From Calditrichaceae bacterium (GTDB taxonomy: Bacteria > Calditrichota > Calditrichia > Calditrichales > JBFXGD01), in the NCBI GenBank assembly GCA_050178385.1, contig JBFXGD010000005.1, positions 1-51,293 of the forward strand: DNA of 51,293 bases, read 5' to 3'. Shown piece by piece: positions 1 to 51,293 of this stretch (positions are counted from its first letter, which is position 1; every line of letters begins with the position of its first letter). Under the pieces are notes generated by a model. The model saw only the letters and a program-made list of their open reading frames with translations, made no database searches and was not told where the DNA came from. The position numbers and the translations under genes were made by a program.

Positions 1-265
1 AAGTATGCCGGATGGTTTTATAATGTCTCTGTTTCCAATTTACTGTATCATCCGTTTTTTTTTCACAAATTAATTTTGTTCCATGATCATGTTTTACGGG
101 AATACGGAGGCGGTCGTCTTTGCCTGCTAAGCATGGAGAAATACTCAACGCGGTTCTCTTTGTAAATTGAAAATGATCTGTAAAATACAATATGTCACAC
201 TGGGCCGCATTCCAAAAAAATTCCAATGACGGTAAATACTCTGGTCTGAATGATGATAAATTCAT
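1..265 (-). CDS. WbqC-family protein, 5' part (runs off left edge)
   Basis: Manual translation from ATG at 265 (minus strand), open to the edge: MNLSSFRPEYLPSLEFFWNAAQCDILYFTDHFQFTKR...LRIPVKH...NWKQRHYKTIRHT. Resembles the WbqC pattern (QPxxxPxxxYF, D..QY.KR, L.IPV, W..KH.KT). Not in the supplied ORF track. Confidence 0.7.
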   Translation of the reverse strand, partial: MNLSSFRPEYLPSLEFFWNAAQCDILYFTDHFQFTKRTALSISPCLAGKDDRLRIPVKHDHGTKLICEKKTDDTVNWKQRHYKTIRHT

Positions 266-588
266 AGGATGAACGGAACTTTAATTATCGATTAATTTTT
301 AACTATATAATATTACATTTTTTCCAAATCACATGAATAGCAAATATGTGATAATTATATGATATTTTCAAAATAAAATTATGATTATAGCCAGATTCCT
401 GCTTTAAATGAAACAGTAATGATGTTTTGCAAATAAGTTGCCGGGATAATTTATGTTGATAAAAAATGATTTCCACATTTTATTTATAAATAGCGATGAT
501 TGATCAAAATTATATAAAACAACAGGTTAAGCCAATTAACACAGGAAGATTTTTATATGCGAAAAGGGGAATAAAAAATTTTTATAAA

Positions 589-612
589 AAATGAATGAAT
601 ATTCATTCATTT
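589..612. promoter_or_regulatory. Perfect 24-bp palindromic operator; core matches the FadR(YsiA)-type box TGAATGANTANTCATTCA
   Basis: AAATGAATGAAT/ATTCATTCATTT is a perfect inverted repeat ending 46 bp before the acyl-CoA dehydrogenase start. A degenerate half-site ATTCACTCA lies at 634-642. Confidence 0.8.
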
Positions 613-623
613 CTTATTATATT
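595..623 (+). promoter_or_regulatory. Putative sigma70 promoter of the fad operon, overlapped by the operator
   Basis: ATGAAT (595-600), 17-bp spacer, TATATT (618-623); RBS AGGAGG at 645-650. The region is AT-rich, so the assignment is tentative. Confidence 0.4.
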
Positions 624-658
624 ATAAAAAAGTATTCACTCACCAGGAGGAAAAATAT

Positions 659-2425
659 ATGAAAACAGGCGGCATGTATTTGATTAAACCCGTTGGAGAA
701 GAAGAAATCTTCACGCGGGAAAAATTTTCCGAAGAGCAGAATGAGATCGCTATGCTGACAGAAGAATTTGCCACAGAGCAGATTCTGCCGAAAAAGAAAG
801 AAATCGAGAAGCTCAACGGAGAACTTACTTGTTCTATCATGAAACAGTTGGGTGATCTTGGTCTGTTGGGAGTCGATGTACCCGAAGCATACGGCGGGCT
901 TGGGCTGGGTAAGGTCACGTCCACGATAATTAATGAAAAAGTCACAATGGGACAGAGCGGATCTTTCGGAGTCACATTCTCGGCGCACACAGGTATCGGT
1001 ACCCTCCCAATAGTTCTGTTTGGCAGTGAAGAGCAAAAAATGAAGTATCTGCCCAAGCTGGGCAGCGGAGAGTGGATTAGCGCGTATGGTTTGACCGAAC
1101 CCGGAGCAGGCTCAGATGCCCTTGCCGCCAGGACAACCGCTGTGTTGACTGAAGACGGGAAAGAATACATTTTAAATGGCACAAAGCAATTTATCAGTAA
1201 TGCGGCATGGTGTAAACTAATTATTGTTTACGCGAAAGTGGATGGGGAGCATTTTACAGCATTCCTGGTTGAGACTGCAACACCCGGTGTTGAGATCGGT
1301 CCTGAAGAAGTCAAAATGGGATATAAGGGATCAAGCACCGCAAGCATCATTTTAAATGATGTACATGTCCCGATTGAAAATGTCCTTGGAATTATTGGCA
1401 AAGGACATCAGATTGCCTTTAATATCCTGAATATCGGCAGATATAAATTGGGCGCTGCAGATCTTGGCGCAAGCAAGGCTTGTATTAATGAAGCAAATAA
1501 ATATGCTCTTGAGCGTCATCAGTTTGGACAGCCGATCGCAAATTTTGGCGCGATTAAATCGAAATTTGCCAACATGATTGTACGCACCTATGATCTTGAC
1601 AGTATCCTGTACAGGACTGTAGGCGATATCGATGATTCAATCAGCCAGATCAGCACAGATGACAAAGAGTATTATAAACACATTGTCTCCGCTATCGAAA
1701 CATTTGCCACAGAGGCATCCATGGTTAAAGTTTATGGCAGCGAAGCCTTGTGGCTGACATCGGATGACGGGATTCAGGTATTTGGAGGATATGGATATAC
1801 CGAAGAATATCCGCTCGCGGCTGTAGCCAGAGATACCCGTGTAGATCGCATTTTTGAAGGTACAAACGAAATAAACCGACAGATAATAGCCGGACATTTT
1901 CTTAAAAAAGCCCTGACGGAAGAATTACCGTTCCGTGATCGAATCAAAGAACTAAAAACACTCTTAGCCGGAAAGAAACCCGATATTAAGAGTACCATTC
2001 TTAAGGCAGAGAAGACAGCGCTGGAGTACGCAAAAGCAATCACATTATATGTATTTAATGAGTCAATCATTAAATATGGTCAGGGTTTGAGAAACGAACA
2101 GCAACTGGGTGAAATGCTGGCGGATATGTTTACGGATATTTATGTCATGGACAGCGTATTATCAAGGGTGACATACTATATTGAGAAGAAAGGCTCTGAC
2201 CAGGACAGAATAAGAATAGCGAAAATAAGCGTCGCCGATAAAGTAAACAGGATCATCAGTCATGCGAAGATAGCAATGCTCTCGATACTTGATGGGGATG
2301 AACTTGATAAGGCGTTGGCTGATCTCGATATTCTGGCTAAGGGAGCTGAACTGCGTACACGTCTTTTTCAACTAAAGAGTGATCTTGCTGACAGTCTGTA
2401 TGAAAAAGGGAAATATTCCTGGTAG
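659..2425 (+). CDS. fadE: Acyl-CoA dehydrogenase, long FadE type (588 aa)
   Basis: Motifs YGLTEPGAGSDA, LNGTKQFISN, RHQFGQPIANF, QVFGGYGY, RIFEGTNEINR; C-terminal extension; strong RBS. Confidence 0.92.
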   Translation: MKTGGMYLIKPVGEEEIFTREKFSEEQNEIAMLTEEFATEQILPKKKEIEKLNGELTCSIMKQLGDLGLLGVDVPEAYGGLGLGKVTSTIINEKVTMGQSGSFGVTFSAHTGIGTLPIVLFGSEEQKMKYLPKLGSGEWISAYGLTEPGAGSDALAARTTAVLTEDGKEYILNGTKQFISNAAWCKLIIVYAKVDGEHFTAFLVETATPGVEIGPEEVKMGYKGSSTASIILNDVHVPIENVLGIIGKGHQIAFNILNIGRYKLGAADLGASKACINEANKYALERHQFGQPIANFGAIKSKFANMIVRTYDLDSILYRTVGDIDDSISQISTDDKEYYKHIVSAIETFATEASMVKVYGSEALWLTSDDGIQVFGGYGYTEEYPLAAVARDTRVDRIFEGTNEINRQIIAGHFLKKALTEELPFRDRIKELKTLLAGKKPDIKSTILKAEKTALEYAKAITLYVFNESIIKYGQGLRNEQQLGEMLADMFTDIYVMDSVLSRVTYYIEKKGSDQDRIRIAKISVADKVNRIISHAKIAMLSILDGDELDKALADLDILAKGAELRTRLFQLKSDLADSLYEKGKYSW

Positions 2426-2470
2426 ATATTAATGTGTTGATTTAAAAATTAACAAATTAGGAGAATCAAA

Positions 2471-3607
2471 ATGGCCGAAGAAAAATATGCAGTGATTGTG
2501 GATGCGGTCCGCAGTCCGATTGGCGCAAAAAACGGTAAAATGATCGGTATGCGCGCGGATGAATTAAGCGCTCAGGTTGTAAAGGCATTGCTAAAGAGAA
2601 ATCCTGGGCTTCCACCTGAGAAAATTGAGGATGTGGTTTTGGGATGCGCTTTTCCGGAAGGTTCTCAAGGAATGCTAATGGCCAGAGGAGTCTCAATTCT
2701 TGCCGGGTTACCTATTGAAACGAGCGCCAAGGTTGTGAACCGTTTTTGCGGATCATCAATGGATTCTGTCCATCAGATAAATCAGGCTATTCTGGCCGGC
2801 GATATAGAATGCGGTCTCGCTGTCGGAACCGAAGATATGTTCTCAGTGCCGATGGGCGGTTATAATCCCAGTTTCCATCCTGAACTGGCAAAAAAGAATT
2901 TTTATATGGGGATGGGAGAAACAGCTGAAAATTTAGCGAATGAATTGAAAATTCCAAGAGAAGAACAGGAGGAGTTTTCAGTGGCATCGCACAAAAAAGC
3001 ACTAAAAGCCATAGTTGAAGGCAAATTTAAAAATGAGATCGTACCGGTCGAATTCAATGGTGTGACCATCGATACGGATGAAGGTCCCCGCGAGCCAAAT
3101 ATAGAAAAAATTAAATCACTCAAACCGGTGTTTTTAAAGGATGGATCGATTACCGCGGCAACTTCAAGCCCAATCACCATGGGCGCTGCCGCGGTTCTGG
3201 TAATGAGCAACACTCTCGCCAAAAAACTGAATCTAAAACCAAGAGCAAGAATTATTTCCAGAGCAGTGGCCGGAGTTGAATGGGAATTGATGGGAAAAGG
3301 GCCTATTCCTGCCAGTGAGAAAGCGCTGAAAAAAGCCGGCATGTCAATCAAGGATATGGATTTTATTGAATTGAATGAAGCATTTGCCGCCCAGTCTCTA
3401 TATGTAATCAAAAAAACCGGATGGCCGATGGAGAAAATTAATCTTCATGGCGGAGCAATTGCTTTGGGTCACCCACTGGGTTGTTCGGGAGCACGCATTC
3501 TCACTACCCTGTTAAATGTGATGGAACAGAACAATGGTAAATATGGTCTGGCCACAATGTGTATCGGAACCGGACAGGGAATTGCAACCGTCATCGAACG
3601 AATGTAG
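2471..3607 (+). CDS. fadA: Acetyl-CoA C-acyltransferase (3-ketoacyl-CoA thiolase)
   Basis: NRFCGSS (catalytic Cys), ELNEAFAAQ, GGAIALGHPLGCSG, MCIGTGQG. Confidence 0.93.
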   Translation: MAEEKYAVIVDAVRSPIGAKNGKMIGMRADELSAQVVKALLKRNPGLPPEKIEDVVLGCAFPEGSQGMLMARGVSILAGLPIETSAKVVNRFCGSSMDSVHQINQAILAGDIECGLAVGTEDMFSVPMGGYNPSFHPELAKKNFYMGMGETAENLANELKIPREEQEEFSVASHKKALKAIVEGKFKNEIVPVEFNGVTIDTDEGPREPNIEKIKSLKPVFLKDGSITAATSSPITMGAAAVLVMSNTLAKKLNLKPRARIISRAVAGVEWELMGKGPIPASEKALKKAGMSIKDMDFIELNEAFAAQSLYVIKKTGWPMEKINLHGGAIALGHPLGCSGARILTTLLNVMEQNNGKYGLATMCIGTGQGIATVIERM

Positions 3608-3618
3608 GGGGAGCAGAC

Positions 3619-5955
3619 ATGGAAAATAAAATCAAAAAAGTGGCTGTACTGGGTGCGGGCGTCATGGGCAGCCAGATAGCGGCGCATTTGTCCAATGCCG
3701 GCATTCCTTCCTTACTGTTTGACATGAACCAGGAGCTTTCAGAAAAAGGACTGGCAACTGCATTGAAGCTAAAGCCGGCGCCTTTTTACAATCCTAAGAC
3801 AGCCGGTTTGATAAAATGCTGTAATTATGATGATCATCTGGACTTAATGGCGGAAGCCGATTGGGTAATTGAAGTGATCGCTGAACGTCTTGACTGGAAA
3901 CAATCTCTCTTTAAACGGATAGAGCCGGTGTTGAAAAAAGGCGCCATTATTAGTTCGAATACATCAGGATTGTTGATATCGGATATGCTTGAGGGCCGGA
4001 CTGATGCATTCAAACAAAATTTTTTAGTGACTCATTTTTTCAATCCCCCGAGATACATGCGTCTTCTTGAAATAATACCGGGTCCGGATACCAGATCGGA
4101 TACATTAAATACTATCGTGGATTTTTGTGAAAACACTCTTGGTAAAGGTATCGTTTACGCGAAAGACACCACAAATTTTATCGCGAACCGGATCGGTGTT
4201 TACGGGATGATGCTTACGATGGATCTGGCGAAAAAAACGGGATTCTCTGTTGAAGAAGTGGATAAACTTACCGGGCCGATTCTTGGACGTCCAAAGAGCG
4301 CGACATTCAGAACCGCGGATGTCGTTGGTCTGGATACACTGGCGCACGTCTCTGTGTCATCGTATGAAAAATGCCCGGATGACGAACAGCGCGAACTCTT
4401 TAAAATCCCGGATTATCTGCAGAAGATGATTGAGAATGGCTGGCTTGGGCAGAAAACAGGCGTCGGTTTTTATAAAAAAGAAGGAAAAAATATCCTCTCT
4501 CTTAATTTAGACTCGCTTGAGTTCGGGCCACAGAAACCGGTCAGGTTTACAAGCTATAAAAACGCGAAATCCTACACGACAACGGCTGAACGAATAAGAG
4601 AACTGGCTTACAGTGATGATAAGGCAGGAGAGTTTCTCTGGGAATTACTTTCAAACACATTGATTTATTCAGCCAACAGAATTCCTGAGATTGCAGATGA
4701 CGTGGTTAATATCGACAGAGCTCTGCGCTGGGGATTTGGCTGGGAGCTTGGGCCGTTTGAATGTTGGGACGCGATTGGTCTTGAGAGATCCGTTAAACGT
4801 ATGGAATCACAAGGAAAGAAAATACCGGCCTGGATAAAGGAGATGTTGAAAAAAGGCTATGAGTCATTCTATGAAATGAAGGAAAAAAAGGAATGGTTCT
4901 ATTCAATTGCGAAGGATTCGTATGAGGAAATTCCCGTATCCAAAAGATTTGTAAAGCCGTCCCTACAGGGTTCGCGCAAGAATAAAAATTGGTGCGCGAG
5001 CATTTATGATATCGGTGACGGCGTAGGGTATCTGGATTTTCACAGCGTGCTCCAGCCAGCCATGAATCCGGTGGACGGATCGATTATGGATATGATGGCC
5101 GAATCTTTGCATGCTGTTCCAAAATACGGGTTTAAGGGATTGGTGATTGGAAGTCAGGGGCCGAATTTCTCGGCCGGGGCAAATCTGCAGATGATTCTGG
5201 AGCTGAGCAAGGCAAAACAATGGAAAGCCCTGGATATGATCAGTAAAACACTGCAGGATTTGACACAGGCAATGAAGTTTGCAAAATTTCCCGTCGTAAG
5301 CGTACCCTTCAATATAACCCTGGGCGGCGGTTTTGAGATTGCAGCCTGCGCGGATCAAATTGTAGCTTCCGCGGAGTTATACTGCGGAGCGGTTGAAGTT
5401 GGTGTCGGACTCATTCCGGGCGCGGGTGGTAATCTACGGATCTTGCTGAACTTTATGGATTCGATGGCTAAAGGCAGATCCGGACCATTTCCACCGGTAC
5501 AAAAAGCGTTTGAAACTATTGGGTTTGCAAAAGTTTCGTCTTCAGCAAAAGAAGCGGTTGCTTTCGGATATCTTAAGAAAAGCGATAAAATAGTAATCAA
5601 TCCGGAACATCTGATTTATGAAGCAAAGCAGACCATTTTGGAGTTTGCAAAAGAGTACAAAGCACCTGAAGAGAGAAAAGACCTTATTCTTCCGGGAGAA
5701 GACGGTTTTCTTGTTCTAAAGGACGGACTCAATAATTTTGTAAAACAAGGGGTAATCAGCGAACACGATAAACTGATTGGTGAAAAATTATCCTATGTTT
5801 TAACAGGAGGATCCAAGGCGTCGACCGTGAATCCGGTGAGTGAGCAATATCTTCTTGATCTGGAACGGGAAGCATTTGTCAGTTTGTGCGGTGACAAGCT
5901 CAGCCAGGATAGAATGGCGCATATGTTAAAAACAGGAAAACCTTTAAGAAATTAA
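3619..5955 (+). CDS. fadN: 3-hydroxyacyl-CoA dehydrogenase / enoyl-CoA hydratase fusion (FadN architecture, HADH domain N-terminal)
   Basis: Start moved to ATG 3619 (MENKIKKVAVLGAGVMG) after the GGGGAG RBS. HADH motifs SNTSG, HFFNPPRYM, NFIANRIG; C-terminal crotonase motifs FSAGANL, LGGGFE, EVGVGLIPGAGG. Confidence 0.9.
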   Translation: MENKIKKVAVLGAGVMGSQIAAHLSNAGIPSLLFDMNQELSEKGLATALKLKPAPFYNPKTAGLIKCCNYDDHLDLMAEADWVIEVIAERLDWKQSLFKRIEPVLKKGAIISSNTSGLLISDMLEGRTDAFKQNFLVTHFFNPPRYMRLLEIIPGPDTRSDTLNTIVDFCENTLGKGIVYAKDTTNFIANRIGVYGMMLTMDLAKKTGFSVEEVDKLTGPILGRPKSATFRTADVVGLDTLAHVSVSSYEKCPDDEQRELFKIPDYLQKMIENGWLGQKTGVGFYKKEGKNILSLNLDSLEFGPQKPVRFTSYKNAKSYTTTAERIRELAYSDDKAGEFLWELLSNTLIYSANRIPEIADDVVNIDRALRWGFGWELGPFECWDAIGLERSVKRMESQGKKIPAWIKEMLKKGYESFYEMKEKKEWFYSIAKDSYEEIPVSKRFVKPSLQGSRKNKNWCASIYDIGDGVGYLDFHSVLQPAMNPVDGSIMDMMAESLHAVPKYGFKGLVIGSQGPNFSAGANLQMILELSKAKQWKALDMISKTLQDLTQAMKFAKFPVVSVPFNITLGGGFEIAACADQIVASAELYCGAVEVGVGLIPGAGGNLRILLNFMDSMAKGRSGPFPPVQKAFETIGFAKVSSSAKEAVAFGYLKKSDKIVINPEHLIYEAKQTILEFAKEYKAPEERKDLILPGEDGFLVLKDGLNNFVKQGVISEHDKLIGEKLSYVLTGGSKASTVNPVSEQYLLDLEREAFVSLCGDKLSQDRMAHMLKTGKPLRN

Positions 5956-5961
5956 ATCTAC

Positions 5962-5989
5962 AGGCGGTCCTACCGGGCCGCCTTTTTTT
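5962..5989 (+). terminator. Rho-independent terminator of the fad operon
   Basis: Stem-loop AGGCGGTCC-TACC-GGGCCGCCT followed by a T run, just after the stop codon. Confidence 0.88.
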
Positions 5990-6121
5990 GTTCTTAATTA
6001 ATTTTTTACTGAAATGGCGCTTATATTTTAATTTTTCGGTATAGAATATTTTTGTATTTGCAGGACAGCGTAATTCGAATAATATTTCTTTATTAAATAG
6101 AAGAAAACCCATACAAAATAC

Positions 6122-6150
6122 TTGACTGTTCAGTAGTTTCATGTTATATT
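6122..6150 (+). promoter_or_regulatory. sigma70 promoter of the rplM operon, with extended -10
   Basis: TTGACT (6122-6127), 17-bp spacer, TATATT (6145-6150), TG at 6142-6143; AGGAGG RBS at 6185-6190. Confidence 0.8.
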
Positions 6151-6196
6151 CGCAATTCGTCTTTTAAAATTTTAGATTTAGATCAGGAGGTTAGTC

Positions 6197-6634
6197 TTGA
6201 AAACATATATTGCGCGAGAGAATGAGGTTGAAGATTCAAAGCGTTGGTATATTATTGATGCGGAAGATCAGGTTCTTGGCCGAATGGCAAGTCAGATTGC
6301 GCATATTTTACGTGGGAAAAATAAACCGTTTTATTCACCTCATCAGGATACCGGTGATTTTATCGTCGTAGTCAATGCGGAAAAGGTAAAATTGACCGGG
6401 AAAAAAATGTTGAATAAAACCTATTTTCGTCATTCAGGATATCCAGGCGGGCAGACAATCACATCAGTAGCGCTGATGTTACAGCATCATCCTGAACGTG
6501 TACTTGAAAATGCCGTAAAAAGAATGTTGCCGAAAAACGCGCTTGGAAGACAAATGTTGAAAAAGCTGAAAGTGTATGCAGGTGGTGAGCATCCGCATAA
6601 AGCTCAGCAGCCCACAGAACTCAAAATGAATTAA
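6197..6634 (+). CDS. rplM: 50S ribosomal protein L13
   Basis: [49 protein letters not shown] start. Confidence 0.98.
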
Positions 6635-6645
6635 TATAGCAGGAG

Positions 6646-7041
6646 ATGTCATTGATGGAAGTTTACACTGCAGTAGGCCGGCGGAAAGAGGCTGTTGCTC
6701 GTGTGAGAATGACGCCGGGTAACGGAAAAATCGTCGTTAACGGCAAAGACCTGATTGAATTTTTTAAGCGTGAAACGCTGAAAATGGATATCATGCAACC
6801 ACTCGAGCTCACCGAAAACACCGATAAATTTGATTTTCATGTAAACGTTAACGGTGGCGGATTAAGCGGACAAGCTGGCGCGGTCCGGCTTGGAATCGCA
6901 AGAGCTCTGTTAGTTTACAGTGAAGACTATCGTTCTGAGCTGAGGCGAGGTGGTTTTCTTACGCGTGATCCGAGAGAAAAGGAAAGAAGGAAATACGGAT
7001 TGGCGAAAGCCCGTAAACGTTATCAGTTCTCAAAACGTTAA
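6646..7041 (+). CDS. rpsI: 30S ribosomal protein S9
   Basis: [47 protein letters not shown]. Confidence 0.98.
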
Positions 7042-7124
7042 TCAGAAACAAATCAGGATTTTGGCTGCTTTTTATGCATTAGCAGCAGCACGAGAAAGCC
7101 GTGCATCTTTAAATTAAACTGAAA

Positions 7125-7215
7125 CTAATCACACACATCGATTGTTCTCCCTTCGGGTGTCCATAAAAAGTATGGATTGAAGAGGATTAAGAGATCGGTG
7201 GAGGATTAACCCAAA
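7125..7215 (+). ncRNA. rpsB leader (S2 autoregulatory / t44-type cis-regulatory RNA)
   Basis: Carries the hallmarks of the E. coli rpsB leader in order: CACACAC...CGGGTG...GTGGAGG.TAACCC, immediately upstream of the rpsB RBS. Boundaries approximate. Confidence 0.8.
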
Positions 7216-7229
7216 CCAAGGAGAATGTT

Positions 7230-8081
7230 ATGCCTGCAGCAACATTAGAGCAGTTGTTATCCTCTGGCGCACATTTTGGCCATTTGACCCGCCGCTGGGA
7301 TCCCAAGATGAAAGAATATATTTTCATGCAAAAGAATGGGATTCATATCATCGATTTGAAGAAGACGCAGAGTAACCTGGACAAGGCTATCGACGCCATA
7401 AAAAAAATAGTGGCTGACGGTTATGATGTTTTGTTTGTTGGAACAAAACTACAGGCCAAAGAAATTATTGTCGCGGAAGCGAATCGCTGTAACCAGTTTT
7501 ATGTTACTCATCGCTGGCTTGGCGGAATGCTCACCAATTTCACCACAATAAAAAAATCAATTAAGCATTATAAGAATCTGGATAAAATGGGGACAGACGG
7601 TACCTACGAAAAGATTTCGAAGAAGGAACGTCTGAATATTGATCGCGATAAAGAAAAATTATACGCTGTGCTCAGTGGAATTGAAGAAATGAAGCGTCTC
7701 CCGGGAGCTATTTTTATTGTTGATACGAAAAAAGAACACATTGCTGTTAATGAAGCTCGTAAAATGAATATTCCTTTATTCGCAATGGTTGACACCAATT
7801 CTGATCCTACTGTTATTGATTATCCGATTCCCGCAAATGATGATGCTGCTAAAAGTATAAGCCTGATTGTCAGCAAAATCGCGGATGCCATAGCAGAAGC
7901 AAAGCACAAATCGAATGAAGAAAAAGCTCTGAATGAAGCGGTAAAGGCTGAAAAAGTTGAATTAGCCGAAAAGACTGAAAAGACTGACAGACCTGAAAAA
8001 AGAGCGCCAAAAGTAAGAAAAGAAACAAAAAAAGATATCAATAGAGAACCGGGCGAAGATAAAGACGCCGGTAAGGAGTAG
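7230..8081 (+). CDS. rpsB: 30S ribosomal protein S2 with charged C-terminal extension
   Basis: [39 protein letters not shown]. Confidence 0.98.
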
Positions 8082-8085
8082 TATA

Positions 8086-8682
8086 ATGGCTGAAATAACT
8101 GCAGCATTGGTTAAGGAACTGCGCGATAAAACAGGCGCCGGAATGATGGATTGTAAAAATGCGCTTACGGAATCCGGCGGCGATATGGAAAAAGCAATGG
8201 ATTATCTGCGAAAAAAGGGTATCGCGAAAGCCGCCAAAAGAGCTGACCGCGAAGTCAAAGAAGGAATAGTTGAATCATATATTCACCCCGGAAGTAAGTT
8301 GGGTGTGCTTTTAGAAGTAAACTGCGAAACTGATTTTGTTGCCAATACAGATGATTTTAAAAGTTTTGCGCGTAATCTGGCAATGCATGTCGCGGCATCC
8401 AATCCTCTGGTTGTCCGTCGTGAACAGTTGGACCAGGAGATTATAAACAAAGAGCTGGAAATTTATAAAGATCAGTCAAGGGATCAGGGAAAACCTGAAA
8501 ATATCATTGAGAAAATTGCACAGGGAAAGCTTGAAAAGTACTATACGGAAGTTTGTCTTTTAGAGCAGGCTTATGTGAAAGATCCGAATAAAACTATCCA
8601 GGATTTGATTGCTGAAACTGTCGCAAAAGTTGGTGAAAATGTAACTATAAAGCAGTTTGCGCGATTCCGAATCGGAGAATAA
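8086..8682 (+). CDS. tsf: Elongation factor Ts, short form (198 aa)
   Basis: [29 protein letters not shown]; follows rpsB. Confidence 0.97.
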
Positions 8683-8684
8683 TT

Positions 8685-9407
8685 TTGTCAGGACTCGTTC
8701 CAAGATACAAAAGAATATTGTTGAAACTGAGTGGTGAATCTTTAGCCGGTGAGCGTAAATCAGGAATTGACACCGGTATTCTGGAAATTTTTTCTAATGA
8801 AGTTCAAAAGATTCACGAACTTGGAGTCGAACTCGGAATTGTTATTGGCGGAGGGAATATATTCCGCGGTATTTCCGAGAACGCAAAGACCATGGACAGG
8901 GTGACTGCCGATCATATGGGAATGCTGGCGACAGTGATTAATGCTTTGGCGTTACAAGATGCGCTTGAAAGAAAAGGAATTTTTACCCGGGTTATGACTG
9001 CTGTGGATATGCAGGAATTCGCCGAACCGTTTATACGCAGGAAGGCAATCCGCCACCTGGAAAAGGGCCGGGTTGTGATATTTGGAGCCGGAACAGGAAA
9101 TCCATATTTTACAACTGATACCGCAGCCGTACTTCGTGCTGTAGAAATAAAAGCAGATGTGATTCTGAAAGGCACCCGTGTGGATGGTGTCTATGATGCT
9201 GATCCTGAAAAAGTTAAAGATGCGGTCAAATTTGAAAAACTGAGATACCTTGATATTGTAAATAAAGGTTTAAAAGTAATGGATACGACGGCAATTACTC
9301 TTTCGATGGACAATAAACTGCCGATCATCGTATTCAATTTTGATAAACCCGACAACTTAAAAAGGATAATTCTTGGCGAACCAATTGGGACCAAAGTGCA
9401 GGGGTGA
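8685..9407 (+). CDS. pyrH: UMP kinase
   Basis: [41 protein letters not shown]. Confidence 0.98.
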
Positions 9408-9410
9408 TTT

Positions 9411-9971
9411 ATGGATGCAAATGAAATAGTAAAGGATGCAAAGCACAGAATGGCTCGGGCGGTGGAAACCTTCCAGGATGAACTTGCGAAGATACGCACC
9501 GGTAGAGCAACACCGGCTTTGCTGGATTCAATTAAAGTTGAATATTACGGACAGAAAGTACCGCTATCCCAGGCGGCGACAGTCAGTGCTCCTGAGCCTC
9601 GGATGATTATTGTTCAACCCTGGGAAAAAAGTATGCTTGGAGAGATCGAAAGAGAAATCCTGAAGGCGGATCTTGGTTTTAATCCCAGTAATGACGGGAC
9701 AATTATAAGAATCCCAATTCCCAGATTAAGTGAAGAGCGCAGAAAAGATCTTGTAAAACTTGTAAAGAAATTTTCTGAAGACGGAAGGGTTTCCGTACGC
9801 AATGTGCGCAGGGACGCCAATGATCACCTTAAAAAACTTGAAAAAGGTCATGAGATCTCCGAAGATGAATTGAGCATTTATCTGGATGAAATACAGGAAT
9901 TGACTGATTCGCACATAAAAGATATTGACGACATTATGGCTAAAAAAGAAAAAGAAGTCATGGAAGTTTAA
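9411..9971 (+). CDS. frr: Ribosome recycling factor
   Basis: IRTGRATPALLD, NPSNDG, LSEERRKDLVK, RVSVRNVRRDAN. Confidence 0.98.
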   Translation: MDANEIVKDAKHRMARAVETFQDELAKIRTGRATPALLDSIKVEYYGQKVPLSQAATVSAPEPRMIIVQPWEKSMLGEIEREILKADLGFNPSNDGTIIRIPIPRLSEERRKDLVKLVKKFSEDGRVSVRNVRRDANDHLKKLEKGHEISEDELSIYLDEIQELTDSHIKDIDDIMAKKEKEVMEV

Positions 9972-10002
9972 AAGACTAATCTTAAAAAATGTTTAATTTC
10001 TG

Positions 10003-10038
10003 AGCCGGAAAAGATAACTTTTCCGGCTTTTTGTTTTT
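10003..10038 (+). terminator. Rho-independent terminator after frr
   Basis: Perfect 11-bp stem AGCCGGAAAAG-ATAA-CTTTTCCGGCT followed by T-rich tail. Confidence 0.9.
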
Positions 10039-10533
10039 AAAAAACTAGAACCCCAACCCCCTCAATATATTCAAAATCCGAATTAAAATTTGATATAAAA
10101 ATTGTGTAAAAAATTTCAATTGATAAATTAAATATGATATTCGCGAATCGGAATAGTTTGAATTCTATATCCGGTAAATCATATTTATCCCTGCTTATTG
10201 AATAAATCCGGCAATTATATTCTCGACGCTATAACATATAGATCCTCTCCATTTTTTCCTGTTATTACAATTTCGAAACTGAATCAAATCTAATCTCGAG
10301 AGATGAGTTTTTAAAATATTGTAAAATGTCAAGTATTTCGGAATTTTATGACATAAAACACACTTCATATTTTAATATATAGTTATCATACCAACAAAGA
10401 GAATTTTACTTTAATCGTGGTTAATCAATCGGTTGCAGTTCTAAATGGAATGTGACCAATCCAGGATGGATCAAAATTCAGGGATGAAATTGATCATTAA
10501 AATTGTTTGAATGCGTAAATCAAAAGTTGCATC

Positions 10534-10549
10534 TGTGAGACTAATCACA
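10534..10549. promoter_or_regulatory. CRP-family consensus site TGTGA-N6-TCACA upstream of the EPS locus
   Basis: TGTGA-GACTAA-TCACA is an exact consensus match. A TACATT -10-like hexamer at 10570-10575 gives class II (about -41) geometry. Confidence 0.6.
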
Positions 10550-10622
10550 TAAGACTTTTTCCGTTGATTTACATTACTTCACGAATGATTTAAATGAGAA
10601 TTTTTTATACTGAGCGAAAAAA

Positions 10623-11624
10623 TTGGGGTGGGGAGTGCTTGCCAGTCTGGAGATATTAGAACATAAGAAGTTGAAAAATACTCTGATTGTCGGGTGGAAC
10701 ACCGAGGCAGCCGGTTTATCGGATAAAATTATCAACTATCCTGCTTTGGGTTATCATGTTAAAGGTTTCATCAGGCCTGTTGGTTTCGATGATGAAAGAA
10801 AACGGCACTATAAAAATATTCCGGTTGTTGGTGGCCTGGCAGATATTGCGGATGTCATCAAGCTCAAGGAGATTGACGAGCTGCTGATAGTGCTTAGCCC
10901 AGCCGAAAAAACATTTCTCACCGATATTATAAAAGAATGTTCACGATGCGGGGTGGAATACAGAATTGTTGCGGATGCATATGACGCAGCATATCCGCAT
11001 GTTGTTCGGGATGTAATAAAAGATGTTCTCAGGCCTCAGGATTTTGGATTCCGGCGGATTGTCGACATACTTGTATCCCTGACCTTGATGATAGTATTGT
11101 TTCCCCTTTTTTTTATCGTTGCAATCACAATTAAACTGGAATCACGAGGACCTGTTTTCTACTCTCAGCAGCGATACGGCAAGAAAGCCAAGATATTTCT
11201 TGTGCACAAGTTCCGGTCAATGGTGCAGGATGCAGAAAGGCAATCCGGTCCTGTATGGGCTCAAAAAAATGATCCGAGAATTACAAAATTAGGTCATTTT
11301 ATGCGCATGACCAGAATAGATGAACTTCCGCAATTAATAAATGTCCTGAAAGGAGATATGAGCCTGATCGGTCCCCGTCCAGAAAGGCCATTTTTCGCGG
11401 AATCGCTGAAAAAACAAATACCGTTGTATATGAACCGGCTGAAAGTTAAGCCTGGAATTACCGGTCTGGCACAGGTTACGGTAGGATATGATGAGACGAT
11501 TGATGATGTAAGGGATAAAGTCGCCAGGGATATCGAATATATCGAGCAGGCGGATTCATTAAAAATGAACTTGAAGATTCTTTGGAAGACTTTTTTTGTC
11601 GTTCTCTTGGGGGAAGGACAATAA
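10623..11624 (+). CDS. Priming polyprenyl-phosphate sugar phosphotransferase (WcaJ/CpsE-like), lacking the usual N-terminal TM bundle
   Basis: KFRSMV, DPRITKLG, RIDELPQLINVLKGDMSLIGPRPER, KPGITGLAQV, preceded by a Rossmann-like domain (TLIVG...). Start uncertain (TTG 10623 or GTG 10635). Confidence 0.9.
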   Translation: MGWGVLASLEILEHKKLKNTLIVGWNTEAAGLSDKIINYPALGYHVKGFIRPVGFDDERKRHYKNIPVVGGLADIADVIKLKEIDELLIVLSPAEKTFLTDIIKECSRCGVEYRIVADAYDAAYPHVVRDVIKDVLRPQDFGFRRIVDILVSLTLMIVLFPLFFIVAITIKLESRGPVFYSQQRYGKKAKIFLVHKFRSMVQDAERQSGPVWAQKNDPRITKLGHFMRMTRIDELPQLINVLKGDMSLIGPRPERPFFAESLKKQIPLYMNRLKVKPGITGLAQVTVGYDETIDDVRDKVARDIEYIEQADSLKMNLKILWKTFFVVLLGEGQ

Positions 11625-11756
11625 TCAGTATTGGACTGGATTTCTCACGCCTGATATTGATTAAATTAGGGCAGGTTCTTCAAATGTTCAAAATTTTAGT
11701 AGTTCAAAACTGTAAGTTCATTAAAAAGATTATCTTTGTTTGAAAAAAAAGCTTTA

Positions 11757-11932
11757 CCGAGTACTCGGATCAGGTTGCTTTATATTCTCCCTGTGAGGCT
11801 TAGATATAAATTTACAATAATGAAATAATGTCTGCCCGGGAAATGTTAACCGGGCAAATCTTAAGTAACGAAGAACTTGTAAAACCAGCCCCCGTTGCAG
11901 TATGATTTTTTTTGTACTGTAATTGACGGGGC
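11757..11932 (+). other. Structured intergenic region with three stem-loops; candidate cis-regulatory RNA
   Basis: CCGAGTACTCGG palindrome (11757-11768); TGCCCGG/CCGGGCA (11833-11856); CCCCGT..TTGCAGTA/TACTGTAA..ACGGGG (about 11888-11932). None has a clear U tail. Confidence 0.35.
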
Positions 11933-11963
11933 GGAGCTATAAATAAATTGAGAACAGAGAGCT

Positions 11964-12779
11964 ATGGAAAACATTAAAATTGATTCCAAATTTGCTGACC
12001 AGAGCGGTGAAATAATGATTATTGAGCTTGGTGGATATGTTGATCAGTCAAATAGTTTTCAACTTCAGCAGATGTTTGAGAACATACTCCAGAGCGGCTG
12101 TTTTAAAGTAATTGTCGATTTTAAGGATTTGTATTATATGAGCAGCGCCGGCTGGGGTATTTTTGTCGGTGAGATCAAGCGATTCAGAGAGAATGGCGGT
12201 GATATAAAGTTGGCTTATATGAATCCTGAGATCTATGATGTTTTTCAGATGTTGGAATTTTATCATATTCTGGAAGACTACGCGACCGTAGAAGATGCTG
12301 CCGCATCCTTTAGTAAAGAAACGGAGCAATTGGATCTTGCAATCGAATCAGAGACGGGTAATGAAGATAAAAAAACAGGGGAAACCGTAAATTCAATAGA
12401 AGAAATTGATACAGAAGAATCTATTGGGGATGATGAAAAAGGAACAAAAAAACGACAAAAGAAAAAACATGAGTCGGCGGAAGTTATAAAATTTGTTCCA
12501 ACAAATGGTCAGGAGTCAGGAGAAAGTCAGAAAGTTTATAAAGAATTCGTTCCTCACACCCTTAAAAAGGATGTAAAGCTGGCTGAGCTGCCTCTACCCG
12601 AAAAAATTAGAAGAGTAGTGGCTCAAAATCCTCTGGTGACCATTTGGGAAATAAAAAAGATACTTGGGCATGAGCATTTTGGTTATACGAAGATTGGAAT
12701 CTTTAAGCTTTGGAATATTTTGAGAGAACTTGATCTCAATACAAAGTTAAAAAGATATCGATATTATCGATCCTGTTAG
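11964..12779 (+). CDS. STAS (anti-sigma-factor antagonist) domain + acidic linker + basic C-terminal HTH-like domain
   Basis: IELGGYVD...VIVDFKDLYYMSSAGWGIFV...GGDIKL matches SpoIIAA/RsbV. The last ~65 aa (EKIRRVVAQNP...KLWNILRELDLNTKLKR) look like a helical DNA-binding module. Confidence 0.8.
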   Translation: MENIKIDSKFADQSGEIMIIELGGYVDQSNSFQLQQMFENILQSGCFKVIVDFKDLYYMSSAGWGIFVGEIKRFRENGGDIKLAYMNPEIYDVFQMLEFYHILEDYATVEDAAASFSKETEQLDLAIESETGNEDKKTGETVNSIEEIDTEESIGDDEKGTKKRQKKKHESAEVIKFVPTNGQESGESQKVYKEFVPHTLKKDVKLAELPLPEKIRRVVAQNPLVTIWEIKKILGHEHFGYTKIGIFKLWNILRELDLNTKLKRYRYYRSC

Positions 12780-12818
12780 CTAATTCTAATAACTTAAGTA
12801 AACAAGGAAGATGGCAGA

Positions 12819-13562
12819 ATGATGATCTCAAATTTTTGTGAGCGAAGATTTACCAAAACTCTGGTATACATGCTGGTTTTTGGGCTTATATTTGCCGATT
12901 TAATTCCTGTATACGCCGGGACGGATGCAGAAAATTTAAATAACGAACCTGACCCAAAGGAGCAGAGCTCGCAGCAGGATCTTTTCCCGTTCAAACCCGG
13001 AGATGGTCTGTATGTGAGTACTCTTCCTGATTCGTCTTCTTTTTTAAACCAGGTTTTTCAGATTGATGATTCGGGATTTGTCGAGTTCCCCGTACTCGGA
13101 CGGGTCGCGGTTAATAAGATGACGGAGCAGGAATTATCCGCGTTCATCAAAAATAATTTTCAGCAATATATGCGTTTTCCAAATGTATTTGTAAAGCCGA
13201 TGCTGAGATTAAGTATTCTTGGTGGGGTGGCCAGGCCGGGGCTTTACTACATAGATTATAGTAATTCAATATGGGATGCGGTTCGAATGGCGGGCGGTAC
13301 TCTTGATGAGGAAGGTATCAAAAAAATGCGTTGGGAAAGAAGCCGCGATGATGTTGTGAATGATCTGGTCCCCTATTTTCAGAATGGAGTGTCCCTGAAA
13401 AAAATCGGTTTTCGCTCCGGTGACCAGTTGTGGACTCCGACTCCGGGAAAGGCTGGTTTTCTGGATAAGTTGACCAACAATATTTTACCAATAGTATCAT
13501 TGGGTACAACAATAATGTTTTTATATCTCACTTATCAGAGAGATACGATAACAAGCAGATGA
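12819..13562 (+). CDS. wza: Polysaccharide export protein (Wza/OPX family; Poly_export + SLBB)
   Basis: PFKPGDGL...IDDSGFVEFPVLGRV, ILGGVARPGLY, AVRMAGG; signal peptide; hydrophobic C-terminal helix; directly upstream of Wzc. Confidence 0.8.
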   Translation: MMISNFCERRFTKTLVYMLVFGLIFADLIPVYAGTDAENLNNEPDPKEQSSQQDLFPFKPGDGLYVSTLPDSSSFLNQVFQIDDSGFVEFPVLGRVAVNKMTEQELSAFIKNNFQQYMRFPNVFVKPMLRLSILGGVARPGLYYIDYSNSIWDAVRMAGGTLDEEGIKKMRWERSRDDVVNDLVPYFQNGVSLKKIGFRSGDQLWTPTPGKAGFLDKLTNNILPIVSLGTTIMFLYLTYQRDTITSR

Positions 13563-13581
13563 TAAAAAAGGAAATGTTACG

Positions 13582-15930
13582 ATGGCAGCAGTAAAAGATC
13601 GTAGTCTTCATAAGAATCGTAATGATTCATTTAACGCCGCAAAATATCTCGGACTATTTAGCAGAGAGAAATGGAAGATTTTTTTAATATCAGTTGGACT
13701 CTTTATAATCATTGTTCCTCTTGTTTTCAAGCTTGCGCCTCATCCAAAGTACACGGTTTCGGCCGTTTTGCGATTTTCGGAAAACAAGAATGTCGCAACT
13801 ATAAAGGAAGATACCGGTGACCGTTACGGGTATGATGCAAAAATTAGTTTATTGTTGAGCCGGAATTTTTTGGAACAGGTTGTTGATAAACTTGATCTGT
13901 TTTTCGTATTAAATGATAATTATCGGTCAGAGTTGCTGGATACACTTATAATTGATGATAGTTATAAAACAGGTGAATACACGATAAGGAAATCGGGTGA
14001 AGTATTTCAGCTCTACTATACAAATGAGGAAGAGAAAATCTCGAATGAAAAGCTGTTTCAGACAAAGCTTACCCCTGATTACTGGTTCAATTATAAATTT
14101 CTTCAGTTAAAATTAAAACCGGCGTTTTTTGAAGAACAGGATAATGTGAAATTTTATCTGACAAAAAAAATAAGCCGTGTGGAATGGCTCAAAAAAAATA
14201 TCAATGCCGATTTCATTGATAGAGGGCGCACTGTTCTCAGGATAGATCTAACCGGAACAGATCCATTTTTGATTACAAATACACTAAACACTCTTGTTGA
14301 AGAGTTCAGGGTACAAAATTTAAATTATACAAAAATCTATACCAGACAGATTTTGGATATTTTGAACGAACAGCTCACCTTCACAAGAAATGATTTGGAA
14401 AAAGCCGAAGATGAATTAAAATCCTTCAGGCAAAGTTATCCCTGGGTCGGGCTTACGCCTAACATGAGTAATATTGTTACAGATATTTCTACATCAGAGT
14501 CACAGAAACTTAATCTCTCCAAAAAATCAAGTGAGATTGACAGAATTGTTAACCGTTATAATCTGTCCGGAGTTGATGAAAAAAGCCTTGTCCTTGGAGA
14601 GATGATAGCATTTCTGGGCGGCGAATCTGTATCGACTGTCTCGGCATTGCAAAACGAGTATAATACAGTTATTACGGAGAGAAACCGGCTTGTACAAAGC
14701 TACTCAAAAAATCACCCACTGATGCTCGAAAACGAAAAGAAAATAGAGCAACTCGGTATAAAAGTGGTTGAAACCGCCAATCATCATCGCAGTACGCTGG
14801 AGCAGAGACTTCGTGAGACGAATCGTGATCTTTCGGAAAATAATTTCAAAATCAGAAGTTTGCCCGGAAAAGAAGCTCAATTGGCAGAATTACAACGCAA
14901 AAGGAATGTCGCCGAAGAAATTTATGCTGATGTTCTGGTGCGTTATAATCAGGCTAAGTTAGCTGATGTAGTAGAGGTGGGAGATGTGTTTATCCTTGAC
15001 AATGCAATTCTACCCGAACTGAGCAGCCAAAGAATCATGTACATAAAATATATTTTGATGGGTCTGGTAGGGAGCATGGCCGTAGGATTCGGTTTTGTAT
15101 TGTTGAGAGGTTATTTTGATAAGTCGGTTCATGTGTCGAATGAGATAGAAGAAAGACTTAATCTTAAAGTTCTGGCTTCAATTCCTGTCATCGGAGACGG
15201 AAAAGAAATTCCGGAAGAAATTTCTCTGGAAACAAACAGCAGGATTGAGCCCCGGCTGATAACGGTGGATTATTCACCTACACCGGTCGGAGAGGCATAC
15301 AGATCATTAAGGACTCAATTACTGTTTCTGAAAGAAAAGAAACCCATGTCCACCATTCTTGTTACAAGTCTCAATCCATCGGATGGTAAATCTTTAAACG
15401 CCTCAAATCTTGCCATTACTTTCGCGCAGCAAAAATTACCGACACTGCTGTTTGACGCTGATTTACGAAGAGGTGTTCTCCATAATTCATTCGCGTGCAG
15501 TAAGTCTCCAGGATTTTCTGATTTTCTATATAGTAATGCTGAGATAAATCATGAAAATATGAAAAAATTTATTCAGTCAACCCACATTCCCAATTTATTT
15601 TTAATCAGCAGTGGTATGAATATTCCAAATCCTTCAGAATTACTGGGCACATATAAACTTGAACAATTTCTGAATCTGTTAAAAAACAAATTCAGCATCA
15701 TAATTATTGATACTCCTCCAATTAATGTTACTGCTGACGCAGTTATCCTTTCCAAGCAGGTGGATTCTGTCCTCCTTGTTGTCAGAGCCGGGAGAACAAA
15801 TATCGGTAAGCTCGGAGAGAAATTAAAAGAATATGACCAGATAGTTGAGAAAATTGAAGGTACGGTGTTCAATTTTTCTGAAGAGCCCAGTTTAAAGGAG
15901 ACCTATCAATACTCATATTATAAATATTGA
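13582..15930 (+). CDS. wzc: Polysaccharide co-polymerase / BY-kinase (Wzc)
   Basis: Two TM segments flanking a coiled-coil region; EAYRSLRT, Walker A VTSLNPSDGKS, DADLRRG, IIIDTPP; C-terminal tyrosine cluster YQYSYYKY. Confidence 0.93.
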   Translation: MAAVKDRSLHKNRNDSFNAAKYLGLFSREKWKIFLISVGLFIIIVPLVFKLAPHPKYTVSAVLRFSENKNVATIKEDTGDRYGYDAKISLLLSRNFLEQVVDKLDLFFVLNDNYRSELLDTLIIDDSYKTGEYTIRKSGEVFQLYYTNEEEKISNEKLFQTKLTPDYWFNYKFLQLKLKPAFFEEQDNVKFYLTKKISRVEWLKKNINADFIDRGRTVLRIDLTGTDPFLITNTLNTLVEEFRVQNLNYTKIYTRQILDILNEQLTFTRNDLEKAEDELKSFRQSYPWVGLTPNMSNIVTDISTSESQKLNLSKKSSEIDRIVNRYNLSGVDEKSLVLGEMIAFLGGESVSTVSALQNEYNTVITERNRLVQSYSKNHPLMLENEKKIEQLGIKVVETANHHRSTLEQRLRETNRDLSENNFKIRSLPGKEAQLAELQRKRNVAEEIYADVLVRYNQAKLADVVEVGDVFILDNAILPELSSQRIMYIKYILMGLVGSMAVGFGFVLLRGYFDKSVHVSNEIEERLNLKVLASIPVIGDGKEIPEEISLETNSRIEPRLITVDYSPTPVGEAYRSLRTQLLFLKEKKPMSTILVTSLNPSDGKSLNASNLAITFAQQKLPTLLFDADLRRGVLHNSFACSKSPGFSDFLYSNAEINHENMKKFIQSTHIPNLFLISSGMNIPNPSELLGTYKLEQFLNLLKNKFSIIIIDTPPINVTADAVILSKQVDSVLLVVRAGRTNIGKLGEKLKEYDQIVEKIEGTVFNFSEEPSLKETYQYSYYKY

Positions 15931-16074
15931 TTTACAAATTCGATCAAATTGATGACCGGTTGTATCCTGCAATAAAATATGTTTTAATCATGAAGTAATA
16001 TTTATCCGTGAGTTCATAACCGGGTAAAAGTTTTAGTGAAATATAAGTAAGTATAGAAGGGATTCGGAAATCTT

Positions 16075-18036
16075 ATGTGCGGTATCGCAGGGATCATAAA
16101 TCTTAAAAAACGGGGGATCGTTGAAAAATCGATTCTGGAAAAGATGGCTCATAGTTTGCGGCACAGAGGGCCGGATGATTTCGGGTTCTATCACAGACCC
16201 GGTATCGGTCTTGCGCAGACACGTCTCAGCATTATCGATCTTTCCGGTGGGAAACAGCCGATTCCCAATGAAGATAAAACGATCTGGGTTGTGTTTAACG
16301 GGGAAATATTTAATTATATTGAGCTCCGGGAGTCTTTGCTAAAAAAGGGACACCGTTTTTCCACGCAGAGTGATACGGAGGTCATCGTTCATGCCTATGA
16401 AGAATATGGCAACGATTTTTTAAATCATTTTAACGGCCAATTTGCGATCGCGCTCTGGGATGAAAAAAATGAACATCTGATACTCGCGCGGGACAGGGTG
16501 GGAATACGTCCCCTGTTCTATTCTCAGGCGAAGGATGGCTCTTTTGTTTTCGGTTCAGAAATGAAGGCCATTTTTCAACATCCGCGCATAACACCTGAGA
16601 TTGATCCCGTTGGGCTGGAGCAGATTTTTACTTTCTGGGTAAATATCCCGCCCAGAACCGTATTTGACGGGGTTAATGAACTGCCTCCGGGTCATTTTCT
16701 GGAGCTATCCGCATCCGGGATTAAAATACACTCATACTGGAAATTACGTTACCCGGATGAGAATGATTATGAAGACCGGCCGTTAAGTTTTTATACCAGG
16801 AAATTAGAAGAATTACTGTATGACGCCGTCACCATCCGCCTAAGAGCGGATGTCCCTGTTGCTGCTTATCTGAGTGGTGGAATAGATTCATCCATAATCG
16901 CGGCTTTAGTCAAAAAATACCACAATAATGATCTGATAACCTTCTCCGTGGCATTTTCGGACGCATCTTACGACGAACGTCCCTTTCAAAAAGAGATGGT
17001 TGATTTTCTAAAGACAGATCATCGATTCATCGAGGCTGATTACAATACGATCGGCAATGCGTTTTCCGATGTGGTCTGGTTTGCGGAAAAGCCGATGATA
17101 CGCACCGCTCCCGCGCCGTTGTATCTGCTTTCGGGGCTTGTCCGTAAAAACAATATCAAGGTTGTTCTTACGGGAGAAGGCGCCGATGAAGTTTTTGGCG
17201 GATATAATATATTTAAAGAAAATAAAATAAGGAGATTTTGGGCAAAATATCCGGACTCGAAAACGCGACCTCTCCTTCTGTCAAAACTGTATCCATACAT
17301 AACAAAAGATTCCGGTCAGGCGCAAAATTTCTGGCAATTATTTTTCAAGAAAAATTTGACAGATACAGATAATATTTTCTATTCACATCTCATAAGATGG
17401 AATAATACTTCACAAATAAAGAAATTTTTCAATAAGTCTTCAAAAGAGAGATTTAATAATGCCGAACAGATTTATGAGGAACTCAACAGTTATGTAGATC
17501 CGGAGATGAAGAGATGGCATCCATTGTCACGTGCTCAGTATCTGGAAATGAATCTATTTATGTCCGGTTATTTGTTGTCGTCTCAGGGCGACAGGATGAT
17601 GATGGGGAATTCAGTGGAGGGGAGATTCCCGTTTTTGGACTACAGGGTCATCGAATTCGCGAATACTATTCCTCCGCAGTATAAACTGAAAGTTTTGAAC
17701 GAAAAGTTTATACTAAAAAAAACATTTGAAAATCTGGTTCCTCCATCGATAATTAATAGAGCCAAACAACCATATCGCGCGCCTATCAGTCAATGCTTTG
17801 CCGCGGGAAATGGTAGTTTGGCTTCTTCTGTTTTGAAAGAAGACAAAGTTAGAGATTTCGGATATTTTGATACGACAAATGTCGGGCGGTTGCTGGCTAA
17901 AGTTAAGTCTGGCAGTGGCCAGCAAATGACGGCAAGGGATGATATGGCTCTTGTCGGGATCGCTTCGTTGCAGCTGCTTCATCACCATTTTATTGAAAAT
18001 CGTAAAACAGATAACCCGATAGCAGACAATATATAA
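16075..18036 (+). CDS. asnB: Asparagine synthase (glutamine-hydrolysing)-like amidotransferase
   Basis: MCGIAG (Cys2), HRGPD, FNGEIFNY, LSGGIDSS, LTGEGADE, SVEGRFPFLD. Confidence 0.9.
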   Translation: MCGIAGIINLKKRGIVEKSILEKMAHSLRHRGPDDFGFYHRPGIGLAQTRLSIIDLSGGKQPIPNEDKTIWVVFNGEIFNYIELRESLLKKGHRFSTQSDTEVIVHAYEEYGNDFLNHFNGQFAIALWDEKNEHLILARDRVGIRPLFYSQAKDGSFVFGSEMKAIFQHPRITPEIDPVGLEQIFTFWVNIPPRTVFDGVNELPPGHFLELSASGIKIHSYWKLRYPDENDYEDRPLSFYTRKLEELLYDAVTIRLRADVPVAAYLSGGIDSSIIAALVKKYHNNDLITFSVAFSDASYDERPFQKEMVDFLKTDHRFIEADYNTIGNAFSDVVWFAEKPMIRTAPAPLYLLSGLVRKNNIKVVLTGEGADEVFGGYNIFKENKIRRFWAKYPDSKTRPLLLSKLYPYITKDSGQAQNFWQLFFKKNLTDTDNIFYSHLIRWNNTSQIKKFFNKSSKERFNNAEQIYEELNSYVDPEMKRWHPLSRAQYLEMNLFMSGYLLSSQGDRMMMGNSVEGRFPFLDYRVIEFANTIPPQYKLKVLNEKFILKKTFENLVPPSIINRAKQPYRAPISQCFAAGNGSLASSVLKEDKVRDFGYFDTTNVGRLLAKVKSGSGQQMTARDDMALVGIASLQLLHHHFIENRKTDNPIADNI

Positions 18037-18038
18037 TC

Positions 18039-19574
18039 ATGCAGATAAATCAATTTCTTGAAAATTCAGCTCAAATATATCCTGAAAAACAGGCCGTATG
18101 GTATAAGGACCAGTGGCTTTCGTATGCGGATATTGAACTCCATTCAAATAAAATTGGTAATTATCTTAAGGAAAACGGTATTCGGAGAGGCGACCGGGTT
18201 GCTATTCTCTATGAAAATTCATTTGATTACATCATTGGGTACTACGGAATATTAAAAGCAGGGGGTGTGACCGTTGCTCTAAATACGGAGACGAATGCCA
18301 ATACCTTGATTTATCTTCTGAATGATTCCGGAGCAAAAGCGATTATTTCCAACTCGAAGTATTCCCGTCATCTCGTACTGGCTATCAGAAAATCCCCGTA
18401 TCTACGCACTGTTATTATACACCAGGATGACTTGAGTGAGTATAATGATGTTGGCCATTGCAGCCAGATTCGATTGACTGATATATACGATCAGGGAAAT
18501 GATGGGTCTCCGTCCGTTAGGGGAATTGACATTGATCTTGCTTCAATCGTTTATACTTCAGGGAGTACCGGGAAACCAAAGGGAGTGATGCTGTCGCATC
18601 TGAATGTTGTCAGCAATACGGTATCGATAACAGAATATCTGCGTCTTTCTCATCAGGACAGAATTATGGTGGTTTTGCCGTTTTATTATATTTATGGAAA
18701 ATCGCTGCTCAATACACATTTTTATGCGGGCGGTTCCGTTGTAATTGATAATCGTTTTGCTTTTCCTAATGTCATACTCAGCACAATGCAAAAAACACAG
18801 GTTACGGGATTTTCGGGGGTTCCATCGACTTTCATGATTCTTTTGAATAAGTCAGGCATCAGAAAACAAAATTTTGAATCACTCCGGTATTTGACGCAGG
18901 CAGGCGGAGCCATGGCTCCGGCAATACAAAAAGAAGTCGTAAAAGTGATGGCTCCCGCAAAGCTGTATATCATGTATGGGGCAACGGAGGCATCAGCCAG
19001 GTTGTCATACCTTGATCCAAATGATCTCCCGCGAAAATGGGGTTCAATTGGCAAGGCAATCCCGAATGTTGATCTGTTTGTCGCCGATGACCGGGGCAGA
19101 GAATTGCCGCAGGGAGAAACCGGAGAGATTGTTGCCCGGGGTTCAAATTTAATGCAGGGATACTGGAACGATAAGGATGAGACGGGCAAGGTACTTAAAA
19201 ACGGTCTGTATTACACCGGTGATTTGGGGAAAATGGATGAAGAAGGATTTCTCTTTGTTGTCGGTCGAACAAAGGATATAATTAAAGTCGGCGGGGAGAG
19301 GATAAGCGCGAAAGAGATAGAGGAAAAAATTCTTGAGATCAATAAAGTACATGAAGTGGCGGTTATCGGTGTGAAGGATGATTTGCTTGGAGAAGCTATG
19401 AAAGCTTTCATTGTACCTCGTGATGGAGAAATTCCGGATGAGGAAGAGATCAGAGCGATTCTTAAGAAAAACCTACCTTTGTACAAGCAGCCGAAGTATA
19501 TCTGTTTTGCCGAGAAACTGCCAAAAAACGAATCAGGTAAAATATTAAAAAATTTGCTTAAAGAGCAGGAATAA
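18039..19574 (+). CDS. AMP-dependent ligase (ANL adenylation enzyme)
   Basis: YTSGSTGKPKG, MYGATE, YYTGDLG, GRTKDIIK, LPKNESGKI; adjacent to a carrier protein gene. Confidence 0.9.
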   Translation: MQINQFLENSAQIYPEKQAVWYKDQWLSYADIELHSNKIGNYLKENGIRRGDRVAILYENSFDYIIGYYGILKAGGVTVALNTETNANTLIYLLNDSGAKAIISNSKYSRHLVLAIRKSPYLRTVIIHQDDLSEYNDVGHCSQIRLTDIYDQGNDGSPSVRGIDIDLASIVYTSGSTGKPKGVMLSHLNVVSNTVSITEYLRLSHQDRIMVVLPFYYIYGKSLLNTHFYAGGSVVIDNRFAFPNVILSTMQKTQVTGFSGVPSTFMILLNKSGIRKQNFESLRYLTQAGGAMAPAIQKEVVKVMAPAKLYIMYGATEASARLSYLDPNDLPRKWGSIGKAIPNVDLFVADDRGRELPQGETGEIVARGSNLMQGYWNDKDETGKVLKNGLYYTGDLGKMDEEGFLFVVGRTKDIIKVGGERISAKEIEEKILEINKVHEVAVIGVKDDLLGEAMKAFIVPRDGEIPDEEEIRAILKKNLPLYKQPKYICFAEKLPKNESGKILKNLLKEQE

Positions 19575-19640
19575 TAAGACCGGAAGCGATCTAAAATTAA
19601 CATTGTGACAAAAAATATTAAAATTCAGGAGAATATAAGT

Positions 19641-19892
19641 ATGGAAATCAGAGATCAACTGGTGCACTTCTTTAATGAAAATTTTATGGTGGATATGGTT
19701 AAAGAATATAGCGCCGATACGTCATTGCTTGAAAACGGAATCATTGATTCTACGGGGGTGCTGGAGCTGGTGGCATATATTGAACAAAATTACAGCATAA
19801 AAATAAATGATGAAGAAATCGTTCCGGAGAACCTGGATTCGCTGATAAATATTGAGAATTTTATCAAGAATAAGGTCAATGGAAAAAAATAA
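19641..19892 (+). CDS. Acyl/aminoacyl carrier protein
   Basis: 83-aa acidic protein from ATG 19641 (RBS AGGAG); GIIDSTGVLELV phosphopantetheine-Ser motif; ENLDS. Confidence 0.88.
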   Translation: MEIRDQLVHFFNENFMVDMVKEYSADTSLLENGIIDSTGVLELVAYIEQNYSIKINDEEIVPENLDSLINIENFIKNKVNGKK

Positions 19893-19947
19893 AATCAATA
19901 AGAATTTTAAGAAAAAACATCAATTTAAAAATACTCAGGTCAATTGA

Positions 19948-21096
19948 ATGGATATCATTCTCAAGATAGTTTTCTGGTCATCGCTGACACTTATTATATC
20001 AACATATTTTATTTATCCTTTATTGTTGCTTGTAATTTCAAAAATATGGCCATTTCATGTTCAAAAAAAAGATATTTATCCCTCTGTTTCTGTCATAATA
20101 AGCGCTTATAATGAGGAGAAACATATTGAACAGAAAATTGAAAATACGCTTAATCTGGATTATCCGCGGGAGAAACTGGAAATAATCATCGCGTCCGACG
20201 GGTCAACGGATAAAACCTGTGAGATTGCAGCCAGATTTAAAGAAAAGGGGATTAAACTTCTTGATTTTCAAACAAACAGGGGGAAAGTGATAATTCAGAA
20301 TGAAAGCGTTAAGTCGGCGAGCGGGGAAATAATATTATTTATGGATGCGGCTTCGCTGGTTGACAAGGGATCCCTGCGGAAAATAGTTCAGAATTTCTCG
20401 GATAAAAGGGTTGGCTGTGTGGCAGGAAGAATGGTTTATGTCGATACTGACCTGAATATCACAACAGAAAGCCAGGGACTTTATTGGAAATATGAAAATA
20501 ATATAAGAAATCTTGAATCAATGATCGGGCAAATGATTGGTGTCGACGGTCCGTTATACGCCATTCGCAAAAGCAATTATGTAATGCTGGAGAAAAATAT
20601 CATCAGTGATTTAATTACACCGTTGCTTGTGATTTTACAAGGAAAAAAAGTTGTCCTGGAGCAGCATGCCATCGTAATGGAGGAACCCAATATTCATTCA
20701 GGGCATGAATTTAAGACACGGCGAAGAATAACGCTTCGCGGTCTAAACGGGTTAAGGTCTTTTCCGGAAATGTTGAATCCGTTTAGTCATTTCTCTCTTT
20801 CAATGCAGATAATTTTTCATAAAATATTGAGATGGTTTGTAGGGCCGTTTGTTGGTTTAAATTTTATAACCTCAGTCGCTCTTTCAGGCAATAAATTTTA
20901 TAGTCTGATTTTTGTGGGGTATTGTCTGTTGTTTCTGTTTGCGATAACCGGTTTTATTTTGAATAAAAAAGGCCTGCAATTAAAAATTTTAACGGTTCCT
21001 TATTATTTCATTCTTGTCAATTTATCGGCAACCATGGGAATACTGGATTTTCTCAGACGGAAAGAGATTATCTCATGGAAGCCGGTCAGAGCTTAG
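19948..21096 (+). CDS. Glycosyltransferase family 2, membrane-bound
   Basis: SVIISAYNEE, ASDGSTD, FMDA, GVDGPLYA, RRRIT; N- and C-terminal TM helices. Confidence 0.9.
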   Translation: MDIILKIVFWSSLTLIISTYFIYPLLLLVISKIWPFHVQKKDIYPSVSVIISAYNEEKHIEQKIENTLNLDYPREKLEIIIASDGSTDKTCEIAARFKEKGIKLLDFQTNRGKVIIQNESVKSASGEIILFMDAASLVDKGSLRKIVQNFSDKRVGCVAGRMVYVDTDLNITTESQGLYWKYENNIRNLESMIGQMIGVDGPLYAIRKSNYVMLEKNIISDLITPLLVILQGKKVVLEQHAIVMEEPNIHSGHEFKTRRRITLRGLNGLRSFPEMLNPFSHFSLSMQIIFHKILRWFVGPFVGLNFITSVALSGNKFYSLIFVGYCLLFLFAITGFILNKKGLQLKILTVPYYFILVNLSATMGILDFLRRKEIISWKPVRA

Positions 21097-21122
21097 ATAA
21101 AAATATAGAGAATTGATCAATT

Positions 21123-22118
21123 ATGCCAAAAGCTGTCCTGTTTAAGTCTGAAGAAAGATTTGATGCCTTCGCAAAGAAGTTGGCAGAGTATAATATAGCG
21201 TTTGATGTATTGGATTTCGGAGACAATAGCTGGCTGGAATATGACTTTAGTTCTGCCGACATTTTAATTTATTATCCTACTTTCAAATTCAGCTCAAATC
21301 ACCCGCTTGCGTTGTATGAGGTGTATGATAATTTAATGCATATTAAAATGCTTAATCCATCCATTCGCATGTACCCCGATCCTAAGATCATTCATTTTTA
21401 TAATGATAAATACAAGCAGTATTTATATCTAAATTCAAAAAAACATCCTATGCCCGAAACATATCCATTATACTCAAGTGAATCATTGGATCTCGCAGAA
21501 ATAAAACTGGGTTTTCCAATGATCTTGAAAAACAGATTCGGAGCGGGAGGAGACAATGTTTTTCAGGTAAATTCCAGAAAAGAGCTTGAGAAATACTATA
21601 ATTTATCAAAAATGGATTATTTCAATTTATCGGCCTTCAGTTATTTATTTTCTATGTTTACAAAAAGAATTTTTCTCTATCATCTTATAAAAGAACGAAA
21701 AATGAACTATCCTTTCCTGGCCGTGCCTCTGCTCGCGCAAAAATTTATAGCGCATGACAGGGATATAAAAACGGTAGTTGGAAATCATAAGGTTGTAGAA
21801 GCGCACTGGCGGTTAAAGGCTCAGGATGACATGTGGAAAATGAATATTGATGGAGGCGGCATCGGTCAGTGGAGTAAGATCCCGTCAGAAGTTATCGCGA
21901 TATCTGAAAACCTTGCAAAAGGACTGGATGTGAGCTGGCTGAACATAGATTTTATTAAAGGTGAGAATGGATATATGATTACAGAATTCTCACCGGTTTG
22001 GCACCACTATGCATATAAAGAAAAACCCTCCTTTGTGTATAAGGATGATTATAATATTGATATGCCGCTGGAAAAAGCCCTCGATCTGGAGCGGATCATT
22101 ATCGAATCGATGATTTAA
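21123..22118 (+). CDS. ATP-grasp ligase, RimK-like
   Basis: NDKYKQY, PETY, GFPMILKNRFGAGGDNV, QKFI..DRDIK, WKMNIDGGG, IDFI...ITEFS. Confidence 0.75.
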   Translation: MPKAVLFKSEERFDAFAKKLAEYNIAFDVLDFGDNSWLEYDFSSADILIYYPTFKFSSNHPLALYEVYDNLMHIKMLNPSIRMYPDPKIIHFYNDKYKQYLYLNSKKHPMPETYPLYSSESLDLAEIKLGFPMILKNRFGAGGDNVFQVNSRKELEKYYNLSKMDYFNLSAFSYLFSMFTKRIFLYHLIKERKMNYPFLAVPLLAQKFIAHDRDIKTVVGNHKVVEAHWRLKAQDDMWKMNIDGGGIGQWSKIPSEVIAISENLAKGLDVSWLNIDFIKGENGYMITEFSPVWHHYAYKEKPSFVYKDDYNIDMPLEKALDLERIIIESMI

Positions 22119-22233
22119 GCCGCGCATAATCAAATGTGTAAGCATTCTTCATAATAATTCTCATATTTAAGATTTGGCAACCGTTCATTTTTATTGTTTT
22201 GATGATTCTATGTTCTAAAGGAGATTTGAACAG

Positions 22234-23586
22234 TTGGTTGATTATAACAAGCGTTCTTTTTTAAAAATTTTGGGTACGGGGATTGCTGCATTAATGGCTT
22301 TGATTTTTGCAAAACCATTATTAGGGGGATTTAAAAAATTGTTAAGGGGATTTGCCGAAAGCATAGCGCCGCATGCCAAATTATCATCTATGCAATTCAT
22401 AACCGGATCTCATATAAAGAATCAGACTGACAAGTCAGAGGTTATTGTTTCTTCCGGCGGGACACCGCGGCAAAACGTCGAAAAAGTTATAGAAATGATG
22501 GGTGGTATTCAGAATTATATAGGTGTCTCCGATATTGTTATCTTAAAACCTAATTTACAATGGTGGAATCAGGGGCGGACAAATCTTGCCGCGATGAAAG
22601 CCTTTATTGACATAATTTTAAAAATACCCGGATTTACCGGAGAGGTTATAATTGCCGAAAATCATCATTTTATGGACAGTGCGCTTCCTGAAGGAGAAGA
22701 AGAGAACATAAGGGGATGGGTACATCTTAGTGAAATAAATGGTGATATTGACGGACAAAATCATAATATAAATACGATGATTGATCTTTATAATAAGAAC
22801 AATATTAAAAACATTTCCCGTGCATTCTGGAGAGACGGCGGTCCAAAACGTGATATATTCGGAAACGGACAAAACGGAGGAATTATTAAATCCGCCGCAG
22901 ACGGTGATGGATATGTCTGGACTGATGATGATTTTGAATGTTCAGGACTATGGGGACTCAAGACCTGGAAGGTTAAGATGACTTATCCTGTTTTCACCTC
23001 AAAATTCAGCGGGATTACCATCGATCTGAAGAATGGAGCCTTTCGGCGTTCAAAAGATGGGGAGCTTGAATATTTGCCTGAGACGCCGGTTAAACTGATA
23101 AATTTTGCCGTACTGAACACACATGGTGATGATACAGGCATCACAAGCGCCGTAAAAAATTTCATGGGGATTACCGATCTTTCATGCGGTGACTGGGGCT
23201 TAAAACCGAAGGGGTATTCAAATGTGCATGAGTGCGGGGAACGGTTTTATCCATATGCAAAAGCAGCTCCTATCGGGTATTTCATGAAAAAAATCCGCAA
23301 GGCGGATTTAAATATTGTAACAGCGGAATGGGTGGGCTGGGGTGGTCGAGTTGATCCGGCAAAAGCAGCAAGAATGAAAACTATTATCGCCGGATTAGAT
23401 CCGCTGGCTTTAGATTATTTTGGTGCAAAGCATATTATATATCCATTGACACAAAATAAAGATTATCATGATCCGGATAATCCGAAAAGTTCAGTACGTC
23501 AATTTTTGGATCTGACGCGCAAAACACTCGGCGAAGGGAATCTGGATGAAAACAATATAATCGTAAAACGTCATGAGTTTGCCTGA
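22234..23586 (+). CDS. DUF362-family protein with Tat-like N-terminal signal
   Basis: VILKPNL, LNTH..TGITSAVKNFMG, IIAGLDPLALD; N-terminus NKRSFLKILG followed by a hydrophobic stretch. Confidence 0.7.
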   Translation: MVDYNKRSFLKILGTGIAALMALIFAKPLLGGFKKLLRGFAESIAPHAKLSSMQFITGSHIKNQTDKSEVIVSSGGTPRQNVEKVIEMMGGIQNYIGVSDIVILKPNLQWWNQGRTNLAAMKAFIDIILKIPGFTGEVIIAENHHFMDSALPEGEEENIRGWVHLSEINGDIDGQNHNINTMIDLYNKNNIKNISRAFWRDGGPKRDIFGNGQNGGIIKSAADGDGYVWTDDDFECSGLWGLKTWKVKMTYPVFTSKFSGITIDLKNGAFRRSKDGELEYLPETPVKLINFAVLNTHGDDTGITSAVKNFMGITDLSCGDWGLKPKGYSNVHECGERFYPYAKAAPIGYFMKKIRKADLNIVTAEWVGWGGRVDPAKAARMKTIIAGLDPLALDYFGAKHIIYPLTQNKDYHDPDNPKSSVRQFLDLTRKTLGEGNLDENNIIVKRHEFA

Positions 23587-23618
23587 CGGGTTGAAATCCG
23601 GGAGAAGAAAGCCATCAT

Positions 23619-24680
23619 ATGAGTTACAGCATCATAAAAGCAGATATAGATACCAACAAAGATGATATCATTGGAATCTGGAAAAAGAATTCAGAGCGCG
23701 TAATAACCGGCAGATACGATTGGATTTATAAAAATTGTCCCGGCGGGAAAACGCAGGCCTGGCTGATCAAGGACGATAAATCAGGAGAGTTTGTTGGCGT
23801 AACAGCGCTCTTTCCGGTAAAAATGATAATTCAGGGAGTTTTAAAAAATGCCGCGATTGCCGGTGATTTGTTCATGAATAAAAACCACAGGATTGCCGGA
23901 CCCGCGCTAATGCTTCAGAGAGAAGTAATTTCATCGCTTAAGGGGCAGGCGTTCGATTTGATATACAGTTTCCCGAATAAAGCATCAGAACCTGTTTTAA
24001 AACGAACGGGGTATAAGATTTTAGGAGATAAAATTCGTCTGGTCAAAATACTAAAAACTCAGAATCATTTATCAAGACTGCCGGCGGGAAAGATTTGGGC
24101 ACCCGTGATTGGGCCCATTATTAATTCGATAGCCAGGCTGTGGTCATTTGAGACATGGAAAATAATTTCAGGGACATATCGTACAGAGATTGTAAATAAT
24201 TTTGATGATCGATTTGACAGACTATGGGAACGGGTGGGAACGCGTTTTAGCGGCAGATCTGAGCGGTCACAGGCAATGCTGGAATGGAAATATTTGAAAT
24301 CACCATATAACCAGGAGTTAAAACATTTTATTTTTGCATTGAGCAATGCGCAAGACAAGGAACTTGCTGGCTACATCATTTGCAGAAGGATAGAAAATAC
24401 ATTCGAGATCAGAGATGTCCTGTATGACCGGCATAGTGATTTTGTAAATCTTTTCTCGGGCTTTTTAAAATATGTCAGGCGTTTGAAGGCGGACACTGTG
24501 AGCATGACACTAATGAATAGTGATAACATCTTTATTGAAAATATGAAGAAATTGGGTTTCCATGAGAGAAAAGAAGACGAAAAGGTTCTGATATATCTGA
24601 ATGATTTAAAAGATGAGAGCAGTTATCAGACAACGGATAACAAAGACTGGCTCTTGTTCCAGTGTGAAGATGATATGTAG
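23619..24680 (+). CDS. GNAT-family N-acyltransferase
   Basis: YDWIYKNCP, GDLFMNKNHRIAG, YSFPNKAS, RSQAMLEWKY; length fits a tandem GNAT fold. Confidence 0.75.
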   Translation: MSYSIIKADIDTNKDDIIGIWKKNSERVITGRYDWIYKNCPGGKTQAWLIKDDKSGEFVGVTALFPVKMIIQGVLKNAAIAGDLFMNKNHRIAGPALMLQREVISSLKGQAFDLIYSFPNKASEPVLKRTGYKILGDKIRLVKILKTQNHLSRLPAGKIWAPVIGPIINSIARLWSFETWKIISGTYRTEIVNNFDDRFDRLWERVGTRFSGRSERSQAMLEWKYLKSPYNQELKHFIFALSNAQDKELAGYIICRRIENTFEIRDVLYDRHSDFVNLFSGFLKYVRRLKADTVSMTLMNSDNIFIENMKKLGFHERKEDEKVLIYLNDLKDESSYQTTDNKDWLLFQCEDDM

Positions 24681-24704
24681 TTTGAGATAAAAGGAATTAT
24701 TCAA

Positions 24705-25667
24705 TTGCTGTTAATTAAAAAAATCTTTTCCAACGCTTACCTAAATGCGACAAAAGCAAAATTGAGAGTCATTTGTTATCACAGGGTGAATCGCGGGCAT
24801 GATTATTTTAGTATTGATACAGGCGTATTTGAGAAACAAATTGAGTTCCTCGCGAAACACTACTCAATTATTTCATTTCAGGAATTTTTTAATGTTCTTG
24901 AGGGAAGAAAAGATATCCGGAAGGGGCTTTTGATTACGTTTGATGACGGTTATCATGATTTTTATTCAGATGCATATCCCATTTTGGAAAAATATTCAGC
25001 ACCGGCTGTTGTATTTCTCACGACAAACTTTATAAATCAAAAGATGTGGATGTGGCAGGATCTATACCGATACATCTTTTCTGAAACACTGCTAAAATCG
25101 TTTGATTTTAATGGAAATGGGGTAATTCCAATAAATTCAAATCTGGAAATAATGAACGCGAGAAAAATCATACACGAACATTGTGTTCTTCTGGGAAGGA
25201 AAGATCGTCTTGATTTTTTAATAAATTTAGCAAAAAAATTGAATGTGAAATTGACTGACGCGCCACCCAAAGATTATGCGGCAATGAACTGGGATGAAGT
25301 TCGTGAACTTTCAGGGAAAAATATTGAATTCGGGGCTCATACCCACAGACATGAAATATTGTCCTGCTTAAATATCCAGGATATTCAAAATGAGATTAGC
25401 AAATCAAAAATCCTGATCGAAAAAAATCTTAATAAACCGGTGTCCGCTTTTGCCTATCCTAATGGTTCAAAGCAAGATTTTTCGGATGAAGCCAAATCAG
25501 TTGTAAAAGAGAATGGATTCAAATGTGCTTTTACTATGGTAAGAGGACTTAATGATCAGGCTACGGATAAATTTGAATTAAAGAGATTTAGTAATCCGAG
25601 AAATTTTGACAGAACCTTCAACTCACAGTTATCAGGTATAAATCAAGCCTTTACACATGCCAACTAA
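24705..25667 (+). CDS. Polysaccharide deacetylase (CE4/NodB)
   Basis: CYHRV, ITFDDGY, FGAHTHRH, FAYPNG. Confidence 0.9.
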   Translation: MLLIKKIFSNAYLNATKAKLRVICYHRVNRGHDYFSIDTGVFEKQIEFLAKHYSIISFQEFFNVLEGRKDIRKGLLITFDDGYHDFYSDAYPILEKYSAPAVVFLTTNFINQKMWMWQDLYRYIFSETLLKSFDFNGNGVIPINSNLEIMNARKIIHEHCVLLGRKDRLDFLINLAKKLNVKLTDAPPKDYAAMNWDEVRELSGKNIEFGAHTHRHEILSCLNIQDIQNEISKSKILIEKNLNKPVSAFAYPNGSKQDFSDEAKSVVKENGFKCAFTMVRGLNDQATDKFELKRFSNPRNFDRTFNSQLSGINQAFTHAN

Positions 25668-25758
25668 TGAGAAAAAAAGTTGAATCAATTTTTTTATAGT
25701 CATACCTGATTTTAAAATGATAACTCTTTAAGCTATATAATTCAGGAAATTAATAATC

Positions 25759-26904
25759 ATGAAACAAGATTTATCTGTGCTTTTTATTGACGCGGATGGT
25801 GAATTACCATTGTCGGTTGCCAGGTGTCTTGCGCAACATTCTGATGTGAAACTACATGTTTTCTCGAGATATAGTCAAACTTTATTGCGATATTCAAAAC
25901 ATGTTGATTCCTACTATTCTGAGAAAGTGGAAAACGATCAACAGAGATTAAATTATATTCGCGACGCTGTTCAAATAACGGACGCAGATATAATCATGGC
26001 CGTGAGAGAGCCCTCCATGAGATTTATGGCCGAACACAGAGCCGAGCTTGAAAAAATTGCACATGTTATGCCGCTTCCCGACTTAGATACATTCAATAAG
26101 GTAATTGATAAATGGAAATTATCGCAATTACTAAAAACAAATAATATTCCCGGACCTGAGACAATTCTTTATACAGATGACAAGGAATTTGTAAAATCTC
26201 TGGATCAAATCGCTTTTCCGGCTCTTTTAAAACCCGCGCGTGGTGGCGCGGGTGATCAAATCAGATCATTTAATAAGAAGGAAGAATTACTAAACTATCT
26301 GGACAGAAACAGGAAATATGCAAATAAATTTATTGTTCAGAGCTATATAAATGGTTTTGATATTGACTGCAGTGTACTGGCCAGGGATGGAAAGATTCTC
26401 GCATATACGATACAGAAGGGCATAATTCTGAGGAAATTCACCTATTCTTCCGGCATTGAGTTTGTGCGTCATCCGCTTACCCTGGAAACAGCTGAGCGTA
26501 TCGTATCAGCGACAAACTGGACGGGAGTGGCGCATTTTGATTTTCGATATGACATGGAAGATAAGCAGGTCAAATTAGTTGATTTTAATGCGAGGTTCTG
26601 GAATACCGTAGCGGGTTCTCTTGTTGTCGGCGTGAACTTCCCATACCTGACAATCATGACTGCCCTGGGCGAAAATTTCCCGGTACCAGATTATGAATCC
26701 GGGAAATTTATTATGAGCAAGGCGGTATTTAAGCAAATCGCCAAAAATGTCATAAGCAAACCAGGGGTCCATTTTAAATTCAGTGAAACCGAATTGAAAT
26801 ATGTGTTTTCGGATCCCGTACCTGAGATAAAAAAAATAGCAGGCTCCGCAAAAAAGCTAATTCGAGATACGCTTGAGAAAAAAATATTCAGAATTGTAAA
26901 ATAA
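25759..26904 (+). CDS. ATP-grasp domain protein (carboxylate-amine ligase-like)
   Basis: DKWKL, FPALLKPARGGAG, FIVQSYING, GVAHFDF, DFNARFW, GVNFP. Confidence 0.8.
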   Translation: MKQDLSVLFIDADGELPLSVARCLAQHSDVKLHVFSRYSQTLLRYSKHVDSYYSEKVENDQQRLNYIRDAVQITDADIIMAVREPSMRFMAEHRAELEKIAHVMPLPDLDTFNKVIDKWKLSQLLKTNNIPGPETILYTDDKEFVKSLDQIAFPALLKPARGGAGDQIRSFNKKEELLNYLDRNRKYANKFIVQSYINGFDIDCSVLARDGKILAYTIQKGIILRKFTYSSGIEFVRHPLTLETAERIVSATNWTGVAHFDFRYDMEDKQVKLVDFNARFWNTVAGSLVVGVNFPYLTIMTALGENFPVPDYESGKFIMSKAVFKQIAKNVISKPGVHFKFSETELKYVFSDPVPEIKKIAGSAKKLIRDTLEKKIFRIVK

Positions 26905-27004
26905 AATCAGTCGGTGTTATCGATATTTTGATGGCAAATGCCTTCATTTTAATGTGAAAAGATAGCAGATAAACATTAATAATTTTTGAAAAAAGAGAGT
27001 TTAA

Positions 27005-28915
27005 ATGCCTGGTTTAGCAGGAATATTTTTTAAAAAGAGAATGATGCCTGAGAAAGGCGGCAAAATCCTAAATGAGATGTTACAGAAGATCACGTACCAT
27101 AATAACGATCTCGCAGATTCGTATCATGATGAAAATATCGCTTTGGGCAGAGTCAGTCTGGGCGCGATCAACACAAGTGCACAGCCTTACTGGAGCCATG
27201 ACAGAAGATATTGCCTCTTTATGGACGGGGAAATATTTGATTATGAAGATGAAACGAAGAAGCTAAAATCAAAAGGACTTCTTTTTGAGCGCGGTACGGA
27301 GGAAGAGGTCGCTCTTAGGTTATTTGAATTTTACGGCAAAAAGATGGTAAATCATATTAAAGGTATTTTCGCTCTGGCGATATACGACTTTAAAGAGCAA
27401 AAACTCTTTCTTATAAATGACCGATATGGAATTCGAAAGCTGTATTTCTATGAGAGTTCCGAATACTTCATTTTTTCATCGGAGTTAAAAGCGATTCTTG
27501 TTCCAGGATTTATAAAAAAAAATCTGAATGAAAGTTCAGTCATCGATATGCTGAGTTATCATTTTATCATGGGTGATAAAACATTTTTTAAAGATGTAAG
27601 TTTGCTGCCCCGCGCGTCTTTTTGGGAAATAAATTCGGCAGAAACATACAGATCTCAATACTGGGATTATCCGCGAGAGACACAACTTTCTGATAAATCT
27701 TACCTGGATCTGATGGAAGAGGGAAGTCATTATTTTAGACAGGCAATTCATAGAAGTTTAAAATCAGACAGGAAAATTGGCATTACCTTAAGCGGAGGAC
27801 TTGATTCCAGAATGCTCCTGGCACACTCTTCGGCTGTAAGAGATGATATAATTTCATATCATTTTGGGTTTCCCCGCTGGCCTGAGACAAAAATAGCGGA
27901 AAAAATCGCAAACGCCTGTAAAAGTGAATTCATGTTGTTTGACAATCGCAAATCCAGACTTTCTGACGCGTTTATTAAAGGATCGATTGTTGGTGATGGC
28001 CATTATGCGGTTGAGCAATACATTTATATGCCGTGGATAGACTCGATAGACCAGAGCCGGACAAACTACATTTTTCATGGAATCGGGCCGGATATGCTTT
28101 TTAACCCATATACGCGGGAAGAAAATTTTCTGCTTGAAAAAAAGAAATATATAAAGCGGCTGCCTGATTTACTTTTAGAACATTTTGTGTTTGATACCGC
28201 GGGAAATTTTAATGATATCTTGAGTCCGTATTGGGTAAACAAACTTAGTCATGACCCAAAAGAGCAATTCATGGAAGAAGTCAAAAAATTTGACCCCGTA
28301 GATGTGAATAGTTTCGAATATTATTTTTATTTTAATAATCGCGGACGAAGATATGTTCTTGGCACCTCGGAAGCTCATCGGGGCATGATTGAATATGGGT
28401 TCCCGTTTTTGGACTACGATTTTTTTGACTTCAGCCTTACGATACCGCCGGGTTTCCGATTTGGAAAAAGGCTGTATCGGTCGATTTTTATAAAAGATTT
28501 CCCGGAACTGAGTCGGATCCCTAACGCTCATACCGGTCTGCCGCTGGATAACTATTCTTATAAAAAAAGAAATCGAATTGAGACTTTATCAAAATATCTC
28601 TACTATCTGAACCGTTTAACCAAAGGGAAAATTGATTTCTTCAGTGCCAAGGGCTTCTTTGATTATAAATACAGAAATGATAAAGAACTAAGAAGCCGGA
28701 TTTTGGAAATTTTACTCAATTCTTCAGCTTTGGAACTGGGATTATTTAATAGAAACGGAATAGATAAACTGGACAGAATGCAGATGAGCGGGAAAAATTT
28801 ATACTCGATTTTCAGTTCCCTTGTTACGATCTCCCTTTTTTATTCTGAATTTTTTACTGAGCACACAGCGGTTAAAAATCATCATATGAATAGTATTAAT
28901 ACTATTTCTAATTGA
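27005..28915 (+). CDS. Asparagine synthase-related protein lacking the catalytic N-terminal Cys
   Basis: Starts MPGLAG rather than MCGI; retains DGEIFDY, NDRYGIRKLY, LSGGLDSR, PFLDYD. Confidence 0.82.
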   Translation: MPGLAGIFFKKRMMPEKGGKILNEMLQKITYHNNDLADSYHDENIALGRVSLGAINTSAQPYWSHDRRYCLFMDGEIFDYEDETKKLKSKGLLFERGTEEEVALRLFEFYGKKMVNHIKGIFALAIYDFKEQKLFLINDRYGIRKLYFYESSEYFIFSSELKAILVPGFIKKNLNESSVIDMLSYHFIMGDKTFFKDVSLLPRASFWEINSAETYRSQYWDYPRETQLSDKSYLDLMEEGSHYFRQAIHRSLKSDRKIGITLSGGLDSRMLLAHSSAVRDDIISYHFGFPRWPETKIAEKIANACKSEFMLFDNRKSRLSDAFIKGSIVGDGHYAVEQYIYMPWIDSIDQSRTNYIFHGIGPDMLFNPYTREENFLLEKKKYIKRLPDLLLEHFVFDTAGNFNDILSPYWVNKLSHDPKEQFMEEVKKFDPVDVNSFEYYFYFNNRGRRYVLGTSEAHRGMIEYGFPFLDYDFFDFSLTIPPGFRFGKRLYRSIFIKDFPELSRIPNAHTGLPLDNYSYKKRNRIETLSKYLYYLNRLTKGKIDFFSAKGFFDYKYRNDKELRSRILEILLNSSALELGLFNRNGIDKLDRMQMSGKNLYSIFSSLVTISLFYSEFFTEHTAVKNHHMNSINTISN

Positions 28916-28936
28916 GCATAGGATTACAGGATATAG

Positions 28937-30451
28937 ATGGCTAAAAATTCAAATAATTTGACTGGGGAACTTAAACGCTTAAGTAAGCACAGCGCGACAT
29001 ATGGAATAGCTCAAATACTTAACCGTATCGTCGGATTTTTACTAATCCCCCTTTACACGCATTACCTTACTACAAATGATTATGGTATTCTTCAACTGGT
29101 TGGAATCACCATTGAAATCATTGGAATTGTAATAAGTCTCGGTATTTCTGATGCTATTTACCGGTTTTACTACGATACAGATGACCCGAAAGAGCAAAAA
29201 GCCATTTTTAGTACCGCATTGGTTGGGGTTTTTATCACAACCACCCCATTTTTAATTGCGCTTGTACCGATTTCGGGTAAAGCCGCAGCATGGATACTGG
29301 AAGATTCGAATCAGGGGATTTACATCATTCTGGCCTTAGCGAATCTGTATTTGAGTAATATGGTTGAACTCTTTTATACATATTTACGTGTCAAAGAAAA
29401 GTCACTCATATATTTAATTTTCTCGATAGTAAAAACCACGGCGAATTTATCACTAATAATTTACTTTATTGTTTTTCTTGAAAAAGGATTGATTGGCATC
29501 TTTCTAGGGAATCTAATTGTTTCTGCCGTATTTGCAGTCATTACCATACCTTATCTGATTAAACAGTTTGGAGTGAAGCTGTCTATTCCCGCGGCAAAAA
29601 ACATGCTCAGATATAGTTTGCCGATTATTCCGGCAAATCTGGCTTCGCTAATTGTCAATGCATCCGATCGCTATTTCATCAGGGGGTATCTCTCCGTTGC
29701 CGATGTCGGTATTTATACTCTGGGATACCGGCTGGGAAATGTAATTCATTATTTTATCAGAGTCCCTTTTATGCAGATCTGGGCGCCAAGGCGTTTTGCC
29801 TTATACAAGGAGGGAGCCCACCCGGAAATATTTGCGAAAATAGCCACATACTATATGGCTTTAATGATTTTTTCGGGATTAGCGGTAAGTATATTTGTGC
29901 ATGACATTATCAAAATTATTTCACCCGAGGAATATTGGTATGCCGCCAATTATACTCCGGCAATCGCATTAGCCTATATAATCTACAGCCTTGATACTCA
30001 TGTTGGATTGGGAATATCCATTGTAAAGAAAACAGAATACTGGTCTTATGTTAATTTCGCGATGGCCGGTGTAAATCTAATACTAAACTATGTGTTAATA
30101 TCGAATTACGGTGTTTGGGGAGCTGTTGTATCAACATTCGTATCTATAACATTTAAGGTTGCGGCATTACACCTTATCGGTGATAGATTTTTTCCAATTC
30201 CATTTGAATGGGGACGAATGGCCGGATTTCTGCTTATAGGAGGATTACTTTATTCTCTCAGCAGAATTGTCGTTAAGGATCCATTGTGGCTGGCTTTAGC
30301 ATTAGATACTTTACTTGTAATGGTTTATCCTGTCGCGCTTTGGGGAGTTGGATTGATCTCCGATTTGGAAAAACAAAGAATTAGGGAACTCTCAAAAAAG
30401 TTTTTTTCAATGATTACTGAAAAAATATCATCCGGCCGGGGACGTCAGTAA
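28937..30451 (+). CDS. wzx: Oligosaccharide flippase (Wzx/MOP family)
   Basis: About 14 hydrophobic segments; LLIPLYTHYL..DYG, SDRYFI, VGIYTLG, YGVWGA. Confidence 0.88.
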   Translation: MAKNSNNLTGELKRLSKHSATYGIAQILNRIVGFLLIPLYTHYLTTNDYGILQLVGITIEIIGIVISLGISDAIYRFYYDTDDPKEQKAIFSTALVGVFITTTPFLIALVPISGKAAAWILEDSNQGIYIILALANLYLSNMVELFYTYLRVKEKSLIYLIFSIVKTTANLSLIIYFIVFLEKGLIGIFLGNLIVSAVFAVITIPYLIKQFGVKLSIPAAKNMLRYSLPIIPANLASLIVNASDRYFIRGYLSVADVGIYTLGYRLGNVIHYFIRVPFMQIWAPRRFALYKEGAHPEIFAKIATYYMALMIFSGLAVSIFVHDIIKIISPEEYWYAANYTPAIALAYIIYSLDTHVGLGISIVKKTEYWSYVNFAMAGVNLILNYVLISNYGVWGAVVSTFVSITFKVAALHLIGDRFFPIPFEWGRMAGFLLIGGLLYSLSRIVVKDPLWLALALDTLLVMVYPVALWGVGLISDLEKQRIRELSKKFFSMITEKISSGRGRQ

Positions 30452-31659
30452 TGAAAATTATCGCCTGCGGTGATGTTGTTTTAAATGGTAAAATTGAAGA
30501 ATTAATTATCGATGGCAGAGCGGAAGATGCCCTGGAACCGGTAAAAAAGCTGTTCTCAGGAGCAGATCTTGTAATTGCGAATATAGAATGTCCGTTAACT
30601 GATATATCAAATGCATATTTCAAAGTACCCCCCACCTTAAGGGCTCCAGTTTCAACAGGATCAATTCTTAATTATCTTAACATTACTGTGGGATCTCTCG
30701 CAAATAATCATATCATAGATTATGGCAAAAAAGGTTTACAGGACACGATGGATGTTCTGAGTAAAAGAGATATCCGGTGGCTGGGTGCCGGATGGACAGA
30801 AGAAAAAGCGCGGGAACCCCTTATCCTGGATATAGCCGGCTGCAAAACAGGTATTTTGGCGGTGGCTCAGAAAGAACGGTCTGCGGCAAATATCAGAGGT
30901 TGGGGAGCAGGCGTATTGACCACCGAACAAGCAGCCAGTACTATATCTGAGTTGAAAAAAAAAGTGGATGTTATTATTTGTTATTTCCATTTTGGAGTGG
31001 AATTTTCAGATCACCCGACACCGGCTCAGGTTGAATGTTCCCGGAAAATGATTGATTGTGGTGCAAATCTTGTAATTGGTCACCATCCACATGTTCCACA
31101 GGGATACGAGTATTATAAAGGTGGATTCATCGCGTACAGTTTAGGAAACTTTATCTTTGATATGGAAGAAGGTCCTCATCAGTTTTCCAGGATGGGATTG
31201 GTTGTTGATACGGAGATAATAGATGGAAAAATAGAAGATATGAAAATTCGTACATTTGATACCCGCAGCGGTGTTCCGGAAATGTTAAAGGGTGAAACTG
31301 AAAAGTCTGCATTCGGATATATTGAAAGTTTGAATAAGATTATCAAAGACCCGGAAAAATTGAGTCATCGATATTATTATATATGCCGTGATAATTTATA
31401 TACATCTCTTGATGCATTGATAAAATACGGTTTTATGCGTGGAAACATTCACCGAATTGTCAGTAGTGTGAAAAGTCAGTTCTGGCCACAGATATTTAGG
31501 ATGAGAGTAGATTATATTAAATCCTTGATTACAGGCAGAGCATACCGATATGAGAAGAGAAAGATGAATGAAAACGCAAGATCTGCCGGGTTATATTTTT
31601 ATTTCTGTTTTTTTATATATATGATTGGATTTGGCTGGCTTTTTAGGGACAACAAGTAG
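30451..31659 (+). CDS. CapA/PgsA-like metallophosphoesterase-fold protein
   Basis: CGDV, NIECP, LANNHIIDYG, HFGVE, GHHPHVPQ, YSLGNF; no N-terminal TM segment. Confidence 0.87.
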   Translation: MKIIACGDVVLNGKIEELIIDGRAEDALEPVKKLFSGADLVIANIECPLTDISNAYFKVPPTLRAPVSTGSILNYLNITVGSLANNHIIDYGKKGLQDTMDVLSKRDIRWLGAGWTEEKAREPLILDIAGCKTGILAVAQKERSAANIRGWGAGVLTTEQAASTISELKKKVDVIICYFHFGVEFSDHPTPAQVECSRKMIDCGANLVIGHHPHVPQGYEYYKGGFIAYSLGNFIFDMEEGPHQFSRMGLVVDTEIIDGKIEDMKIRTFDTRSGVPEMLKGETEKSAFGYIESLNKIIKDPEKLSHRYYYICRDNLYTSLDALIKYGFMRGNIHRIVSSVKSQFWPQIFRMRVDYIKSLITGRAYRYEKRKMNENARSAGLYFYFCFFIYMIGFGWLFRDNK

Positions 31660-31772
31660 CGGATTTATTTCAAAGATAGATGTATTCTATACAATTTAAG
31701 GAAGAATTCAATCTCATATGAATTCTCTGAGAATCAGAACGCAAGTCTCCTGCGGACAGAAAGGATTCTGAT

Positions 31773-32609
31773 ATGTTGAAAAAATTAATGATCATTTCAG
31801 CATCAATGTTTTTTGTTTTTTTTACATTCAGTTTTGTTCATTATGATCAATTAAATCGCGATGGAGTTATTGTGCTCTTATATCATAAAGTGGAATCGGT
31901 AGAATCGACAAAGAACAAATACTCAGTAACAAAAGATCAATTCGTGGCTCAGCTCAATTATTTGGTAGAAAATGGTTACCAAACCATTCTGCCAAAAGAC
32001 ATCTATAACGGCAAAATTCCGGATGAAATATCAAAAACTGTCATCCTTTCATTTGATGACGGGACAGAGGATCACTTTTTAAATGTCTATCCATTATTGA
32101 AAGAACGTGGAATGAATGGCGTATTTTTTGTCGTCACAAAATATATTGACCGGCCGGGAATAATGCAATCTTCGCAACTAAAGGAAATGCATGAGAACAA
32201 CATGGAAATTGGTTCCCACGGTTACACACATCTTTTTTTGGATGCATTAAGTAAACCGGAAATTGAGCATCAATTACTGAAATCTAAAAATGATATCGAG
32301 AATATCATCGGTGACAATGTCTTCAGCATGGCGCCTCCGGGCGGATGGTTTGATAATATCGTAGTGGAGAATGCGAAGGATGTTGGGTATAGTGCTCTGT
32401 TTGGTTGTGAAATCGGTGTTAATGATCTCAATGAAAAACCCTATGTCTATAAAAGAATTGAAGTACTTGGGAAAATGACGGATGATGAATTTAAGAGTCT
32501 TCTCAAGCCGACTGAAATATTACCTTACAAATTGAATCAGGCAATTAAATTTATTATTCATGATATATTAGGTTCCGAGAATTATAAAAATATTGCAAAT
32601 GCACTATAA
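31773..32609 (+). CDS. Polysaccharide deacetylase (CE4) with N-terminal signal/anchor
   Basis: LLYHKV, LSFDDG, IGSHGYTH, APPGG; hydrophobic N-terminus. Confidence 0.87.
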   Translation: MLKKLMIISASMFFVFFTFSFVHYDQLNRDGVIVLLYHKVESVESTKNKYSVTKDQFVAQLNYLVENGYQTILPKDIYNGKIPDEISKTVILSFDDGTEDHFLNVYPLLKERGMNGVFFVVTKYIDRPGIMQSSQLKEMHENNMEIGSHGYTHLFLDALSKPEIEHQLLKSKNDIENIIGDNVFSMAPPGGWFDNIVVENAKDVGYSALFGCEIGVNDLNEKPYVYKRIEVLGKMTDDEFKSLLKPTEILPYKLNQAIKFIIHDILGSENYKNIANAL

Positions 32610-32635
32610 CCATAAAAAATTAAATAACTGATTAT

Positions 32636-33949
32636 ATGATACCGTCTGCAGAATCAATTCAGATAATTTTACCTGTATTAAGCATTCTATTTCTTGTGTT
32701 TAGTTTTTTCAGACCTATTTACGGCGTTATCTCTTATTTTATTATAATAAACGCCAGAATAGGAATTATGTATCCTGAGTTGGGAGCCCTGAGAATAGAG
32801 CTTATTGCAGCTATTGTCATATTTATTTCGATCACCTTCTCTGAGAGGGGTTTCTCCAATATTCTGACAAATCAGAATTCTATTTCAAGGTATTTATGGT
32901 TGTTTTTTCTGGTAGGCATGTTATCTGTTCCGCAAGCGCTGGATGTGGCGGCTTCATGGCAGGAAGGCGGATATGAACTTTTAAAAATGGTTCTTTTTTA
33001 TATTATGATTGTCTCGTCAGTTCAGGATACTGAGGATCTTAAGAAACTTGTTTGGACTTTTGTTCTGATGACCGTTTGGATCGGCTATGAGCCGATTGTC
33101 AACTATCTGACCGGTGTGGTTGTAGAAGAAGATTATGGGGCGGTGGCGATTGGAAGATTTGGAGCGGCAGCCGGACATGTGGCTCTGGCCAATACTCTTA
33201 ATCAGGGTATACCGCTGATTTACTTTAGTCTGTTATATGAAAAACGGTCATCCAGAAGAATTATTCTATGGGCTGCTCTGGCATTTGTCATAATAGGGGT
33301 CATTGTTTCCAAGTCAAGAGGAGGGTTCTTAGGATTTTTAGCAATCGGAGCCGGGATTATATATTTCACGGAGAACAGGGGACGGGCAATATTTTATTTT
33401 GTGATTGTTTTTCTGGTAACACTTCCTCTTGCCGGCGGAGAGTATGTTGATCACATCATGAGCATTTTAGATGGAATTCATGGCAGCAGGTCAAGTTCGG
33501 ATCGATTTTTGGGCCTGATAAATGGGATTGACATGTTGTTCAAAAGGCCTCTGTTGGGAGTTGGAATAGGATGTTTTGCCGAAGCCAGAAGCTATTTTTT
33601 CAGTTATCGTTTTGAATCACATAATTTATATGGAGAACTCATAGGTGAATTAGGGTTAGCCAGCATCATCTGGTTTATCTGGATGTACTGGATTTTTAAA
33701 AGAGCCAATCTTTTAAAATCACTTTTAAACACAGAGAATGATACTCATAATTTCTATTTTAATATGCTTAATGGAATTCAGTTGGGGTTATTTGTCCGAT
33801 TATTCCTTGGAAATTTCACTCATGGTTCCCTGATCTGGTTCTGGTTTTTTATGGCAGCATTGGTATCCAGCATCGATAATTTAATATTTGAAGACGAAGA
33901 AGTGATTGAATATTTAGAAAATCAGGACAATGAATTAGAAGATACTTAG
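32636..33949 (+). CDS. O-antigen ligase/polymerase (Wzy_C) family membrane protein; probable EPS polymerase
   Basis: Multiple TM helices; SKSRGGFLG, PLLGVGIG, SHNLY. Confidence 0.8.
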   Translation: MIPSAESIQIILPVLSILFLVFSFFRPIYGVISYFIIINARIGIMYPELGALRIELIAAIVIFISITFSERGFSNILTNQNSISRYLWLFFLVGMLSVPQALDVAASWQEGGYELLKMVLFYIMIVSSVQDTEDLKKLVWTFVLMTVWIGYEPIVNYLTGVVVEEDYGAVAIGRFGAAAGHVALANTLNQGIPLIYFSLLYEKRSSRRIILWAALAFVIIGVIVSKSRGGFLGFLAIGAGIIYFTENRGRAIFYFVIVFLVTLPLAGGEYVDHIMSILDGIHGSRSSSDRFLGLINGIDMLFKRPLLGVGIGCFAEARSYFFSYRFESHNLYGELIGELGLASIIWFIWMYWIFKRANLLKSLLNTENDTHNFYFNMLNGIQLGLFVRLFLGNFTHGSLIWFWFFMAALVSSIDNLIFEDEEVIEYLENQDNELEDT

Positions 33950-34017
33950 ACAAAATAGTATCTTGATGCCCGTCAATTTATCCCCGGATTTTTAATTTTT
34001 TTATACTAGATGAGAAT

Positions 34018-35409
34018 ATGAAACTACAAAAAACATTCATTAAATATATAACGTATCCGCTAATAGCAACGGCGGACGGGCATTCGGGACTGTTTAGAGA
34101 TCTGGCTCTTCTGGAAGAAAGCCAGTACTGGGATCGGGAAAGAATATTAGAACTTCAGGTCAGGAAATTAAAGAAATTATTAATTCATGCTTATGAAAAC
34201 ACGCAATTTTATAAGCAAAGATTTAATGAGTGTAAATTTGATCCGTATAGCTTTCAGAGTTCTGAAGAGATGAAAAGAATACCAATTCTCACCAAAAAAG
34301 ATATACAAAACCATATGAATCAAATGAAGGCCATTAATTTTGATGAGAACGAAATACACATGTCCACTTCAGGTGGAACTACGGGATTTATGACAGAATT
34401 TTATCGTGACAACGCTTGTTTGTCACCAAAGGAAGCTTCAATAATGAGGTTTGAAAAATGGGCCGGTTGGGAATTTGGGGAATGGATGAGTTTGGTTTGG
34501 CCGGCGACTATGGATATGCATGACAAAATAACCTGGAAAATGAAGATAAGAAATTTTCTGTCTGCGAGAGAGATAAAACTGGCACAGACAGTAATCGAAG
34601 AAAAGCGCATGGGCGATCATCTTAAACAAATAAGAAAACATCGGGCAAAGATAATACGCGGTTTTGCCATGCCTGTCACGGAACTGGCCAAATATGCAAT
34701 CTCTCATAATATAACTGATCTGAAGCTGAAAGGAATTGTGACGACCGGGGAATCGCTTTATCCCGCGCAAAGAAAAATCATAGAACAGGCATTCCGTTGT
34801 CCGGTATTTAATTCATATCGGACCAGAGAAGTCGGACCAATTGCCCAGGAATGTGATCAGCATAAGGGATTTCATCTCAATGCGGAAAACATTTATTTGG
34901 AGACAATTCCGCTCGAGCCGAAAAAGGTGAAGAAAGAAGATAATCCGGAAAATCTTGAAAAACTCATTGTTACGGATCTGTTGAATTATGGCATGCCGTT
35001 TATCCGTTATGAGATCGGGGACCTGGGCAGGTTGTCGGACAAGAAATGCAGCTGCGGCCGCGGTCTTCCTTTGTTGGAAGGCGTCGGGGGAAGGATGGCA
35101 GACATGGTCTATACTCCGGATGGCAGAAAAATCGCATCAATAACACTTATTCCAAATTTAGTTCATATCCTGGGATTGAAAAACGGGGTTCAACTTATAC
35201 AAAATGATTTTGACCAGCTGTTAATCAAAATGACCTTACCGGTTCCTCCGGATGATATTCTTCAGAAGCAAAGGGCAAATGCATTTCAAATTTTTGGCCC
35301 GGACATGAAAATTTCTTATGAATTTGTCAACGAAATTCCCTCTCTAAAATCAGGAAAGTACGCGTTTATTATCTGCAATATTCCAAAAGAAAAACTAAGA
35401 GGAATTTAA
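34018..35409 (+). CDS. Phenylacetate-CoA ligase-family (PaaK/CapK-like) adenylate-forming enzyme
   Basis: IPILTK, TSGGTTG, TTGE, YRTREVG, VTDLLNYGMPFIRYEIGD, CSCGRGLP, SGKY. Confidence 0.85.
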   Translation: MKLQKTFIKYITYPLIATADGHSGLFRDLALLEESQYWDRERILELQVRKLKKLLIHAYENTQFYKQRFNECKFDPYSFQSSEEMKRIPILTKKDIQNHMNQMKAINFDENEIHMSTSGGTTGFMTEFYRDNACLSPKEASIMRFEKWAGWEFGEWMSLVWPATMDMHDKITWKMKIRNFLSAREIKLAQTVIEEKRMGDHLKQIRKHRAKIIRGFAMPVTELAKYAISHNITDLKLKGIVTTGESLYPAQRKIIEQAFRCPVFNSYRTREVGPIAQECDQHKGFHLNAENIYLETIPLEPKKVKKEDNPENLEKLIVTDLLNYGMPFIRYEIGDLGRLSDKKCSCGRGLPLLEGVGGRMADMVYTPDGRKIASITLIPNLVHILGLKNGVQLIQNDFDQLLIKMTLPVPPDDILQKQRANAFQIFGPDMKISYEFVNEIPSLKSGKYAFIICNIPKEKLRGI

Positions 35410-35417
35410 GTATCAAC

Positions 35418-36554
35418 ATGAAAAATATCCGAATAAGCGCCCTTGGGGATATTTCATTTGTGGAGTCAAAGAACCTCTCTGATAAGGCCGGGCTCTTTAA
35501 CATGATTTCTCCGATACTCAAAAAATCGGATCTTGTGATCGGAAACTTGGAAGGGCCTCTCATGCTGGATGGGATGCCCGTACCGGGAAAATGCACGTTA
35601 AACGGCGATCCTGAATGGGCCCGAGTTATGATGGACAGCGGCATCAACATGGTCACACTGGCTAATAATCATATGATGGATTATGGGGTTCAGGGGTTGA
35701 CGGAAACGATAAAAAATCTTGACTCAGCCGGAATAAAATACGTAGGAGCGGGGAGAAACATCAAAGAAGCCCTTAGACCTGAGTATTTTGAATCAGAAGG
35801 TAAAAAAATAGGAATTTTGGGACGGACATCCGTGATAGTCTCTTCACCTTCATATGCCGGAGAAGATCAGCCGGGGGTTGCGTTTTTTGATTTAGATGAA
35901 ACAATCGGCACAATCAGAACTTGTAAAAAGCAATGTGATGTGGTGATCGTATTGATGCATTGGGGAATTGAGCATTATAATTATCCTGCTCCCGATCAGC
36001 GCGGAATTGCCCAAAAAATAATAGATGCCGGGACAGATCTGATCATTGGGCATCACCCGCATGTACTGCAGGGAATGGAGCGTATAGGGAAAGGACTGGT
36101 TGCCTATAGCCTCGGAAATTTCGTTTTCAATGATTTTGAATGGTCTTTCAATTTACCGGATGGTCAACAAAAGACCGTAAAAACTATTCTTGATGTTATC
36201 CATAGAAGATCACTGATATTGAATGTTGAAATCAATAATTCCTTCGAAATTAATGAAGAGAAGATATTTACATATATAACAGCAGATGGGTCTATTATAC
36301 CGGACTATGAACTTTATCGGGGAAAACATTTTAAGAAACTAATGGCGGGGCTGAATTATCCGTTCTATAATCAATTGTGGAGAATGTATTCGCTAAAACG
36401 GGAATGGGAATTACGTATAAAACCAATGCTTTCATTTAAAAAAAATATCACAAAAATCACAAAAATAAGATTTCGTCATTTTAAAGAACTGTTTCATTCT
36501 ATTTCCAGGTCATCTCAGGTTTCCTCGGGGAAGACAACAAATCCATATGAATAA
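35418..36554 (+). CDS. CapA/PgsA-like metallophosphoesterase-fold protein (second copy)
   Basis: LGDI, GNLEGP, LANNHMMDYG, HWGIE, GHHPHVLQ, YSLGNF. Confidence 0.87.
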   Translation: MKNIRISALGDISFVESKNLSDKAGLFNMISPILKKSDLVIGNLEGPLMLDGMPVPGKCTLNGDPEWARVMMDSGINMVTLANNHMMDYGVQGLTETIKNLDSAGIKYVGAGRNIKEALRPEYFESEGKKIGILGRTSVIVSSPSYAGEDQPGVAFFDLDETIGTIRTCKKQCDVVIVLMHWGIEHYNYPAPDQRGIAQKIIDAGTDLIIGHHPHVLQGMERIGKGLVAYSLGNFVFNDFEWSFNLPDGQQKTVKTILDVIHRRSLILNVEINNSFEINEEKIFTYITADGSIIPDYELYRGKHFKKLMAGLNYPFYNQLWRMYSLKREWELRIKPMLSFKKNITKITKIRFRHFKELFHSISRSSQVSSGKTTNPYE

Positions 36555-36608
36555 TTAATGCGAGAACCCATAAGTACAAAAAACTAAACAGGAATAACAA
36601 CGTTAAAG

Positions 36609-37730
36609 ATGATGAATAAAATAAATGTGCTTTTAATCAAAGACAGCAGCGGAATTTTCGGATCAGAGCGGGTTATACTCACATTGCTGAACAATTATGA
36701 TAAAGACCGATTTAATATCTCCCTGCTTTGTATGCGAAGAGGAGATGGTAAAAGTGATAAACTGATTGAACAGGCTTCCGGTATAGGAGCAAAGGTAATT
36801 CCACTTAACGTCACCGGCCGTCTTGATGTGAGCGCAATAATGAAAATAAGGAAAATTTTAAAGAAAGATGCGATTAATATCATTCACACGCATGATTTTA
36901 AATCAGATTTTTACGGTTTGGCGGCATCGATTAATTTGCCGGTTAAACGCATAGCAACTGCTCATGGCTCAACAAAAGATTCCCTTCTTAAAAAGACTTA
37001 CCTTCTTTTTACGGAAAGATTTATATATCATTTCTTCCATGGTATCATTGCGGTCTCGAACCAAATCCACAGAGACTTGCGAAAACATATGTCAGGCAAG
37101 AAAGTTACGGTCATTCAAAATGGCATTGATTTATCCATTCTTGGGAATCGTGGACCCGGAGAAAATCAACCGCAGCTTTTTACAGAAAACGGGAAAAAAG
37201 TTTTTGCAGTCGTTGGAAGACTTTTTCCGGATAAAGGCCATCGTTTTTTTATTAACGCGTTCGCGAGAGTTTTAAACAAATTTCCGGATACCGCGGCTTT
37301 GATTGTCGGAGATGGTCCCGCAAGAGAAGAAATTGAGTCACAAATCAGTAAAATGAATCTGGTAAATGACATTACACTTTGCGGTGTCAGAAATGATATG
37401 AATGATGTTTATGAAAAAATTGATTTTCTTGTAATTCCATCTCTAAGAGAAGGCTTACCATATGTTCTTTTAGAGGCGATGTCGAAGAAAATTCCTGTTA
37501 TCGCAACATCGGTTGGAGACATTCCTGTACTAATTCAAAATGAAGAAACAGGTTATCTGATCAACCCGGCCGATGAGACCGAAATCGAAAAAAGTATGCT
37601 AGACTGTCTCGTTGATGAGACAAGAGCTTCACGTATTGCGGATAATGCATTTAATCTGGTAAATCAAAAATATTCAGGAAGAAAAATGGTTCGGGATACA
37701 GAATCACTATATTTTTCATTCCTTAACTGA
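36609..37730 (+). CDS. Glycosyltransferase family 4
   Basis: GSERV, VGRL..DKGH, EGLPYVLLEAM. Confidence 0.9.
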   Translation: MMNKINVLLIKDSSGIFGSERVILTLLNNYDKDRFNISLLCMRRGDGKSDKLIEQASGIGAKVIPLNVTGRLDVSAIMKIRKILKKDAINIIHTHDFKSDFYGLAASINLPVKRIATAHGSTKDSLLKKTYLLFTERFIYHFFHGIIAVSNQIHRDLRKHMSGKKVTVIQNGIDLSILGNRGPGENQPQLFTENGKKVFAVVGRLFPDKGHRFFINAFARVLNKFPDTAALIVGDGPAREEIESQISKMNLVNDITLCGVRNDMNDVYEKIDFLVIPSLREGLPYVLLEAMSKKIPVIATSVGDIPVLIQNEETGYLINPADETEIEKSMLDCLVDETRASRIADNAFNLVNQKYSGRKMVRDTESLYFSFLN

Positions 37731-37820
37731 TTCTTCCAATATTTCCATTTTTAATAAATATGATCTAATAGTAACAGAACTATTAACTAACTTTTCTTGA
37801 TCAACAACGGAGAAATCAAA

Positions 37821-38831
37821 ATGACTGAAACTGTTCTAGGATTGATCGGATGCGGAGCCGCAGCCCGAAGATATTATCTGCCGGCCTTAAAAACGCATCC
37901 GGAAATAGCAAAACGCATGATCTTCGTGGATCGTGATCTGACCACCGCGAAGGAAATGGCGGAAGAAGTAGGAAGCGATCGTTATGAAAACGATTACAAA
38001 AGTATAATCGGTAAGGTGCAGGGTGTCATAATTGTTGTCCCGAATTTTTTACACTTTCAGGTCGCGACAGATTTTCTCAAGGGAGGAAGTCATGTACTTT
38101 GTGAAAAACCATTGGTTGAAAAGGTTGAAGAAGTAGACGAGATGATTCGGATTGCCGGAGAAAATAAGGTGACTATTTCGGTAAACAATACCCGGCGGAT
38201 GTTTCCTTCTTTTATGAAAATTAAAGAGTTGATTTCCCGGGGGGATTTGGGAAAACTCCGGTCGATAAAATATTATGAGGGAATGACTTTCGCCTGGCCC
38301 AGCTTAACCGGTTTCTATGTAGATCCGAAAGTCTCCGCAAAAGGCGTTTTAATGGATATCGGCTCTCATGTGGTTGATACCATATGCTGGTGGCTCGACG
38401 GAAAGCCGGAATTAGAAGAGTTTACCGATGACTCGTTCGGAGGTCCGGAGTCAGTGGCCTGTTTAAAGGCGCGTAAAGATGAGTGTGAAATTGAAATCAG
38501 ATTTAACCGCTTAAATGATCTTGATAATCTTTATAAGATTACGGGAGAATTGGGATATATTGAAGGAAATATTTTTGAATGGGACCGGATCAGGCTGGTC
38601 AGGAATCAGGGAAAATCGGAGACGATCTCACTTCCCACAAATGTTAAGGTATATCCGGATTTTGTAAAACCAATTGTCAATAATTTTATTGAAGTGGTGA
38701 GTAATTCTGCAAAACCGCTAGTATCCGCCGATGATGTATGTCCTTCCATTGCATTGCTTGAGGATGCATACAGTAAACGTCAGCGATTCAATTTACCATG
38801 GTATGAAAATCTGGAGGCCATAAATGTCTGA
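37821..38831 (+). CDS. Gfo/Idh/MocA-family oxidoreductase
   Basis: GLIGCGAAA, HVLCEKP, GVLMDIGSH; start ATG 37821 after GGAG. Confidence 0.87.
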   Translation: MTETVLGLIGCGAAARRYYLPALKTHPEIAKRMIFVDRDLTTAKEMAEEVGSDRYENDYKSIIGKVQGVIIVVPNFLHFQVATDFLKGGSHVLCEKPLVEKVEEVDEMIRIAGENKVTISVNNTRRMFPSFMKIKELISRGDLGKLRSIKYYEGMTFAWPSLTGFYVDPKVSAKGVLMDIGSHVVDTICWWLDGKPELEEFTDDSFGGPESVACLKARKDECEIEIRFNRLNDLDNLYKITGELGYIEGNIFEWDRIRLVRNQGKSETISLPTNVKVYPDFVKPIVNNFIEVVSNSAKPLVSADDVCPSIALLEDAYSKRQRFNLPWYENLEAINV

Positions 38832-39894
38832 TAATGAAAAAATTTTAGTAACCGGTGCGAGTGGATTTATAGGCGCCAGGATCGTGGAAGTTCTGTACCT
38901 GAAAGGACAGAAAAATGTAAGGGCAGGGATTTGGAGATGGTCAAGCGCGGCGAGAATCGGAAGATTTCCCCTGGATATAGTGAAAGTAGATCTGATGAAT
39001 AAAGAGGAAATCGAAAACGCCATGGAAGGAGTTACTGCTGTTATTCATTGTGCAAAAGGCCCGGCCGGTGTCACTGTGGAGGGTACAAAAAACTTGCTGG
39101 ATTCGGCTCTCCGTCATAAAGTGAAGCGATTTGTTCATTTAAGTACCGCGGAAATATACGGGGATGCAGAAGGGGAAATAAATGAGGAATTTCCATACAA
39201 ATATACCGGCAACGAATATAATCAAACCAAAATCGATGCTGAAAAAGTGTGCTGGGAGTATAGTAAGAAGGGGTTGCCATTAACGGTAATTCGTCCCTCT
39301 ATAGTTTACGGACCATTTAGCAAGAACTGGACGACTAATTTTGCCAGAATGCTGGTGGCAGGACAATGGGGCGCTTTTGAAAAATATGGCAACGGCAGAT
39401 GTAACTTAATATTTGTCGATGATCTCATAAGGGCGATATTTCTCTCAATCAAAGATGACAGAGCTGTCGGTCAGGCCTTTAATGTGAATGGAGCTGATGA
39501 TGTTACATGGAATGACTATTTCAAAAAATTTAATGATAGCCTTGGATTGCCTCCGTTGAAAGAGATAAAGACCACAACCACTTATTTGCGGACAGCAATG
39601 ATAGAGCCTGTGCGCTTTGCGGGGAAATTTGCCAGGGATCATTTCATGGGTGTAGTTAAAGCAGTCGCGGAGCATTCAAGTCTGGCTAAAAATCTGATGA
39701 AAAAAACAGAGACTGCCATAAAGACCACACCTGCCCCGGTTGAGTTAAGATTGTTCAACAGAAATTCTTTTTATCCGGCTCAAAAAATTGAAAAACAAAT
39801 AGGATTTAAGCCGGTGTTTAGTCTGACTGACGGTCTTAAAATTAGTAGTCAATGGGTTAAGCACCAGGGATTTTTACTGAAATTTACACTTTAG
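38824..39894 (+). CDS. NAD-dependent epimerase/dehydratase (extended SDR)
   Basis: VTGASGFIG, HLST, YNQTK (YxxxK), RPSIVYGP; overlaps the upstream gene by 8 bp. Confidence 0.88.
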   Translation: MSDNEKILVTGASGFIGARIVEVLYLKGQKNVRAGIWRWSSAARIGRFPLDIVKVDLMNKEEIENAMEGVTAVIHCAKGPAGVTVEGTKNLLDSALRHKVKRFVHLSTAEIYGDAEGEINEEFPYKYTGNEYNQTKIDAEKVCWEYSKKGLPLTVIRPSIVYGPFSKNWTTNFARMLVAGQWGAFEKYGNGRCNLIFVDDLIRAIFLSIKDDRAVGQAFNVNGADDVTWNDYFKKFNDSLGLPPLKEIKTTTTYLRTAMIEPVRFAGKFARDHFMGVVKAVAEHSSLAKNLMKKTETAIKTTPAPVELRLFNRNSFYPAQKIEKQIGFKPVFSLTDGLKISSQWVKHQGFLLKFTL

Positions 39895-40003
39895 GCTGGA
39901 GCCTGGGAAATTAATTGAATATGATAGACGCAGAATCACCTTGAGTTAAGTTATAAGAGATTCAGGGTGATCTGTACTTTATGAATGAAATGTGAGAGAC
40001 GGG

Positions 40004-41182
40004 ATGTATAAAATTTTGAAATTTGGCCGAAATCTAATAAGTGCCATCCAAACACCAAATACGCATGAGCATGGTATTGATCTGCATTTAGATGAAACCT
40101 ATGGCTGGTTGTGCCGCGCGCAGGACGCTGCGAAAAATGGAGGTGTTTCATCCGCTTTTCATTTATACCATGGGTGGTTGAGCCCTTATCCGGAAACAAC
40201 TGGATATATTATAGAAACTCTTCTTGATTATCATCAGATCCGGAAAGAAGAGGGTATTGCCGTCCGCGCGCGCAAGATGGCGGATTGGCTTCTGGAAATT
40301 CAATTTGACGACGGTGCATTCCCCGAAATGTTCCTGAAGAAAAAAATGGTGTTTGATACCGGCCAAATAATTTTTGGAATGATTAAGATTTATGAATTTA
40401 CAAATGATAAAAAGTACCTGGATTCTGCAGTTAAGGCCGCGGACTGGCTGATAAAAACTCAGGACAGCGATGGCGCCTGGAGAAATGGCGCTTACAATGA
40501 GATACCCCATACCTATTATTCACGTGTGGCATGGAGTTTACTGAAGGTTCATCAACACGTTTCGGATAATAAATATCCGGAAGCAAATAGAAAAAACGTT
40601 GAATGGGCATTGTCAAATCAGCAAGATAACGGATGGTTTAAAAATGCTGCTTTTACACTTAAAGATGGCGTGACACCATTTACACACACCATAGCATACA
40701 CTCTTCGGGGAATATTGGAATCAGGTATTTATTTAAATGAGAAAAAGTATATCACTTCTGTTATCAAAGCTGTTGATGCAATTAGCGGGGGAATTCCCGA
40801 TTCCGGATTTATAAGCGGGATTTTTGATAAGAACTGGAATGGCAAGCCCGGATTTAGCTGCCTGACGGGAAGCGCTCAGCTTGCAATTATTCTCTTTCGA
40901 TTGGCAGGGGAATTATCCAATGAAAAATATTTCATTAAGGGTAGTAAGATCAATAAATATCTTATGTCGAAGCACACTATTTTTGAAAAAAATTTAAATA
41001 TCAGGGGTGGTATCGCCGGCTCTTATCCAGTATGGGGTAACTACATTCATTTTGCTTATCCAAATTGGGCCGCGAAATTCTTTATGGATTCTCTGATGAA
41101 TGAAAGACTGCTTTCTCAAACAGAACTATTTACAGGATCGGCAATCAGGCAGGATCAAAATGTGACGGGAATACAGGAATGA
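40004..41182 (+). CDS. Alpha/alpha-toroid protein (prenyltransferase/squalene-oxidase-repeat or six-hairpin-like), function unknown
   Basis: Repeated A.DWL..Q..DG.W/F motifs; YPETTGY, FDTGQ, HTIAY, CLTGSAQ, YPNWAAKFF. Start ATG 40004 or GTG 39992. Confidence 0.65.
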   Translation: MYKILKFGRNLISAIQTPNTHEHGIDLHLDETYGWLCRAQDAAKNGGVSSAFHLYHGWLSPYPETTGYIIETLLDYHQIRKEEGIAVRARKMADWLLEIQFDDGAFPEMFLKKKMVFDTGQIIFGMIKIYEFTNDKKYLDSAVKAADWLIKTQDSDGAWRNGAYNEIPHTYYSRVAWSLLKVHQHVSDNKYPEANRKNVEWALSNQQDNGWFKNAAFTLKDGVTPFTHTIAYTLRGILESGIYLNEKKYITSVIKAVDAISGGIPDSGFISGIFDKNWNGKPGFSCLTGSAQLAIILFRLAGELSNEKYFIKGSKINKYLMSKHTIFEKNLNIRGGIAGSYPVWGNYIHFAYPNWAAKFFMDSLMNERLLSQTELFTGSAIRQDQNVTGIQE

Positions 41183-42480
41183 AGCATTTATTACTTATCA
41201 GCTATCCCTTTCCTCCAAATGCAAGCGCGGGCGCCGTTCGCTCTGAGCGATTTGCAAGATATCTAAGCGCGGACGGATGGTTGGTAAATGTTGTTACTAT
41301 AAAACCAAGATCTGACAACTATACGGATGATGATCGTTTTGATGAATTAAAGAAGCGTTTTGCCATTCATCAGACTGAGACATTGGATCCCTGGGTTAGA
41401 GTCCGAGGCTGGAATCCGGATTCTTTTGTATTGAAAAAACTAAGAAGCCTGCTCATGTACATGTCCTCGTTCCCGGATCATATGTTTTTCTGGATTCCCT
41501 TTGTGGTTCGGGAAGGTATGAGAATAAACAAGAAAAATAATATAGATGTTATTTATACGACTTCACCACCGCATTCTTCGCATCTTGCCGGATTGATTTT
41601 GTCGAAAATTCTCAAGAAGAAATGGGTCATTGATTTTCGTGATCCATGGACACTAAATGCGGACAGAAAAAATATAACCGGTTTAAAATTATATTTATTG
41701 AAAATTGAAAGTTATCTGGAACGGAAAGTATTAAAAAATGCTTCATTAATAATTTCAAACACAAAATCAAACATGGTGAATCTGCAGAAAGCTTATCCTT
41801 CAATAACTGCCGATAAAACCGTTTTGCTGACAAACGGGTGGGAGAAGTACCCTGAGAATGAAAAAAGTTGTGAAGGCGGTTCAGCTTTTAGGATTGTACA
41901 TGCAGGAACCTTTTACCCTCGCTTTCAGCCTTATGCATTACTAAACGCCATTTCAGAATGGCTTCATCTGAATAAAAAAGACGAACCTGGCAATTCAGAA
42001 AATCTTAAAATTATTCTTCTTGGGGCAAATGACCCCGATACATTGTCTAAAATAGGAGAATTAGGACTCCGCGAAGTAGTCGAAATATTGCCATGGACCA
42101 GTCAGGATGAAGCGCGAAAAGTGATGCAGAACGCAGATTTGCTTTGGGCGACTCTTGGAACTGGAAGAGAAGCCTCCACTTTTATCCCGTCAAAAATTTT
42201 TGAATACATGGCCGCTGAAAAACCCATCATCGGTTTTTTCCCGGAAGGTGAGGCCTGCAGTTTGATAAGGGAGACAGGAACCGGAATGGTATTTACAACT
42301 GATGAAACCCGGCCTGTCATTGAATTTATCTCCCAGATGAAATTAGCTAAAGAGTCAGGAGTAAAGGCGAATTTACTGCCAGAGAGAAATGGGGGAAAAA
42401 TCGACGATTATCAGATAAAAAATATTGCCGGAAAATTCTCTGATTTTCTTCATGAGTTGACAAAATCAACAAATTATTAG
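41179..42480 (+). CDS. Glycosyltransferase family 4-like
   Basis: SYPFPP, TSPPHS, DFRDPW, PSKIFEYM. Confidence 0.87.
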   Translation: MKHLLLISYPFPPNASAGAVRSERFARYLSADGWLVNVVTIKPRSDNYTDDDRFDELKKRFAIHQTETLDPWVRVRGWNPDSFVLKKLRSLLMYMSSFPDHMFFWIPFVVREGMRINKKNNIDVIYTTSPPHSSHLAGLILSKILKKKWVIDFRDPWTLNADRKNITGLKLYLLKIESYLERKVLKNASLIISNTKSNMVNLQKAYPSITADKTVLLTNGWEKYPENEKSCEGGSAFRIVHAGTFYPRFQPYALLNAISEWLHLNKKDEPGNSENLKIILLGANDPDTLSKIGELGLREVVEILPWTSQDEARKVMQNADLLWATLGTGREASTFIPSKIFEYMAAEKPIIGFFPEGEACSLIRETGTGMVFTTDETRPVIEFISQMKLAKESGVKANLLPERNGGKIDDYQIKNIAGKFSDFLHELTKSTNY

Positions 42481-42665
42481 GCAAAGATAATTATGATTGG
42501 CTTTGCAAAATATGAATCTTTTGTATGGCACACATTTTTATTTTCCATTGATGTGATAAAATATTGCCCATAAATTGAAATAATTTATACCAGAGATTTT
42601 CTCAAACAAATAAAATAGCAAATGAACATATATCATAAAGGTGATTGATTACATTCTGGTCTCTT

Positions 42666-42680
42666 TGGTATGATAATTGT
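42666..42680 (+). promoter_or_regulatory. sigma54-like -24/-12 element (imperfect)
   Basis: TGGTAT-GATAA-TTGT: GG-N10-GT versus consensus TGGCAC-N5-TTGC; ends 48 bp before ATG 42729; very similar to the site at 47643. Confidence 0.4.
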
Positions 42681-42728
42681 AAATTAACTTGCTTAATGAT
42701 GACAAGAAATGAATCAATGGAGAAAAAC

Positions 42729-43874
42729 ATGAAACATATTTATTATATCCTGATCTTATCATTTTTATCCGTTTTCTCGCAACCTTCTGTACAGGGAGTC
42801 AGCGGCTCCACTTCACATGCCAGTATTTTGACGATACAGGGAGCCGGCTTTGGGGTTAAATCCACCGCCTCACCCGTAAAATATGATGATTTTGAACTTG
42901 GGGCAGCCGGGAAATCTCTTGCGGACGGCGATTGGCTGATCAGCACAAATAAAGGATTTGATCCGGTATACAGCGATAAAATAACCCGTCCGAATTCAGC
43001 CTTTTCTGCTCAAAGCCACACTCAGGACCCGCCGACAGGGGATAATTATCAGTACAGGTGCGCGTTTGGTATCGGGAATCCTGACGGTATAAGGGAGATT
43101 TATATCAATTTTTGGTGGTACTACGATGGCCCGCCCAATTCACCCGGTTGTGTAAAATTTGTGAGACTATATCCAAATCCTACATCACCTTACAGCGGTC
43201 CCCCAAATACCTACATTGATTTTGATTGTGATCCTTACAGCGGACTTCTTAATTCCGATGATATTACATCTGTGGATGGGCACAACAGCAAATGGATAGG
43301 TGATGCCTGGGATTGGACAAGAGCGCGGGGGAATTGGCAACATGTGCAGTTTTATTTTAAGGCATCCGATATCGGCCAGGAGAACGGGACAGCTAAGATG
43401 TGGGTAGGAAACGGAGACGCGCCTATTAGTCAGGTGTTGAATGAAGAAAATAATCTGCTTACGCGTACACCCGCAAATCCCGCTCTATGGCATAGTTTCT
43501 GGATTGGCAATTATCTATCCATCTTGGGCAGTGAAGGCTGTAACGGGCACAATTGTGAAGAACCCAATGAAGTTGTATCCATTTTTTATGACAATGTTTA
43601 TATAGATTATACACAGGCGCGGGTTGAGCTCGGTGACAATCCGGCTTATTTGAATTGTAAGCACACAGAAATTCAAACACCGACCGACTGGACAGATAAT
43701 TCTGTTGCCGTGAGACTAAATACAGGCTCTTTTTCTGCAGGTGAAACGGTTTATTTGTATGTCATTGACTCCGGAGGTTTGGTCAATTTGGATGGATTTC
43801 CTATCGTTCTGAATACATCATCCACAACAAAACCGGAGCCTCCGAAGGGTTTGGAGATATTGAAAGAAAATTAA
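42729..43874 (+). CDS. Secreted protein: split IPT/TIG-like Ig domain with inserted jelly-roll (polysaccharide lyase/LamG-like) domain and PxxPxGLxI tail
   Basis: Start ATG 42729 (RBS GGAG), signal peptide MKHIYYILILSFLSVFS-Q; ILTIQGAGFG...WTDNSVAVRL (IPT-like); EIYINFWWY, GNWQHVQFYFK, GTAKMWV, FYDNVYID (jelly-roll-like); ends PEPPKGLEILKEN. Confidence 0.6.
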   Translation: MKHIYYILILSFLSVFSQPSVQGVSGSTSHASILTIQGAGFGVKSTASPVKYDDFELGAAGKSLADGDWLISTNKGFDPVYSDKITRPNSAFSAQSHTQDPPTGDNYQYRCAFGIGNPDGIREIYINFWWYYDGPPNSPGCVKFVRLYPNPTSPYSGPPNTYIDFDCDPYSGLLNSDDITSVDGHNSKWIGDAWDWTRARGNWQHVQFYFKASDIGQENGTAKMWVGNGDAPISQVLNEENNLLTRTPANPALWHSFWIGNYLSILGSEGCNGHNCEEPNEVVSIFYDNVYIDYTQARVELGDNPAYLNCKHTEIQTPTDWTDNSVAVRLNTGSFSAGETVYLYVIDSGGLVNLDGFPIVLNTSSTTKPEPPKGLEILKEN

Positions 43875-43880
43875 CATTAA

Positions 43881-43929
43881 TTTCGGCATGTTATCATTTT
43901 GTTCCCAATGCGATTATAACATGCCGAAA
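43881..43929 (+). terminator. Long inverted repeat after the secreted-protein gene (terminator or mRNA-stabilising hairpin)
   Basis: Perfect 14-bp stem TTTCGGCATGTTAT / ATAACATGCCGAAA with a 21-nt loop. Confidence 0.55.
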
Positions 43930-44003
43930 ATTTTAATTCCCGCCTAAAATAAATTTGCGAATAAAATACCCATATAAATACTAAAATACGGATTCCTCGA
44001 CCT

Positions 44004-45128
44004 ATGACTCTATCAAAAAAGATTATGTTCATTTTCGGAACACGGCCCGAAGCAATAAAAATGGCACCGGTCATTAAAAAATTTAGCAACAAACCGGATA
44101 TAAAACCCGTCGTGGTTGTTACTGCTCAGCATCGTGAGATGCTGGATCAGGTATTAAATATATTTAATATAAAGCCTGATTATGATCTGGGCATTATGAG
44201 GGATAATCAATCCTTAGAGGACATCACCATTCTCGCGCTACGGGAGCTTTCTGATATTATCAAATTAGAAAAACCAGCAATTATCCTCGTGCAGGGCGAT
44301 ACTACTACCACGTTTGTCGGCGCGCTTTCCGCCTTATATAACAAAATACCGATCGGACATATCGAGGCAGGATTGCGCACGTTTGACAAGTTCCAACCCT
44401 ATCCTGAAGAAATAAACCGGAAATTGACCACAGTACTTGCCGATGTTCACTTCCCGCCTACAAAGCAAGCGGCGGAGAATCTGAGAAATGAAGGAGTACG
44501 GGATGATCTGATATCCATTACAGGAAATACGGTAATTGACACTTTACTGGAAGTTGTTGACAGAAAATTTAATTTTACCGATCCTCTGAAGACGATACTC
44601 AGTCAAAATAACAGCCGGGTGATCCTGGTAACCGCTCATAGAAGGGAAAGTTTCGGGGAGCCGCTGGTGAATATACTTTCAGCGCTGAAAGAAATTGCGG
44701 AAAGAGCGCCTGATGTCCAAATTCTTTTCCCAGTACATCCTAATCCGAATATCAAAAATGCAGTGTATAAACAGATTGGCGGTAATCCCAAAATCCATCT
44801 TATCGATCCCCTTGATTATGAATCATTCGTTCATTTAATGAATAAATCTTACCTCATAATTACCGATTCCGGAGGCGTACAGGAAGAGGCTCCATCACTT
44901 GGAAAGCCGGTTCTTGTTTTAAGAAATAAAACAGAACGGCCGGAAGCGGTTGAGGCAGGCACTGTCAAATTAGTAGGATCAGATTATGAAGTAATTGTTT
45001 CTGAAAGTTTGAAGTTATTGAGCGATAAAGACGCTTACAACAGCATGGCAAGAGCAATCAATCCATATGGTGACGGTAAGGCGTCTGAAAGAATTTTTAA
45101 GATCATCACAGAGCGATTTTTGCGATAA
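44004..45128 (+). CDS. wecB: UDP-N-acetylglucosamine 2-epimerase (non-hydrolysing)
   Basis: FGTRPEAIKMAP, QHREMLDQ, QGDTTT, HIEAGLR, PEEINR, TDSGGVQEEAP, NPYGDG. Confidence 0.96.
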   Translation: MTLSKKIMFIFGTRPEAIKMAPVIKKFSNKPDIKPVVVVTAQHREMLDQVLNIFNIKPDYDLGIMRDNQSLEDITILALRELSDIIKLEKPAIILVQGDTTTTFVGALSALYNKIPIGHIEAGLRTFDKFQPYPEEINRKLTTVLADVHFPPTKQAAENLRNEGVRDDLISITGNTVIDTLLEVVDRKFNFTDPLKTILSQNNSRVILVTAHRRESFGEPLVNILSALKEIAERAPDVQILFPVHPNPNIKNAVYKQIGGNPKIHLIDPLDYESFVHLMNKSYLIITDSGGVQEEAPSLGKPVLVLRNKTERPEAVEAGTVKLVGSDYEVIVSESLKLLSDKDAYNSMARAINPYGDGKASERIFKIITERFLR

Positions 45129-45144
45129 TGGATCAGGAGCAGTA

Positions 45145-46368
45145 GTGAAAAATTCATTGAGAATTTGTTATGTTTATCAGGATCAGTACCCCTGGGAAGT
45201 AAGAGTCAAGAAAATCACGGAAGCATTGGCCGAGAGAGGCGCGGAAGTTCATATCGTATCACGAAATAAAGACTGTTTGCCCGAATTGGAAGCATCCGTG
45301 CAGCGGATCACCATCCACCGACTGTCAGGCTCAGGAAACTCCATCATAAGAATTTTAAAAAATTTTCCGGCATTTTTTTCACCATTCTGGATAAAAAAAA
45401 TTGTCGATGTGGTCAGACAGAATAAAATCGATTTGATCATAATTCGTGATCTTCCCTTATCTCCGGCTGCTTATATTGCCGGAAAAATCACAGGTAAGCC
45501 TGTTATAATGGACATGGCCGAAAATTATCCCGCCCTGATTCGTTCAACATGGGATTATCGTGGACCAAGTTTTGTGGATTTATTCATAAGGAACCCGTAT
45601 TTCCTCCGTTTGATGGAGAAATTTGTTGTACCAAGATTAGACGGTGTGCTCGTTGTATCAAAACAGAGTGCTGAGAGAGTAGAAAAACTCAGTCCCGGAG
45701 ACGACCAGATATGGGTTGTTGGCAATACACCGATTTTAAATGAGGAAAACGGGCAGACAATTTATTCAGAACTTGCTGATAAAATAAGTTCGAAATCATC
45801 TTTCATTCTCCTGTATACGGGTATGATCGAAGCCCACCGGGGTATTGATGTGCCGGTCCGGGCACTGGCAAAATTATCAATCTCTATCCCCGGGATAAAG
45901 CTTGTTATTGTCGGTGAGGGTACTTATGAGTCGAAATTAAAGAATATTATTAAAGAAATGAATCTGGAAGACAGTGTTTTCTTCACGGGATGGGTTCCAA
46001 ATAAATATCTCAATTCAATTATTAAAATCTCTGATATCGGCCTGATTCCGCATTATGTCTCGGAGCATATAGATACGACACTTCCCAATAAGATTTATGA
46101 TTATATGGCTGAAGCTAAACCCGTTCTGGTGACGCAATCACGTTCTCTTTCTGCCATCATTCAGGCTGAAAAATGCGGTCTGATTTATAACGATCACTCA
46201 CCGGATGACCTGGTAGAAAAAGTGTTAAAGCTATACGATGAGGGGACCAGAAAAAGACTCGGGGAGAACGGGAAACAAGCCGTGTTAAAAAGATTGAACT
46301 GGGAAACCGATAAAAAGCATCTTTGGGAAGCCATTAATTCCGTATTAGACTCAAAAAAGTTGAGTTAA
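45145..46368 (+). CDS. Glycosyltransferase family 4
   Basis: Start probably GTG 45145 (RBS AGGAG), which avoids overlap with wecB; YTG...HRG, FTGWVP, LPNKIYDYMA. Confidence 0.87.
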   Translation: MKNSLRICYVYQDQYPWEVRVKKITEALAERGAEVHIVSRNKDCLPELEASVQRITIHRLSGSGNSIIRILKNFPAFFSPFWIKKIVDVVRQNKIDLIIIRDLPLSPAAYIAGKITGKPVIMDMAENYPALIRSTWDYRGPSFVDLFIRNPYFLRLMEKFVVPRLDGVLVVSKQSAERVEKLSPGDDQIWVVGNTPILNEENGQTIYSELADKISSKSSFILLYTGMIEAHRGIDVPVRALAKLSISIPGIKLVIVGEGTYESKLKNIIKEMNLEDSVFFTGWVPNKYLNSIIKISDIGLIPHYVSEHIDTTLPNKIYDYMAEAKPVLVTQSRSLSAIIQAEKCGLIYNDHSPDDLVEKVLKLYDEGTRKRLGENGKQAVLKRLNWETDKKHLWEAINSVLDSKKLS

Positions 46369-47547
46369 TTGAAAGATGAATATAATCTCCGGAAACTTTT
46401 ACCAGATCCAATTTTAACCAAAAGAATAAGTTTGAAGAAAAAAATTAAATTGGCCTATATCATAGATGAAATTAATATTGGTGGGACGGAAAATCAGTTG
46501 TTGACGCTTGTTAAAGGCATCAACAGGGGAGAATTTGAGCCACATATTATTTGTCTAAGATCAACTCCTGCGATTGCCAACATGGGATTTAATGTTAAAA
46601 TAAAAATTCTGGGAATGAGAAAAATTTTATCTTTAAACGGCATTCGAAAACTTATAGAATGCGCTTCATATATCAAAAAAAATAAGATAGATATTGTGCA
46701 GGTATTTTTCTTTGATTCAACCCTTGTTGGAATTCTGGCATCAAAACTGGCAGGTGTGAAGCATATACTTGCATCGCGAAGAGATTTGGGGTACTGGATA
46801 ACACCGATGTTAAAAAGAACGTTGAATTTTCTTGATAATTTTACGGGTCATTATATCGTAAATTCAATGGCGATTAGTAACTATCTTCAAAAAGAGGAAA
46901 ATATTGATCCCGCGAAGATAGTAATTATTTATAATGGACTGGCGATTAGCCAGAATTCCGAAGTGATTTCGAACACAAAAAAGACTTTTTTTAATAAAAA
47001 CACATTTTTAGTGGGCCTTGTAGCCAATTTGAACCGCCCGGTAAAAAGACCTGACGTATTTGTAGATGCAGCCATTTCGGTTTGCAGAAAAGTGGAAAAT
47101 ATTGAATTTGTGGTTATCGGCGACGGATATCTAAGAAAAGAGCTGGAAGAGGAAGTGCTAATTTCCGGATTTAAGGACAAGATTCACTTTACAGGACAAA
47201 CGGAAAACGTAGCCGGGTATCTTAAAAAAATGGATCTGGGCGCGCTAAGCTCTGATTCAGAGGGCTTTTCAAATACACTTATTGAGTATATGGCGGCCGG
47301 ACTGCCCATAGTTGCCACTGATATTGCAGCAAACCGAGAACTCCTGGATGATGGAGAGAATGGCATGTTATTTAAAACAGGGGATTCGGAAGCCCTCAAA
47401 GATAAAATCCTGGAATTGTACGCAAACCCCGGAATGAGGCAGGTATTTTCATCAAATAATCTTAAAAAGGCACTGAATTATTCTGAACGTATGATGATTG
47501 ACAAACATGAGGATGTGTATAAAAAATTAATTTTGAATCAGATTTAA
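46369..47547 (+). CDS. Glycosyltransferase family 4
   Basis: GGTENQL, VANL..VKRP, SEGFSNTLIEYMAAG. True start may be slightly downstream. Confidence 0.88.
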   Translation: MKDEYNLRKLLPDPILTKRISLKKKIKLAYIIDEINIGGTENQLLTLVKGINRGEFEPHIICLRSTPAIANMGFNVKIKILGMRKILSLNGIRKLIECASYIKKNKIDIVQVFFFDSTLVGILASKLAGVKHILASRRDLGYWITPMLKRTLNFLDNFTGHYIVNSMAISNYLQKEENIDPAKIVIIYNGLAISQNSEVISNTKKTFFNKNTFLVGLVANLNRPVKRPDVFVDAAISVCRKVENIEFVVIGDGYLRKELEEEVLISGFKDKIHFTGQTENVAGYLKKMDLGALSSDSEGFSNTLIEYMAAGLPIVATDIAANRELLDDGENGMLFKTGDSEALKDKILELYANPGMRQVFSSNNLKKALNYSERMMIDKHEDVYKKLILNQI

Positions 47548-47642
47548 ATTGTATAGATTTTTTACAACCAACCGGTTAGATTGGTATCGTAATAAAAAGT
47601 TTCAGTTGCTCCACAGGGCAGTTTGACATGCTGAATAATAAT

Positions 47643-47657
47643 TGGTACAATTATTGC
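47643..47657 (+). promoter_or_regulatory. sigma54 -24/-12 promoter
   Basis: TGGTAC-AATTA-TTGC: exact GG-N10-GC spacing, one mismatch to TGGCAC-N5-TTGC; ends 39 bp before ATG 47697. Confidence 0.55.
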
Positions 47658-47696
47658 CTTTCCATTGTCAGAAATGGAATTAACGAAAGGCATGAG

Positions 47697-48569
47697 ATGA
47701 AAAAAAATATTTTTGGTTACGCGTTTATTATTAGTTTCTTTTTTATTCTTCAAAATTATTCCTTTGGGACTGTTTTGGTTTCCGCGAATTTTGATAATCA
47801 ATCTTATTCAAGTCCGTTGGAAATTGCACACATTTTTGGAGGAAGCTGGGCATACGACGCTCTAAACAATCATGGTATCAACGGATATGCAATCAGGGGT
47901 GATCACGCGGAAGGTGATCTGATAGCAATGATTGATAATCTTGAAAGATACCTGGAAGATGGAATATATTTCAGATATTGGGTAAAATATAGTTCTGAGT
48001 ACTATTTTCCCGGCGAACTTAATCAGTTTGAAAATGTGAAGATGTTAAAATTTGCAGGCGGCGACGCGGATATCGAGTTTATCTATAAAAAATCTGCAGA
48101 CGGAGGTCCGCATAGTTTACAATTGTACTGGATCAAAGAGTCCACGAGGTCCTGTTGCGGCGGAACAGGTTCGAGTGAAACAGATTTATTTCCCGGTGAG
48201 AATACGGACTTTGCTGGGAATAAATATTTAACAAAAAATATCTGGCATAAAATTGAAATTTATATAAAAGTAAGTGATGACGGCAGCGCTGACGGTAATT
48301 CGATGGTACATGTACAAGTAGATGATTCGGATGTTTATATCAACCGGGATGCCGATTTCATGTTGCCTGCCTCGGTATACACCAGCGCACAGCAATTTGT
48401 ATCTATTCATGCGCATGATTCACCGCCAGCGGGTCATGGATATTGGTATCTTGATGACATAATAGCTGTTTATAATGAAGGCGATTTGTGTGATAACGAA
48501 CCAGACGGTCAGAGTGATGTGGAATCTCCTTCAGCTCCTACTGGTGTTAATATTATGTCCATTAACTAG
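47697..48569 (+). CDS. Secreted jelly-roll (polysaccharide lyase/LamG-like) protein with PxxPxGVxI tail
   Basis: Start ATG 47697, signal peptide MKKNIFGYAFIISFFFILQNYSFG; IYFRYWVKY, NIWHKIEIYIK, VHVQVD, WYLDDII; ends PSAPTGVNIMSIN. Confidence 0.6.
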   Translation: MKKNIFGYAFIISFFFILQNYSFGTVLVSANFDNQSYSSPLEIAHIFGGSWAYDALNNHGINGYAIRGDHAEGDLIAMIDNLERYLEDGIYFRYWVKYSSEYYFPGELNQFENVKMLKFAGGDADIEFIYKKSADGGPHSLQLYWIKESTRSCCGGTGSSETDLFPGENTDFAGNKYLTKNIWHKIEIYIKVSDDGSADGNSMVHVQVDDSDVYINRDADFMLPASVYTSAQQFVSIHAHDSPPAGHGYWYLDDIIAVYNEGDLCDNEPDGQSDVESPSAPTGVNIMSIN

Positions 48570-48584
48570 AGAGTAAACGAAAAG

Positions 48585-48630
48585 TTCCGGTCAAATTCTT
48601 ACTTTTGATATTAATTGAATTTGGCCGGAA
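48585..48630 (+). terminator. Long inverted repeat closing the EPS locus
   Basis: 14-bp stem TTCCGGTCAAATTC / GAATTTGGCCGGAA (one G-U pair) with an 18-nt loop. Confidence 0.55.
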
Positions 48631-48883
48631 TAATTTATTCCCAATAAAATCTTATCTGTTATCTCAAATCTATGCAGAGACCCGAATAATAAATATCGAT
48701 CTCTGATTTTCACAGTTTTAAAACCTTCCTTCTACAAAACTATCACAAATTTTCTTTGTGAATTTAACAAATCAATCGGTTTTGAGTGCTATTAAGCACA
48801 AATCGATTTTCATTATAGGCATATACTACGATGTCCTCAAGATAAAAACTATTTTAACCACCAGGCAATATAAGGAGGTATAG

Positions 48884-51293
48884 ATGAAGAACCGATTGTT
48901 ACTTATACTGATACTTACATTATTTTTGGGCAATATTGCATTTGCGCAAACTAAATACGGGAATGAGTTGCTTGTAAACACGACAACAACCCTGAATCAG
49001 CGCAATCCCGATATTGCGGTTGACAAACAAGGTAATTACGTAATTGTTTGGGAAGATCAGCTCAATGAAGAAAACTATGGGATTTATGGGCAGCGATATT
49101 CAACAAACGGGAATAAGATTGGAACAGAGTTTCAAATAAATACATACACTACCCTGGATCAAAAAAATGCCTCAGTCTCCATGGATAGTCTGGGAAATTT
49201 TGTAGTGGTATGGCAAAGTGCCGATCAGGATGGATCAGGTCCCGGAATATATGGTCAGCGTTTTAACAGCAGCGGCAGTAAGTCGGGCACTGAATTTATT
49301 GTTAATGACACTACCTTGTACCAGCAGATTAATCCGGATGTCGCGATGGATGACCTCGGAAATTTCGTGGTTGTTTGGGAAAGCAATCACGCGACAACCG
49401 GTCTCGACAGTTTCCCGTACAGAGCCTATGGCCAGCGTTTCAATTCCACGGGATCAAAAAATGGAATTCAATTTTCGGTTGATGCAAGCGCGGTTTCCTA
49501 TGACGTATTTCATCCGATCGTACCAAAGGTCGATCTGGCGAATGACGGCAGTTTTGTCGCTGTATGGACTTCATGGTCGACAAACGGACTCGCGGGTGAT
49601 ATCTATGGACAAAGATTTGATACAAACGGAAATAAAGCAGGCGGTCAATTCCCGGTAAATACTACTACAAATGCTTCTCAACGATACCCCGACATCGCGC
49701 TGGATAAAAGTAAAAATTTCTGGGTTGTCTGGCAGAGTTATCAGTTGGGCCCGCAGGATGTTTTTGGACAGCGTTTTAATTCGACCGGCACCAAAGTAGG
49801 CAGTGAATTTAAAATAAATACTTATGATAACTCAAATGATCAGGAATTCCCGAGTATAAGTTCTGGTGGAGATGATGTATTTGTCGCCACATGGCAAAGC
49901 GCGGATCAGGACGATTCAAGCAGGGCGGTAGTCGCCCAACGATACCATTCAGATGGAACAACATTCGGCCCTGAATTTCAGGCTAACACATATTGGTATG
50001 ATGATCAAATAAGTCCCGCTGTAGCAGTAGACAAGAATGGTGACTTCGCCATTGTCTGGCAAAGTAATTTACAAGATGGTTCAGGAAACGGAGTGTACGC
50101 ACAGCTATTTAAAATGGCGCCCGTATTCACGGCTATTCCTCAAATTAATATTAATGAGGATAACAATTATAAAGTTCACAAGTCATATTATTATAGTTAT
50201 GTTTCGGATGAGACCCATGCTGATGCGGAGTTGACCTGGCAATTTGGAAATGGTACTAATATTACGACACAGTTTGTGAATGACAGTCTCACTATAACAC
50301 CGTCATCCAACTGGTTTGGTATTGATTCGTTTATAGTGATCGCAAAAGATCCAACTAATTTATCTGATACCACCTATCAGGTCGTCAACGTCGCTGAAAC
50401 TAACGACGCGCCGGTAGTGGCGGACATTCCGAATCAGACCGTTGCTGAAGGCGCCAGTTTTACGACCATCAGTCTTGATGATTATGTAAGTGATGTGGAT
50501 AATTTGGATAGTGAGATGACCTGGACATACAGCGGCAATACCGATCTTTCGGTAACCATCACCAGCCGTGTGGCGACCATCGGTATTCCCGCCGACTGGA
50601 ACGGCGCCGAGACGATCACGTTTACGGCCACCGACCCGGATAATTTGTTTGACAGCGACGCGGCGACCTTTACGGTCACGGCGGTCAATGACGCGCCGGT
50701 AGTGGCGGACATTCCGAATCAGACCATTGCAGAAGGCGCCAGTTTTACGACCATCAGTCTTGATGATTATGTAAGTGATGTGGACAATTTGGATAGTGAG
50801 ATGACCTGGTCATACAGCGGCAATACCAATCTTTCGGTAACGATCACCAGCCGTGTGGCGACCATCGGTATTCCCGCCGACTGGAACGGCGCCGAGACGA
50901 TCACGTTTACGGCCACCGACCCGGGCAATTTGTTTGACAGTGACGCGGCGACCTTTACGGTCACGGCGGTCAACGACGCTCCGGTAGTGACGGACATTCC
51001 GAATCAGACCATTGCTGAAGGCGCCAGTTTCGCGACCATCAGTCTTGATGATTATGTAAGCGATGTGGATAATTTGGATAGTGAGCTGACCTGGTCCACC
51101 AGCGGTGAGACAGATCTTACGGTAACGATAGATGTCAACCGTATCGCGACGATTACCATTCCTGTAGACTGGAACGGCGCCGAGACGATCACGTTTACGG
51201 CCACCGACCCGGGCAATTTGTTTGACAGTGACGCGGCGACCTTTACGGTCACGGCGGTCAACGACGCTCCGGTAGTGACGGACATTCCGAATC
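48884..51293 (+). CDS. Large secreted surface protein/adhesin: signal peptide, seven-repeat beta-propeller, tandem ~95-aa cadherin/Ig-like domains (3' truncated)
   Basis: Manual translation: RBS AAGGAGG, MKNRLLLILILTLFLGNIAFA-Q; seven repeats like EFQINTYT..Q..PxVAMD..GNFVVVWQS..QDG..GIYGQRF; then NDAPVV.DIPNQTI.EG repeats. Open to the window end; absent from the ORF track because there is no stop. Confidence 0.88.
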   Translation, partial: MKNRLLLILILTLFLGNIAFAQTKYGNELLVNTTTTLNQRNPDIAVDKQGNYVIVWEDQLNEENYGIYGQRYSTNGNKIGTEFQINTYTTLDQKNASVSMDSLGNFVVVWQSADQDGSGPGIYGQRFNSSGSKSGTEFIVNDTTLYQQINPDVAMDDLGNFVVVWESNHATTGLDSFPYRAYGQRFNSTGSKNGIQFSVDASAVSYDVFHPIVPKVDLANDGSFVAVWTSWSTNGLAGDIYGQRFDTNGNKAGGQFPVNTTTNASQRYPDIALDKSKNFWVVWQSYQLGPQDVFGQRFNSTGTKVGSEFKINTYDNSNDQEFPSISSGGDDVFVATWQSADQDDSSRAVVAQRYHSDGTTFGPEFQANTYWYDDQISPAVAVDKNGDFAIVWQSNLQDGSGNGVYAQLFKMAPVFTAIPQININEDNNYKVHKSYYYSYVSDETHADAELTWQFGNGTNITTQFVNDSLTITPSSNWFGIDSFIVIAKDPTNLSDTTYQVVNVAETNDAPVVADIPNQTVAEGASFTTISLDDYVSDVDNLDSEMTWTYSGNTDLSVTITSRVATIGIPADWNGAETITFTATDPDNLFDSDAATFTVTAVNDAPVVADIPNQTIAEGASFTTISLDDYVSDVDNLDSEMTWSYSGNTNLSVTITSRVATIGIPADWNGAETITFTATDPGNLFDSDAATFTVTAVNDAPVVTDIPNQTIAEGASFATISLDDYVSDVDNLDSELTWSTSGETDLTVTIDVNRIATITIPVDWNGAETITFTATDPGNLFDSDAATFTVTAVNDAPVVTDIPN
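50402..51293 (+). repeat. Near-identical intragenic tandem repeats (units of 285, 285, 288 bp plus a partial fourth)
   Basis: Units start at 50402, 50687, 50972 and 51260 (AAYGACGCNCCGGTAGTG...), all in frame with ATG 48884. Confidence 0.95.

Follow-up and report, generated by a model that had tools for sequence, protein, structure and literature searches.

A C-terminal FN3-like strand on secreted proteins of a Calditrichaceae polysaccharide cluster and candidate strand-less FN3 acceptors on predicted T9SS cargo

We observed that two proteins encoded in a polysaccharide cluster of a Calditrichaceae bacterium end in an orphan first strand (strand A) of a fibronectin type III (FN3) domain, and that two other proteins of the same genome carry an FN3 domain lacking that strand. 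Judging from sequences and predicted structures, these are probably the two halves of a split FN3 tag and catcher, in which the tail would dock onto T9SS-delivered surface anchors and tether predicted glycan enzymes. The original prediction had offered strand donation or a short export or anchoring signal as the role of the tails; the strand-A-less candidates in this genome give the strand-donation half of that idea specific partners. No description of the tag, the acceptor or the attachment route was found in the searched literature, which left most subscription journals outside. The window (the whole stretch of DNA analysed, 51,293 nucleotides) contains both tail-bearing genes, with coordinates and tails exactly as first reported:

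42729..43874, forward strand: gene A, 381 aa; signal peptide, PL14/PL20-like jelly roll inside an IPT/TIG-like Ig domain, polar linker, orphan FN3 strand A
43833..43874, forward strand: tail of A, PEPPKGLEILKEN and stop; P-x-x-P-x-G-L-x-I, four more residues, stop; proposed donor strand
47697..48569, forward strand: gene B, 290 aa; signal peptide, PL14-like jelly roll, acidic linker, orphan FN3 strand A
48528..48569, forward strand: tail of B, PSAPTGVNIMSIN and stop; P-x-x-P-x-G-V-x-I, four more residues, stop; proposed donor strand

The signal peptides of A and B and the IPT/TIG-like Ig domain of A were assigned by eye. Both tails carry the FN3 strand A pattern P-x-x-P-x-[GN]-[LV]-x-[VI]. The terminal Asn that had been counted as part of the motif is not conserved, and close relatives of B end in Lys. 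When compared with a 95-position profile that combines 18 complete FN3 domains of 7 other proteins, the tails mapped to positions 2-15 with low scores (−0.2 to 4.5 bits). The motif closes 3 of 3019 closed genes compared to 0.12 expected (P = 2.6e-4, a value that is circular for A and B; P = 0.11 for the third gene by itself). This third gene encodes a beta-helix protein unrelated to A and B. We ranked 3029 C-termini by a strand-A matrix restricted to complete FN3 domains taken from other proteins; B came 1st, with the third gene in 5th and A in 12th place. The identification of the tail as an FN3 first strand thus held, on its profile positions and on a few homologues that extend in register to a whole FN3 domain. 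Such extension, named beforehand as a finding that would count against a dedicated tail, was seen in at least 3 of 150 family-A homologues (P0029, P0116 and P0165; up to 9 by eye).

The predicted structure of A (pLDDT 86.8) showed no secondary structure in the last 20 residues. On this one predicted model we rejected, for A only, the possibility that the tail folds back as a strand of its own protein, in line with the original prediction. Pfam and NCBIfam searches returned zero matches for A or B, which, together with the unstructured end of A, agrees with the predicted absence of a T9SS C-terminal domain (CTD); both proteins are without the C-terminal beta-sandwich of about 70-80 residues that marks T9SS cargo. 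A tripartite signal of the PEP-CTERM or LPXTG type was likewise absent, as the tails stop 4 residues past the strand and have no helix.

A and B had been described as otherwise very divergent. BLASTP similarity was indeed weak (E = 0.015), but profile-profile comparison (probability 98%, E = 7e-14, 231 columns) showed them to be distant homologues and not unrelated. These comparisons indicate that the likeness of A and B is partly due to common ancestry. The jelly-roll cores proposed for both were supported by Foldseek with the model of A (5gmt, E = 1.4e-8; 2zzj, E = 2.1e-8; 11-14% identity), by Atlas features of B (0.97 to clusters annotated in part as PL14) and by the homology of A and B. 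Their cores have the beta-jelly roll of polysaccharide lyases PL14/PL20/PL36, and non-lyase folds (Cip1, X122) reach scores similar to those of the lyases. An invariant Lys is present in both alignments. We predict that A and B are glycan-acting proteins. Botulinum and tetanus chains also matched the fold of A but were rejected as relatives (generic jelly roll, TM about 0.3).

Family A comprises about 4600 cluster representatives (50% identity) at E ≤ 1e-3. Of 86 Calditrichota genomes, just 4 yielded a family-A member and 7 a member of the beta-helix family, numbers insufficient for co-occurrence statistics. Among 171 homologues of A or B, 73 carried the tail. Among family-A homologues, 84 of 150 were unmatched for the tail, in a set of best matches skewed toward tail-bearing proteins because the profile itself contained tails. 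In 25-27 of the 86 Calditrichota genomes we also found the tail on numerous secreted proteins that are unrelated to these, most of them with glycan-enzyme domains. The tail-bearing folds include jelly-roll, beta-helix, alginate-lyase, heparinase-II-like, GH30-like and propeller proteins, and, as anticipated, the tail is enriched at the ends of secreted proteins encoded in polysaccharide loci. Two-residue patterns gave 154 matches; 28 of the 100 examined were true gene ends, in 14 sequence clusters, and this is not an unbiased rate because 40 of the 100 were chosen by eye. When a single residue was allowed ahead of the stop, 110 matches were obtained in 86 genomes, with 0 gene ends among 50 examined. 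Leaving the gap free in a genome-wide DNA search did no better than its control (49 matches vs 62). Because the phylum-wide patterns covered 1 to 3 trailing residues, and A and B have 4, the tail counts are lower bounds.

FN3 domains lacking strand A had been suggested as possible acceptors, and two candidates were found in this genome:

G000:C128:5982-4837, minus strand: acceptor C128, strand-A-less FN3
G000:C77:4629-3745, minus strand: acceptor C77, strand-A-less FN3

Each consists of a signal peptide, an FN3 domain beginning at strand B and a T9SS tail. The Pfam fn3 match starts at profile position 11 of 84, directly after the signal peptide. On the complete-FN3 profile the C77 acceptor covers positions 21-94, from residue 24, and residue 1 of the acceptor domain aligns with residues 12-18 of stand-alone FN3 structures. 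The predicted model has six strands; strands B-G match the FN3 fold (Z 11.5, rmsd 1.5, 77 residues), and the domain falls short of the seven-strand sandwich that includes strand A. The genome thus encodes candidate acceptors short of one strand and separate proteins carrying that strand, as donor-strand complementation entails.

The T9SS tails scored above their cut-offs (Por_Secre_tail for C77, 43.1 bits; CHU_C for C128, 32.8 bits vs cut-off 27), and their CTD folds match 8qb1, 6za2 and 8glk. The acceptors therefore have the attributes of T9SS cargo, namely a signal peptide, a type A or type B CTD and an encoded translocon. The genome encodes SprA (SprA_N match), two C25 peptidases and a PorV-like barrel, and the type B acceptor gene comes after a PorV-like barrel gene. 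Across the phylum, acceptor-domain matches were present in 79 of 86 genomes, and the strand-less start was seen at all 30 top acceptor loci and at 6 of 7 additional loci. Four proteins (P0174, P0178, P0182, P0188) are permutants that combine tail strand and strand-less domain in a single chain. Since P0178 is similar to clusters of phage proteins, virion assembly may account for the permutants.

The surroundings of A and B are as follows:

10623..47547, forward strand: Wzx/Wzy polysaccharide cluster hosting A and B; priming transferase, Wza, Wzc, Wzx, Wzy-like polymerase, glycosyltransferases, modifying enzymes
48884..51293, forward strand: 5' part of an Ig-repeat protein, broken at the contig end

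The repeat of the Ig-repeat protein was found elsewhere only at the start of contig C104, which ties the locus via C104-C182-C231 to C128; this join comes from synteny with genome G038 and is not assembled. The C128 acceptor is probably about 31 kb downstream, within the polysaccharide cluster of A and B.

These data suggest a route in which cargo and acceptor would both enter the periplasm via Sec. The tail would bind the open edge of the acceptor non-covalently, completing the six-stranded FN3 domain at the start of its T9SS-tagged partner. T9SS would then export the acceptor and keep it at the surface. Because the cargo has no CTD, it may either ride out bound to the acceptor or exit by another route and dock outside. 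The displayed enzymes would trim or bind polysaccharide from the surrounding cluster.

We assessed how often tails and acceptors occur together. Tail genes were present in 3 of 20 acceptor-centred windows, these three not being independent of each other, and in none of the other 17; tail genes made up 5 of 585 genes in such windows vs 3 of 3108 genome-wide here. All 27 tail genomes had an acceptor-domain match, a co-occurrence that was not significant (P = 0.06), and in one of them, G001, the best match was a complete FN3. In family f3 the acceptor was matched in 25 of 26 genomes and the tail was found in just 1; a 3-residue pattern gave 1 true gene end among 50 examined of 139 matches, and the other tail patterns gave none. 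It is therefore common for an acceptor to have no tail partner that we could detect. No clear strand-less FN3 was evident in a Moranbacteria genome that has five tail genes in tandem, and none was seen in 17 non-Calditrichota loci with relatives of B, 8 of which contain tail genes. Apart from the tail genes in the 3 windows, which count as linkage, these observations speak against the tag/catcher reading, as do the 3-9 of 150 family-A homologues with a full FN3 and the phage-like P0178. Register, conservation, portability, linkage, permuted chains, strand-less FN3 on other anchors and T9SS parts speak for it.

The tail could instead be a sorting signal for another receptor, transporter or protease, with the strand-less FN3 pairing elsewhere or folding alone. 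We consider this unlikely, although it would fit the genomes and loci in which tails came without a recognised acceptor, or acceptors with next to no tails, and also the distance of 1-5 residues between tail and stop in every one of the 73 scored tails. Other members of family A end instead in, for example, T9SS-like CTDs, dockerin-like ends, a Cys/TM anchor or Gly-rich tails, an alternation that fits a sorting signal and a docking tag equally well. No conserved reader gene was found beside the tail genes in the loci read, and the exact complementarity of tail and acceptor halves would be a coincidence.

A functionless stub, left by repeated truncation of FN3 after its first strand, is improbable. 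The in-register extensions in P0029, P0116 and P0165, the shared ancestry of A and B and the tail's absence from many homologues (the 84 of 150 above) are what such a vestige would predict. Against it, the stop lies 1-5 residues past the strand across many unrelated folds, and tail codons of close relatives show 3-9 synonymous vs 1 non-synonymous changes. The tail is also retained by all five tandem genes at one locus and all four at another, and complementary strand-less domains are conserved across the phylum.

Capture of the tail by a C25 (PorU-like) transpeptidase, which would cut it or join it covalently as a minimal T9SS-type attachment signal, is highly unlikely. The genome does encode two C25 peptidases and SprA, but its CTD-type cargo proteins, at least 36 in number, sufficiently explain the C25 genes; no C25 gene was seen in the window, and tails are present in the Moranbacteria locus as well. 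Lyases of polysaccharide clusters can be active in the periplasm, and strand-less FN3 domains occur on lipoprotein anchors (P0176, P0177, P0179, P0186, P0191) as well as in the permuted forms, but a real pairing confined to the periplasm, for retention, an assembly step or head-to-tail chains in place of surface display, has a very small probability given that the acceptors here end in T9SS-type CTDs and that no protein with both halves was found in this genome.

The proposed tag/catcher pair resembles several known systems. In cellulosomes, cohesin-dockerin pairing fixes many different glycan enzymes to surface-anchored scaffolds through a portable terminal module. Here the module would be an 11-13 residue strand completing a fold, in contrast to a folded calcium-binding domain, with one acceptor domain per scaffold. 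SpyTag/SpyCatcher are engineered split tags. Like these and the incomplete FN3 fragment anastellin (PMC13233970), an incomplete FN3 or Ig-like sandwich would bind a complementary strand; the pair here is genome-encoded and proposed to be non-covalent. Donor-strand complementation or exchange, as in chaperone-usher pili and in Pam pili from CPR bacteria, lets one protein supply the strand missing from another's truncated Ig-like sandwich (PMC13278184). The sandwich here is an FN3 domain that lacks its first strand, and where pili use a pilin extension or internal linker as donor, the proposed donor is the free C-terminus of enzymes that are unrelated to one another. A and B are not predicted to form a polymer, and no chaperone or usher genes were among the 40 window proteins scanned. 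T9SS cargo bears type A or type B CTDs, and PorP-like partners are described (PMC9143113). The acceptors carry such CTDs and the PorV-like barrel before the type B acceptor recalls these partners, whereas A and B, which lack a CTD, would travel as passengers of a second tier or act as ligands, in either case of a CTD protein. The tripartite signals LPXTG, PEP-CTERM and MYXO-CTERM are likewise short C-terminal tags on unrelated secreted proteins in polysaccharide loci (10.1101/2023.06.07.544157), and differ in having a membrane helix and basic cluster. No exosortase (PF09721, 0 matches) was found in this 94% complete genome.

Strand-less FN3 domains occur on a dockerin (P0187) as well. A broader reading, which we advance tentatively and lean slightly against, would be a widespread natural FN3 tag/catcher in many phyla, where dozens of enzyme families end in the 11-13 residue tag and the strand-less catcher sits on any anchor (T9SS CTD, lipoprotein, dockerin or membrane tail). 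Calditrichota proteins without a CTD would then pass the type IX translocon as hitchhikers and form a modular coat on the cell that processes glycans. If true, the destination of secreted bacterial proteins would follow a general, unannotated code legible in their last dozen residues, a second modular principle of enzyme display next to cohesin-dockerin that possibly lets proteins without a CTD use type IX secretion. It would also offer protein engineering a natural library of small tag/catcher pairs. The testable pair is a 13-mer peptide and an 85-residue domain, both simple to produce.

A and B had also been assigned a shared cassette design with these elements:

42666..42681, forward strand: putative sigma54-type −24/−12 site before A, GG-N10-GT, imperfect
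47643..47658, forward strand: putative sigma54-type site before B, GG-N10-GC, overlapping a sigma70-like site at 47623-47651
43881..43929, forward strand: long hairpin 3' of A, 17-nt arms, z −5.06
48585..48630, forward strand: long hairpin 3' of B, 14-nt arms, z −5.01

PEP-CTERM genes likewise have sigma54-type sites upstream, and RpoN is encoded in this genome. The predicted sites stood in part: the one before B has GG-N10-GC spacing but overlaps the sigma70-like site (11 of 12 match), and the one before A reads GG-N10-GT. A relaxed sigma54-type motif lies ahead of 3 of 3 tail genes here vs 35 of 2576 genes genome-wide, and ahead of just 1 of 9 tail genes in other genera. We therefore rejected site and hairpin as features that define the system; the cassette design is a trait local to the genus. 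Neither hairpin was scored as an intrinsic terminator, and the two are unlike each other in sequence. Both are real (z about −5), with arms of 17 and 14 nt where 14 had been reported for each.

Genes A and B both encode secreted proteins and lie within a Wzx/Wzy polysaccharide cluster of a 3.9 Mb genome (94% complete):

Gene A: 42729-43874, + strand, jelly-roll protein
Gene B: 47697-48569, + strand, distant homologue of A

The gene coordinates and C-terminal tails (P-x-x-P-x-G-[LV]-x-I near the stop) of the original prediction matched the sequence. The two proteins are very divergent, as it stated, yet we observed that they are distant homologues (probability 98%). The jelly-roll-like core claimed for A was borne out by its predicted structure (pLDDT 86.8), whose closest folds were PL14, PL20 and PL36 lyases and the X122 and Cip1 domains (8-14% identity). 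The last 20 residues of A contained no strand in this model. Protein B matched clusters annotated in part as PL14 and has a homologue 93% identical in a relative. The sigma54-type sites upstream and hairpins downstream of A and B are present, but in other genera a sigma54-type site preceded only one of nine tail genes. The polysaccharide cluster (window 11964-36554) also encodes an unusual modifying set, including an acyl carrier protein, two adenylating ligases, two ATP-grasp enzymes, two asparagine-synthase-like and two CapA-like proteins, a DUF362 protein and a STAS-domain protein, and a short Wza (247 aa).

The tail motif ended 3 of the 3019 closed genes in the genome (0.12 expected), a count that is circular in part, since A and B themselves supplied the motif. 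The third gene encodes a signal-peptide beta-helix protein on contig C60, inside a second polysaccharide cluster. We scored all C-termini with an independent matrix, for which 7 other proteins supplied the strand A of 18 complete FN3 domains. B had rank 1, the C60 protein rank 5 and A rank 12 among 3029 C-termini; several non-tail genes ranked between them, and the matrix alone is thus a weak detector. A homologue of the C60 protein (L073:1996-2817, genome G074) is split across reading frames and has no tail at its end.

Homologues of A and B ended in the tail pattern in 73 of 171 cases, with 1-5 residues between pattern and stop. In the top 150 of family A, 44 matched strictly, 22 loosely and 84 not at all, and these tail shares are biased upward because the search profile included tails. 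Among the 45 family A homologues extending >60 residues, the tail leads in register into a whole FN3 domain in 3 and, as judged by eye, into a variant one in 6 others. Other family A termini were T9SS-like C-terminal domains (CTDs), dockerin-like ends, a Cys/membrane anchor and Gly-rich tails. Tail genes also stood in tandem, four at one metagenome locus and five at a Moranbacteria locus. A DNA scan of Calditrichota used frame-fixed patterns that left two residues ahead of the stop and yielded 154 hits. We examined 100 of them (60 tool-supplied, 40 picked by eye), and 28, falling into 14 clusters, closed a long or contig-cut reading frame. Pfam matches were found in 8 of the 13 tail proteins scanned: beta-helix in two, and alginate lyase, GH30 C-terminal, DUF5060/apiosidase-like, heparinase II C-terminal, DinB and BNR in one each. 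The DinB and BNR proteins have doubtful tails. Pooled with tail genes from further searches, tail genomes numbered 27 of 86 (25 without the two doubtful tails). As judged from sequence, the tail is FN3 strand A, portable between proteins.

Several A and B homologues, some on phage-like contigs, carry a Gly/Arg-rich tail in place of the tag (L013:2491-3384, L007, L011, L014; P0003, P0011, P0012, P0023, P0024), possibly a second portable terminal motif. One tail-bearing beta-helix gene has contractile-tail-like genes ~8 kb away (L105:74-9518(-), G057:C213; sheath, tube, LysM and AAA ATPase, by eye). In genome G025, one 36-base sequence occurs ten times on ten contigs (nine identical, one with two changes) and probably belongs to a mobile or repeated element.

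The original prediction proposed a sorting or strand-donation signal and called for a search for FN3 domains without strand A. Two proteins in the genome qualified:

C77:4629-3745, 294 aa: signal peptide, FN3 from profile position 11 of 84, Ig-like domain, type A CTD
C128:5982-4837, 381 aa: signal peptide, FN3 starting at strand B, Ig and FN3-like domains, CHU_C-type CTD

In the model of the C77 acceptor, the first domain has six strands, its residue 1 aligns to residues 12-18 of stand-alone FN3 structures (structure comparison), and the last domain matches solved T9SS CTDs. Another chain segment could possibly fill the open groove of the first domain. On a complete-FN3 profile, the tails cover positions 2-15 and the acceptor 21-94. 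The acceptor domain was matched in 79 of 86 genomes of the phylum, weak matches including complete FN3 domains. In all 30 top loci it directly followed the signal peptide and began at strand B. The same held for 6 of 7 loci checked afterwards, the exception (G001) being a complete FN3. The genome of the window encodes SprA and two C25 peptidases, and no exosortase was found in it.

Mature acceptors begin with Gln, mostly Gln-Thr, in 29 of 30 cases (L025-L054), which would fit N-terminal pyroglutamate formation, a modification known from Bacteroidota. The C128 acceptor lies directly behind a PorV-like barrel gene (L023:5972-7198(-), G000:C128) whose product has an apparently complete C-terminal FN3. 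Genomes G006, G030 and G038 share the block of barrel, acceptor, AraC-type regulator and deacetylase; G050 shares the barrel and acceptor. In G082, the gene directly behind a CTD-type acceptor encodes a lipoprotein whose FN3-like domain is strand-less (L126:18761-19207(-)), so that both anchor types stand side by side.

The last gene of the window has a repeat unit that was found only at the end of the window's contig (C5) and the start of C104. In a same-genus genome, matching repeat pieces likewise lie at two contig ends, and one of these contigs tiles C104, C182, C231 and C128 in order. The shared repeat and this tiling place the C128 acceptor probably ~31 kb downstream of B, not counting the intervening repeats, in one co-oriented surface-polysaccharide region. 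By eye, the genes of this putative region include a second flippase, glycosyltransferases and several for CTD proteins. We inspected 20 acceptor-centred windows, in total 764 kb with 585 closed genes. Tail genes occurred in three of them (five genes, ~4-14 kb from the acceptor) and 17 had none; the three are not independent, two being from one genus and the third holding three paralogues.

We consider it reasonably probable that the tail is a split-domain docking tag. The two halves are identified, complementary and conserved, the acceptors carry T9SS tails, and most annotated cargo has glycan-enzyme domains. The tail would bind the acceptor, the acceptor would be exported, and the cargo would be displayed at the surface and act on the local polymer. 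Cargo might cross the translocon with the acceptor or dock after separate export.

Several results count against the docking tag. All 27 tail genomes had an acceptor-domain match, which is not significant (P = 0.06) because 79 of 86 genomes were positive. In one family, f3, 25 of 26 genomes have an acceptor and a single tail was found (1 among 50 examined of 139 hits; none with other patterns). We did not find a clear acceptor in the Moranbacteria genome or on 17 other non-Calditrichota loci, mostly short contigs. The excess of acceptors suggests further donors, as yet unrecognised. Of the rival readings, a signal read by another receptor is unlikely and a functionless stub quite improbable. 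Covalent sorting mediated by C25 peptidases is very improbable, and least probable is a tag/acceptor pairing with a periplasmic role.

The docking tag would serve the same purpose as cohesin-dockerin pairs. Its mechanism would resemble donor-strand complementation in pili (PMC13278184). Type A and type B CTD proteins are described as anchored via the T9SS (PMC9143113). We rejected the tail as a T9SS CTD, whose defining features were tested in A and B and were absent, and as a tripartite sorting signal, whose defining features were likewise absent. No account of tag or acceptor was found in the literature searched in full text, a scope that excludes most subscription journals. The tail is a real, widespread and apparently undescribed feature, and it has a specific, cheaply testable candidate partner.

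A small-protein search outside Calditrichota returned 23 proteins. Four consist of a signal peptide and a strand-less FN3 followed by a C-terminal strand A of their own. Five are lipoproteins with a strand-less FN3 at the end, and one further protein carries a dockerin in addition to its strand-less FN3. P0178, P0182 and P0188 are small permuted FN3 proteins, and the Atlas clusters nearest to P0178 came mostly from tailed phages, which suggests that such permutants form donor-strand chains on virions. One Bdellovibrionales genome encodes a circularly permuted FN3 and, tail-to-tail with it, a lipoprotein whose end is a strand-less FN3 (L067:1213-1653(+) and 1643-2125(-)); the pair could be an anchor plus a chain-forming subunit. 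Another protein of that genome (L064:1-1785(-)) also starts at strand B. P0091 comprises a signal peptide, a strand-less FN3, a Cys-containing membrane-anchor-like segment, a second signal-like segment and a family A protein, and probably represents two genes, for an anchor and a cargo, read as a single gene, or else a fusion.
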